A DNA stretch of 32,000 bases from Candidatus Methanoperedens sp. (GTDB taxonomy: Archaea > Halobacteriota > Methanosarcinia > Methanosarcinales > Methanoperedenaceae). The notes below the pieces were generated by a model. It did not search any database, was not told the DNA's origin, and worked only from the letters and a program-made list of their open reading frames with translations. Position numbers and translations under genes: made by a program. The stretch lies in the NCBI GenBank assembly GCA_027460525.1, contig JAPZAS010000020.1, forward strand, positions 38,598 to 70,597. The letters run 5' to 3'. Of this stretch, positions 1-32,000 are shown one piece after another (within the stretch, counting starts at the first letter, position 1; every line of letters begins with the position of its first letter).

Positions 1-699
1 TATTCTTACAGTTGAGCTTCCTGCAAAATTGACATAAAACCTGTCCGCATTCTGTGCTTCATCTGTATAATTGATTTCATGCTTGATTACTCGGGAAAAC
101 TCGTCCACAAAACCAACAGGATTAAAAAATTTACTTTCCTTTATGTGTTTTTCAGCAAATCTTGCCAGGCTCATCATGATTGCAAGGTCGGTTTCGATTA
201 TTTCTTCCACGCCGGGTCGCATCACCTTGACAGCCACCTCTTCGCCTTCCAGGAGCTTTGCACGATAGACCTGGCCGATTGAGGCTGTTGCAATCTGTTT
301 AGGATTGAAGGACAGGAATATCTCTTCTATGCTTTTCCCGAATTCCCTTTCAATCACTTTTTTTGCTTCAGCATATTCAAAAGGTGGAGCACGGTCCTGA
401 AGCTTGGAGAGCTCCTGTATGTATTCCTCAGGAATCAGGTCATGGCGGGTGCTGAGTATCTGTCCGAACTTGATGAACGTGGGTCCGAGTTCTTCCAGAG
501 CAATGCGCAGCCTTTCAGCCTCGGATAGTATGAGCAATCGTTCCTTGAGGGGTCTTGGCCCGAACAGTTTCTCACGGAATGATTTGACAGGACGAAGACC
601 GAACCTATCCACAAGGTATCCGAAGCCATGCTTTAACATTACGTCAACGATTTCCCGGTATCGTTTGACGTAAGCATATTCTTTATCAAACAGCCGCAT
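1..699 (-). CDS. ABC1/UbiB-family atypical kinase, N-terminal part (the gene runs off the window start)
   Basis: This ORF is not in the supplied track because it reaches the window edge. My translation of the minus strand from the ATG at 699 gives MRLFDKEYAYVKRYREIVDVMLKHGFGYLVDRFGL...LEELGPTFIKFGQILSTRHDLIPEEYIQELSKLQDRAPPF...IATASIGQVYRAKLLEGEEVAVKVMRPG. The GPTFIKFGQ, ASIGQV and VAVKV motifs are typical of the ABC1/AarF family. The start abuts the stop of the upstream phasin-like gene. Confidence 0.8.
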   Translation of the reverse strand, partial: MRLFDKEYAYVKRYREIVDVMLKHGFGYLVDRFGLRPVKSFREKLFGPRPLKERLLILSEAERLRIALEELGPTFIKFGQILSTRHDLIPEEYIQELSKLQDRAPPFEYAEAKKVIEREFGKSIEEIFLSFNPKQIATASIGQVYRAKLLEGEEVAVKVMRPGVEEIIETDLAIMMSLARFAEKHIKESKFFNPVGFVDEFSRVIKHEINYTDEAQNADRFYVNFAGSSTVRI

Positions 700-1017
700 T
701 TATTTTTTTGCCATGGATTGGATTGTTTTTTCAAGCTTTTCGATTTTCCGCTCAAGAGTCTCGATATCGCCTTTCATTACAACTCCGCTCTTTTTGATAT
801 TCTCTCTTACCCTCTCATTTATTTTCTCTTCAATATCCTTGAGCTGTTTTTCTTTCTGGGACAAAACTTCCTTTACGAATTTTCTTCCTTCATCCTTACT
901 TATCTCCCCTTTTTTTTCCATTTCCTGGCTGAATTCCTCGATTTTTTCCTGCGTCAGGGAAATTACCCCGATACTGAATAAACTCATTTTTTTAAACATA
1001 TCTAACATATCTGACAT
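700..1017 (-). CDS. Phasin-like coiled-coil protein (small, Lys/Glu-rich)
   Basis: This is the track ORF 700..1071. I prefer the ATG at 1017 (MSDMLDMFKK...) because AGGAGGA lies 7 nt upstream of it. The sequence is heptad-like and charged (EKIEEFSQEMEKKGEISKDEGRKFVKEVL), resembling the phasin / PHA-granule regulator family. Confidence 0.55.
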   Translation of the reverse strand: MSDMLDMFKKMSLFSIGVISLTQEKIEEFSQEMEKKGEISKDEGRKFVKEVLSQKEKQLKDIEEKINERVRENIKKSGVVMKGDIETLERKIEKLEKTIQSMAKK

Positions 1018-1135
1018 TCGTATTCCTCCTTTAATCGACCACGCTGATTGACGTGATGCAAACAGGCGCAAGATTTAATATATCGCCCAGTATGAAATTA
1101 GTTTATTGACTCATAATCTTTTTGATAAGGAGAAA

Positions 1136-1957
1136 ATGAAATTGATTTTTAGCGGTTTAATTATCCCTATATCGACAATAGACTGGTATGGCAGGTCAGT
1201 GTCGGTTGTTTTCTTCAACGGCTGTAATTTCAAATGCCTTTATTGCTCAAATAACGAATTCATCCGTATGTCGAACCCGCTTGTGCCTTTCTTCAGGGAA
1301 AAAAAAGGAAGGATGAAAAAAGGAAAAAATAAGATAGTCTCGAGCCCGTTAGAGCCTCTCTTCAAGAAAGGGAATGTTGTCGATATGGAAGATATCGAAA
1401 AACAGATACTTGACGCAAAGAGCTTCATAAGCGCGGTAGTTTTCTCAGGCGGTGAACCTACAACGCCTTCGCATTTCGAAGGATTGGAACGCCTCGCTAG
1501 ATTCGCAAAAGATCATGGGCTGCTTGTAGGAATTGAGACCAATGGATATTATCCTGAACGACTTTCCAGTTTGATTGAGAAAAAACTTCTGGATAAAATT
1601 TTCCTTGATATCAAAGCTCCGCTCGATGATGCACAAAGTTACAGCACGATAACTGGTGGGATTGAAGATGCAGCCGAACGCGCTCATCAGTCATTTAATC
1701 TTAAGAATGTTTCTATCGAAGTCAGGACTACAGTTTTCCGGTCTTTTGCTGATGTTTCAGGAGTGGCTAAATTTCTTAAAGGACACGATTGTACTTACGT
1801 CATCCAGCAGGGCATTCCTGAATATGCTCTGGATAAAAAAATAAGACAAGAGAAGCCTTTTACAAGAGAAGAGCTGGTAGCTCTGGCTAAAAGTGTGTCA
1901 TTTTTGAAGGATGTCAGGGTAAGGACAAGGGAAAAAGGAGAGGAAAAAATTATATAG
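1136..1957 (+). CDS. Radical SAM activating enzyme (NrdG / PflA-like activase family)
   Basis: It has the CNFKCLYC (CxxxCxxC) cluster motif directly after GRSVSVVFFNGC. FSGGEPT and GIETNG motifs are also present. The ATG at 1136 is preceded by GGAG. There is an unusual Lys-rich insertion (REKKGRMKKGKNKIV) shortly after the cluster motif. Confidence 0.7.
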   Translation: MKLIFSGLIIPISTIDWYGRSVSVVFFNGCNFKCLYCSNNEFIRMSNPLVPFFREKKGRMKKGKNKIVSSPLEPLFKKGNVVDMEDIEKQILDAKSFISAVVFSGGEPTTPSHFEGLERLARFAKDHGLLVGIETNGYYPERLSSLIEKKLLDKIFLDIKAPLDDAQSYSTITGGIEDAAERAHQSFNLKNVSIEVRTTVFRSFADVSGVAKFLKGHDCTYVIQQGIPEYALDKKIRQEKPFTREELVALAKSVSFLKDVRVRTREKGEEKII

Positions 1958-2036
1958 AAATTCGCTTCCTGTGGCCCTGGCAACGCCGCCAATCTTTTCA
2001 GCAAGGTATTTTGCGTCACAGACTATTCAGAAACTG

Positions 2037-2900
2037 ATGAATTTCCCAAAGCGCGCCGCCTTTTCCGGATACGGAGAAATAATCACTGCCTCAGTACTGT
2101 GGGGCTTTGCCGGAATACTTGCAAAGATGATACATGGAATGCCAGCGCAGAGCATTATTTTTTACAGGGTCACCTTTGCATCCATTATATTCTTTGTTAC
2201 TTTGTTGATTTCCGGAAACCTTGGTATGATAAAGCTCAAAGACAGGAAATTTTACCTGGTGCTCTTCGCAATTCTGCAGGCAGGTACAATGCTGGCATAT
2301 TTTATATCATTATTGAACGCCTCCATTGCTGTTGCGGTTTTATTGCTTTACACAGCGCCCGTATATATTACTCTATTTTCTCCCTGGCTTTTGAAAGAAA
2401 GACCGACTAAAAAAGGGATAATAGCTCTTTTTTTAGCACTTGCAGGCATTTATCTCATCGTAGACCCGGGAAAACTTGAATTTTCAAGTTATTCAATCGG
2501 GATAATAGCAGGGATAGTGTCGGGTATCGCATACGCTTTCCAGATAATGACCTCAAAATACCTGAGCTTGCAATATTCAGGATACGCACAGGCATTCTGG
2601 GGTTTCATAATAGCAGCGCTGATTCTTTTGCCCATAAGCCCGGTACCTCTGAATGTGGTTATCAGCAATATGAATTATCTCATACTTCTTGCGATATTCC
2701 CGACCATACTTGCTGTGTCCCTTTATTTTAACGGCTTGAAAAAAGTAAGGGCATCGAGCGCCAGCATTCTGGGATTAATAGAACCTGTAAGCGCAGTTAT
2801 TTTAGCATCTCTTATTCTGAACGAAAAAATCCAGGGTCTTGAAATAATAGGCGGTGCACTTATATTGGCAGGAGCTGCATTAGTTACCAGGGATAAATGA
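2037..2900 (+). CDS. EamA/DMT-family membrane transporter
   Basis: The protein has about ten hydrophobic segments and a duplicated EamA-like architecture. The track ORF starts at the GTG at 1971. The ATG at 2037 gives a typical length of about 287 aa. The stop overlaps the map start (ATGA). Confidence 0.7.
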   Translation: MNFPKRAAFSGYGEIITASVLWGFAGILAKMIHGMPAQSIIFYRVTFASIIFFVTLLISGNLGMIKLKDRKFYLVLFAILQAGTMLAYFISLLNASIAVAVLLLYTAPVYITLFSPWLLKERPTKKGIIALFLALAGIYLIVDPGKLEFSSYSIGIIAGIVSGIAYAFQIMTSKYLSLQYSGYAQAFWGFIIAALILLPISPVPLNVVISNMNYLILLAIFPTILAVSLYFNGLKKVRASSASILGLIEPVSAVILASLILNEKIQGLEIIGGALILAGAALVTRDK

Positions 2901-3736
2901 ACGATATAATTCATGGATGCTACCTTGAAGCAGGGAAAATTGCCTCAAAAGTCCGAAAAGAAGCGCAATTCAGGGTAAAAGAAGATATCCCTTTACTTGA
3001 AGTAGCAGAATATGTTGAGAACAGGATAGAAGCCCTGGGCGCAAAGCCCGCATTTCCCTGCAACATTTCCATCAATGAGATCGCCTCCCATTACACGCCT
3101 GAGGACTATGTGCCTCGTTTTAAGAAAGGAGACGTTGTCAAAATTGACATCGGGGCCCACATAGACGGCTATATTGCAGATACTGCCGTAACTCTCGAGA
3201 TAGGGACGAAGAACCATGCCAGGCTGATTCTGGCTTGCGATGAAGCACTTGAAAAAGCAATTGCATCCATCAAAGACAGGGCACAGACAGGTGCCGTAGG
3301 GAAGATTATCGAAGAAACTATTAAGAAACACGGTTTCAATCCTGTGAAGGATCTCACAGGACACAGCCTTGAGAGGTATAAACTGCATGCAGGCGTAACT
3401 ATTCCAAATTATAAGAGCTTTTTCAGCAATAAGATAAAGAAGGATATGGTTTTTGCAATCGAACCTTTTGCAACCTATGGTAAAGGTAATATCAAACATG
3501 GAAAACCGCATATTTTTGCCCTGAGCGGCAGGGTTGAGGGGAAAGAAAGAGGGGAAATCAGGAAGAGATTTGGAACGCTACCTTTCACCTTGCGGTGGAT
3601 TCCTGAAATAAACGGCAAGGATCGCAGAGGGCTGAGGGAATACTTCGAATTGATCGAGGCAGGCGGTGAGATTGTCGCACAGTCTGAACATACCGTGATA
3701 GCCAACGAAGAGGGTTGCGAGGTAATAACAAGGTGA
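2897..3736 (+). CDS. map: Methionine aminopeptidase, type II (archaeal)
   Basis: The 279-aa product reads ...EAGKIASKVRKEA...ASHYTP...KIDIGAHIDGYIADTA...GHSL..Y.LHAG..IPN...FAIEPFAT...EHTV. These are the pita-bread fold metal ligand motifs. Confidence 0.85.
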   Translation: MNDIIHGCYLEAGKIASKVRKEAQFRVKEDIPLLEVAEYVENRIEALGAKPAFPCNISINEIASHYTPEDYVPRFKKGDVVKIDIGAHIDGYIADTAVTLEIGTKNHARLILACDEALEKAIASIKDRAQTGAVGKIIEETIKKHGFNPVKDLTGHSLERYKLHAGVTIPNYKSFFSNKIKKDMVFAIEPFATYGKGNIKHGKPHIFALSGRVEGKERGEIRKRFGTLPFTLRWIPEINGKDRRGLREYFELIEAGGEIVAQSEHTVIANEEGCEVITR

Positions 3737-3772
3737 GGAAAAGTAATATGCTATAAGACATATTATTGATAT

Positions 3773-4390
3773 GTGAAAATGAAAGAAAAAGACACTATCG
3801 TTTACGAGGCTCACGGCAACCTGTATCTCAACATTACAAACAGGTGCACTGCCGAATGCGTTTTTTGCCTCAAGCGGTATTCTGATGGGGTTTATGGCTA
3901 TAATCTGCGGCTTTCAAAGGAACCCAAACTATCAGAAATTTTAAAAAAACTTTCAGAGTACGATCTCTCAAACTACAGGGAAGTTGTCTTTACGGGCTTT
4001 GGGGAACCACTAATACGCCTGGATGATGTCCTTGAAATCACAAAATGGCTTGCAACCCGTGGAATTCCTGTGAGGCTGGATACCATAGGGCATGCCAAAC
4101 TCCTGTATCCTGATAGGAATGTAGCCCGGGAGCTTGCAGAATCGGGCATGAAGGTCGTATCCATTAGCCTGAATGCCCAGGATGCAGAAACATATAATCA
4201 ATTGTGCGACCCGAAATACATAAAGGCATATGAAAAAATGCTTGAGTTTGCTCGTGATGTTTCAAAATCCGCAATGGAACTTCGATTCACGGTGGTAAAC
4301 CTGCCAGTGGTGGATATTAAAAAATGTGAGATGATTGCGAAAGAATATTGTGCTGATCTTAAGGTCAGAGGATACGGTGGTCCAGTATAA
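3773..4390 (+). CDS. Radical SAM protein (small TatD-associated type)
   Basis: It carries the CTAECVFC CxxxCxxC motif after NITNR, plus FTGFGEPL. The length is about 200 aa. The start could instead be the ATG at 3779. Confidence 0.65.
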   Translation: MKMKEKDTIVYEAHGNLYLNITNRCTAECVFCLKRYSDGVYGYNLRLSKEPKLSEILKKLSEYDLSNYREVVFTGFGEPLIRLDDVLEITKWLATRGIPVRLDTIGHAKLLYPDRNVARELAESGMKVVSISLNAQDAETYNQLCDPKYIKAYEKMLEFARDVSKSAMELRFTVVNLPVVDIKKCEMIAKEYCADLKVRGYGGPV

Positions 4391-4459
4391 ACTTTTTTAC
4401 CATAAGCTATAATTATAAGATATTCATTTATCCAGATTAATCGGGTAGGAGGAGAATCC

Positions 4460-4747
4460 CTGAAGAAACTACTATGGTATCTGATTGCAGGAACACGCGG
4501 AGGGCATACCCGTGCATTAATCCTGAAGCTGCTTATTGATAGACCTTACAATGCAAATCAATTAACTGAGGCTATGAATATGGATTACAAAACAATCAGG
4601 CACCATCTTGATATTCTTGTCAAAAACGGAGTAATCACAATGGAAGGTGACAAATACGGAGCTATGTATTTCCTTTCCAAGGCTATGGAGGCGAATTTAA
4701 ATGAGTTTAACCAGATTTGGGAAAAAATTGATAAGCAAAGTAAATGA
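4460..4747 (+). CDS. Winged-helix (ArsR-like) transcriptional regulator with a non-canonical start
   Basis: This ORF is not in the track. The frame is open from 4406 to the TGA at 4745-4747. The translation is LKKLLWYLIAGTRGGHTRALILKLLIDRPYNANQLTEAMNMDYKTIRHHLDILVKNGVITMEGDKYGAMYFLS..., a classic wHTH. A GGAGGAG sequence at 4447-4453 is followed by CTG at 4460. There is no in-frame ATG, GTG or TTG before the HTH. Confidence 0.6.
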   Translation: MKKLLWYLIAGTRGGHTRALILKLLIDRPYNANQLTEAMNMDYKTIRHHLDILVKNGVITMEGDKYGAMYFLSKAMEANLNEFNQIWEKIDKQSK

Positions 4748-4765
4748 ACATACGAAGGAGGAAGC

Positions 4766-5086
4766 ATTATTCAGATAACAGAGATTGCATATTACATCAC
4801 AGCAGGTAACATCGTATTACTGCTTGTGCTTTTAGTTTCATATTTTGAGATTTACAGTAAAATCAAGTCTAATTTTACTCTCGGTCTGATAATCTTCACA
4901 ATCGCGCTCCTGTTGCAGAGCGTTTCACGGGCTATCATGCTGCTGCTTATAATCGCAAGCCCGCCTCCCCAACAGGTGTACCCGATTATAATTAATCTGT
5001 TGGGCTATAATCCAATATATGTAGTAATCCCTGACGCGCTTGAGTTTGTAGCATTGAGCATACTATTATATTTCACAAGAGAATAG
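4766..5086 (+). CDS. Small integral membrane protein (2-3 TM segments)
   Basis: The track ORF starts at the GTG at 4826. The frame is open from 4748, and AAGGAGGAAG at 4755-4763 precedes ATT ATT at 4766, so the start is uncertain. The product is hydrophobic and the gene is probably co-transcribed with the wHTH gene. Confidence 0.45.
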   Translation: MIQITEIAYYITAGNIVLLLVLLVSYFEIYSKIKSNFTLGLIIFTIALLLQSVSRAIMLLLIIASPPPQQVYPIIINLLGYNPIYVVIPDALEFVALSILLYFTRE

Positions 5087-5234
5087 GGCAGATCAGTTAC
5101 TCCCTCTTTTTCCGAATTTTCTATTAAATTCTGTATCAAAAATACTTTTAAATGCCTGGATTATGAGTTTTGATTTATGGCTGTGATTGAAAACAATAAT
5201 AATGCATCAATCCAATATATCCATTGGTGTCAGA

Positions 5235-6056
5235 ATGAGGTTATCGTGTGCATCTCTGTTTCTGTGGGAATACAGCATCTGTGATATAATGGAAATACTG
5301 TTAGAGGCAGGCATCGAAAGCATTGAATTCTGGGCAGAGACCCCTTTTTTCTGGATGAACAGAAATGACGAGACAGCTGTCGCTTCCCTGGTAGAAGCAA
5401 TATCCATGATGCCGCATGGGTGCACATTGCATGCCCCGATTCTGGATTTAAACCCCTCATCGTATAACGAGCTCGTACATGAAGCCACTATCAAGGAAAC
5501 ATTATGGTCTCTTGAGCTTGCAGATACTCTCGGGGCAAGGCTGGTTACGATTCATCCCGGTAAAAGGACTGTTCACCGCGTTCCTACCAATGAGGACAGG
5601 GAGAAATTCATGAAATATTTGAAGGTGTGTAAGAAGAGAGCAGATGCTCTTGGTGTTGCTCTTGCACTTGAAAACAGCACGCCTGGTGTTTCTTCCATGT
5701 GCTCATTGCCGAATGAAATGAAAGAAGTTTTAAATGGATTCCCAGGGCTTTTTTTCACCTTCGATCTGGTGCATGCTTTCCTGGATTCTCCCAAAACCCC
5801 CCTCTCGTTTATAGATGAACTCGGTGATAGGATTATCAATGTGCATATCGGAGCCGCACACGATGGAAAGCCGCATTATCCTTCGAACCGCGAGAAGAAA
5901 ATGGACAGGGTATTGCGAAGGCTTCGGGATTCGGGCTATAAAAATGACCTTACCATCGAGATTGATGACAAGGTATACTCCAAGCCTCTGTCGAGAAAGG
6001 ATAAAATCAGGGAATTAATCGGGGAAAGAAAGTATCTGGAATCGATATTCAGGTGA
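5235..6056 (+). CDS. Sugar phosphate isomerase/epimerase (xylose-isomerase-like TIM barrel)
   Basis: Supporting motifs are GIESIEFW, HAP..DLN, LVTIHPG, LALEN and FDLVHA, matching the AP-endonuclease-2 / TIM-barrel family pattern. The ATG at 5235 is preferred over the start at 5187. Confidence 0.65.
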   Translation: MRLSCASLFLWEYSICDIMEILLEAGIESIEFWAETPFFWMNRNDETAVASLVEAISMMPHGCTLHAPILDLNPSSYNELVHEATIKETLWSLELADTLGARLVTIHPGKRTVHRVPTNEDREKFMKYLKVCKKRADALGVALALENSTPGVSSMCSLPNEMKEVLNGFPGLFFTFDLVHAFLDSPKTPLSFIDELGDRIINVHIGAAHDGKPHYPSNREKKMDRVLRRLRDSGYKNDLTIEIDDKVYSKPLSRKDKIRELIGERKYLESIFR

Positions 6057-6063
6057 AATAAAT

Positions 6064-6954
6064 CTACCCTCTTTTCCTTCTTAATATCCCTATCGCGATC
6101 AATGAAACTATGACCACGATACCTGTGAAGCCAGGTGAGGATTTTCCGGTTGCTGCCGATGTAGCTCCTGCTGGTGTATTTTGTTGGGCTGGCGTGCTAA
6201 TTGCCTCTTCTTTAATTGTAACGGGTTTTGGAAGCGGGAAATTATCCTTTGCATTAGCCCCGCCCAAAATTACATATTTACTCCAGTAATTGCCGGATTT
6301 ACCGTCATCCCATGAGTTCATGCCGCTGTTGTCATAAGCCTGGTTGGTATTGTCAATGAAATTATTCGAGTAAATTTGGTTTGTACGGGCTGTATCACCA
6401 TAAAACCCGAATCCATTGCCCTGAATATTATTATTGTATATCTTATTATCATTGGATGCGAAAACAAAAACGCCGTATTTTCCATTCGATTTTATGTCAT
6501 TCCCTGAAACAATGTTGCTGTTGCTTCCCTGGTATATCGAAATACCTACGGCATTGTTCACAAGAATCATATTTGCAATCTCATTGTTATTTGCCCGATA
6601 GAGGCTCATCCCGCCGTCAGACTGACCGCTCCCGCCGCTATTCTGGACTGTGAATCCGCTGACTTTGACATCGTTTGCCTGGTCTATCCTGATCACACTG
6701 CCGGTTTTTTTGCCGTCAATGATGGTCTTTTCTTTGTTCTGTCCCGTAATTGTAATCCCGTTCATTTTTACAACGATGTTCTCAGAGTATGTGCCTTCAC
6801 TGACAGAAATAACATCGCCCGTCTTTGCTGCATCTATTGCAGACTGGATGGTGGTGTATGTCTGCCCCTGCCCCACGTTAAGAGTGGCTGCGTTTGCGAA
6901 TCCGATGCTCAGCCATATAACGCATATACTGATAAGGATTTTATTGGATACCAT
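6064..6954 (-). CDS. Secreted right-handed beta-helix (NosD/PBH1-like) surface protein with a PGF-CTERM anchor
   Basis: The signal peptide is MVSNKILISICVIWLSIGFANA, starting at the ATG at 6954 with GGTGAG upstream. The body has repeated N/G-rich beta-helix turns (NNNIQGN, GNDIKSN, NNAVGISI). The C-terminus SSPGFTGIVVIVSLIAIGILRRKRG is a PGF motif followed by a TM segment and a basic tail, which is the archaeosortase A target signature. Confidence 0.75.
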   Translation of the reverse strand: MVSNKILISICVIWLSIGFANAATLNVGQGQTYTTIQSAIDAAKTGDVISVSEGTYSENIVVKMNGITITGQNKEKTIIDGKKTGSVIRIDQANDVKVSGFTVQNSGGSGQSDGGMSLYRANNNEIANMILVNNAVGISIYQGSNSNIVSGNDIKSNGKYGVFVFASNDNKIYNNNIQGNGFGFYGDTARTNQIYSNNFIDNTNQAYDNSGMNSWDDGKSGNYWSKYVILGGANAKDNFPLPKPVTIKEEAISTPAQQNTPAGATSAATGKSSPGFTGIVVIVSLIAIGILRRKRG

Positions 6955-7012
6955 AATCTCACCGATCTTAATTCGTTCTTCGACATTAAAAAGATTGTGA
7001 ATTAATGCAAGC

Positions 7013-7972
7013 TCACTTACTTGCATTAACTCTAACACTTATATTCTGGATACTCGGGGCTCCCTTCATCAGGTTGTAATACAGACCGAAGCTGTAATCA
7101 CCTGTCGTATTGAATATATATTTTGCTTTTCCGTCCTCAGGCAGGGTTATATTGCCCATTTTTTTATCCATCTCAGTTATCGTGTAGGAGATATCCTCGT
7201 CCCTGTTGTCCCATATCACTTCGTCACCGGCATTTATCTGGAGACTGGTGGGATAGACTATGGAACTCATAACCCTTGCAGGAACAAGCACACCTGTCGG
7301 TGTAGCAACGACCACGGGTGTAGGCGTGGGCGTTGGGGTAGGTGTGGGTGTAGGCTTTGGGGTTTCTGTGATTGTGGGAATCGGGGTAGGCGCAGGACTG
7401 GGTGTCGGGGTAGGAGAAGGCGTCGGTGTGGGCGTGAATACCCTGGGCGTACCCGAATGGAGTGTTATCGGGAGCACGAGTGACTCTACCTGTTCTCCGT
7501 TTACGGATAAGGTGAGTGTGATGTCATACGTGCCCGCAAGGCTGCGTCCTTCCATCTCCTTAATTGAATGGAAAACCGCACTGATTGGTTTATTTGTCCC
7601 TGGCATGATTTCCATATCAAAATCGATGGGATCCAAAGTTCTCGTTTTCTTCTCATCGCTCATCGTTTTTAAGTACAGGTTTGCCAGGGAATCTTCCAGC
7701 GTCTTTACTTTAACTTTAATTTCAACAGACTCGCTTTTAATTGTTTCAGTTCCAGTATTAGCTACAATGAGTTCAGCGCTCACATTTTCTCCAGCTCTGA
7801 CATCAGGAGGATAAAATTTCACGTCCACGATCTTTCCGTCAAGGTTGGTATTTGCATGTTCTATCTTTTGCACCTGCGCCGGAGCATTTTCACTCGGAGG
7901 AGTCGAACCAGCGCAACCTGACAACACTACTGCAATAAGGATTAGTAATATGACCGGAACTATTTTATTCAT
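7013..7972 (-). CDS. Secreted lipoprotein-like surface protein with a Thr/Pro-rich linker
   Basis: The ATG at 7972 has GGTGAT upstream. The signal and lipobox-like sequence is MNKIVPVILLILIAVVLSGCAGS. The central linker is TPTPTPSPTPTPSPAPTPIPTITETPKPTPTPTPTPTPTP. The flanking domains are beta-rich. Confidence 0.65.
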   Translation of the reverse strand: MNKIVPVILLILIAVVLSGCAGSTPPSENAPAQVQKIEHANTNLDGKIVDVKFYPPDVRAGENVSAELIVANTGTETIKSESVEIKVKVKTLEDSLANLYLKTMSDEKKTRTLDPIDFDMEIMPGTNKPISAVFHSIKEMEGRSLAGTYDITLTLSVNGEQVESLVLPITLHSGTPRVFTPTPTPSPTPTPSPAPTPIPTITETPKPTPTPTPTPTPTPVVVATPTGVLVPARVMSSIVYPTSLQINAGDEVIWDNRDEDISYTITEMDKKMGNITLPEDGKAKYIFNTTGDYSFGLYYNLMKGAPSIQNISVRVNASK

Positions 7973-8062
7973 CAAATCACCGATACTGTGTATCGGTATC
8001 ATTGTTTAAAAACGTTTCCCATGTATATTATAATTATTATGATGTAATAATTGTAAGACAGC

Positions 8063-9229
8063 TTAACGGGAGAATTTCTTAATAGTCTTCATCGCTGAAT
8101 CAACAAGAGAAGGCACATCTATCAGCTTCTCTGCTTGCAGCACCTCCTCTGGTTTAGCCGCTGTGGAGGGATATTCCGGCACAGCCATGCAGCAGGTTGC
8201 CGGCTTGGTTGAGGGTTCAAACGTGCCTATTTTCCTTGCAAGCTCTGTAATCTCAAGCTTATCAAGCCCTATGAGGGGATGATAAATCGGGTATTCCATG
8301 CCGTACATCTCAGCCAGCATGTTCTGTGAGGTCTGGGATGCCACCTGACCGAGCGAGGAACCTGTGATTATTCCGTGAGCATTCTGCAGTTTTAAAACCT
8401 CTCCCGCTATCCTGTACATCATCCGCCTGCACAATACGCAATTCAGCCTGTTGTCGCAATTGGTAAGGAAAGCAAGCAGGTTATCGCCATGCTTTGCTTC
8501 ATAAATGGTGAACTTTTTCTGCGGCGCCCATCTCTGGAGAACATCGATGCACTGCATTGCCCTCTCACGCGTGGTCTCATCTGAAAAAGGCTCGTTATTG
8601 AGATACAGGGGTACTATCTCGCACCCTCTTTTCATCATTAACCAGGCAGCCACAGGTGAGTCTATGCCTCCTGAGATGAGTGCAACCATCCTGCCCTGGG
8701 TTCCCATAGGCAAGCCTCCAACGCCTTTTATCGATTCGGTGAAAACATACGCTTTATCCTGCCGCATCTCTACGAAGATCTCAACATCAGGGCAGTCAAG
8801 GTCTACCTTGATAGTTTTATTTACCTTTTGAAATACCGCATTCCCGCAGGCTATGGCTACATCGCGGGATGTAAAATCATGAGTTCCCGCCCGCCGAGCC
8901 CTTATCGCGAAGGACTGCCCTTCCTGTATGATGTTTGCTGCCACAACAGCACATAATTCTGCTGATGATTCAAGTGTTGGCTCGCAGGTAAAAGCAGGGC
9001 TTGCCGAGACCACGCCGAATACTTTTGCTGCACTTTTTGCTGCGCCGGCATCGCCGGAATGTATGAAAACCCTGCCCATCTCCTTAGTGACATCGGAATA
9101 TGAACTGCCATCTGCATTGAGCATTGCTTTTATGTTCTTTACAAGTATCTGCTCATACCGCGCCCTGACTCTTTTGCTTTTCAGGGCAAGTTCGTCGTAC
9201 CTGACTAAAATCACGTCAGTATTTTTCAA
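8063..9229 (-). CDS. thiI: tRNA 4-thiouridine sulfurtransferase ThiI
   Basis: The N-terminus (VRYDELALKSKRVR) has the ferredoxin-like and THUMP pattern. The PP-loop SGGIDSPVAAW is present. The protein is 388 aa. Confidence 0.85.
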   Translation of the reverse strand: MKNTDVILVRYDELALKSKRVRARYEQILVKNIKAMLNADGSSYSDVTKEMGRVFIHSGDAGAAKSAAKVFGVVSASPAFTCEPTLESSAELCAVVAANIIQEGQSFAIRARRAGTHDFTSRDVAIACGNAVFQKVNKTIKVDLDCPDVEIFVEMRQDKAYVFTESIKGVGGLPMGTQGRMVALISGGIDSPVAAWLMMKRGCEIVPLYLNNEPFSDETTRERAMQCIDVLQRWAPQKKFTIYEAKHGDNLLAFLTNCDNRLNCVLCRRMMYRIAGEVLKLQNAHGIITGSSLGQVASQTSQNMLAEMYGMEYPIYHPLIGLDKLEITELARKIGTFEPSTKPATCCMAVPEYPSTAAKPEEVLQAEKLIDVPSLVDSAMKTIKKFSR

Positions 9230-9393
9230 TATCTTTTCACCATTTTTTTATTGATTTGGAACTTGGAATCTAATTCAATTACTTACCTTAAATTCTTTCG
9301 AATAAGAGGAAACAAAGAATGGACTATTCTAGATTGTATTTACGTAAAAACTTTTCTTAAACAAAAATAGGCCCAAGGGTGACACCAGTTCAT

Positions 9394-9549
9394 TTAGGAG
9401 AGGGGATACCATCTTTCGATATAACTGAAAAGCGTCCCTGTATTAACATCTTCAAGCTCGGCGGCGTCTATTATTTCAAGCACTTCTTCGATGACCCTGG
9501 GTTGTTCAGGGAGCTTGAGCCGTTCTACAAGAAAGTGCGCTAAAAACAT
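9394..9549 (-). CDS. Hypothetical small protein (51 aa)
   Basis: I read this ORF myself; it is below the track length cutoff. The translation is MFLAHFLVERLKLPEQPRVIEEVLEIIDAAELEDVNTGTLFSYIERWYPLS. It lies 30 nt downstream of the regulator gene on the same strand. I recognise no family. Confidence 0.25.
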   Translation of the reverse strand: MFLAHFLVERLKLPEQPRVIEEVLEIIDAAELEDVNTGTLFSYIERWYPLS

Positions 9550-9579
9550 TCAGGACTTGAAGCATAATAAGTGTTATCT

Positions 9580-10392
9580 TTATTTTTCTTGTTGGTGTAT
9601 CTTAATTCCTATCGTTGCGACGTTTATGAATGTCTCAACTGTATTTTTCCCTTCTTCGGTAATTTCTATATACGACGAGCGCCCCTTCCCCTTTTTAACA
9701 GTCCACTCCTTATCTTCGAGTTTTTCAAAAAACTGCCTCTTTGCTTTCGCATATCCTTTTTTGGTTATTTCTTTATTCTTTCCTCGCTTTCCAGTAGCAT
9801 CTTTTATAAGACCTCGTTTTTCAAGCTCGAAAATGTACTCTTTCTGGGATATTCTTCCACCGTGCTCAGAAAGTATTGCAAGCGCGTGAATAAGTTCGTC
9901 CATCGGCGGCTCGATTGTGTATGTGGGTATCTTTAGTATTCTTTTAACGCCGCTGGTGATTCCTATAATCTTCCCGCCTTCGATGTCGGGATGCTCGATA
10001 TTATACTTCTCTGCCTGGACATAATACGGCACGGCGCCGTACATGAGCGAGGCGAGGGTGCCTGCTATTGCTGAGAGTTTGCTCCCTGATGAGAGGTTGA
10101 TGTAGACAAAGTTGCCGGCTGCTTTTTCTTTCCGCACAAGTTCGCAGAGCAGCGACATCTGCCTGCGGAAGTCCCAGATAGGACAGGAGAGGATGATAAG
10201 TTCCTTCTCTCTCACCAGCTTTTCTATCCTGCCGGTGAGTTCTTTGAGATACAATTTTCCTATATCTTTCTCTTCCTCATCCGTTATTATGTAAACCCTG
10301 TCAGCGCCAATGTCGCGCAGCGGAGTTTCGATGCGGTCTATCTCGTAGCCCATAGGTACGATGTGTACTTTTTTCTGTCCTGTTAGTTCCAT
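9580..10392 (-). CDS. Csa3-like regulator with an N-terminal CARF-like Rossmann domain and a C-terminal wHTH
   Basis: It is divergent from cas8b. The N-terminus reads KVHIVPMGYEIDRI...VYIITDEE...YINLSSGSKLSAIAG, which fits the CARF-type strand-loop and SxGxK-like motifs. The C-terminus LAILSEHGGRISQKEYIFELEKRGLI looks like a wHTH. The assignment comes from pattern and context, not from a search. Confidence 0.5.
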   Translation of the reverse strand: MELTGQKKVHIVPMGYEIDRIETPLRDIGADRVYIITDEEEKDIGKLYLKELTGRIEKLVREKELIILSCPIWDFRRQMSLLCELVRKEKAAGNFVYINLSSGSKLSAIAGTLASLMYGAVPYYVQAEKYNIEHPDIEGGKIIGITSGVKRILKIPTYTIEPPMDELIHALAILSEHGGRISQKEYIFELEKRGLIKDATGKRGKNKEITKKGYAKAKRQFFEKLEDKEWTVKKGKGRSSYIEITEEGKNTVETFINVATIGIKIHQQEK

Positions 10393-10406
10393 ATTCTGTC
10401 AGGTTA

Positions 10407-10438
10407 GTAACATTGGTAACGTTACAAATAAATGTAAC
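10407..10438. promoter_or_regulatory. GTAAC/GTTAC palindrome cluster (candidate operator) in the 5' region of the Csa3-like gene
   Basis: GTAAC occurs at 10407-10411. A perfect 10-bp palindrome GTAACGTTAC lies at 10416-10425. An inverted repeat GTTAC-N8-GTAAC spans 10421-10438. The cluster sits between a TATA-like CTATATTT (minus strand, about 10448-10455) and the ATG at 10392. Confidence 0.4.
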
Positions 10439-10521
10439 GGCGGAAAATTGAAATATAGGGAGCGCAAAATTAGAGTGTTTATTCCTGCGGCGCGGAATAC
10501 TTTCGCACCGCTTTGGTTATG

Positions 10522-10529
10522 TATATAAA
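10522..10529 (+). promoter_or_regulatory. TATA-box-like element (TATATAAA), candidate promoter of the interference operon
   Basis: This is the only strong TATA-like octamer in the divergent intergenic region. An archaeal transcription start roughly 25 bp downstream would fall just 5' of the iteron triplet at 10562-10591. Confidence 0.3.
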
Positions 10530-10561
10530 GAGATAAGTGTTCTAATCAAAACAGAAAAACG

Positions 10562-10591
10562 AACCGCAGATAAACGCAGATGAACGCAGAT
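10562..10591 (-). repeat. Iteron triplet, three tandem 10-mers (ATCTGCGKTY read on the minus strand)
   Basis: The plus strand reads AACCGCAGAT AAACGCAGAT GAACGCAGAT. This is the reverse complement of the triplets at 17198-17227 and 17559-17588. Confidence 0.85.
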
Positions 10592-10712
10592 TAACTGCAT
10601 TGAGGGAGCATGGTGATAATAACTTGAATACAGGTATCGAAACCAATGGCGCAAAGCCCGCCGATGGGGCGCGGGAGGAGCATGAGGAGGAGGGGGCGGG
10701 AGAAGTGATATA

Positions 10713-12758
10713 ATGTTGAGAGATATTAAACAACTTACTGAATTGTATTTACAGAATAAAGAAGTGCTCCCCGCTGACCAAACATGGGAAGTTTTTCATG
10801 ACGAATTGATTACAAATGCATCGTTAGAAAATATTAAAGTGCTTGCAGATGCAATCCCAAATAAATGCAAATATGCTTTATTTGTCGATATTGACATCAA
10901 AGCGAAAACCTATGAAATTAAAGATTACGTTGAAATTGGTGCAATTGAAGATTGGACAGCTCATTTATTTTGGCAAGGTTCGGGCGGGGCAAAGAGCGAT
11001 AAGGTTAGAAGCACACCACACAAAATCTATTCTAAAAAAGGAGATTTCTCAGCATCAGATTTTATAGATCCGCTTGAAACTATATTGGAAGATTATTGCT
11101 TTATTAAAGAGGATACAAAGAAAAAAGGGAAACTGAAGACAGTAGGACCATTATTTTGGGATGAAAAAAATATAGATTCAAGAGATTGGCTGCAAGGTGT
11201 AGTTGAAGTTTTAAAAGTTAATAAAGAGAAAATAGACCAAGATGTAAAAGAAAAATTCCCAGCGAAGGATTCCGTATTTGTAGGATTGACTATTGATAAT
11301 AAACCAATTGGAGAATATGAATTATTCCGCCGTTATTTATTATTTGTAAGATTGCGTTCAGGAATCCAAAAAGGAACGGACTTATTTAAAAATAGGATTA
11401 CTTCAGAAGTTATTAAGGAACAAAAATTGATAGGAGTTTGTCCCTCATGTCAATGTGAAAAACCACTTTTAAATCAATGGGCTGTGCCGGCAGAACTATC
11501 TTTTTATCAAACAACAGATAAATGTCATTTATCGTTTAAATACGAACCCGATGCCTCTTTTCGTTTATGCAGAGGTTGTTCAGATATATTATATATTTTT
11601 AAACAGCAACTTTTGGCTTCATTAACCAGAAAATTGGGTGGTGATGAGTGTTTAGTATTACCGTCTATTAAATTGATGCCAAAGGACGATACGGAAAAAT
11701 TAAGATTGTATGAAAACCTAAAAAATTTATGGGATTCTCCAAAACAAAAAATTGCCTCTACAGAAGAAAGGCTGGTTTATCGTCTTGGGAAATTGCCTTC
11801 ATATGCTACAGTAACTTTCGCCTTTGGGGATGCCATTATAACAAAAGGTGACTCAACAAATGTAAGAAGGCTCGATAAAATTAATGTTATCTTTCCAGAT
11901 GTTTTACCAAGTAGACTTTCTAAAATCGCTGATGCGATACAAAATTCAAATAAACGATTAAATGAAATGTGGGATTTAACTGGTAGGGTATGGCAGTGTT
12001 CTTGGAAGATTCAAGATGATTTTTATATATTGAAACAAATCTTTTATCCTTCATGGGAGGAAAAAAAGAAGGATAGAAGTAATACTCGACCAGAGGTAGA
12101 GAGATATTTAAGGGCAATTTTTTATGGGCAGGAGATTTTTTGTGGAGAGATTGCAGAAGATTGTTTTAGTAATTTGGTCTCCGCTATAAAAACAACTCGC
12201 AAAGCAAAAGAAGATAGCAATGACAAGTATGCTCGTGACAATTATATTGGTAATCTCTTGTCTTTATTTGTTTTTTTTGAACAACTAAAAGAAAACAATA
12301 ATCGATACAAAAAGGAGGTGAAAACCATGTCAGACAAAACACAGTTTGAATTCACTGCTATGCCAAATTTAGGCAAGTTTGTTGAAATGCATCCATTATT
12401 CAAAGACAGCCAATATCTGGCTCCATTCTTTGTTGGATGTCTATTTTCTTATGCTGAAAATTTGCAGAAAGAAAACAGCCGACTTGCTGCATATAATTGG
12501 CTTGGAACGATGAGTTTGAAATATAATGATATATTGCAGGATATATATCCAAAAGCCCTGAATTATATCACAAATAAGGAAAAGATTGTTTCAAGCCCGA
12601 GGCTGCAGGAGCTTATGAAAGCTGTTGCCCATTTTGATAAAGGAAAATGTGATAACGACAGATTGGCTTTGGTAGCTTTTTGTCACGGTTGGGCGGTAGG
12701 TAGAGATTTCATTTATATGAAAAAGGATGATAAAAAAGCGAACGCTGTAACTACATAA
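10713..12758 (+). CDS. cas8b: Type I-B large subunit Cas8b (Csh1-like)
   Basis: The 681-aa ORF sits directly upstream of cas7-cas5-cas3. It has a zinc-ribbon-like CPSCQC...CRGCSD. The size and position match Cas8b. Sequence-level family membership was not verified. Confidence 0.7.
   Translation: MLRDIKQLTELYLQNKEVLPADQTWEVFHDELITNASLENIKVLADAIPNKCKYALFVDIDIKAKTYEIKDYVEIGAIEDWTAHLFWQGSGGAKSDKVRSTPHKIYSKKGDFSASDFIDPLETILEDYCFIKEDTKKKGKLKTVGPLFWDEKNIDSRDWLQGVVEVLKVNKEKIDQDVKEKFPAKDSVFVGLTIDNKPIGEYELFRRYLLFVRLRSGIQKGTDLFKNRITSEVIKEQKLIGVCPSCQCEKPLLNQWAVPAELSFYQTTDKCHLSFKYEPDASFRLCRGCSDILYIFKQQLLASLTRKLGGDECLVLPSIKLMPKDDTEKLRLYENLKNLWDSPKQKIASTEERLVYRLGKLPSYATVTFAFGDAIITKGDSTNVRRLDKINVIFPDVLPSRLSKIADAIQNSNKRLNEMWDLTGRVWQCSWKIQDDFYILKQIFYPSWEEKKKDRSNTRPEVERYLRAIFYGQEIFCGEIAEDCFSNLVSAIKTTRKAKEDSNDKYARDNYIGNLLSLFVFFEQLKENNNRYKKEVKTMSDKTQFEFTAMPNLGKFVEMHPLFKDSQYLAPFFVGCLFSYAENLQKENSRLAAYNWLGTMSLKYNDILQDIYPKALNYITNKEKIVSSPRLQELMKAVAHFDKGKCDNDRLALVAFCHGWAVGRDFIYMKKDDKKANAVTT
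12327..12758 (+). CDS. cas11: Putative Cas11 small subunit made from an internal in-frame start within cas8b
   Basis: AAAAGGAGGTGAAAACC precedes the in-frame ATG at 12327; (12327-10713) is divisible by 3. The 143-aa product is MSDKTQFEFTAMPNLGKFVEMHPLF.... No separate cas11 gene exists in the locus. Internal Cas11 translation is established for types I-B, I-C and I-D. Confidence 0.45.
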   Translation: MSDKTQFEFTAMPNLGKFVEMHPLFKDSQYLAPFFVGCLFSYAENLQKENSRLAAYNWLGTMSLKYNDILQDIYPKALNYITNKEKIVSSPRLQELMKAVAHFDKGKCDNDRLALVAFCHGWAVGRDFIYMKKDDKKANAVTT

Positions 12759-12770
12759 GGAGGAAAGAAT

Positions 12771-13955
12771 ATGAATAATCACTTAAAAAATAGGCACGAA
12801 ACCCTTTTTTTATGGGATGCACGAAAGAGTAACCCAAATGGAGACCCCAATGGGAATGAACCACGTATTGATAGGCATACCAAGCGATGCGATATCACAG
12901 ACGTATGCATTAAGAGGTCGATAAGAAATTTTATCACAACTAAATATGGATTAAATAGTATTCTTGTTACTAAACTTGGAGATGATGCATCAGAGACCGT
13001 AACATTAACTGATAGAATTTCAAACTATCTATTCGGTACAGCCGAGAAAATCAAAAAATTAAAAGATATAGTTGAAAAACATGCTGAAGGCAAATTGGAC
13101 AAAACATTAGAACCTTATAAATCCTTTAATGAAAAACCTTCACCTGCAACTTTAAAAACAATAATAAGTTCCAAAAAAGAAGATAAAGATAAATTGAAAA
13201 AGATATTAATTAATAAAGATATCGATATTGAGACACTTCAAAGTGGAATAATTAAAGATTTAAGAGCTTATCTCTGCGGCGCATTTTCAGATCTACGAAT
13301 GTTTGGAAGCGTGCTTGCATTGGAAAAAGAGTTAAATCCTTTAGGAGGACCTATCACAGGGCCAATTCAGATAGAAATTGGTACTTCTCTTCATCGTGTA
13401 GTTCAATCCAACAAGCAAATTACGAGTGTAATGGGAAGTAAGGAAGAGAAAGAAGCTGGGATTATTGGTGACACTCATTGCATCGAGTATGGTTTGTTTG
13501 CAACCAGTGCCATAGCAAATGAAAATGCGGCGAAATTTACGGGTTTAACTGCTGAAGATCACGATTTATTCCTAAAAACTCTCTGGCGTGGAACTCGTGA
13601 ACGTCATACTCGAAGTAAAAATCAAGTTCCAAGACTGTTGATAGACATAGAATATAACAAGCCATTTCATTTCGGTGATCTAGTGAATAGTGTTGGATTG
13701 AAGCCGAAATTTGATGAGAAAGTTGGAAAAACCATAGAAGAAGAAAGTTATAGAAGTATAGATGACTTTACTATTGATTTAACTGGATTCTTCAATAAAA
13801 TTGACTCAAAAAAAGAATCTGTGGATTCTATTAAATTTGCTTCCTATGGGCTAATATCCTTAAAGGAATTTAAAGAAGGACTACCAAAAGAATTAGTTAA
13901 CAATATATTTGAACTTACAGATATCGATTTTGATAAAGCGCCGGAAACAAAATGA
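12771..13955 (+). CDS. cas7: Cas7 backbone subunit (Csh2/Csd2-type, I-B)
   Basis: The N-terminus LFLWDARKSNPNGDPNGNEPRIDRHTKRCDITDVCIKRSIRNFI is the hallmark of the Csh2/Csd2 Cas7 family. DLRMFGSV is also present. At 394 aa it is longer than usual, with a Lys-rich insertion around residues 85-160. Confidence 0.85.
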   Translation: MNNHLKNRHETLFLWDARKSNPNGDPNGNEPRIDRHTKRCDITDVCIKRSIRNFITTKYGLNSILVTKLGDDASETVTLTDRISNYLFGTAEKIKKLKDIVEKHAEGKLDKTLEPYKSFNEKPSPATLKTIISSKKEDKDKLKKILINKDIDIETLQSGIIKDLRAYLCGAFSDLRMFGSVLALEKELNPLGGPITGPIQIEIGTSLHRVVQSNKQITSVMGSKEEKEAGIIGDTHCIEYGLFATSAIANENAAKFTGLTAEDHDLFLKTLWRGTRERHTRSKNQVPRLLIDIEYNKPFHFGDLVNSVGLKPKFDEKVGKTIEEESYRSIDDFTIDLTGFFNKIDSKKESVDSIKFASYGLISLKEFKEGLPKELVNNIFELTDIDFDKAPETK

Positions 13956-14653
13956 AAATCATATCTTTTTGTATGCAGGGGAGGTTCGCCCATTTCTGTA
14001 TACCCTTTACGAATGTTTATCGACTCACTCAACCTTGCCCCACTAAAACGGCAATATTGGGCTTTATTGGTGCTGTATTGGGTATAGATAAGGACAATCT
14101 GAGCCTCTATCAAAAGTTCAAATGTGGTGTCGAAATACTCGGTGAATACAGAACAATAGCTATTCCTTACCTCGCCAGACAAGGTTTTCCTGGAAGCTCT
14201 TCAAATAAAGATTCTTCAAGAACTTCTGTTGAAGTGGTAGTTAAACCAAGATATAGAATATATCTTCTCGGAGAGGAGGATTCCATTAGAGATATTCAAA
14301 AGGTATTGTCGTATCAGGAACCTGTATATACACCATATCTTGGATTAGCACAATTTATTGCAAGTACCGATTTTGAAGTAAGCGATTTAACTGATGCAGA
14401 TTTTGTCGAAGGCATAGATGTAAATGCTAATGGTGCTTTCATTCGAGGAGTACATGGTGAGTTGGATTTTTCCAAATTAACCTCAGATTCAATAAGATTA
14501 ACCGAATTTCAAGGAATTAAAGGAATTTTGCCACCACGCAACTTCGAGCATGGTGTTTTCACAATTAACCTTGATGCTGGTACCATCCCTTTAAAAAATG
14601 TACGACATGTAGTGAAAATTCCAGAGTCGGATAAATATGTACCAGTTTTCTAA
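13952..14653 (+). CDS. cas5: Cas5 (I-B)
   Basis: The N-terminus GRFAHFCIPFTNVYRLTQPCPTKTAILGFIGAVLGI is the typical Cas5 motif. There is an ATGA overlap with cas7. The protein is 233 aa. Confidence 0.8.
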   Translation: MKIISFCMQGRFAHFCIPFTNVYRLTQPCPTKTAILGFIGAVLGIDKDNLSLYQKFKCGVEILGEYRTIAIPYLARQGFPGSSSNKDSSRTSVEVVVKPRYRIYLLGEEDSIRDIQKVLSYQEPVYTPYLGLAQFIASTDFEVSDLTDADFVEGIDVNANGAFIRGVHGELDFSKLTSDSIRLTEFQGIKGILPPRNFEHGVFTINLDAGTIPLKNVRHVVKIPESDKYVPVF

Positions 14654-17006
14654 TATTAAATCACATCCTGATTTACCACTTGAGAGTCATTTATCTCAGG
14701 TCGCAGATATAGCAATCAACCTATTAGAAAATAAAAAAGTGGATTTTTCAAAACTTGGAATTTCCAAAACACATATTAAAGAACTTATTAAAAGAACCGG
14801 ATTCTTTCATGACATAGGAAAAGCTACGCCATATTTTCAGAATCGATTATCAACGGGAAAAAAGGCTCCAAATGGTGAACATCAGCATACAGGGTTATCG
14901 ACCATCCTCGCTTATAAGCCTATCATGGATTATTGCAAAGAAAATAAACTTGAGGGTTATATTGCATTAGCGCCACTTATTGCGATTAAGTGCCATCATT
15001 CCGAATTTTCTAAATCATTGCCAAATGATGGTGCTATGGAATTACGCATAAAATCGTTTCACAAAGAGATTTTAGAACTATCCGACTTAAAAAACATTGG
15101 ATTGTCTATTAATGATTACCCGCCTAATCCATTAGATGTTGATTGCAAAATTGAAGACTTATTATTTGATGTTGATAGATGTTCGTCGGAACAAAAAATT
15201 AAATTTCGATTATTGACTCTTTTTATTTATTCATTGCTTCTTGAAGCCGATAAAGCTTATTTGGCAGTTAAAGACAAGGAATTATATCAGCGAAAAGCAA
15301 TAAGCATAGATAAATCTACAGTGGATAATTTTAAAATAAATAAATTTAAAAATAAAACTGGAATAATAAATAAAGACCGTGAAGAAGCCTCTTTTGAAGT
15401 AAATAACCAAATAAACAATATTAATTTAGACAATCGCATATATTCTCTTACTTTGCCAACCGGAATGGGTAAAACTTTATTGGCTGCTTCCTGGGCGTTA
15501 AAATTAAGAGAAAAAATAAATGAAAAAGACGGTTTCCTTCCTCAGGTAATTGTTGCGCTACCTTTTCTTTCTATAATAGATCAATCGGCTAAGACTTATG
15601 AAGAATTCCTAGGCAATCCAAATGAGGATATTTTTCTAAAAACGCACTCTCTTTCGCCTTTTGAGTTTAATGGCTATGAACAAAACGCAGCAGAGTTTTT
15701 TATTAATATTTGGAAATCCCAAATAATCATGACCACCTTCGATCAACTTTTATATACTTTTTTAAGTTTCAAACCAAAACACCTTATGCGCTTTCATAAT
15801 TTGATGAACAGCATAATTATTATGGATGAAATACAGGCTTTGCCTCCCCACTTATGGAATCCATTTAACACTTTTATAAAATACATAACCGAAATTGGAA
15901 ATAGTTATCTTCTTGTTATGTCAGCTACACAACCTCGTTTTTTAGATAATGCCATCGAAATAGTTACTGACAAAAAGGTAGGAGAATTAGTTAAAGGACC
16001 TGAAAGATATTTTGAAAAATTATCTCGCTATAAACTAATATTGAAACATAAGGAGCCCAAAGCCATAGATGATTTTATTGAAGAAATGAAAACTGAGCTT
16101 AAAAATTTAAAAGAAAATAAAATTATGTTTGTCCTCAATACGAGAGATTGTGCAAAAAGAATTTACGAAAAATTGAAAGAATATTCTGATGGCAGAGAAA
16201 CATACTTTCTTTCATCTTATGTAATACCTAAAGAAAGATTGGAAAGAATCGAGAAAATAAAAAATTCAGACCGCGCTTTAGTTATAACCACCCAATGTAT
16301 TGAAGCTGGTGTGGATATTGACATGGATTACGTTATTAGAGATTTAGGACCGTTAGATTCAATAATACAAGTTGCTGGACGATGCAACCGTGAAGGTGAA
16401 AAAAATACCAAGTCCGTAGATATCATTCGATTATATGATCCAAATGCAAAGAGTCCTTTCAGTCCAAATGGTGAATTTAATGTAATGGTTTATGACGAAT
16501 TATCTATTGGAGCAACTCTTAAAATCTTAGATGAAGTCTTAAAGAAAGAAGGGAAAGAAATTATAGAAAGTAAGGTTTTTGACTTAGCAAAGCAATATTT
16601 TATTGAATTGCGCCGAAAAGATTTGGGAGTCTCTAGGACCGAATGTTTAATTGACTTATCCCACGAATACAAAAAAAACGGTAAACCAAATAAGTTCAAT
16701 ATTCGTTCAGAGTTAAGGGGAAATCTAAAACAATATAACTTGATTGTTGAAAAATTCGTACCTGATTTGAAGAATGAAATTGAGCAAATATTTAACGAAA
16801 AAATAGATCGATGGGAGCGAAGAAGAAAACTTAAAAACATTTCAAGCAAAATAGCAATGAATTCTATTTCGGTGAATGCATATAATTTTAATCCAGATGA
16901 AATTGCAAACCGAGGAAAAGGCGATTTTTATTTTCTTGAGTCGAAATATTATGATGAAGATGTTGGTTTTAATTATAAAACACCCCCAAGCGTATACATA
17001 ATATGA
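14637..17006 (+). CDS. cas3: Cas3 HD nuclease-helicase fusion
   Basis: HD domain motifs are FHDIGKATPYFQ, HTGLS and KCHHSEF. Helicase motifs are LPTGMGKT (I), MDEIQ (II) and QVAGRCNREG (VI). It overlaps cas5 by 17 nt. Confidence 0.9.
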   Translation: MYQFSNIKSHPDLPLESHLSQVADIAINLLENKKVDFSKLGISKTHIKELIKRTGFFHDIGKATPYFQNRLSTGKKAPNGEHQHTGLSTILAYKPIMDYCKENKLEGYIALAPLIAIKCHHSEFSKSLPNDGAMELRIKSFHKEILELSDLKNIGLSINDYPPNPLDVDCKIEDLLFDVDRCSSEQKIKFRLLTLFIYSLLLEADKAYLAVKDKELYQRKAISIDKSTVDNFKINKFKNKTGIINKDREEASFEVNNQINNINLDNRIYSLTLPTGMGKTLLAASWALKLREKINEKDGFLPQVIVALPFLSIIDQSAKTYEEFLGNPNEDIFLKTHSLSPFEFNGYEQNAAEFFINIWKSQIIMTTFDQLLYTFLSFKPKHLMRFHNLMNSIIIMDEIQALPPHLWNPFNTFIKYITEIGNSYLLVMSATQPRFLDNAIEIVTDKKVGELVKGPERYFEKLSRYKLILKHKEPKAIDDFIEEMKTELKNLKENKIMFVLNTRDCAKRIYEKLKEYSDGRETYFLSSYVIPKERLERIEKIKNSDRALVITTQCIEAGVDIDMDYVIRDLGPLDSIIQVAGRCNREGEKNTKSVDIIRLYDPNAKSPFSPNGEFNVMVYDELSIGATLKILDEVLKKEGKEIIESKVFDLAKQYFIELRRKDLGVSRTECLIDLSHEYKKNGKPNKFNIRSELRGNLKQYNLIVEKFVPDLKNEIEQIFNEKIDRWERRRKLKNISSKIAMNSISVNAYNFNPDEIANRGKGDFYFLESKYYDEDVGFNYKTPPSVYII

Positions 17007-17036
17007 CAAATCCTTAACAAATACAAAAGTGTAATT

Positions 17037-17189
17037 ATGATCCTGAAAACTTTCCCCCTCGCCCCCGCCCTCCCCATCACACAGGCGCGGCGCAGCACGA
17101 CAGACGGCGCGCAGGGATTTCATGACGGCGCCGGACTTATAAATGATGTTTATGATAAATACGATGAAATAAAAATATGGAGAACATGA
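17037..17189 (+). pseudogene. Degenerate cas6 5' copy 1 (in-frame 50-codon mini-cas6 ORF)
   Basis: My translation is MILKTFPLAPALPITQARRSTTDGAQGFHDGAGLINDVYDKYDEIKIWRT*. It aligns with Cas6 residues MLLKTFTL... and ...MIDGAPMVIGINDGAEVLKQVYDKYDEIKL across an internal deletion that preserves the frame. Confidence 0.6.
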
Positions 17190-17197
17190 AACAACCA

Positions 17198-17227
17198 ATC
17201 TGCGTTCATCTGCGTTCATCTGCGGTT
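17198..17227 (+). repeat. Iteron triplet (ATCTGCGTTC ATCTGCGTTC ATCTGCGGTT)
   Basis: These tandem 10-mers were read directly. The same triplet recurs 361 bp downstream and, inverted, at 10562-10591. Confidence 0.9.
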
Positions 17228-17298
17228 CGTGATTTCGATACGCATAGCCTGCCTCGGATGCCTATCGGCGCGCCGGACAGTTTAAAATATTTAGCTCT

Positions 17299-17329
17299 GA
17301 GTTCGTACGAGTTCGTATTGAGTTCGTTG
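17299..17329 (+). repeat. Second short tandem repeat (GAGTTCGTAC GAGTTCGTATT GAGTTCGTTG)
   Basis: Three consecutive 10-11-bp units were read directly. They are present only in the first unit of the cas3-cas6 spacer region. Confidence 0.7.
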
Positions 17330-17410
17330 TTTATATTCCATCTCGCTCTGCGCTCTTTGCGTTCATCAGCGGTTAATGAATCCGATAGTGAAATTAACCT
17401 TCCACACGTA

Positions 17411-17547
17411 ATGCTCCCCGCCCCCCCATCCTCCCCACTCATGCGCGGCGCATCACGACAGACGGCGCGCCGGGACTTTGTGGCGGCGCCAGATTTATAA
17501 AGATGATTTATGATAAATACGACAAAATAAAAATATGGAGACCATGA
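17411..17547 (+). pseudogene. Degenerate cas6 5' copy 2 (frameshifted)
   Basis: ATGCTCCCCGCCCCCCCATCCTCCCC...GACGGCGCGCCGGGACTTTGTGGCGGCGCCAGATTTATAAAGATGATTTATGATAAATACGACAAAATAAAA is homologous to copy 1 and to cas6. However, the YDKYD segment is out of frame with the ATG. Confidence 0.55.
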
Positions 17548-17558
17548 AAACTGAACAA

Positions 17559-17588
17559 ATCTGCGTTCATCTGCGTTCATCTGCGGTT
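17559..17588 (+). repeat. Iteron triplet (ATCTGCGTTC ATCTGCGTTC ATCTGCGGTT)
   Basis: Its sequence is identical to the triplet at 17198-17227. Confidence 0.9.
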
Positions 17589-17692
17589 TGTTATTTCTAT
17601 AAACAGAAGTTGCATCGGCTTCCTATCGGCGCCGAAATTATAAAAAATTGCTTTGATAAATATCATGAAATAAAATCAGATGAGGATTGCAA

Positions 17693-18385
17693 ATGCTCCT
17701 GAAAACCTTCACCCTCACTCTCGCCTCCACCCGCCCCATCCACGCCCCAGCCTCGCTTCTGCGCGGCTTCTTCGCCACAAAGTTCAACGAATACTCCCTC
17801 TTCCACCAGCACAATGCAGACAGGCTCATCTACCGCTACCCTCTCGTACAGTACAAGATGATAGACGGCGCGCCCATGGTCATCGGCATCAATGACGGCG
17901 CCGAAGTTTTAAAACAGGTTTATGATAAATACGATGAGATAAAACTCGGCGAGGAGGTTTATGAGATCGTCGAGAAAGGCATCGCTGTGAGAAATCAGGA
18001 GTTCGGGATAAGCGATAAGTTCCATTCCTATGAGTTCATCACACCATGGCTTGCGCTCAATCAGGAGAATTACATGAAGTACTACGGTCTTAAGAGTCAT
18101 GAGGATAGACATGAATTCCTGAGAAAAACGCTCATTGGGAACCTTCTATCCATGTCGAAAACGCTGGATTATCAGGTGCCTGAAGAGATAAAATGCGATG
18201 TCCAGGTAAATATCAGGAAAAGCAAGTTGAAAGATGTAAACGTGATGACCTTCATCGGAAGATTCTGTACCAACTTCATCATACCTGATTATCTTGGCAT
18301 CGGGAAATCGGTTTCAAGAGGATTTGGCGCCGTTATCAGAAATAATGATTTAAAAATGAACTTTAATAATATATACCAAAGTTAA
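17693..18385 (+). CDS. cas6: Cas6 crRNA endoribonuclease (Cas6b-like)
   Basis: The C-terminal glycine-rich loop LGIGKSVSRGFGAVI is the Cas6 signature. The size and context are RAMP-like. The ATG at 17693 is preferred over 17687 for two reasons: GAGGA lies 7 nt upstream, and the degenerate upstream copies align from this ATG. Confidence 0.8.
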   Translation: MLLKTFTLTLASTRPIHAPASLLRGFFATKFNEYSLFHQHNADRLIYRYPLVQYKMIDGAPMVIGINDGAEVLKQVYDKYDEIKLGEEVYEIVEKGIAVRNQEFGISDKFHSYEFITPWLALNQENYMKYYGLKSHEDRHEFLRKTLIGNLLSMSKTLDYQVPEEIKCDVQVNIRKSKLKDVNVMTFIGRFCTNFIIPDYLGIGKSVSRGFGAVIRNNDLKMNFNNIYQS

Positions 18386-18458
18386 CAAATATGAGAACTA
18401 TAGTGTATAAAATAATTAGAAAATATCCCCCTGAAATGCAGGAGACCATGTTGAGGAA

Positions 18459-18920
18459 GTGAAATCGGTGACCATGCAGACGAAAAATAAGTTGCCCGTT
18501 GAAAAACTCATCAGCAAGCTGAATAAAGAATTTGAATTTATAAACGACGAAGTTGAAGGTATTTTACTTTATGGTTCATGTGCATTGAATACTGCGGATG
18601 AACGCTCTGATATAGACATATGCATCATTAAACCCCGGACACACGGAATTTTGAACAGGATTTTTCAAAAGGTTGGCGATAAGTACGATGTGAAAATCTT
18701 CGAAGAGCTGCCCCTTTATGTAAAAATAGACATAATCGAAAACTACAAAGTGGTATACGGAGATGAGCCCTCGATTTCTTATTATTTCTACAATTTCAGA
18801 AAAAATTGGGAAGACATGGAATACAGGATAGTGAACAACAGATTCCGCACTGTATCTGAGATGAACATAACCAGGAGGAGATGGTTTGAAAGAAGAAGAC
18901 AGGTACCTGTCAAAGGTTGA
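18459..18920 (+). CDS. mntA: Minimal nucleotidyltransferase (MNT), putative antitoxin
   Basis: ILLYGSCALNTADERSDIDICII matches the GS...DxD NTase motif. The start is uncertain (GTG at 18459 or ATG at 18474). It overlaps the downstream HEPN gene. Confidence 0.7.
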   Translation: MKSVTMQTKNKLPVEKLISKLNKEFEFINDEVEGILLYGSCALNTADERSDIDICIIKPRTHGILNRIFQKVGDKYDVKIFEELPLYVKIDIIENYKVVYGDEPSISYYFYNFRKNWEDMEYRIVNNRFRTVSEMNITRRRWFERRRQVPVKG

Positions 18921-19269
18921 AAGATTTACCGAGGAAGAAGAATTTATTTCTACACACACGATAGACAATGACGTAACCGAGCGCGCCTTGCTGTATTCTC
19001 TTCAGGTTGTAGTAGAGATATCCATGGATATAATTGCCATGAAAGTACGGGACATGGGCTTGAAGGTCGAAGATGACGCCACGAATATTGAAAAAATCAC
19101 AGATAAAAAAATAATATCACAAAACGAAGGGGATTTTTTAAGACAGATGAACGGGGTCCGGAACTTCATAGTCCACAGGTATGATTATCTTGATATGGAT
19201 ATTGTAAATGAGGCTCTTTCAAGAATCAACGAGCTAAAAGGGATAATCGTAAAAGTGGCAGAATACTGA
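18886..19269 (+). CDS. hepT: HEPN (DUF86) domain protein, putative RNase toxin
   Basis: RNFIVHRYDYLD matches the Rx4H HEPN motif. The TTG start at 18886 is preceded by AGGAGGAG. The gene is paired and overlapping with the MNT gene. Confidence 0.7.
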   Translation: MKEEDRYLSKVERFTEEEEFISTHTIDNDVTERALLYSLQVVVEISMDIIAMKVRDMGLKVEDDATNIEKITDKKIISQNEGDFLRQMNGVRNFIVHRYDYLDMDIVNEALSRINELKGIIVKVAEY

Positions 19270-19270
19270 C

Positions 19271-20239
19271 ATGCAACTCGTAATAAACACGCGCGGCGCG
19301 TATCTCAAAAAGGAAAAGAACTGCTTCCTTGTGAAGAACGACGACAAGAGCTTTGAGGTTTCAGCCGACAAGGTGGACAGCATACTCATAACAACTTCAG
19401 CGACCATTACCACAGATGCTATCGAATTTGCAGTTGAGAACAATATTGATATTGTATTCCTGAACTACTTTGGCGATCCTTACGGCAGGGTGTGGCACTC
19501 CAAGCTTGGAAGCACGACACTTATACGGCGCCGGCAGCTTGAAGCTGAAGCCTCATCTGTGGGGTTCAACCTGGCGCGCGGCTGGATAGCGCAGAAGCTT
19601 GAGAACCAGCTTGATTTCCTCAAAGACCTGAAAAAGAACCGACCCGATGACTATGAGACTTTCGGGCAGTACATTGTGAAAATTAGCCAATCGAAGGATG
19701 ACCTCATGAACATGAAAGGCTCACTTGACGAAAAGCGCGGCTCGATAATGGGGATGGAGGGCATGGCTTCATTGACGTATTTCGAGGCGCTAGCCAGCAT
19801 TATGCCAGAGACATGGAAGTTTGCAGGAAGAAGCCGTGACCCGGCGCAGGATGCTTTCAACTGCCTCCTCAACTACGGTTACGGGGTTCTGTATTCACAG
19901 GTCGAAAAAGCATGCATCATCGCAGGACTTGACCCATATATGGGCTTCCTGCACACCGATAATTATAACAAGAAATCCTTTGTTTTCGACCTTATTGAGA
20001 TTTTCAGGATACATATCGACAGGACGGTTATAAACCTTTTTTCAAAAAAACAGGTGCATGAGGGCTTATTCGACAAAATCCCCGGCGGCTTATACATGAA
20101 TAAGGATGGTAAAGCGGTATTGATCTCAGCGGTCAATGAAACCCTTGACAAAGAAATCGAATACAATGGGCGCAATGTCAAAGTCAGGAACACGATCCAG
20201 ATGGAATGCCACAGCATAGCGAACAGTTTGATAAAATAG
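19271..20239 (+). CDS. cas1: Cas1 integrase
   Basis: The 322-aa product begins MQLVINTRGAYLKKEKNCFLV...ILITTSATITTDAIEFAVENNIDIVFLNYFGDPYGRV and contains NCLLNYGYGVLY and DPYMGFLH. These are canonical Cas1 motifs. Confidence 0.9.
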   Translation: MQLVINTRGAYLKKEKNCFLVKNDDKSFEVSADKVDSILITTSATITTDAIEFAVENNIDIVFLNYFGDPYGRVWHSKLGSTTLIRRRQLEAEASSVGFNLARGWIAQKLENQLDFLKDLKKNRPDDYETFGQYIVKISQSKDDLMNMKGSLDEKRGSIMGMEGMASLTYFEALASIMPETWKFAGRSRDPAQDAFNCLLNYGYGVLYSQVEKACIIAGLDPYMGFLHTDNYNKKSFVFDLIEIFRIHIDRTVINLFSKKQVHEGLFDKIPGGLYMNKDGKAVLISAVNETLDKEIEYNGRNVKVRNTIQMECHSIANSLIK

Positions 20240-20250
20240 GAGGAGCTTAA

Positions 20251-20544
20251 ATGACAATGGTTTGGGTGGTTTACGATATTGCAGATAACACCACGCGCAA
20301 GAACGTCGCACGCATCTGCCTTGACAAAGGGCTGTACCGGGTGCAAAAGAGCGTTTTTCTTGGTACTCTTAATGCAAACGATAGGGATTCTCTCGCCCTG
20401 GAATGCGAGGAAGAAATCGACCTCGATGTTGATTCTGTATATGTTTTTCCGATGGATGACGAATCGTTCAGGAAAGTAAAGCTCCTCGGTCAGGCTTTTG
20501 ACAAAGAGCTTGTGAGTGATGAGGTATTGACAAAATTCTTTTGA
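20251..20544 (+). CDS. cas2: Cas2
   Basis: The 97-aa product contains VVYDIADNTTRKNVARICLDKGLYRVQKSVF, the typical Cas2 N-terminal ferredoxin fold. Confidence 0.85.
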   Translation: MTMVWVVYDIADNTTRKNVARICLDKGLYRVQKSVFLGTLNANDRDSLALECEEEIDLDVDSVYVFPMDDESFRKVKLLGQAFDKELVSDEVLTKFF

Positions 20545-20556
20545 AGAAAATAGATT

Positions 20557-21147
20557 ATGACTGCCGGAGATACGATTATCACCATTTCTGATGTGCTTGA
20601 GTACCTTTTCTGCCCGCGTTTCATTTATTTTATGCACTGCCTGGATATCCCGCAGCATGAGGAATCGAGGTTCAAGGTTTTGAAGGGAAGGGAAGTCCAT
20701 GAGGAAAAACGGATAACGAATACGGAGTACCTGCGAAAGAAACTCGGAGTTGTGAAAAAAGAACTGAACGTATTCATTGCTTCAAAAAAGAACCACATTA
20801 AAGGGATTGTGGACGAGATTCTGTTCCTTGATGACGGGACTGCAGCGCCTTTTGAATATAAATTTGCTGAGTTCAAGGATACTATTTTCAAAACCCACAA
20901 ATTCCAACTAGTGCTGCATGCCATCATGATTAAAGAGAATTACAACATTGATGTAAGAAGAGGATTTATCTGTTTTACACGAAGCAATAACCACATCGAA
21001 GAGGTGGATTTTACGGAAAAGGATTTTAAAAAAGGAATTGAAATCGTTGATGAAATCCTTGAAATCATTGACAAAGGCTTTTATCCGGGTAAGTCCAAAT
21101 ATAAGAATAAGTGCATTGACTGCTGTTACAGTAACATCTGCACCTGA
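20557..21147 (+). CDS. cas4: Cas4 (RecB-like nuclease with a 4-Cys cluster)
   Basis: The N-terminal Cys lies in YLFCPRFIYF and the C-terminal cysteines in CIDCCYSNIC. D..E.K-like nuclease core residues are present (DEILFLDD...EYKF). The gene sits directly before the leader. Confidence 0.85.
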   Translation: MTAGDTIITISDVLEYLFCPRFIYFMHCLDIPQHEESRFKVLKGREVHEEKRITNTEYLRKKLGVVKKELNVFIASKKNHIKGIVDEILFLDDGTAAPFEYKFAEFKDTIFKTHKFQLVLHAIMIKENYNIDVRRGFICFTRSNNHIEEVDFTEKDFKKGIEIVDEILEIIDKGFYPGKSKYKNKCIDCCYSNICT

Positions 21148-21255
21148 TTTTCTTATTCTTATAAACCAATCTATAATTTTATACCAAGAATTTTGAGCAC
21201 AAAATCTAAGTTATTATAGAGCATATTTTCCCCTAATTAGCCGAAAATTCGTGCT
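21148..21255 (+). promoter_or_regulatory. CRISPR leader (AT-rich)
   Basis: This 108-bp AT-rich segment lies between the cas4 stop and the first repeat and has several TATA-like runs (TTATAAA, TATAATTTTATA). Repeat degeneration occurs at the far end of the array, which supports this as the leader side. Confidence 0.7.
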
Positions 21256-22979
21256 ATTCAAGAAGCACATCCACTAAAACAAGGATTGAAACTATCCCAG
21301 TCGAATGTAGGGGATTTGCCAAGTCTTATTCAAGAAGCACATCCACTAAAACAAGGATTGAAACATAGGTATGGCATCTTACAAAAAATGCGGTAAGGAT
21401 ATATTCAAGAAGCACATCCACTAAAACAAGGATTGAAACCTGCAATGCAGGAAATGAACGGGAAAACCTACAGGATTCAAGAAGCACATCCACTAAAACA
21501 AGGATTGAAACTATAGTACCTCCTTTTTCTATAGAAAAAGGTTCTAATTCAAGAAGCACATCCACTAAAACAAGGATTGAAACATGGAAGTGCTTTATCA
21601 TTTATCAATAAATCAGTAGGATTCAAGAAGCACATCCACTAAAACAAGGATTGAAACAAGGGCATGTGAAGCTCACGGTAAGAGATGCAGAAATTCAAGA
21701 AGCACATCCACTAAAACAAGGATTGAAACATATCGAAACAGAGCAGAAGCGAATCCAGGACATTGATTCAAGAAGCACATCCACTAAAACAAGGATTGAA
21801 ACCGGAACAAACCAACATTTCAACTCCAGCCTATTCACCATCATTCAAGAAGCACATCCACTAAAACAAGGATTGAAACATATGAAAACTAAAATAATCG
21901 GAATTGTAATTTCAAATTCAAGAAGCACATCCACTAAAACAAGGATTGAAACCAGGCGGGATGGCTGCAATATCCGCTGCAGTTGGAAGTATTCAAGAAG
22001 CACATCCACTAAAACAAGGATTGAAACTCACCATGGTAGTTCAAACCCTCAAGATCAGCGATATTCAAGAAGCACATCCACTAAAACAAGGATTGAAACA
22101 ACCTCCTGTTCCGATTGTGGTTTGTCGTTGTGTTATTCAAGAAGCACATCCACTAAAACAAGGATTGAAACTTTGACAATAATATCTTGCTGGCTGTTCC
22201 TGTTTCGTATTCAAGAAGCACATCCACTAAAACAAGGATTGAAACTGATTACTGATTACCGTTATGGAAACGGATCGGTTTATTCAAGAAGCACATCCAC
22301 TAAAACAAGGATTGAAACGGAGCTCGATAATGAGGGCGGGATATATCGTAAGACTATTCAAGAAGCACATCCACTAAAACAAGGATTGAAACAGCACGAA
22401 CAATGCATCATCATTGTCAGCAAACATCGAATTCAAGAAGCACATCCACTAAAACAAGGATTGAAACTATGATATCTGTGGACTATGCCCCATGTTGCAG
22501 CATATTCAAGAAGCACATCCACTAAAACAAGGATTGAAACCATGCCTCGATAACAACCGGTCGCTGTTCCAGTTCATTCAAGAAGCACATCCACTAAAAC
22601 AAGGATTGAAACCATATTCTACGGCAGTGTGCCCTTCCCTTAACAATTCATTCAAGAAGCACATCCACTAAAACAAGGATTGAAACAATTCCCGCACCGG
22701 TGCAGGCATCGCTATATACTGTAAAATTCAAGAAGCACATCCACTAAAACAAGGATTGAAACATACCATCCTCGGACAAAGTCTGGCCGCCAAGGTTATT
22801 CAAGAAGCACATCCACTAAAACAAGGATTGAAACTTCATTATCAGATTTTACAGGGCATAAAAAATATAAATTCAAGAGGCACATCCACTAAAACAAGGA
22901 TTGAAACTAGCGACTACAACTTATCCAAGCACTCCCCAAATAATTCAAGAGGCACATCCACTAAAACAAGGATTGAAAC
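21256..22979 (+). CRISPR. CRISPR array with 24 repeats of 37 nt and 23 spacers of 35-40 nt
   Basis: The repeat is ATTCAAGAAGCACATCCACTAAAACAAGGATTGAAAC. Repeat starts, counted by hand, are 21256, 21328, 21403, 21475, 21547, 21621, 21693, 21766, 21843, 21916, 21991, 22063, 22135, 22209, 22282, 22356, 22431, 22504, 22576, 22650, 22726, 22798, 22871 and 22943. The last two repeats carry the same A-to-G change (AAGAGGCAC). The 3' ATTGAAAC is the standard I-B 8-nt handle. Confidence 0.97.
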
Positions 22980-23072
22980 TGGAGGCATAAAATGGTAACT
23001 AAAATCACATCGGTCTGGCTCACGCCTAACCCATTGTACCAGCATGATTTAAGACTAACGAATGCTGTCATG

Positions 23073-23118
23073 TTTGATGAACCGTCTAAAAAGGGCGAGA
23101 ATCTTTGCGTTCATCAAA
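23073..23118. repeat. Inverted repeat containing an iteron-like motif, at the distal border of the CRISPR-Cas locus
   Basis: TTTGATGAAC (23073-23082) and GTTCATCAAA (23109-23118) are reverse complements. CTTTGCGTTCATCA at 23103-23116 is identical to the same 14-mer in the cas3-cas6 spacer region, at about 17353-17366. Confidence 0.6.
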
Positions 23119-23161
23119 TGCCTAAGAAAACTTATTTGCTAAGTAAGCCAATCCTACCTGT

Positions 23162-23572
23162 ATGAGAACCGTTTATCTCGCAGCACCGCTTTTTTCGGAA
23201 GCCGAGCATGATTTTAACCGCAAACTCAGGGATGAGATAAAGTACGCGGGCTTTGCGGTTTTTCTGCCGCAGGAGGATTCGAACAATGTCAGGGCTGAGA
23301 ACAGGCAGAAGATCATTTTTAATAAAAACCTGGCTGCAATCGAAGGCTCGGATATAATTGTGGCTGTGATTGACGGTACGGATGTTGATTCCGGCACTGC
23401 ATGGGAAATCGGCTATGCCTTTGCAAAAAATAAACCCGTAATCGGGCTGAGGACAGATTTCCGGACGCTGGGTATTGAGGGCGTTGTAAACCTGATGATC
23501 GAGAGGTCTGCAATTCTTTGCACCAGTATTCCAGAGCTGTTAAATCGTTTAAAGCTCATGAAAACTTCCTGA
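23162..23572 (+). CDS. Nucleoside 2-deoxyribosyltransferase-like protein
   Basis: MRTVYLAAPLFSEAE...FLPQE...DGTDVDSGTAWEIGYAFAKNKPVIGLRTD matches the family pattern of PF05014-type proteins. Confidence 0.65.
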   Translation: MRTVYLAAPLFSEAEHDFNRKLRDEIKYAGFAVFLPQEDSNNVRAENRQKIIFNKNLAAIEGSDIIVAVIDGTDVDSGTAWEIGYAFAKNKPVIGLRTDFRTLGIEGVVNLMIERSAILCTSIPELLNRLKLMKTS

Positions 23573-23597
23573 GCAAAAACAGCAATAAAAGGCGTCT

Positions 23598-24149
23598 ATG
23601 GACAACGTTTATGAAAAATCATCTCTTGTATTCACCATCGGACATTCCACGCGCACGCTGGATGATTTTATCAGCCTGTTGAAAGCGCATTCCGTAGCAA
23701 TGGTTGTAGACATACGCACAGTTCCGCGCTCAAGGCACAATCCCCAATTCAACATCGAAACCCTGCCTGATAACCTGAGGGCCGCGGGCATAGGCTACAT
23801 GCACATGCCCGGATTGGGTGGGCTTCGCCGCCCGCGAAAAGATTCACCAAATATGGGCTGGCGCAACATGTCTTTCAGAGGTTTTGCCGACTACATGCAG
23901 ACACAGGAATTTGAGACAAACTTGCAGGAGTTGATGCGTATTGCAGCATCGGTTCAGGTTGCATTGCTGTGCGCCGAAGCTGTTCCATGGCGCTGTCATC
24001 GCTCTTTGATTGCAGACGCGCTCCTGGTTCGTGGTATCAGGGTTGAGCACATTCTGGGCTTAAACCGCTCACCCCACAAGATTACGCAGTTTGCAAAGGT
24101 GAATGGGATGAAAATCACGTACCCATCTTCCGATGCTGCAGATAAATGA
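23598..24149 (+). CDS. DUF488 family protein
   Basis: FTIGHSTRTLDDFISLLKAHSVAMVVDIRTVPRSRHNPQFN...LLCAEAVPWRCHRSLIADAL is the characteristic DUF488 pattern. Confidence 0.7.
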   Translation: MDNVYEKSSLVFTIGHSTRTLDDFISLLKAHSVAMVVDIRTVPRSRHNPQFNIETLPDNLRAAGIGYMHMPGLGGLRRPRKDSPNMGWRNMSFRGFADYMQTQEFETNLQELMRIAASVQVALLCAEAVPWRCHRSLIADALLVRGIRVEHILGLNRSPHKITQFAKVNGMKITYPSSDAADK

Positions 24150-24201
24150 AAAGCTACTTAAACTCCAAGAGAACATAATAATATAGAGGAGGCTGGAATT
24201 C

Positions 24202-25476
24202 GTGGAAATTAAAAATCATGAAAGATTACACGCCGATGACCGGAATCTCTGTAAACTGGCTATAAGTGAAATGGGAGGTATATATTCCGATCTTGGTCTT
24301 TCGGAAGAAGAACTGGATTTGCTGGACATGCCGAGGCGTTCTTTTACAGTCCATTTCCCTGTGAGGATGGACTCGGGAAAAATAAAAATGTTCGTGGGGC
24401 ACAGGGTGCAGTACAACGATGCCCGCGGTCCTGCCAAAGGGGGTATAAGATTCCACCCCGAATTGACGCTCGACCATGTCAAGGATCTTTCCTTTCTGAT
24501 GGCGCTTAAATGCGCGGTTGTAAACATACCCTTCGGGGGATCAAAAGGCGGCGTTGTGGTAAACCCAAAGGAACTCAGCAGGAACGAGCTTGAACAGGTC
24601 ACCAGGGGTTATATCCGCGCCATAGCAAGCCACATCGGACCTTTCAAGGATATCCCGGCGCCCGATGTTTATACCGATGAGAAAATCATGGTGTGGATAC
24701 TCGATGAATACGAGCGGATAAATGGAGTTCATATACCTGCGGTGGTCACGGGGAAACCCATCGAACTGGGAGGCAGCAAGGCACGAAGCTATTCAACATC
24801 CCTTGGCGGAATCTATATCCTCGAGGAAGCGATGAGGAGAATGGATATGGATAAATTCGAGGTGAGTATCGCTATCCAGGGGTTCGGGAACGTTGGGGAG
24901 AACGCAGCCCGCATACTGTATGAAAAAGGGTATAAGGTGATCGCGGTAAGTGATTCAAAAGGCGGGATAATAAATAAAGACGGTCTTGATATCCAGGCTG
25001 TGATGAAGCACAAGGCTGAAACTGAGAGTGTTGTGGATTTCGAGGGAAGCAAAAACATAACCAACGAGGAACTTCTGACCTGCGGGTGCGATATCCTGGT
25101 TCCTGCAGCGCTTTCAGACCAGCTCAATAAAAGCAATGCGCAGGATGTAAAGGCGAAAATGGTGCTGGAGCTTGCCAACGCCCCGACAACAAAAGAGGCT
25201 GACGATATATTCTTCGAGAAGAACATAATGCTCATACCCGATGTGCTTGCCAATGCAGGGGGCGTTGTTGTGAGCTATTTTGAATGGAGCCAGAACCTCA
25301 ATAACGATTACTGGGAGGAGGATAAGGTTCTGGAAAGGCTCAAAAAAATCATGATTACCGCCTTCAATGATGTTTACTCGCATTGCGATGAAAAAAATTG
25401 CAGAATGAGAAGGTCGGCATACCAGCTTGCAATAAAAAGAATACTGCACGCTGAACGATTGCGCGGGAATCTGTAA
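24202..25476 (+). CDS. gdhA: Glutamate dehydrogenase (Glu/Leu/Phe/Val dehydrogenase family)
   Basis: Supporting motifs are GPAKGGIRFHP, the catalytic Lys region PFGGSKGG, and the Rossmann motif IQGFGNVG. The protein is 424 aa. The GTG start is uncertain. Confidence 0.85.
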   Translation: MEIKNHERLHADDRNLCKLAISEMGGIYSDLGLSEEELDLLDMPRRSFTVHFPVRMDSGKIKMFVGHRVQYNDARGPAKGGIRFHPELTLDHVKDLSFLMALKCAVVNIPFGGSKGGVVVNPKELSRNELEQVTRGYIRAIASHIGPFKDIPAPDVYTDEKIMVWILDEYERINGVHIPAVVTGKPIELGGSKARSYSTSLGGIYILEEAMRRMDMDKFEVSIAIQGFGNVGENAARILYEKGYKVIAVSDSKGGIINKDGLDIQAVMKHKAETESVVDFEGSKNITNEELLTCGCDILVPAALSDQLNKSNAQDVKAKMVLELANAPTTKEADDIFFEKNIMLIPDVLANAGGVVVSYFEWSQNLNNDYWEEDKVLERLKKIMITAFNDVYSHCDEKNCRMRRSAYQLAIKRILHAERLRGNL

Positions 25477-25793
25477 TTATGGAATCATTGATCTTGGCTC
25501 TGTCGGGCAGGGATGCGGTGGAGAAATGCATTTATCGCAGAACTGCGCTGCTGGGTGAGGAAGGTTTATAGGCAAAAAACGATAGCGAGCCCCAATATCA
25601 TTCAAGTACGGGGTTATGGTTGATTGTAGTTACTTTTATACCTAAACTCCTTATCAAACCATGTTGGTAGGTATATCCGGATACAATATATTACGCTTTA
25701 ACTTTACTTTGTCGGATTAGATTGTTACTTCGGCTACAGATATTCATGCTAAAGCTGCACTATAACTATAATCTTTAGCTACGAGTTGACCTT

Positions 25794-26126
25794 TTATTTC
25801 TTTCTTTTCGGTTTCCTAGCAAACATTTTGAGAATTTGCGAACTGGCGAGCCAGACTAAAGCAAGACCCGCTATTACCATGACCTGTCTAATTGTTAAAA
25901 GGTCGTAAAATTCATGAGGAATTCCAAGAATATCGCTGAAAAAATGGGTTGCATCACAAAAAATCCCTGATAAAAGAATCAAAGACCCGAAAGTTAAGAG
26001 GTACGGGGAGAGAAAAGATAACAATAATAGAGTTGGAAGGGATATTGTTTTTTTATTTTTATATATGTATATTATAGTGAAACAAATTCCAATCAAGGAA
26101 CTTGTCGTTATTAAATTAATTTGCAT
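25794..26126 (-). CDS. Small membrane protein (hypothetical)
   Basis: The 110-aa track ORF has three clearly hydrophobic segments and a basic C-terminal tail (KPKRKK). No family was recognised. Confidence 0.4.
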   Translation of the reverse strand: MQINLITTSSLIGICFTIIYIYKNKKTISLPTLLLLSFLSPYLLTFGSLILLSGIFCDATHFFSDILGIPHEFYDLLTIRQVMVIAGLALVWLASSQILKMFARKPKRKK

Positions 26127-26255
26127 TATTCATGAATGTTCTATGAACACATCCATAACTCTTATGACCATATGATTAGCATAACTAATATAATCATTTT
26201 TTTAATTATTAAACCAAGTCTGTCCCCTACTTCTACAACCTTGATTGAGCTGAAC

Positions 26256-26453
26256 TCATGATTTGGTAACTATCTCCCTCCGTTCTTCTAAAATATAAAG
26301 CATTGCTATAATTGTACCAAAAATACAACCTATAATAATAGCAATAAAACCATCCAAAGCAAAACCCAATAGTCCACCACCAATCATACCAGTTAAGATT
26401 ATACCAACGTTATCATTTTTTATATTAGACAATATAGGGTTCTTCATTAGCAT
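26256..26453 (-). CDS. Small membrane protein (hypothetical)
   Basis: The 65-aa track ORF has a Gly-rich pair of TM segments (GIILTGMIGGGLLGFALDGFIAIIIGCIFGTIIAML). Confidence 0.35.
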   Translation of the reverse strand: MLMKNPILSNIKNDNVGIILTGMIGGGLLGFALDGFIAIIIGCIFGTIIAMLYILEERREIVTKS

Positions 26454-26556
26454 ATTGTATATACAATACTCTTATTTAAAGATTATCATAATGCTAATCA
26501 TTATGATATTTTTCCTAAATTCCCGTTGAATTAATGCCGACGGTCAATTATTCTAT

Positions 26557-26960
26557 ATGTGCCAAGACGTGCGCCACCCTCAGCACGCCCCCCACAGGGT
26601 GCAGGACAAGCCCGAATCTGCCTGCGGGCGGACGGCGTCCTTAGTGTGGGTGGCTGGGCGACAGTCCTGCGCTCCAGTGGGTGCTCAGACAGTCGCGGTT
26701 AATTGTGTTTTCATTCATCAAAAGCACGCTCCGCAAGGGCAACGTATCGCCGTTGCATCACTCAACCTACTTTTTGACAGCGCCAAAAAGATAGCAAAAC
26801 GCGCAGAACGACGTATCAGGATAGCCCCTTCAGGACAGTTTATCCCATAGTGGTTAGAAGAGTATGCCTCTGAGGCATCCATTTAACGTTGAAATATCGA
26901 AAGGCTGCTGCGCTTTAACGCGGTAGCAGTTTACCTGCTCTCATGAGTTCGTTCTCATGT
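26557..26960. ncRNA. GC-rich non-coding island, candidate structured RNA of unknown class
   Basis: This is a sharp GC-rich block inside AT-rich intergenic DNA. There is no plausible ORF; the 97-aa plus-strand ORF looks non-protein-like and no minus-strand ORF was seen. Several local stems were read directly: GCAGG...CCTGC (about 26598-26622), GCAACG-TATCGC-CGTTGC (26739-26756), ATGCCTC-T-GAGGCAT (26864-26878) and GCCACCC/GGGTGGC. The strand is undetermined. Confidence 0.35.
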
Positions 26961-27183
26961 TCTCATGGTCAAGAAAGATGCCTAAACAAACTCCTAAAAC
27001 TTAAAACCTTCAGCCTTATTTTTCTTTGGAGAATAAACTTAATAGTATGAAAATAATAAAAGCTACAAAAATAGGTAAATTATTTTCCCAAAGATAATTT
27101 AAGATACCATAAAAATTATAAATTAAGGCTATAATAATAACCACAAAAACTATGATACCTACTATCTCAGAAGGTTTACGCAC
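26941..27183 (-). CDS. Small membrane protein (hypothetical, 80 aa)
   Basis: This ORF is not in the supplied track. I checked by hand that no stop falls in this frame between the GTG at 27183 and the TGA at 26941-26943. The N-terminus is VRKPSEIVGIIVFVVIIIALIYNFYGILNYLWENNLPIFVAFYYF, which gives two TM segments. The 3' end overlaps the tail of the GC-rich island. Confidence is low. Confidence 0.25.
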
Positions 27184-27231
27184 ACAGAAATAATTGTGTT
27201 TATGATATTTAAATATTTGGAATGAACAGCT

Positions 27232-27534
27232 TTAGTGTGTATTTTGAGGAATGTGTCTTTTGTGTTTTAAATCTTGAATAATTAACTCCATAGATTTCAC
27301 ATCAGTCACTTGCTTTTTCCTGCCAAATTTCTTTAATGGTATCGGTTCATGGTGTTTTAACCAATGTGACCATACTCTCTTTACAGTGGATTTACATATT
27401 TTCATGTCCACTGCAATGTTTTTGTTACTGTCATTTCTCGTTTTGGCACGAATAATGTAACTTATCTTTTTCTTGGTTAATTTTATCACCTTATTTCGTT
27501 TTCCCATGCCAGGAAGATGGGGATATAAAGCCAA
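27232..27534 (-). CDS. Orphan HTH-domain protein, probably an IS transposase N-terminal / orfA remnant
   Basis: MGKRNKVIKLTKKKISYIIRAKTRNDSNKNIAVDMKICKSTVKRVWSHWLKHHEPIPLKKFGRKK is a basic HTH of the kind found at the N-terminus of IS630/IS1-like transposases. No catalytic domain or terminal inverted repeats were found nearby. Confidence 0.4.
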   Translation of the reverse strand: MALYPHLPGMGKRNKVIKLTKKKISYIIRAKTRNDSNKNIAVDMKICKSTVKRVWSHWLKHHEPIPLKKFGRKKQVTDVKSMELIIQDLKHKRHIPQNTH

Positions 27535-27630
27535 AGGTTTCGGGACTATACAGATATTTTGTGAAGTCTGTTAGTATCCAAAAAGAAATCACCTGGTCTC
27601 AGGTGACAGCACTGAAAGATAAGGAATTAG

Positions 27631-28470
27631 CTAAAACAAATACAGAGTCCATAAAATTACACCCGTCAATAATAAAGCAATCTCTCCACCTGATAAACCT
27701 ATTCTCATTTCAAGTCCAAGTTGTTCTTTTTTCCAATAATCATTTAACGTTTTTTGGACAAATACCAGCAATGGAATATATAATAAATTTACAAGAAAAA
27801 ATAAACCAGCTAAATTCTCGGATCTCACAACTGCAAACGAAACAATATACACGAATATGAAGCCAAATGTAATACTTCCTGGGGACGAATAAGCTTTACA
27901 TCCAGCTTGTAAAGCAAAGTCTCTAATATCTTTTAATTGCTCATAAATTAGGAAAATAGCAACTATAGGTACAAATAATCCCACAGTCCTCCAACCAGGG
28001 CTTATATCCAAATTTCTGTGAATTTTTAAGTGCTTCCAATTACGATAAAACCAATACCATGAATATATAGTAAAAGTAAAAATCAATAGAAGAGTCAGTT
28101 TCCAAAGAGCTTGAGCATTTGAATATTGCTGGTCTTGTGTCCGCTTACCCTCTATTTCTATCGAAGATCTAATAGGAGTTACATCTTCTGATTCTTTCCC
28201 CCTAAATATTTTTAGCTCTTCATCGAGCTTTTTGACCTTGTCAACAAGCGGTTTCCTAAGTTCTTCATATTCTTCATCAAGTAGGTCTCCAGAAGAATAA
28301 TTTTTTTCAAGATCTTTGATTTTTGAGATTATTTCAGTCCTCTCTTTTTTTAATTCTCCAGTTTTATCGGTAGATTCTTGAGTTTTCCCTATTTCATTAG
28401 ATAATTCAGATTTTTCTTGTTTTTCTTTTTCAATCCAAGCCGTATTATCACCACCGATGAGATAAACAAC
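27631..28470 (-). pseudogene. SHOCT-like plus DUF4234-like membrane protein gene with no usable start (probably 5'-truncated)
   Basis: The track ORF 27631..28086 starts at a TTG. The same frame stays open for 128 more codons up to a TAG at 28471-28473, with no ATG, GTG or TTG in that stretch. The extension is a charged coiled-coil that includes GDLLDEEYEELRKPLVDKV (SHOCT-like). The C-terminal part is a 4-TM YWFYRNWKHL-type membrane domain. Confidence 0.5.
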
Positions 28471-28510
28471 CTAAGGTTTATTCTGTATAAAAGGTATCCT
28501 TTTTATTTAC

Positions 28511-28594
28511 TAACCTGCGCCTGATTAAAAACACAGAATTCCAGCAAACCGCCAGAGATGCCAAACCCTCGAGCATCAGCGCCCTGATGCATCG
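28511..28594 (+). repeat. Intergenic repeat element, copy a (about 80 bp, hairpin-bearing)
   Basis: The sequence is TAACCTGCGCCTGATTAAAAACACAGAATTCCAGCAAACCGCCAGAGATGCCAAACCCTCGAGCATCAGCGCCCTGATGC. It aligns with copies b and c and ends in the stem GCATCAG/CTGATGC. Confidence 0.7.
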
Positions 28595-28694
28595 GAATTC
28601 ATTCCGGTCGTTCGTAACTTTTTAACTATAAATAAAAAATGGGCGCAATATCTTAATATTTGAAACCCTATCTATCTAACAGGAAGTAACAGAC

Positions 28695-28916
28695 ATGGAA
28701 AAATTACATCTGCCAATTATAATTGAAATGGACGAAGATGGTTATTACATAGTAAGTTGCCCTGTATTCAAAGGTTGCCATTCCTACGGTGAAACTATAG
28801 ACGAGGCACTGGAGAACATAAAAGAAGTCATAGAGATGTGCCTCGAAGAGACCAAGGTCGAAGAGTTAAATAAATTTGTAGGGTTTAGAGAACTGGAAGT
28901 TGCTCAGAATGCCTAA
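28695..28916 (+). CDS. hicB: HicB-family antitoxin (UPF0150)
   Basis: LPIIIEMDEDGYYIVSCPVFKGCHSYGETIDEALENIKEVIEMCLEE is the typical HicB N-terminal domain. It overlaps hicA. Confidence 0.8.
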   Translation: MEKLHLPIIIEMDEDGYYIVSCPVFKGCHSYGETIDEALENIKEVIEMCLEETKVEELNKFVGFRELEVAQNA

Positions 28917-29157
28917 ACTTCCTGTATTCAAAGGCAAAGAACTTATAAAGTTCTTAGAATATTTAGGCTTTCAAGTTACCAGAACTAAAGGTTCTCATTC
29001 AAGATTGAAATCAGAAGACGGAAGGGCGACCAGCGTTCCTGTGCATGGAAATAAGGATATCCCTAAAGGGCTTTTGCGCAAGATAATACGGGAAGATCTG
29101 GAAATGAGTTTAGAGGAATTTACTGAACTGTATTCAAAATACAGAGGAAATAAATAA
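28909..29157 (+). CDS. hicA: HicA mRNA interferase toxin
   Basis: MPKLPVFKGKELIKFLEYLGFQVTRTKGSHSRLKSEDGRATSVPVHGNKDIPKGLLRKIIREDL is the HicA/YcfA pattern with the GSH motif. The ATG at 28909 is preferred over the TTG at 28900. Confidence 0.8.
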   Translation: MPKLPVFKGKELIKFLEYLGFQVTRTKGSHSRLKSEDGRATSVPVHGNKDIPKGLLRKIIREDLEMSLEEFTELYSKYRGNK

Positions 29158-29175
29158 AAACTGTTTTTTGAAGGA

Positions 29176-29254
29176 AATCCTGCGCCTGAAAAGAAAAGCA
29201 AAAGCCCAAAAACTGATAAGATGTCTAAACCATGAGCATCCGCTCCGGGATGTT
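29176..29254 (+). repeat. Intergenic repeat element, copy b
   Basis: The sequence is AATCCTGCGCCTGAAAAGAAAAGCAAAAGCCCAAAAACTGATAAGATGTCTAAACCATGAGCATCCGCTCCGGGATG. The 3' stem is CATCCG/CGGGATG. The element's 3' end abuts the stop codon (29253-29255) of the truncated minus-strand hicA. Confidence 0.6.
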
Positions 29255-29387
29255 ACTTTTCTCCATGATTCCCTACTCTGACCAAAGCGATATGACTGCC
29301 TTTACCCTTAATGGGCGCATAATCAAACCCTGCTTTAAGGAGACGTTTTATAATCTTATTTGATGAAACAGAAGGAAGTTTGCTCAC
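29253..29387 (-). pseudogene. Truncated HicA-like toxin (44 codons)
   Basis: I read this ORF myself. The GTG at 29387 overlaps the hicB stop (GTGA). The translation is VSKLPSVSSNKIIKRLLKAGFDYAPIKGKGSHIALVRVGNHGEK*. It contains the GSH motif but lacks the usual C-terminal 20-30 residues. Confidence 0.5.
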
Positions 29388-29629
29388 ACTGCCACACCAA
29401 TAGTAGAAGTGAATTTATTTGGCGAATGTAAGGATGCAGCAAAATCATTTAAAATTCCCAGAGCTTTGGCATTCTCAAGATATAATTCAACAGCCTCTTT
29501 CAGGTTAAGAAGAGCTTCTTCCGGCGTGTCACCCACACTGGCAACTTCAAGTTCAGGGCATTTTGAAACATAAACATTATCTTCCTGCCAGATTATAGCT
29601 GTAACATTTAATTTTTCCATACTTTTCAT
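29384..29629 (-). CDS. hicB: HicB-family antitoxin (second copy)
   Basis: VTAIIWQEDNVYVSKCPELEVASVGDTPEEALLNLKEAVELYLENA matches the HicB/UPF0150 pattern. Confidence 0.75.
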   Translation of the reverse strand: MKSMEKLNVTAIIWQEDNVYVSKCPELEVASVGDTPEEALLNLKEAVELYLENAKALGILNDFAASLHSPNKFTSTIGVAV

Positions 29630-29690
29630 ACTTATTGAAGGGTAATTCTTGTTATTAAATTTTTGGTTGAACTCTTTCCTGTTTTTAAAT

Positions 29691-29776
29691 ACCTAACATG
29701 CGCCTGAAAAGAAAAACAGAATTCCAGAAAACCGATAGAACAGCAAATCCCTGAGCATCATGGCCGGGATGCCAAA
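29691..29776 (+). repeat. Intergenic repeat element, copy c
   Basis: The sequence is TAACATGCGCCTGAAAAGAAAAACAGAATTCCAGAAAACCGATAGAACAGCAAATCCCTGAGCATCATGGCCGGGATGC. It is closest to copy a and ends in the stem GCATC/GATGC. Confidence 0.7.
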
Positions 29777-30065
29777 ATAGGGGCACGGATAAAACTATAA
29801 AGAGGAGCGTCTGGAGAAATAGACGTGCTCAAAGTTCTACATAAAATAAATTTTATAGCCTCGAATACCCTAAACCCAGGGAGTTTAATTGCCGAGTGAC
29901 TACATCAAGCATACTTGACGACCTCTTAGGCTAGAGCGAGAGCGCCAGCAATAAAAACCGTAAGTTATTAATAGTTTGTGGGGATGATACTAAAATAGTA
30001 GGGTTGGGTTACTCAGAAAATGCATCTAAGAGGATGCTATCATCCAGCTTTGAATAGGGGAGAAA

Positions 30066-31280
30066 ATGGTCCGGGATAAAATTTACAGAAGGCATGTCCT
30101 CAGAATAGCGATTGGAATTACCACTCTGGTATTATCGCTGGCGGGGGGAGCGAATGCGCAAAATATTATTAGCTCATGTACCACGATATCCTCACCAGGC
30201 GAATACGTGCTCAACACGAGCATAATTAACAGCGGTGCTCCGAGCTGCATTGATATAATATCAAGTAATGTTGTTTTTGACGGCGCGGGTTATACGATAG
30301 ATGGAATAGGGGGAATTAACACTAAAGGAGTGTTCGTTTCTAACTTCTCAATTGCGCTAACAAATGTAACTATAACAAATCTGACAGCAACACACTGGGA
30401 TTATGGCATCTACTACAGTAATACGGCAAACGGGAGCATAACTAATAACAATGCAAGCTTAAACATCAATACCGGAATCGCAATCGTCGCTTCAAGCAAC
30501 ATCACGCTGAACGGTAATAATGTCTCTAACAGTTTCAAAGGCATCGAAGTAGACTTTTCCAGCAACAATACGCTGAGTGGAAACAATGCAAGCATCGGTG
30601 GGATTTCCCTTATCTCTTCCAATAGCAACACGCTGAATAATAACGATGCAAGCATTGGTGGTATCTCAATCTCCTCTTCCAACAGCAACAATTTGAGTGG
30701 AAACAATGCAAGCTTCGGTGGGATTTCCCTTTCCACTTCCAAGAGCAACTACTTGAGTGGAAACAATGCAAGCATCGGTGGGATTTCCCTTATATATTCC
30801 AACAGCAACACGCTGAATAATAACGATGCAAACTCCTTTGACATAATCTCCCTCTTACAGTCCAACAACAATATGCTCTCAGGAAACAATGTCTCTGTTA
30901 GTAGCATCCAACCCCCCAATACGACGATGATAATCTCTGGAATCTTGCTCTATTCTTCTAACAACAACACACTCATCGGGAACAACATCTCAAACTTCTC
31001 GAACTCTTTTTTCCCCATTTTGCCTGGTGCCCAAACATCGGGAATCTTTATGGACTCATCCAGCGGCAACAACCTGAGCAGCAACAGTATCTCGAACAAC
31101 ACTTACGGCATCCTTATATCCGGTTCCAACAACAATAACCTGACCAATAACAATGTCTCAAACAACAACTACGGCATCGAACTAACCTCTTCCAGCAATA
31201 ACACCATCTACAACAACTACTTTAACAACACGATCAATGCTGTCGAAAAGTTAATTGAATTAGCTGAAAAAGGGGATTAG
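30066..31280 (+). CDS. Secreted right-handed beta-helix (PBH1/NosD-like) repeat protein without a recognisable C-terminal anchor
   Basis: It has an N-terminal signal or anchor (RIAIGITTLVLSLAGGANA). It also has many 22-residue turns (SGNNASIGGISLISSNSNTLNNNDA, repeated), encoded by 66-bp tandem DNA repeats at about 30580-30830. It ends in ...INAVEKLIELAEKGD, with no PGF-CTERM. Confidence 0.65.
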   Translation: MVRDKIYRRHVLRIAIGITTLVLSLAGGANAQNIISSCTTISSPGEYVLNTSIINSGAPSCIDIISSNVVFDGAGYTIDGIGGINTKGVFVSNFSIALTNVTITNLTATHWDYGIYYSNTANGSITNNNASLNINTGIAIVASSNITLNGNNVSNSFKGIEVDFSSNNTLSGNNASIGGISLISSNSNTLNNNDASIGGISISSSNSNNLSGNNASFGGISLSTSKSNYLSGNNASIGGISLIYSNSNTLNNNDANSFDIISLLQSNNNMLSGNNVSVSSIQPPNTTMIISGILLYSSNNNTLIGNNISNFSNSFFPILPGAQTSGIFMDSSSGNNLSSNSISNNTYGILISGSNNNNLTNNNVSNNNYGIELTSSSNNTIYNNYFNNTINAVEKLIELAEKGD

Positions 31281-31284
31281 TCCT

Positions 31285-31707
31285 ATGGAAAATCAGAAAT
31301 TCTGGATAAATACGATTTCAAAAGAACATGTGATGCTGGGCAAACAAAATGGGTTTGTGCAATCAGGTCATGGAAAACCAGCACCTTTAAAACGCTTAAA
31401 AAAAGGTGATCGAATAATATTTTATTCACCCAAAACATCCCTGGAAAATGGAGAACCCCTTAAATCATTTACCGCTATTGCCTCAATCATTGATGATAAA
31501 ATATATCAAGTAGAATTAAGTGATGATTTTAAACCATATCGAATAAATGCTCAATACGAGGATTGCAATGAAGTTAAAATTGAACCTTTAATTGAGAATT
31601 TAAATTTTATTAAAAATAAGAAATCATGGGGTTATATGTTCAAGTTTGGATTATTTAAAATTGATAAACGAGATTTTGATTTAATTTATTCAAAAATGAA
31701 AATTTAA
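31285..31707 (+). CDS. EVE / PUA-like domain protein (putative)
   Basis: The 140-aa product reads FWINTISKEHVMLGKQNGFVQSGHGKPAPLKRLKKGDRIIFYSPK...FTAIASI, which resembles small archaeal and bacterial EVE-domain proteins. The assignment is by pattern only. Confidence 0.45.
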   Translation: MENQKFWINTISKEHVMLGKQNGFVQSGHGKPAPLKRLKKGDRIIFYSPKTSLENGEPLKSFTAIASIIDDKIYQVELSDDFKPYRINAQYEDCNEVKIEPLIENLNFIKNKKSWGYMFKFGLFKIDKRDFDLIYSKMKI

Positions 31708-31825
31708 GGGAAGATTCCATCCAATAATTTCAAAGACATTATTACAGTTCTGGCCGAATGTTTAAATGATAAGACTAATCAAAATCCTAAGAAATTTGAA
31801 AATATACTACTTACAATTCAAATCG

Positions 31826-32000
31826 GCTTTAAGGAGACGTTTTATAATCTTATTTGATGAAACAGAAGGAAGTTTGCTCACACTGCCACACCAATAGTAG
31901 AAGTGAATTTATTTGGCGAATGTAAGGATGCAGCAAAATCATTTAAAATTCCCAGAGCTTTGGCATTCTCAAGATATAATTCAACAGCCTCTTTCAGGTT
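31826..32000. repeat. Perfect 175-bp direct repeat of 29332-29506 (second hicB copy plus a hicA 5' stub), cut off by the window end
   Basis: Base-by-base comparison shows identity at every position with an offset of 2494 bp. The segment includes the hicB 3' part (stop at 31878-31880, minus strand) and the first 18 hicA codons (GTG through LLKA). After those, the frame continues into non-homologous sequence for six more codons before a stop. Confidence 0.9.

Follow-up and report, generated by a model that had tools for sequence, protein, structure and literature searches.

Interference and adaptation gene cassettes are known from Sulfolobales. The effector and adaptation modules of CRISPR-Cas systems recombine in the course of their modular evolution (reviewed in PMC6452270), and a chimeric CRISPR locus has been described on a Methanoperedens ECE (PMC13444090). 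The stretch of 32,000 nucleotides analysed here (the window) carries a chromosomal type I-B CRISPR-Cas locus of Candidatus Methanoperedens, a methane-oxidising archaeon, and its cas8b-cas7-cas5-cas3 block is probably a foreign, replaceable interference cassette, installed by recombination in a fixed slot of the locus, most likely via the conserved flanks. As in the described cases of modular evolution, the adaptation/processing module and the array are kept while the effector is replaced, the similarity patterns of the modules are incongruent, and the effector family has spread horizontally across domains. The present case differs in that a single chromosomal slot is involved, with breakpoints at the nucleotide level; within one genus, at least eight occupants share the same flanks, another subtype and a non-CRISPR toxin-antitoxin among them; and cas6 remains on the adaptation side, at a junction with cas6 5' relics and iterons. 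We regard it as a well-resolved case of known CRISPR module shuffling; no description of a slot architecture with cas6 relics and iterons was found in a limited literature search.

The locus encodes what we take to be the usual Methanosarcinales I-B set, i.e., Cas8b (TM1802/Csh1), Cas7 (Csh2), Cas5, a fused HD-helicase Cas3, Cas6b, Cas1, Cas2 and Cas4. The gene content and coordinates given by the first-pass annotation are correct, all genes lying on the plus strand: cas8b (TM1802 family; 10713-12758), cas7 (Csh2; 12771-13955), cas5 (13952-14653), cas3 (HD nuclease and helicase; 14637-17006), cas6, which is a cas6b (17693-18385), and the adaptation genes cas1-cas2-cas4 (19271-21147). cas6b is the first gene of a genus-conserved module, with 78-90% amino-acid identity among Methanoperedens loci. 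Unlike in Methanosarcinales I-B loci, an mntA-hepT toxin-antitoxin pair (18459-19269, plus strand), overlooked in the first reading, is inserted between cas6 and cas1; some relatives have it and others do not. The CRISPR array (21256-22979, plus strand) contains 24 copies of a 37-nt repeat with ATTGAAAC as its 3' end, which matches RF01320 and is presumably of the Methanosarcina mazei type, with the same ending. In the textbook I-B order, cas6 comes first and cas4 precedes cas1. In contrast, this clade uniformly shows cas8b-cas7-cas5-cas3-cas6-cas1-cas2-cas4: the order cas3-cas6-cas1-cas2-cas4, initially taken as atypical and rearranged, is the norm for the Cas6b/Cas1 clade, being found in more than 40 loci of Methanoperedens, Methanosarcina, Methanolobus, Methanoregula, Methanocella, Methanolinea and Methanocorpusculum. 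A putative regulator (9580-10392, minus strand) is divergently transcribed; its Pfam matches are an HFX_2341-like N-terminal domain, with faint CARF-family similarity, and a DUF6293 winged helix, and homologues lie beside the slot in loci L019 (79%) and L040 (66%, partial). The same locus structure is recovered in two independent assemblies.

Thirteen Methanoperedens-type loci were compared, several of them on contigs labelled otherwise (e.g. 'Levybacteria') and assigned on Cas6/Cas1 identity alone. They have in common the left flank, the CRISPR repeat, which is nearly invariant irrespective of the cassette, and cas6-cas1-cas2-cas4 (77-92% nucleotide identity). Between these flanks the cassette is replaced from locus to locus, with at least eight unrelated occupants of the slot, including several I-B variants, an I-D cassette (L019) and an AbiEi/AbiEii toxin-antitoxin (L017). 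The Cas6, Cas1, Cas2 and Cas4 proteins of the relatives are 78-97% identical to those of the window, whereas their effector proteins reach no more than 25-39% identity, are undetectable or belong to other subtypes. Closer effector relatives are found in Methanosarcina spelaei (64-70%), and the nearest ones outside these contigs include those of bacteria (Jettenia, Thermodesulfovibrio; about 65%), the Cas8b family being distributed over bacteria and archaea.

The proposal that the effector module was swapped in is supported by this juxtaposition, and also by the cassette itself, as 10705-17064 matches L196 at 96.7% nucleotide identity over exactly that span, next to flank variants that differ in L196. 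The window is thus a mosaic, L196-like at 10705-17064 and L006-like (87-94%) from 17063 on. The exchanged segment (10705-17064, plus strand) takes in the four effector genes, 30 nt of spacer and ~27 nt at the start of a cas6 relic. Its breakpoints lie ~8 nt upstream of the cas8b ATG and, at the other end, ~27 nt inside the first cas6 relic. The cassette span is also 76-80% identical to L194, L195 and L198; L195, a compact, low-GC locus with a cas3-cas6 gap of 32 nt, represents its native context.

The AT-richness of the effector block, first noticed in spot counts, holds over the full genes. cas8b, cas7, cas5 and cas3 have a GC content of 0.315-0.375 and a GC3 of 0.243-0.274, vs means of 0.433 and 0.479 for the 20 other genes of the window (Mann-Whitney p=0.001), the neighbouring genes having a GC3 of 0.39-0.60. 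The GC and GC3 step coincides exactly with the cassette, and the lowest-GC 6.3-kb stretch within the 32 kb begins at 10701. Low GC cannot, however, date the present acquisition, because AT-richness is common to all eight cassette types and, in other genera too, the effector genes fall below cas6 and cas1 in GC.

On the right-hand side of the cassette, two direct composite copies had been noted 3' of cas3, and over 261 nt 17014-17271 and 17373-17632 indeed share 76.6% identity (E=6e-55). Their C-tract and variable part, initially viewed as parts of a composite element, are actually decayed cas6 5' fragments fused to iterons: 17037-17069 matches cas6 at 17693-17725 (82%), and 17122-17174 matches it at 17892-17944 (87%). 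The first fragment, R1 (17037-17191, plus strand), of which L196 has a better-preserved version, is made of the cas6 start codon with the C-tract and, beyond an internal deletion, cas6 codons ~57-84, and it is followed by an iteron triplet (17198-17227, plus strand). The post-iteron segment (17228-17410, plus strand), which L008, L065 and L003 carry inverted on the left border of the slot, contains another cas6-derived piece, a GAGTTCGTA-type 10-nt triple repeat (17295-17331) and a degenerate iteron (17347-17387). Then come the second decayed fragment, R2 (17411-17549, plus strand), its iteron triplet (17559-17588, plus strand) and a putative cas6 promoter and 5' UTR (17613-17686, plus strand), with AAATTATAAAAAA at 17635-17647. 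This last region is homologous to cas6 codons ~62-84 (72% identical to 17881-17955) and 89-94% conserved in L006, L008, L055 and L065; cas6 relics also occur in L005, L011, L020, L055 and L196. The right-hand copies would be partial cas6 5' duplicates that have decayed and been split by an insert of ~80 nt bearing the iterons, one duplicate now providing the putative cas6 promoter. The composite repeats are best explained as something other than dedicated recombination sites.

On the left-hand side, the regulator gene is preceded by its putative promoter and 5' UTR (10393-10561, minus strand; TATA-like TTTATATA at 10522-10529 of that strand), conserved in L065, L013 and L006, and then by an iteron triplet (10562-10591, minus strand), the reverse complement of ATCTGCGTTCATCTGCGTTTATCTGCGGTT, kept at the same site in L013 and L065. 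The inner left flank (10592-10704, plus strand, with a G-tract at 10666-10700), presumed to provide the effector operon with its promoter and 5' UTR, is 72-91% identical in the 13 loci, stops ~8 nt upstream of the cas8b ATG and adjoins a different cassette in each case. The left element had been read as the right-hand architecture inverted. This is true of the iterons, but the resemblance of G-tract and C-tract is weak as DNA (10-82 of 500 shuffles reach the observed alignment score; z is ~1.4 with intact cas6 as partner and at most 4.7 when relatives are compared), and homology of the middle parts is not demonstrable. As RNA, the G-tract/cas6 5' duplex reaches -70 to -74 kcal/mol, vs -52 to -59 for dinucleotide shuffles (0-2 of 200 as good). 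The left flank has the right-hand layout the other way round, toward the regulator, with a C-rich tract, a middle part, the iterons, a TATA-like box and a gene in succession.

The iteron triplets themselves are firmly established, inverted copies included, with arms of 34-38 nt that are 92-97% complementary (0 of 100 shuffles matched). They are not a cas-specific element, as the 30-mer is dispersed in at least 120 metagenome contigs (GC 0.36-0.72) and in 7 viral contigs, with 58 hairpin pairs among them, some showing compensatory changes between the arms, typically adjoining housekeeping genes. In the metagenome contigs the arms are mostly arranged as minus/plus pairs, whose variable loops span 14-382 nt; one of these loops encodes a small protein that we read as a candidate GxxExxY-like protein. 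The best explanation for the iterons of the window is that each is a solo arm of a hairpin-forming repeat, from a family dispersed among bacteria and archaea. This family resembles REP/BIME-like repeats and MITEs by its short conserved arms, inverted intergenic pairs, many copies, compensatory arm changes and common solo arms. It differs from them by arms made of tandem 10-nt units, (GAACGCAGAT)n, by the lack of an identified transposase or Rfam match, and by one 30-mer common to bacterial and archaeal contigs over that GC range, REPs being normally species-specific.

Taken together, our results point to a locus built of two units. The first, genus-conserved, would be cas6b-(mntA-hepT)-cas1-cas2-cas4 with the array, and the second, replaceable, cas8b-cas7-cas5-cas3, in a slot between the cas6 5' end and a left flank composed of the regulator promoter, one iteron triplet and the G-rich 5' UTR. 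The present cassette, foreign in composition (GC3 ~0.25), would have entered by crossovers ~8 nt before the cas8b start and within ~27 nt of a cas6 copy, the likeliest route being homologous (allelic) exchange between Methanoperedens lineages via the conserved flanks. Cas6b, Cas1/2/4 and the repeat remain together, and any cassette type could use crRNA with a common ATTGAAAC handle, which would allow swapping to work. Recombination at the repeats, as first suggested, has to be qualified: the breakpoints follow the inner borders of the composite elements and not the iterons, which belong to the dispersed family. One point against this route is that the left-flank homology, ~100-230 nt at 72-91%, is short for efficient interspecies homologous exchange. 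Moreover, plain allelic exchange does not account for the recurrent inverted symmetry of the flanks (the G-tract/cas6 5' complementarity, and a ~130-nt inverted repeat that brackets a different cassette in L008), nor for the change of partner exactly at the iterons, which defines three flank classes among related loci; the repeats could take an active part.

Alternatively, the iterons could be operators of the adjacent CARF-like/winged-helix regulator, co-regulating the regulator and cas6 promoters, their inversion simply following divergent transcription. We consider this unlikely, although it could coexist with cassette exchange. It would fit the position of the triplets, each of which points at a gene (the regulator on the left, cas6 on the right) and has a TATA-like box ~40-50 nt downstream, the 10-bp periodicity, which suits binding along a single side of the helix, the retention of the sites in several species, and the regulator's winged helix and faint CARF-family matches. 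However, the identical 30-mer is found by bacterial housekeeping genes without CRISPR-regulator context, the regulator gene is missing from most related loci retaining iterons, and the R1 triplet has no gene behind it.

It is quite improbable that the inverted iterons and cas6-derived sequence are the palindrome arms of a docking or mobile element, with the cassette in its 'loop', acting either as a fragile hotspot for DNA capture or as a mobile unit of composite-element type between inverted repeats. The paired metagenome arms, the protein-coding loop, the minus/plus arrangement shared by the window, L013 and L065 around about 6.6-8.3 kb, the L008 inverted repeat and the flank mosaics changing over at iterons are all in its favour. 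Nevertheless, the cassette-variant breakpoints lie ~110 nt (left) and ~130 nt (right) inside the iterons, the outer flanks prolong the palindrome only weakly (a mean of 4.7 of 12 nt, our uncomputed expectation at equal base frequencies being ~3 of 12), no target-site duplications are seen, the arm ends misfit the R''/R' consensus of integron attC sites in a manual comparison, and the window contains no transposase or integrase genes.

The earlier idea of an invertible segment, in which site-specific or homologous recombination would flip the 6.3-kb cassette as a switch, has very little left to recommend it. Like shufflons and Hin/Gin-type switches, the gene block is enclosed by inverted repeats (30-38 nt, 92-97% identity; longer in L008). 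Unlike them, it has no recombinase or invertase gene nearby, no sign of both orientations and no promoter logic for inversion to serve. All 13 loci and both assemblies have the cassette and left flank in one and the same orientation relative to cas6, and inversion would separate the operon from its conserved 5' flank. With at least eight unrelated blocks between the conserved flanks in its relatives, the block was probably exchanged by recombination rather than flipped back and forth. Finally, it is scarcely credible that no exchange occurred, with effectors that diverged at this site and owe their AT-richness to function (effector genes being below adaptation genes in GC in every genus examined), or that the junctions are an assembly chimera, given the steep drop in identity beside the conserved genes, the different subtypes, the closer effector relatives in M. 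spelaei and bacteria, and the identical way in which both junctions are spanned by a 747-kb contig of a MAG and, independently, by an 11-kb one from ENA.

The four effector genes cas8b, cas7, cas5 and cas3 occupy a conserved slot between a left flank and cas6, and in related Methanoperedens-type loci this slot has multiple occupants, with mosaic breakpoints, foreign composition and constant orientation. The locus is a type I-B CRISPR-Cas locus, containing Cas8b, Cas7, Cas5, Cas3, Cas6b, Cas1-Cas2-Cas4 and an adjacent array. By profile searches, cas8b lies at 10713-12758 (PF09484, E=3.5e-25; its homologues carry the TM1802 family annotation, large subunit, TM1802/Csh1), cas7 (Csh2) at 12771-13955 (TIGR02590, 194 bits, over cutoff), cas5 at 13952-14653 (TIGR02592, 87.6 bits, under the 97-bit cutoff; the TIGR02593 domain model is passed) and cas3, with HD and helicase domains, at 14637-17006 (cas3_core and cas3_HD models both over cutoff). 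They are followed by cas6b (17693-18385) and by cas1, cas2 and cas4 (19271-21147). The array (21256-22979) contains 24 repeats matching RF01320, and CRISPR repeats are the sole matches of an Rfam scan of the whole window. The first-pass annotation had mapped the cas genes correctly, and had overlooked a mntA-hepT toxin-antitoxin pair at 18459-19269, between cas6 and cas1. Only some of the Methanoperedens relatives carry this MNT/HEPN pair.

To the left, a regulator-like gene (9580-10392, minus strand) encodes an HFX_2341-like N-terminal domain (HFX_2341_N, E=1e-27) and a winged helix (DUF6293, E=4e-15). Its similarity to the CARF families Cas_APE2256 and Cas_NE0113 is faint, with scores under threshold, and a PDB sequence search gives no meaningful match. 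The flanking genes encode radical-SAM proteins, an EamA transporter, an M24 peptidase, NosD-like proteins, ThiI and glutamate dehydrogenase.

The gene order had been considered atypical. It is not: the order cas7-cas5-cas3-cas6-cas1-cas2-cas4 is found in more than 40 Cas6-anchored loci, in Methanoperedens, Methanosarcina spelaei, Methanolobus, Methanoregula, Methanocella, Methanolinea and Methanocorpusculum, and represents the norm of the clade, not a local rearrangement. The close relatives of Cas6 are all found in Candidatus Methanoperedens assemblies. The window Cas6 protein recurs without any residue change on a 747-kb contig of GCA_040223915.1, and likewise on an 11-kb metagenome contig from ENA that is independent of it; both contigs have the same gene order across the two junctions.

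The AT-richness of the effector genes, as initially noticed, is confirmed over the full genes and corresponds to a real and sharp step. The four genes have a GC of 0.315-0.375 and a GC3 of 0.243-0.274, versus means of 0.433 and 0.479 for the 20 other genes of the window (p=0.001), and when all 6.3-kb stretches are compared, the one of lowest GC begins at 10701. The slot cassettes of all loci have a GC of 0.30-0.36.

Comparison with relatives supports the earlier proposal that the effector module was swapped in. In Methanoperedens-type loci, Cas6, Cas1, Cas2 and Cas4 are 78-97% identical to those of the window, and effector proteins are 25-39% identical or undetectable. The right module has 77-92% nucleotide identity among slot loci and the 37-nt CRISPR repeat is nearly invariant. 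On the other side, the inner left flank (10592-10703) is conserved at 72-91% identity in 13 Methanoperedens-type loci, always in the same orientation and always stopping shortly ahead of the cassette's first gene. Between these shared flanks, at least eight unrelated occupants are found, Cas3 identity between groups being lower than 45%. They include several I-B variants, carried respectively by the window and L196, by L064, L055 and L006, by L008, by L013 and L005, and by L022; a cassette that combines a cas6 of its own with a DevR/Csa2-type Cas7 (L065); and a cassette with a DevR/Csa2-type Cas7 in L003, L015 and L020. In L019 (1358-7670), the slot contains a type I-D cassette with cas3', a large protein that includes an HD domain, Csc2 and a Cas6b-like gene of its own; the neighbours of this cassette are the conserved homologue of the regulator and the cas6-cas1 module of I-B type. 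Finally, the slot of L017 (1282-2837) contains only an AbiEi/AbiEii type IV toxin-antitoxin pair, so that the adaptation module and array of this locus have no adjacent effector genes; L017 belongs to Methanoperedenaceae HGW-1, and its AbiE pair sits upstream of cas6-cas1-cas2-cas4 and a 32-repeat array. The distance between iteron arms (see below) is exactly 6606 nt both in the window (10591-17198) and in L013 (1304-7911), whose cassettes are unrelated (Cas3 proteins 38% identical); this is probably a coincidence.

The limits of the exchanged unit can be placed at the nucleotide level. The window is 96.7% identical to L196 from 10705 to 17064, and 76-80% identical to L194, L195 and L198 from 10705/10712 to 16984/17045. 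From 17063 onward it matches at 87-94% L006, whose cassette is unrelated. On the left side, the conserved flank reaches to about 8-25 nt short of the start codon of each cassette, and 55 nt of this flank, retained in L196, L064, L006 and L013, are missing in the window. Given these breakpoints and flank matches, the exchanged unit consists of the four ORFs and a 30-nt trailer, with crossovers in the 5' UTR and within the first ~27 nt of a cas6 copy. A native and compact context is found in L195, where a cassette of this type has its own cas6 32 nt further on, in a locus that is AT-rich throughout. Members of the Cas8b family from Jettenia, Thermodesulfovibrio, Scalinduaceae and Methanosarcina show 59-67% identity, and the family is therefore horizontally mobile across domains. 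In L194 (2337-9336), identity to the window is 90% for Cas8b and 84% for Cas7, but 63% for Cas5 and 65% for Cas3, which implies a recombination breakpoint between cas7 and cas5; its cas3 overlaps the cassette's own cas6, and its left neighbours are MNT/HEPN and DUF2283 genes, not the regulator. The Logan contigs L196, L197 and L198, which carry the window cassette type, end ~60-90 nt from the cas8b start, and L196 and L198 also end ~140-200 nt beyond the cas3 stop, as expected if assemblies break at flanks common to several cassette variants per sample.

The junctions contain composite repeats. The two direct copies described to the right of the cassette are well supported, 17014-17271 and 17373-17632 being 76.6% identical over 261 nt (E=6e-55). 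A 10-nt iteron, ATCTGCGTTC, is present three times in tandem at 17198-17227 and 17559-17588, and again in inverted orientation at 10562-10591; the arms of this inverted repeat measure 34-38 nt and are 92-97% complementary, and none of 100 shuffles gave any match. The "C-tract and variable part" of the right-hand copies correspond to decayed cas6 sequence: 17037-17069 matches the opening 33 nt of cas6 at 82%, and 17122-17174 is 87% identical to cas6 at 17892-17944. Longer cas6 relics are found in L005, L011, L020 and L055 (up to 86 codons, 57-83% amino-acid identity), and the L196 contig terminates in a cas6 relic still readable through the "YPLVQYKMIDGAP" region. Each relic is followed by an iteron-bearing insert of ~80 nt, then by a further cas6-derived piece (codons ~62-84). 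The last of these, at 17613-17686, is homologous to 17881-17955 inside the cas6 coding sequence. This duplicated coding fragment appears to act as a putative cas6 promoter, since it lies directly 5' of the real cas6 and contains a BRE/TATA-like box, AAATTATAAAAAA (17635-17647); the two right-hand copies have predicted TATA boxes as well. Between the two right-hand copies, a second triple repeat with a 10-nt period (GAGTTCGTAC GAGTTCGTAT TGAGTTCGTT) is present at 17295-17331, and is found elsewhere at 85-92% identity (L128 2931-2967, L128 3825-3861 and L020 3661-3698), which suggests another dispersed iteron family.

The left flank had been read as an inverted copy of the same composite. This architecture is supported because the iterons and the flank complementarity beat shuffles; it is not supported by the middle parts, which have no clear homology. 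On the minus strand, the elements of the left flank follow the order of the right side: a C-rich tract, a middle part, iterons, a TATA-like TTTATATA (10522-10529) and the regulator gene. When folded as an RNA duplex, the G-tract region reaches -70 to -74 kcal/mol with both right-hand copies and with the true cas6 5' end, compared to -52 to -59 kcal/mol for dinucleotide shuffles (0-2 of 200 as good) and -31 to -36 kcal/mol for coding regions taken as controls. At the DNA level, the reverse complement of the G-tract resembles the C-tracts marginally, the observed score being reached by 10-82 of 500 shuffles (z ~1.4 to 4.7, depending on the pair), and we do not claim as proven that it is itself a cas6 relic. 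This G-rich 5' UTR (10666-10700) is conserved and strongly complementary to the C-rich cas6 5' region located 6-7 kb downstream; it also contains four G-runs (GGGG, GGG, GGGGG and GGG), which might form a G-quadruplex.

The iterons are not cas-specific. The 30-mer ATCTGCGTTYATCTGCGTTYATCTGCGGTT is present verbatim in at least 120 JGI metagenome contigs (exact search) and in 7 IMG/VR contigs, i.e., at least 127 contigs (L067-L193), with a GC of 0.36 to 0.72. Among the matches listed, 58 minus/plus iteron pairs surround variable spacers of 14-382 nt, and compensatory changes affect both arms of some pairs (L117, L028); enrichment for an extension of the palindrome into the outer flanks is weak. 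Judged from the N-terminal sequences of flanking ORFs, the neighbours would be ordinary genes (e.g., argH, eno, gmk, kdsB, nuoF, dnaN and gap), and in low-GC contigs often MNT/HEPN pairs. In Methanoperedens loci, the triplet is associated with three flank classes, which change partner at the triplet, and L008 has an inverted repeat of ~130 nt around its own, different cassette. Many relatives have a second and unrelated MNT/HEPN pair, located between cas3 and cas6 with a "class B" iteron ahead of it. Being numerous, intergenic and often arranged as inverted pairs able to form hairpins, the iterons resemble REP/BIME-like dispersed palindromic repeats; however, classic REPs are species-specific whereas the 30-mer is identical across taxa, which argues against a classic REP. 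Rfam gives no family match on 17 iteron-hairpin contigs, apart from one spurious miRNA-like hit, and we found no description of the iteron sequence in the literature searched. The motif GGAG...ATG preceding the iterons in flank classes A and B had suggested a small-ORF signal, a reading rejected because the frame differs between these classes and because the motif is missing from class C and from the copies in bacteria.

The cassette was probably replaced by recombination through the conserved flanks, the simplest form of which would be an allelic homologous exchange from one Methanoperedens lineage to another. The cas6 relics and iteron inserts would have been left at the junction by earlier disruptions and duplications, and the iterons could be solo arms of a dispersed hairpin repeat that may add short homology or fragility. 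A swap would leave Cas6b, the repeat and the ATTGAAAC handle unchanged, and function would be preserved for this reason. Recombination "at these repeats", as initially proposed, is retained in the form of conserved-flank replacement, but the iterons are not the crossover points at the window junctions, as 10705 and 17064 lie ~110-130 nt inside them.

One attractive alternative is docking through a palindrome loop, or a mobile element, as the inverted symmetry recurs; the junctions are nevertheless inside the arms and no enzyme is known. A composite transposon or MITE-bounded element does not fit, since the conserved flank extends ~110-130 nt inside the iterons, up to breakpoints 10705 and 17064, target-site duplications are not seen in the flanks of iteron pairs and a cognate transposase is not found within the window. 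Integron attC boxes have the consensus R'' RYYYAAC and R' GTTRRRY; in a manual check against this consensus, the flanks of iteron pairs do not fit, and the window contains no integrase. It is improbable, in our opinion, that (GAACGCAGAT)n ... (ATCTGCGTTC)n constitutes an undescribed recombinogenic or docking element of bacteria and archaea, making a defence-cassette slot together with inverted cas6-derived sequence, and that the G-rich 5' UTR might in addition base-pair with the 5' region of cas6. Were the docking true, I-B and I-D effectors, AbiE and MNT/HEPN pairs would be captured and exchanged whole in Methanoperedens, by a functional analogue of an integron in terms of cassette capture, but without a recognisable integrase; were the pairing true, it would link whichever cassette arrives with the processing and adaptation module already in place.

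Compared with replacement through the flanks, the other readings survive less well. The iterons could be operators of the adjacent regulator, in the manner of a Csa3-type CARF-wHTH protein, which is plausible locally but contradicted by the wide occurrence of the 30-mer outside cas contexts, not confined to regulated promoters. As for the suggestion that the cassette is an invertible segment or DNA switch, the complementary inverted repeats of 34-38 nt at both ends would be in its favour, but orientation is the same in 13 of 13 related loci and in two assemblies, and profile searches of the window ORFs scanned, flanking genes included, detect no recombinase, integrase or transposase domain; we found no supporting evidence for it. 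In-place divergence or an assembly artefact is contradicted by the low effector versus high Cas6/Cas1 identity, the L196 mosaic, the different occupants and the agreement of two assemblies.

Methanoperedens is important in methane cycling and is under pressure from extrachromosomal elements (Borgs, plasmids, viruses). As a rule, shuffling of effector and adaptation modules is deduced from trees; in the present case, its breakpoints are located at the nucleotide level within one chromosomal slot. This slot is a natural experiment, in which many Cascade/Cas3 sets, and even another subtype, are placed on one Cas6b/Cas1-2-4/repeat set, and it is relevant to the compatibility of crRNA handles and PAMs, to diversification driven by anti-CRISPRs and to the design of interchangeable effector modules. 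The 30-nt iteron, verbatim in bacteria and archaea of very different GC, merits its own study. CRISPR-Cas module shuffling is established (e.g., PMC6452270), and one paper notes that extrachromosomal elements of Methanoperedens carry chimeric CRISPR loci (PMC13444090). Searches of the literature on Methanoperedens CRISPR and on GxxExxY/intervening sequences gave no description of the slot. What is new is a single fixed slot with nucleotide-level junctions, whose occupants, at least eight in number, include another subtype and a non-CRISPR defence pair, as well as the retention of cas6 on the adaptation side and a junction made of cas6 relics and a cross-domain iteron.

Outside the cas locus, other short low-GC islands (0.28) are present at 26001-26500, 27001-27500 and 31501-32000. 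In-frame tandem repeats with periods of 24 nt and 60-66 nt are found at 7317-7429, inside an ORF (7013-8002) that has no Pfam match, and at 30557-31203, inside a NosD/beta-helix ORF (30066-31280).

Follow-up and report, generated by a model that had tools for sequence, protein, structure and literature searches.

The 686-base gap between cas3 and cas6 (positions 17007-17692) of a Candidatus Methanoperedens type I-B CRISPR-Cas locus, contained in the 32,000-nucleotide stretch of DNA analysed here (the window), is a set of four cas6-derived pieces arranged as a composite unit. It also marks exactly where a hyper-variable interference module gives way to the conserved block from cas6 to cas4. The repeated unit comprises the first third of cas6 and a conserved non-coding box; it begins with a cas6 5' fragment that runs to cas6 nt 252, passes through an SD/ATGA junction and ends in a segment unrelated to cas6, here called P. 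We consider the gap to be, more likely than not, the decayed and cargo-less array of this lineage-specific composite repeat, left by repeated recombination at a hotspot of module swapping. The features are collected in Table 1.

Table 1. Positions of the locus features, cas6-derived pieces and decamer boxes in the window
Feature	Positions	Strand	Remarks
P core, inverted, cas8b 5' region	10564-10591	-	one mismatch in 28 nt
cas8b, interference module	10713-12758		
cas7, interference module	12771-13955		
cas5, interference module	13952-14653		
cas3, final interference-module gene	14637-17006	+	Pfam Cas3_HD, DEAD, Helicase_C, Cas3-like_C_2
Unit 1 cas6 5' fragment	17037-17189	+	50-codon "mini-cas6" ORF plus stop
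Junction, directly 3' of cas6 nt 252	17175-17189	+	SD-like GGAG and ATGA stop/start overlap
P core 1, triple decamer	17193-17229	+	AACCAATCTGCGTTCATCTGCGTTCATCTGCGGTT
Fourth piece, truncated, ~ cas6 nt 187-225	17257-17296	+	CTATCGGCGCGCCGGACAGTTTAAAATAT; matches start of third copy
Second 10-bp tandem repeat, x2.7	17299-17327	+	GAGTTCGTAN
Degenerate P-core-like box, third copy	17345-17376	+	CTCTGCGCTCTTTGCGTTCATCAGCGGTT; three mismatches
Unit 2 cas6 5' fragment	17411-17547	+	5' end more deleted; frameshifted; same junction end
P core 2	17554-17590	+	
Third partial copy, ~ cas6 nt 187-252	17613-17675	+	nhmmer E = 9.6e-13
cas6 leader	17676-17692	+	TCAGATGAGGATTGCAA; SD-like GAGGA 8 nt before ATG
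Intact cas6b	17693-18385	+	Pfam Cas6b_N (4e-33), Cas6b_C (1e-43)
cas6 segment C, nt 166-252	17858-17944	+	source of the repeated piece

The initial annotation had held that the gap is not random spacer, and we indeed observed similarities far above chance. The two units aligned locally with each other with a score of 254 at ~82% identity (18.9 +/- 2.4 for shuffled sequences) and with cas6 nt ~166-252 with scores of 77 and 55 (shuffles, ~20 +/- 2). The similarity is not merely one of C-tracts or AT-runs. A 53-nt segment is present four times, at 17122-17174, 17480-17532, 17623-17675 and within cas6 itself at 17892-17944, with nhmmer E-values of 1e-12 to 1e-16 for the copies. The similarity to cas6b is significant at both the nucleotide and the protein level, and 17037-17069 matches the cas6 start at 82%. 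In unit 1, cas6 nt 1 to ~48 (17037-17085) is joined, with a 9-nt deletion, to nt ~145-252 (17086-17174), and the fragment continues into the junction ATATGGAGAACATGA, a sequence nearly invariant in 10 units from 8 loci. The ORF listing bears out that the copy in unit 1 stays open over its 50 codons and that the copy in unit 2 is frameshifted. All copies terminate at one cas6 position, nt 252, directly after GAAATAAAA. Three pieces had been counted earlier; those three exist, and the fourth had been overlooked. The third, recognized from the start as lying just upstream of the genuine cas6 ATG, holds CGAAATTATAAAAAA, a BRE/TATA-like box, and TTTGATAAATATC, and at the level of sequence the cas6 upstream region does derive from cas6 coding sequence. 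The same third copy and leader precede the cas6 start in locus L018 and the old cas6 start in L016, the leader being identical in both.

Beyond the cas6 homology, the P segment carries a 10-bp tandem repeat, ATCTGCGTTC, in 2.7 copies (17198-17227 and 17559-17588). With four exceptions, the P cores mapped in related loci have 0-2 mismatches per 28 nt and are without fail on the cas strand. The exceptions are a 10-nt-shorter copy in L005/L101 and, in L003/L098 and two units of L103, cores interrupted by a ~96-nt insert. Within the examined sequence of the Methanoperedens clade, the triple decamer was seen at cas-locus positions only; L102 has the fragment without a P core. Decamer hairpin pairs are present in two of the four IMG/VR contigs (L094 and L095) and in L047, and the window's decamer arms lie 6.6 kb apart, those inside the gap being direct repeats. 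A literature search for the decamer string found no paper. The cas8b leader is at most marginally similar to the cas6 5' end (7 of 500 block shuffles reach the observed score), and its comparison with the units beyond the decamer is not significant (456 of 500 block shuffles reach the score for unit 1 and 89 of 500 for unit 2). ORFs reading from the junction ATG into P (107 and 55 aa) were rejected as genes, as their length and sequence vary between loci and they are translations of the decamer repeats with no credible Pfam match. The minus-strand ORFs at 16842-17219 and 17206-17580 likewise had no Pfam match.

The border position of the gap is evident from the proteins on its two sides. Cas6, Cas1, Cas2 and Cas4 are 80-97% identical across loci, whereas effector proteins either fail to align or reach no more than 40% identity, with Cas8 and Cas7 ranging from unalignable up to 38% and Cas5 and Cas3 from 26 to 34%. 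The window Cas3 shares 28-34% identity with Cas3 of related loci, although the Cas6 proteins of those loci are 80-90% identical. GC content is 27-39% in most 200-nt windows of the interference module and mostly 38-52% in the cas6-cas4 block.

We compared the gap with that of a related clade, defined as loci with Cas6 at least 79% identical, 26 of which (the window included) have enough upstream sequence. The gap proved to be related in these genomes, the same fragment-plus-P unit, or at least the P core, lying downstream of the interference module in 20 of the 26. Wherever measurable in this clade, 0.5-3.2 kb separate the interference module from cas6. In all 33 distant Cas6b loci, cas3 overlaps cas6 or stops 5-32 nt before it, and the unit is absent. 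An exact search with the junction pattern in 185,579 species genomes returned a single match, the L004 contig, so the unit is either narrowly distributed or fast-diverging; the C-box pattern had no match in IMG/VR.

In those related loci that carry cargo, the units bracket it, and the cargo differs from locus to locus. Locus L103 reads cas3, fragment-P, AbiEi/AbiEii, fragment-P, MNT/HepT, fragment-P, cas6. In L016 the upstream fragment has the same copy, leader and start as the functional cas6 of the window, and it is followed by MNT/HepT and then by a cas6 with a different 5' allele. One gap contains a DUF433/PIN-like pair. The family-assigned gap ORFs across loci are AbiEi/AbiEii, MNT/HepT and DUF433/DUF5615, with no integrase, recombinase or transposase among them. 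Undeleted fragment ORFs in L019 and two of the three in L103 matched Cas6b_N at 3e-16 to 4e-20 (3e-16 and 7e-18 in L103, whose middle fragment is recognizable by nucleotide similarity only). In L003, L019 and L103 the first fragment still overlaps the cas3 stop through the ancestral ATGA. A 96-nt insert is 99% identical between two L103 units, which indicates a recent unit duplication.

The fragments are also mosaic. A 9-nt deletion is common to the five undeleted fragments, which come from three loci, and none of the eight functional cas6 genes aligned has it (0/8). At the hypervariable codons 16-24 the fragments carry different alleles, two of which closely match the functional cas6 of other loci. 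The common deletion combined with different cas6 alleles points to crossovers within cas6 nt 1-175, by Campbell-type insertion or unequal recombination. Together with the position of the gap at the module boundary and the toxin-antitoxin cassettes bracketed by units, the mosaic fragments uphold the earlier suggestion of recombination scars from module exchange. We propose that cas3 and cas6 were translationally coupled in the ancestor, and that foreign DNA bringing a duplicate cas6 5' end lodged in the first third of cas6, keeping an intact cas6 downstream while the truncated copy stayed attached to cas3. Later homologous crossovers over nt 1 to ~175, between the intact cas6 and upstream pseudo-copies, within a single genome, across genomes or with excised P-cargo-cas6' circles as partners, would repeatedly have added, duplicated, deleted and swapped cassettes carrying toxin-antitoxin pairs, and the same homology would allow replacement of the whole upstream interference module. 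In the window, the cargo would then have been lost and internal deletions would have shrunk the fragments. No circular intermediate was seen in the loci examined. A pure scar should decay, unlike the units observed here, whose blocks are 85-93% identical between loci with only 61-78% identity at four-fold sites. This conservation and the near-invariant P core suggest that some part of the unit is selected or spreading.

Integrative elements leave partial duplications of their target genes (attL/attR) and form tandem arrays at tRNA genes, as do tycheposons and archaeal elements. The cas6 units resemble such hotspots in that each cargo lies between direct repeats that copy one end of the target gene while the target stays intact (L103 and L016), and in that successive events build tandem arrays with the older, decaying copies farther from the intact gene. 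They differ in that the role of target falls to the 5' third of a protein-coding cas gene, the scanned ORFs in or near the cargo include no integrase, the crossover appears to be homologous over ~175 nt instead of using a short core site, the cargo consists of small toxin-antitoxin pairs, and the repeat also borders swapping of a whole effector module. As in CRISPR-Cas module shuffling, unrelated interference modules of differing GC stand beside a conserved cas6/adaptation/array block; here, however, the junction is visible as a cas6 pseudo-copy and decamer box and not as a clean swap. Like integron arrays, the loci hold accessory cassettes in one orientation at a fixed site, each bounded by a repeated element, and the promoter may come from the platform; in contrast to integrons, we found no integron integrase and no attC-type folded site, the unit shows no conserved hairpin or covariation, and the repeated element is a gene fragment. 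The triple decamer shares with REP/MITE repeats its occurrence as inverted hairpin pairs in unrelated contigs and is itself the target of the ~96-nt insertion, whereas the decamers of the cas gap are single arms in one orientation, conserved far above neutral sites. Chimeric cas loci have been reported in Methanoperedens (PMC13444090). Toxin-antitoxin genes (HEPN/MNT, AbiE) are also known from cas operons, and CreTA RNA modules from type I-B intergenic regions (PMC8501985, PMC12737573). The related loci similarly have toxin-antitoxin pairs between type I-B cas genes and a small conserved element in a cas intergenic region, but the gap of the window has no toxin-antitoxin genes, no CRISPR-repeat-like creA, and no creT-like rare-codon run or hairpin.

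Several features of the units resemble control signals. TATA-like boxes lie at 17137-17143, 17495-17501 and 17638-17644. Five or more distinct sequences follow the nt-252 boundary in the various copies, and in most of them an SD-like sequence and an ATG come within ~5-45 nt. Within functional cas6, synonymous codon identity at codons 67-81 is 0.89 vs 0.66 overall (8 of 5000 column permutations reach it), a peak not seen in the distant clade. The excess coincides exactly with the two AT-rich boxes GTTTTAAAA and TATGATAAATAC, whose synonymous sites do not vary. These patterns make a promoter or operator role of the units plausible. The AT-rich boxes of the copied cas6 segment may serve as a portable promoter. 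With the coupling of cas6 to cas3 lost, transcription of cas6 and the adaptation genes would start from the copy at 17613-17675. The triple decamer may be a protein-binding site under selection. A sigma-70 promoter and terminator scan stayed at background level, with a model that is not applicable to archaea.

Alternatively, the conserved block of AT-rich boxes, SD/ATG junction and triple decamer may be primarily cis-regulatory and its cas6 ancestry incidental, the decamer being an operator, for example for a Csa3-like protein, that co-regulates the cas8b and gap promoters. We regard this as rather unlikely, though as the strongest of the competing accounts. It is consistent with a P core near-invariant in more than 20 loci, with block conservation above neutral divergence, with a further core 38 nt downstream of the cas8b TATA-like box, a spacing similar to the 43-54 nt from AT-rich boxes to P core in the units, and with the lack of RNA structure, which places the constraint in the primary sequence. 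A candidate regulator also exists, a Csa3-like CARF/wHTH protein (9580-10392) with HFX_2341_N and winged-helix domains. However, its gene adjoins only the window's own locus (L001/L002); the flank upstream of cas8, visible in two other loci, L100 and L101, does not contain it there. The inverted core upstream of cas8 is likewise missing from L100; in L098 and L101 it is present as an intact copy ~170 nt upstream of the TATA box, with a degenerate copy at the window's position, and the exact 28-mer is also found in unrelated high-GC contigs. It is more improbable still that the decamers mark the termini of cassettes that are mobile or recombine site-specifically. In such a system, the interference module and the cas6 fragment would lie between the inverted pair 10564-10591/17198-17225 as one exchangeable element, and the direct copies would enclose the accessory cassettes. 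The sharp nt-252 boundary with its several partners would fit site-specific recombination, the inverted pair matches the tight IMG/VR hairpin pairs in polarity (AACC...GGTT outward) and flanks the hyper-variable module in three of four informative loci, the L098 and L099 contigs stop at or near the left copy, and in L047 and L048 a PDDEXK_3 gene located between cas6 and cas1 is flanked by a variant decamer. Yet no transposase or recombinase was found among the scanned ORFs, target-site duplications were not identified, the left copy is missing in L100 and the right one in L102, and the common 9-nt deletion and mosaic alleles are better explained by homologous crossovers.

A product of the gap, RNA or protein, appears less probable than either. 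One version has a trans-acting or 3'-UTR RNA whose decamer pairs with the cas8b 5' UTR in feedback on the interference operon, or else a CreTA-like addiction module. In its favour, 33 of 34 positions could pair between 17193-17226 and 10559-10592, an SD and ATG follow the promoter-like boxes, and CreTA modules are known from type I-B intergenic regions (PMC8501985). Against it, the left copy does not keep a constant place with respect to the cas8 promoter. A creA-like degenerate CRISPR repeat was rejected (best ungapped match 19/37, shuffle mean 19.1), as was a creT, since no tandem rare codons follow the ATG and the single-sequence fold does not surpass shuffled sequences (z = +0.84), and RNAalifold found in the unit one 5-bp invariant stem without covariation. 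The repeat-like GGTATCGAAAC in the cas8 leader, considered as a creA guide, had no seed match elsewhere in the window. An Rfam scan of 10300-23200 at E <= 1 recovered 24 CRISPR repeats, with no CRISPR-DR match in the gap and no RNA family there beyond a chance-level snR67 match at the cas3 3' end and gap 5' edge (16947-17042; 22 bits against a gathering threshold of 55, E = 0.77). A regulatory role as offered in the initial annotation may nevertheless apply, the units being conserved above the neutral level. The other version, a functional 50-aa mini-Cas6 acting for example as regulator or assembly factor, is equally hard to credit. Its frame is open in the window, in L003, in L005 and in two database homologues, all ending in IKIWR(T/I), with indels that are multiples of three, and BLASTP aligned it with Cas6 at 47% identity over 38 aa (E = 1e-8). 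The common ending nevertheless belongs to the junction conserved at the DNA level. The pN/pS of 0.68-0.87, compared with 0.19-0.21 for cas6, indicates near-neutral evolution; unit 2 and the L016 copy have lost the frame, that of L006 shifts within the C part, where the ORF stays open, and the fragment is strongly diverged in L014, L015, L021, L025 and L032. Most of the ferredoxin-like fold is missing from the product, which also has no Pfam match, so that the combination of Cas6b_N, Cas6b_C and purifying selection that marks a functional cas6b is missing, and homologues form only three clusters among 5.8 billion proteins. The small Cas6 N-terminal peptide offered in the initial annotation is therefore not supported; the mini-cas6 gives no sign of a working protein and would be one fragment that happens to remain open.

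Taken together, we favour the decayed array left by recombination. A bolder extension, which we consider doubtful and slightly less likely than a primarily cis-regulatory block, is that the cas6 pseudo-copy and decamer box serve Methanoperedens CRISPR loci as a platform dedicated to recombination, integron-like but without a known integrase. It would capture and shuffle defence and toxin-antitoxin cassettes and exchange whole type I-B effector modules between strains via the inverted decamer upstream of cas8, each capture re-supplying a fresh cas6 5' end and a portable promoter that comes from cas6 coding sequence. If so, the synonymous constraint at cas6 codons 67-81 would reflect a recognition or promoter site inside a functional gene.

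For genome annotation, short "Cas6b_N" ORFs and 50-aa hypothetical proteins beside cas3 in these genomes are best read as pseudogene fragments. The near-invariant triple decamer, present also in unrelated bacterial and phage contigs, deserves a search for its binding protein. The cas6 upstream region copies codons 63-84, the same codons that are synonymously constrained in cas6, and may offer a tractable case of coding sequence reused as regulation. The duplicated cas6 5' end would act as portable homology that permits the exchange of toxin-antitoxin cassettes and whole effector modules without ever costing the locus its cas6, and this would provide a sequence-level mechanism for the module shuffling inferred by classification studies.

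A Candidatus Methanoperedens contig in GCA_040223915.1 is identical in sequence to the window, whose CRISPR-Cas locus is of type I-B, with a 686-nt gap between cas3 and cas6. The initial annotation described two units in this gap as copies of the cas6 5' end, a similarity that proved real, with alignment scores far above those of shuffled sequences. Units 1 and 2 are ~82% identical (score 254 vs 18.9 ± 2.4 shuffled), and both carry homology to cas6 nt ~166-252 (scores 77 and 55 vs ~20 ± 2 shuffled). A 53-nt core occurs in four copies, one of them inside cas6 (nhmmer E-values of 1e-12 to 1e-16), the cas6 start matches the start of unit 1 at 82%, and the 50-aa ORF of unit 1 recovers Cas6 in BLASTP (E = 1e-8). 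The ORF listing likewise bore out the annotated 50-codon ORF in copy 1 and the frameshift in copy 2, and we found in addition a fourth, truncated cas6-derived piece. Every copy ends at cas6 nt 252. Each unit then continues into a non-cas6 segment (P segment), which has an SD-like motif (GGAG) and an ATGA overlap at its start and contains a 10-bp tandem repeat, ATCTGCGTTC x2.7. Its 28-nt triple decamer (P core) recurs in inverted orientation upstream of cas8b, with one mismatch vs the gap copy.

Coordinates of features in the window and in related loci (L numbers, fetched through Cas6)
Feature	Locus	Position	Strand
CARF/wHTH regulator (Csa3-like; HFX_2341_N + winged helix)	window	9580-10392	minus
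Palindrome GTAACGTTAC	window	10416-10425	
Inverted P core upstream of cas8	window	10564-10591	minus
Inverted P core upstream of cas8	L098	3-30	
Inverted P core upstream of cas8	L101	3111-3138	
cas8 5' leader	window	10600-10712	
GGTATCGAAAC in cas8 leader	window	10633-10643	
Interference module	window	10713-17006	
cas8b	window	10713-12758	
cas7	window	12771-13955	
cas5	window	13952-14653	
cas3	window	14637-17006	
Gap	window	17007-17692	
P-segment tandem repeat	window	17198-17227; 17559-17588	
Fourth cas6-derived piece	window	17257-17296	
cas6-cas4 block	window	17693-21147	
cas6b	window	17693-18385	
Region of excess synonymous conservation (cas6 codons 56-84)	window	17858-17944	
MNT/HepT pair	window	18459-19269	
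MNT	window	18459-18920	
HepT	window	18886-19269	
cas1	window	19271-20239	
cas2	window	20251-20544	
cas4	window	20557-21147	
CRISPR array, 24 repeats	window	21256-22979	
NosD/right-handed beta-helix gene	window	30066-31280	
Tandem repeats, 60 and 120 nt	window	30557-30831	
~96-nt insert	L003	3639-3726	
~96-nt insert	L098	6150-6237	
~96-nt insert	L103	5935-6030; 8201-8296	
Variant decamer	L047	5678-5838	
Variant decamer	L048	5678-6310	
CCACAGAGAGCACAGAGGACACAGAGA/TCTCTGTGTCCTCTG hairpin	L019	~3100-3240	
CCACAGAGAGCACAGAGGACACAGAGA/TCTCTGTGTCCTCTG hairpin	L021	2544-2771	
CCACAGAGAGCACAGAGGACACAGAGA/TCTCTGTGTCCTCTG hairpin	L023	192-419	
CCACAGAGAGCACAGAGGACACAGAGA/TCTCTGTGTCCTCTG hairpin	L086	7-297	
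CCACAGAGAGCACAGAGGACACAGAGA/TCTCTGTGTCCTCTG hairpin	L103	6170-6250; 8340-8420	

The window places its MNT/HepT toxin-antitoxin pair between cas6 and cas1; other loci have it upstream of cas6 instead, and L099 on both sides. The Csa3-like regulator gene is divergent from cas8b, and the intergenic region common to both contains the perfect palindrome GTAACGTTAC, which is also found in L101 and, as a variant at the same place, in L098. The 60- and 120-nt tandem repeats in the NosD gene are ordinary coding repeats.

A small Cas6 N-terminal peptide, one of the explanations offered in the initial annotation, was not supported. In-frame versions of the 50-codon ORF gave near-neutral pN/pS values of 0.68-0.87, vs 0.19-0.21 for cas6. 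Unit 2 and L016 have a broken frame, L006 has one that shifts within the part resembling cas6 nt 166-252 (the ORF still being open), and the region is heavily diverged in five further loci. The product has no Pfam match, its homologues form only three clusters among 5.8 billion proteins, and its conserved ending IKIWRT-stop is the translation of a junction conserved at the DNA level. This evidence speaks against the ORF being a gene. As for RNA, the gap gave only a weak, chance-level Rfam match to snR67 at its 5' edge (E = 0.77), no conserved structure or covariation was found in the unit, and searches of the gap for a CRISPR-repeat-like element and for CreTA-type toxin features found neither.

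We gathered ~100 loci through Cas6. In all 33 distant loci examined (Cas6 ≤71% identical) the cas3 ORF either runs into the start of cas6 (ATGA) or stops 5-32 nt short of it, so tight cas3-cas6 coupling is ancestral. In the Methanoperedens clade (Cas6 ≥79% identical) the interference module lies 0.5-3.2 kb from cas6 wherever measurable. A cas6 5' fragment, often degenerate, follows the last interference gene in these expanded gaps and, in most clade loci, is itself followed by the P core, which has 0-2 mismatches per 28 nt and lies in every case on the cas strand. L102 has the fragment without a P core, and neither was present in the available upstream sequence of six shorter loci. The P core is 10 nt shorter in L005/L101, and in L003/L098 and two L103 units it is interrupted by a ~96-nt insert, which looks like a small element targeting the decamer. 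This insert has an internal hairpin, and the same P-core position is split in two lineages. Gap cargo often consists of toxin-antitoxin genes (MNT/HepT, AbiEi/AbiEii or DUF433/DUF5615); a second decamer-built hairpin type (CCACAGAGAGCACAGAGGACACAGAGA ... TCTCTGTGTCCTCTG) lies between P segment and such cargo. L103 and L016 are the most informative loci. The order in L103 is cas3, fragment-P, AbiEi/AbiEii, fragment-P, MNT/HepT, fragment-P, cas6, where two fragment ORFs match Pfam Cas6b_N and the middle fragment is recognisable by nucleotide similarity only. L016 shows a window-like order of mini-fragment, P, third copy and leader TCAGATGAGGATTGCAA, then ATGCTCCTGAAAACC; the start after this leader belongs to a truncated fragment, followed by MNT/HepT and by cas6 with a different 5' allele.

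The fragments themselves bear marks of recombination. A 9-nt deletion (CATGGTCAT, cas6 nt ~178-186) is common to all five fragments that are otherwise undeleted (L016, L019 and three in L103) and occurs in 0 of the 8 functional cas6 genes aligned with them. Codons 16-24, which are hypervariable, represent different alleles in these fragments, each unlike the resident cas6 of its own locus, and two of the alleles closely match functional genes elsewhere (L016 fragment with L005 cas6, L019 fragment with window cas6). Crossover between nt 1 and ~175 yields this mosaic of different 5' alleles and a common deletion. One partner would have been an intact cas6, the other a copy with the 9-nt deletion that stops at nt 252; the left product would join the old allele to the deleted 3' part and P, and the right product would be an intact cas6 whose 5' allele is new. 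Integration of a circle (P-cargo-cas6') and unequal crossing-over between loci fit the mosaic equally well. The insert within the P core is 99% identical in two L103 units, which indicates recent unit duplication, and the first fragment in L003, L019 and L103 still overlaps the cas3 stop through the ancestral ATGA.

The gap also marks a sharp boundary between modules. Between the window and each of L098, L099 and L100, Cas8 and Cas7 range from unalignable to 38% identical and Cas5 and Cas3 are 26-34% identical, while Cas6, Cas1, Cas2 and Cas4 are 80-97% identical. GC content is 27-39% in most 200-nt windows of the interference module and mostly 38-52% in the cas6-cas4 block, a step consistent with a separate origin of the two blocks. 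Despite unrelated Cas8 proteins, the cas8 5' leader is kept (74-91% conserved, window vs L098, L099). Conserved sequence therefore flanks the variable effector module on both sides, as the leader on the left and as the cas6 pseudo-copy on the right. The L098 and L099 contigs break off at, or close to, the left decamer or the cas8 leader, as expected of assembly breaks where conserved meets strain-variable sequence. In its first 36 nt the L005 mini-fragment is identical to common alleles of functional cas6, which fits crossovers in its 5' end during module replacement. Chimeric cas loci have been reported in Methanoperedens elements (PMC13444090). Taken together, the mosaic alleles, the common deletion and the module boundary support the initially proposed scars of module exchange and supply a concrete mechanism. 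The cas8 leaders examined (window, L098, L099, L101) are G-rich, and GGTATCGAAAC in that of the window resembles the 3' end of the CRISPR repeat, AGGATTGAAAC; elsewhere in the window no target seed for it was found.

The window, L098 and L101 have the inverted decamer upstream of cas8, whereas L100 lacks it, and its position with respect to the cas8 TATA box differs between loci. This copy and the one in the gap enclose the hyper-variable interference module and the cas6 fragment. The outward ends of this pair (AACC...GGTT) have the polarity of hairpin pairs elsewhere. The exact 28-mer ATCTGCGTTCATCTGCGTTCATCTGCGG also occurs in four unrelated viral or proviral IMG/VR contigs of 52-62% GC: in L094 and L095 as intergenic, tight inverted hairpin pairs, and in L096 and L097 singly. 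L047 and L048, from a distant clade, carry a variant decamer (ATCTGTGTTC x3), with an inverted pair directly following cas6 and direct copies on either side of a PDDEXK_3 gene that lies between cas6 and cas1. The decamer box is possibly an operator, a recombination end or a REP-like element.

The units are not decaying freely and are conserved above neutral expectation: identity of aligned blocks is 85-93%, where the same loci agree at 61-78% of four-fold degenerate sites, and conservation is highest from TTTATGATAAATAC through the junction to the P core end. Within cas6, synonymous codon identity at codons 67-81 reaches 0.89 vs 0.66 overall (8 of 5000 column permutations, p ~0.002). This peak covers two AT-rich boxes and is found only in the clade with gap repeats, being absent from the distant clade; GTTTTAAAA and TATGATAAATAC are invariant. 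Codons 166-175 form a second, weaker peak. At least five different sequences follow the sharp nt-252 boundary (two P types, the cas6 leader, MNT leaders and a small ORF), and in most of them an SD-like sequence and an ATG occur within ~5-45 nt. We infer that the segment copied out of cas6 may be a promoter with its 3' edge near the transcription start, which would now drive both cas6 and the cassettes; a recombination site, also possible, would predict the same sharp edge. Part of the unit thus plausibly has a regulatory role.
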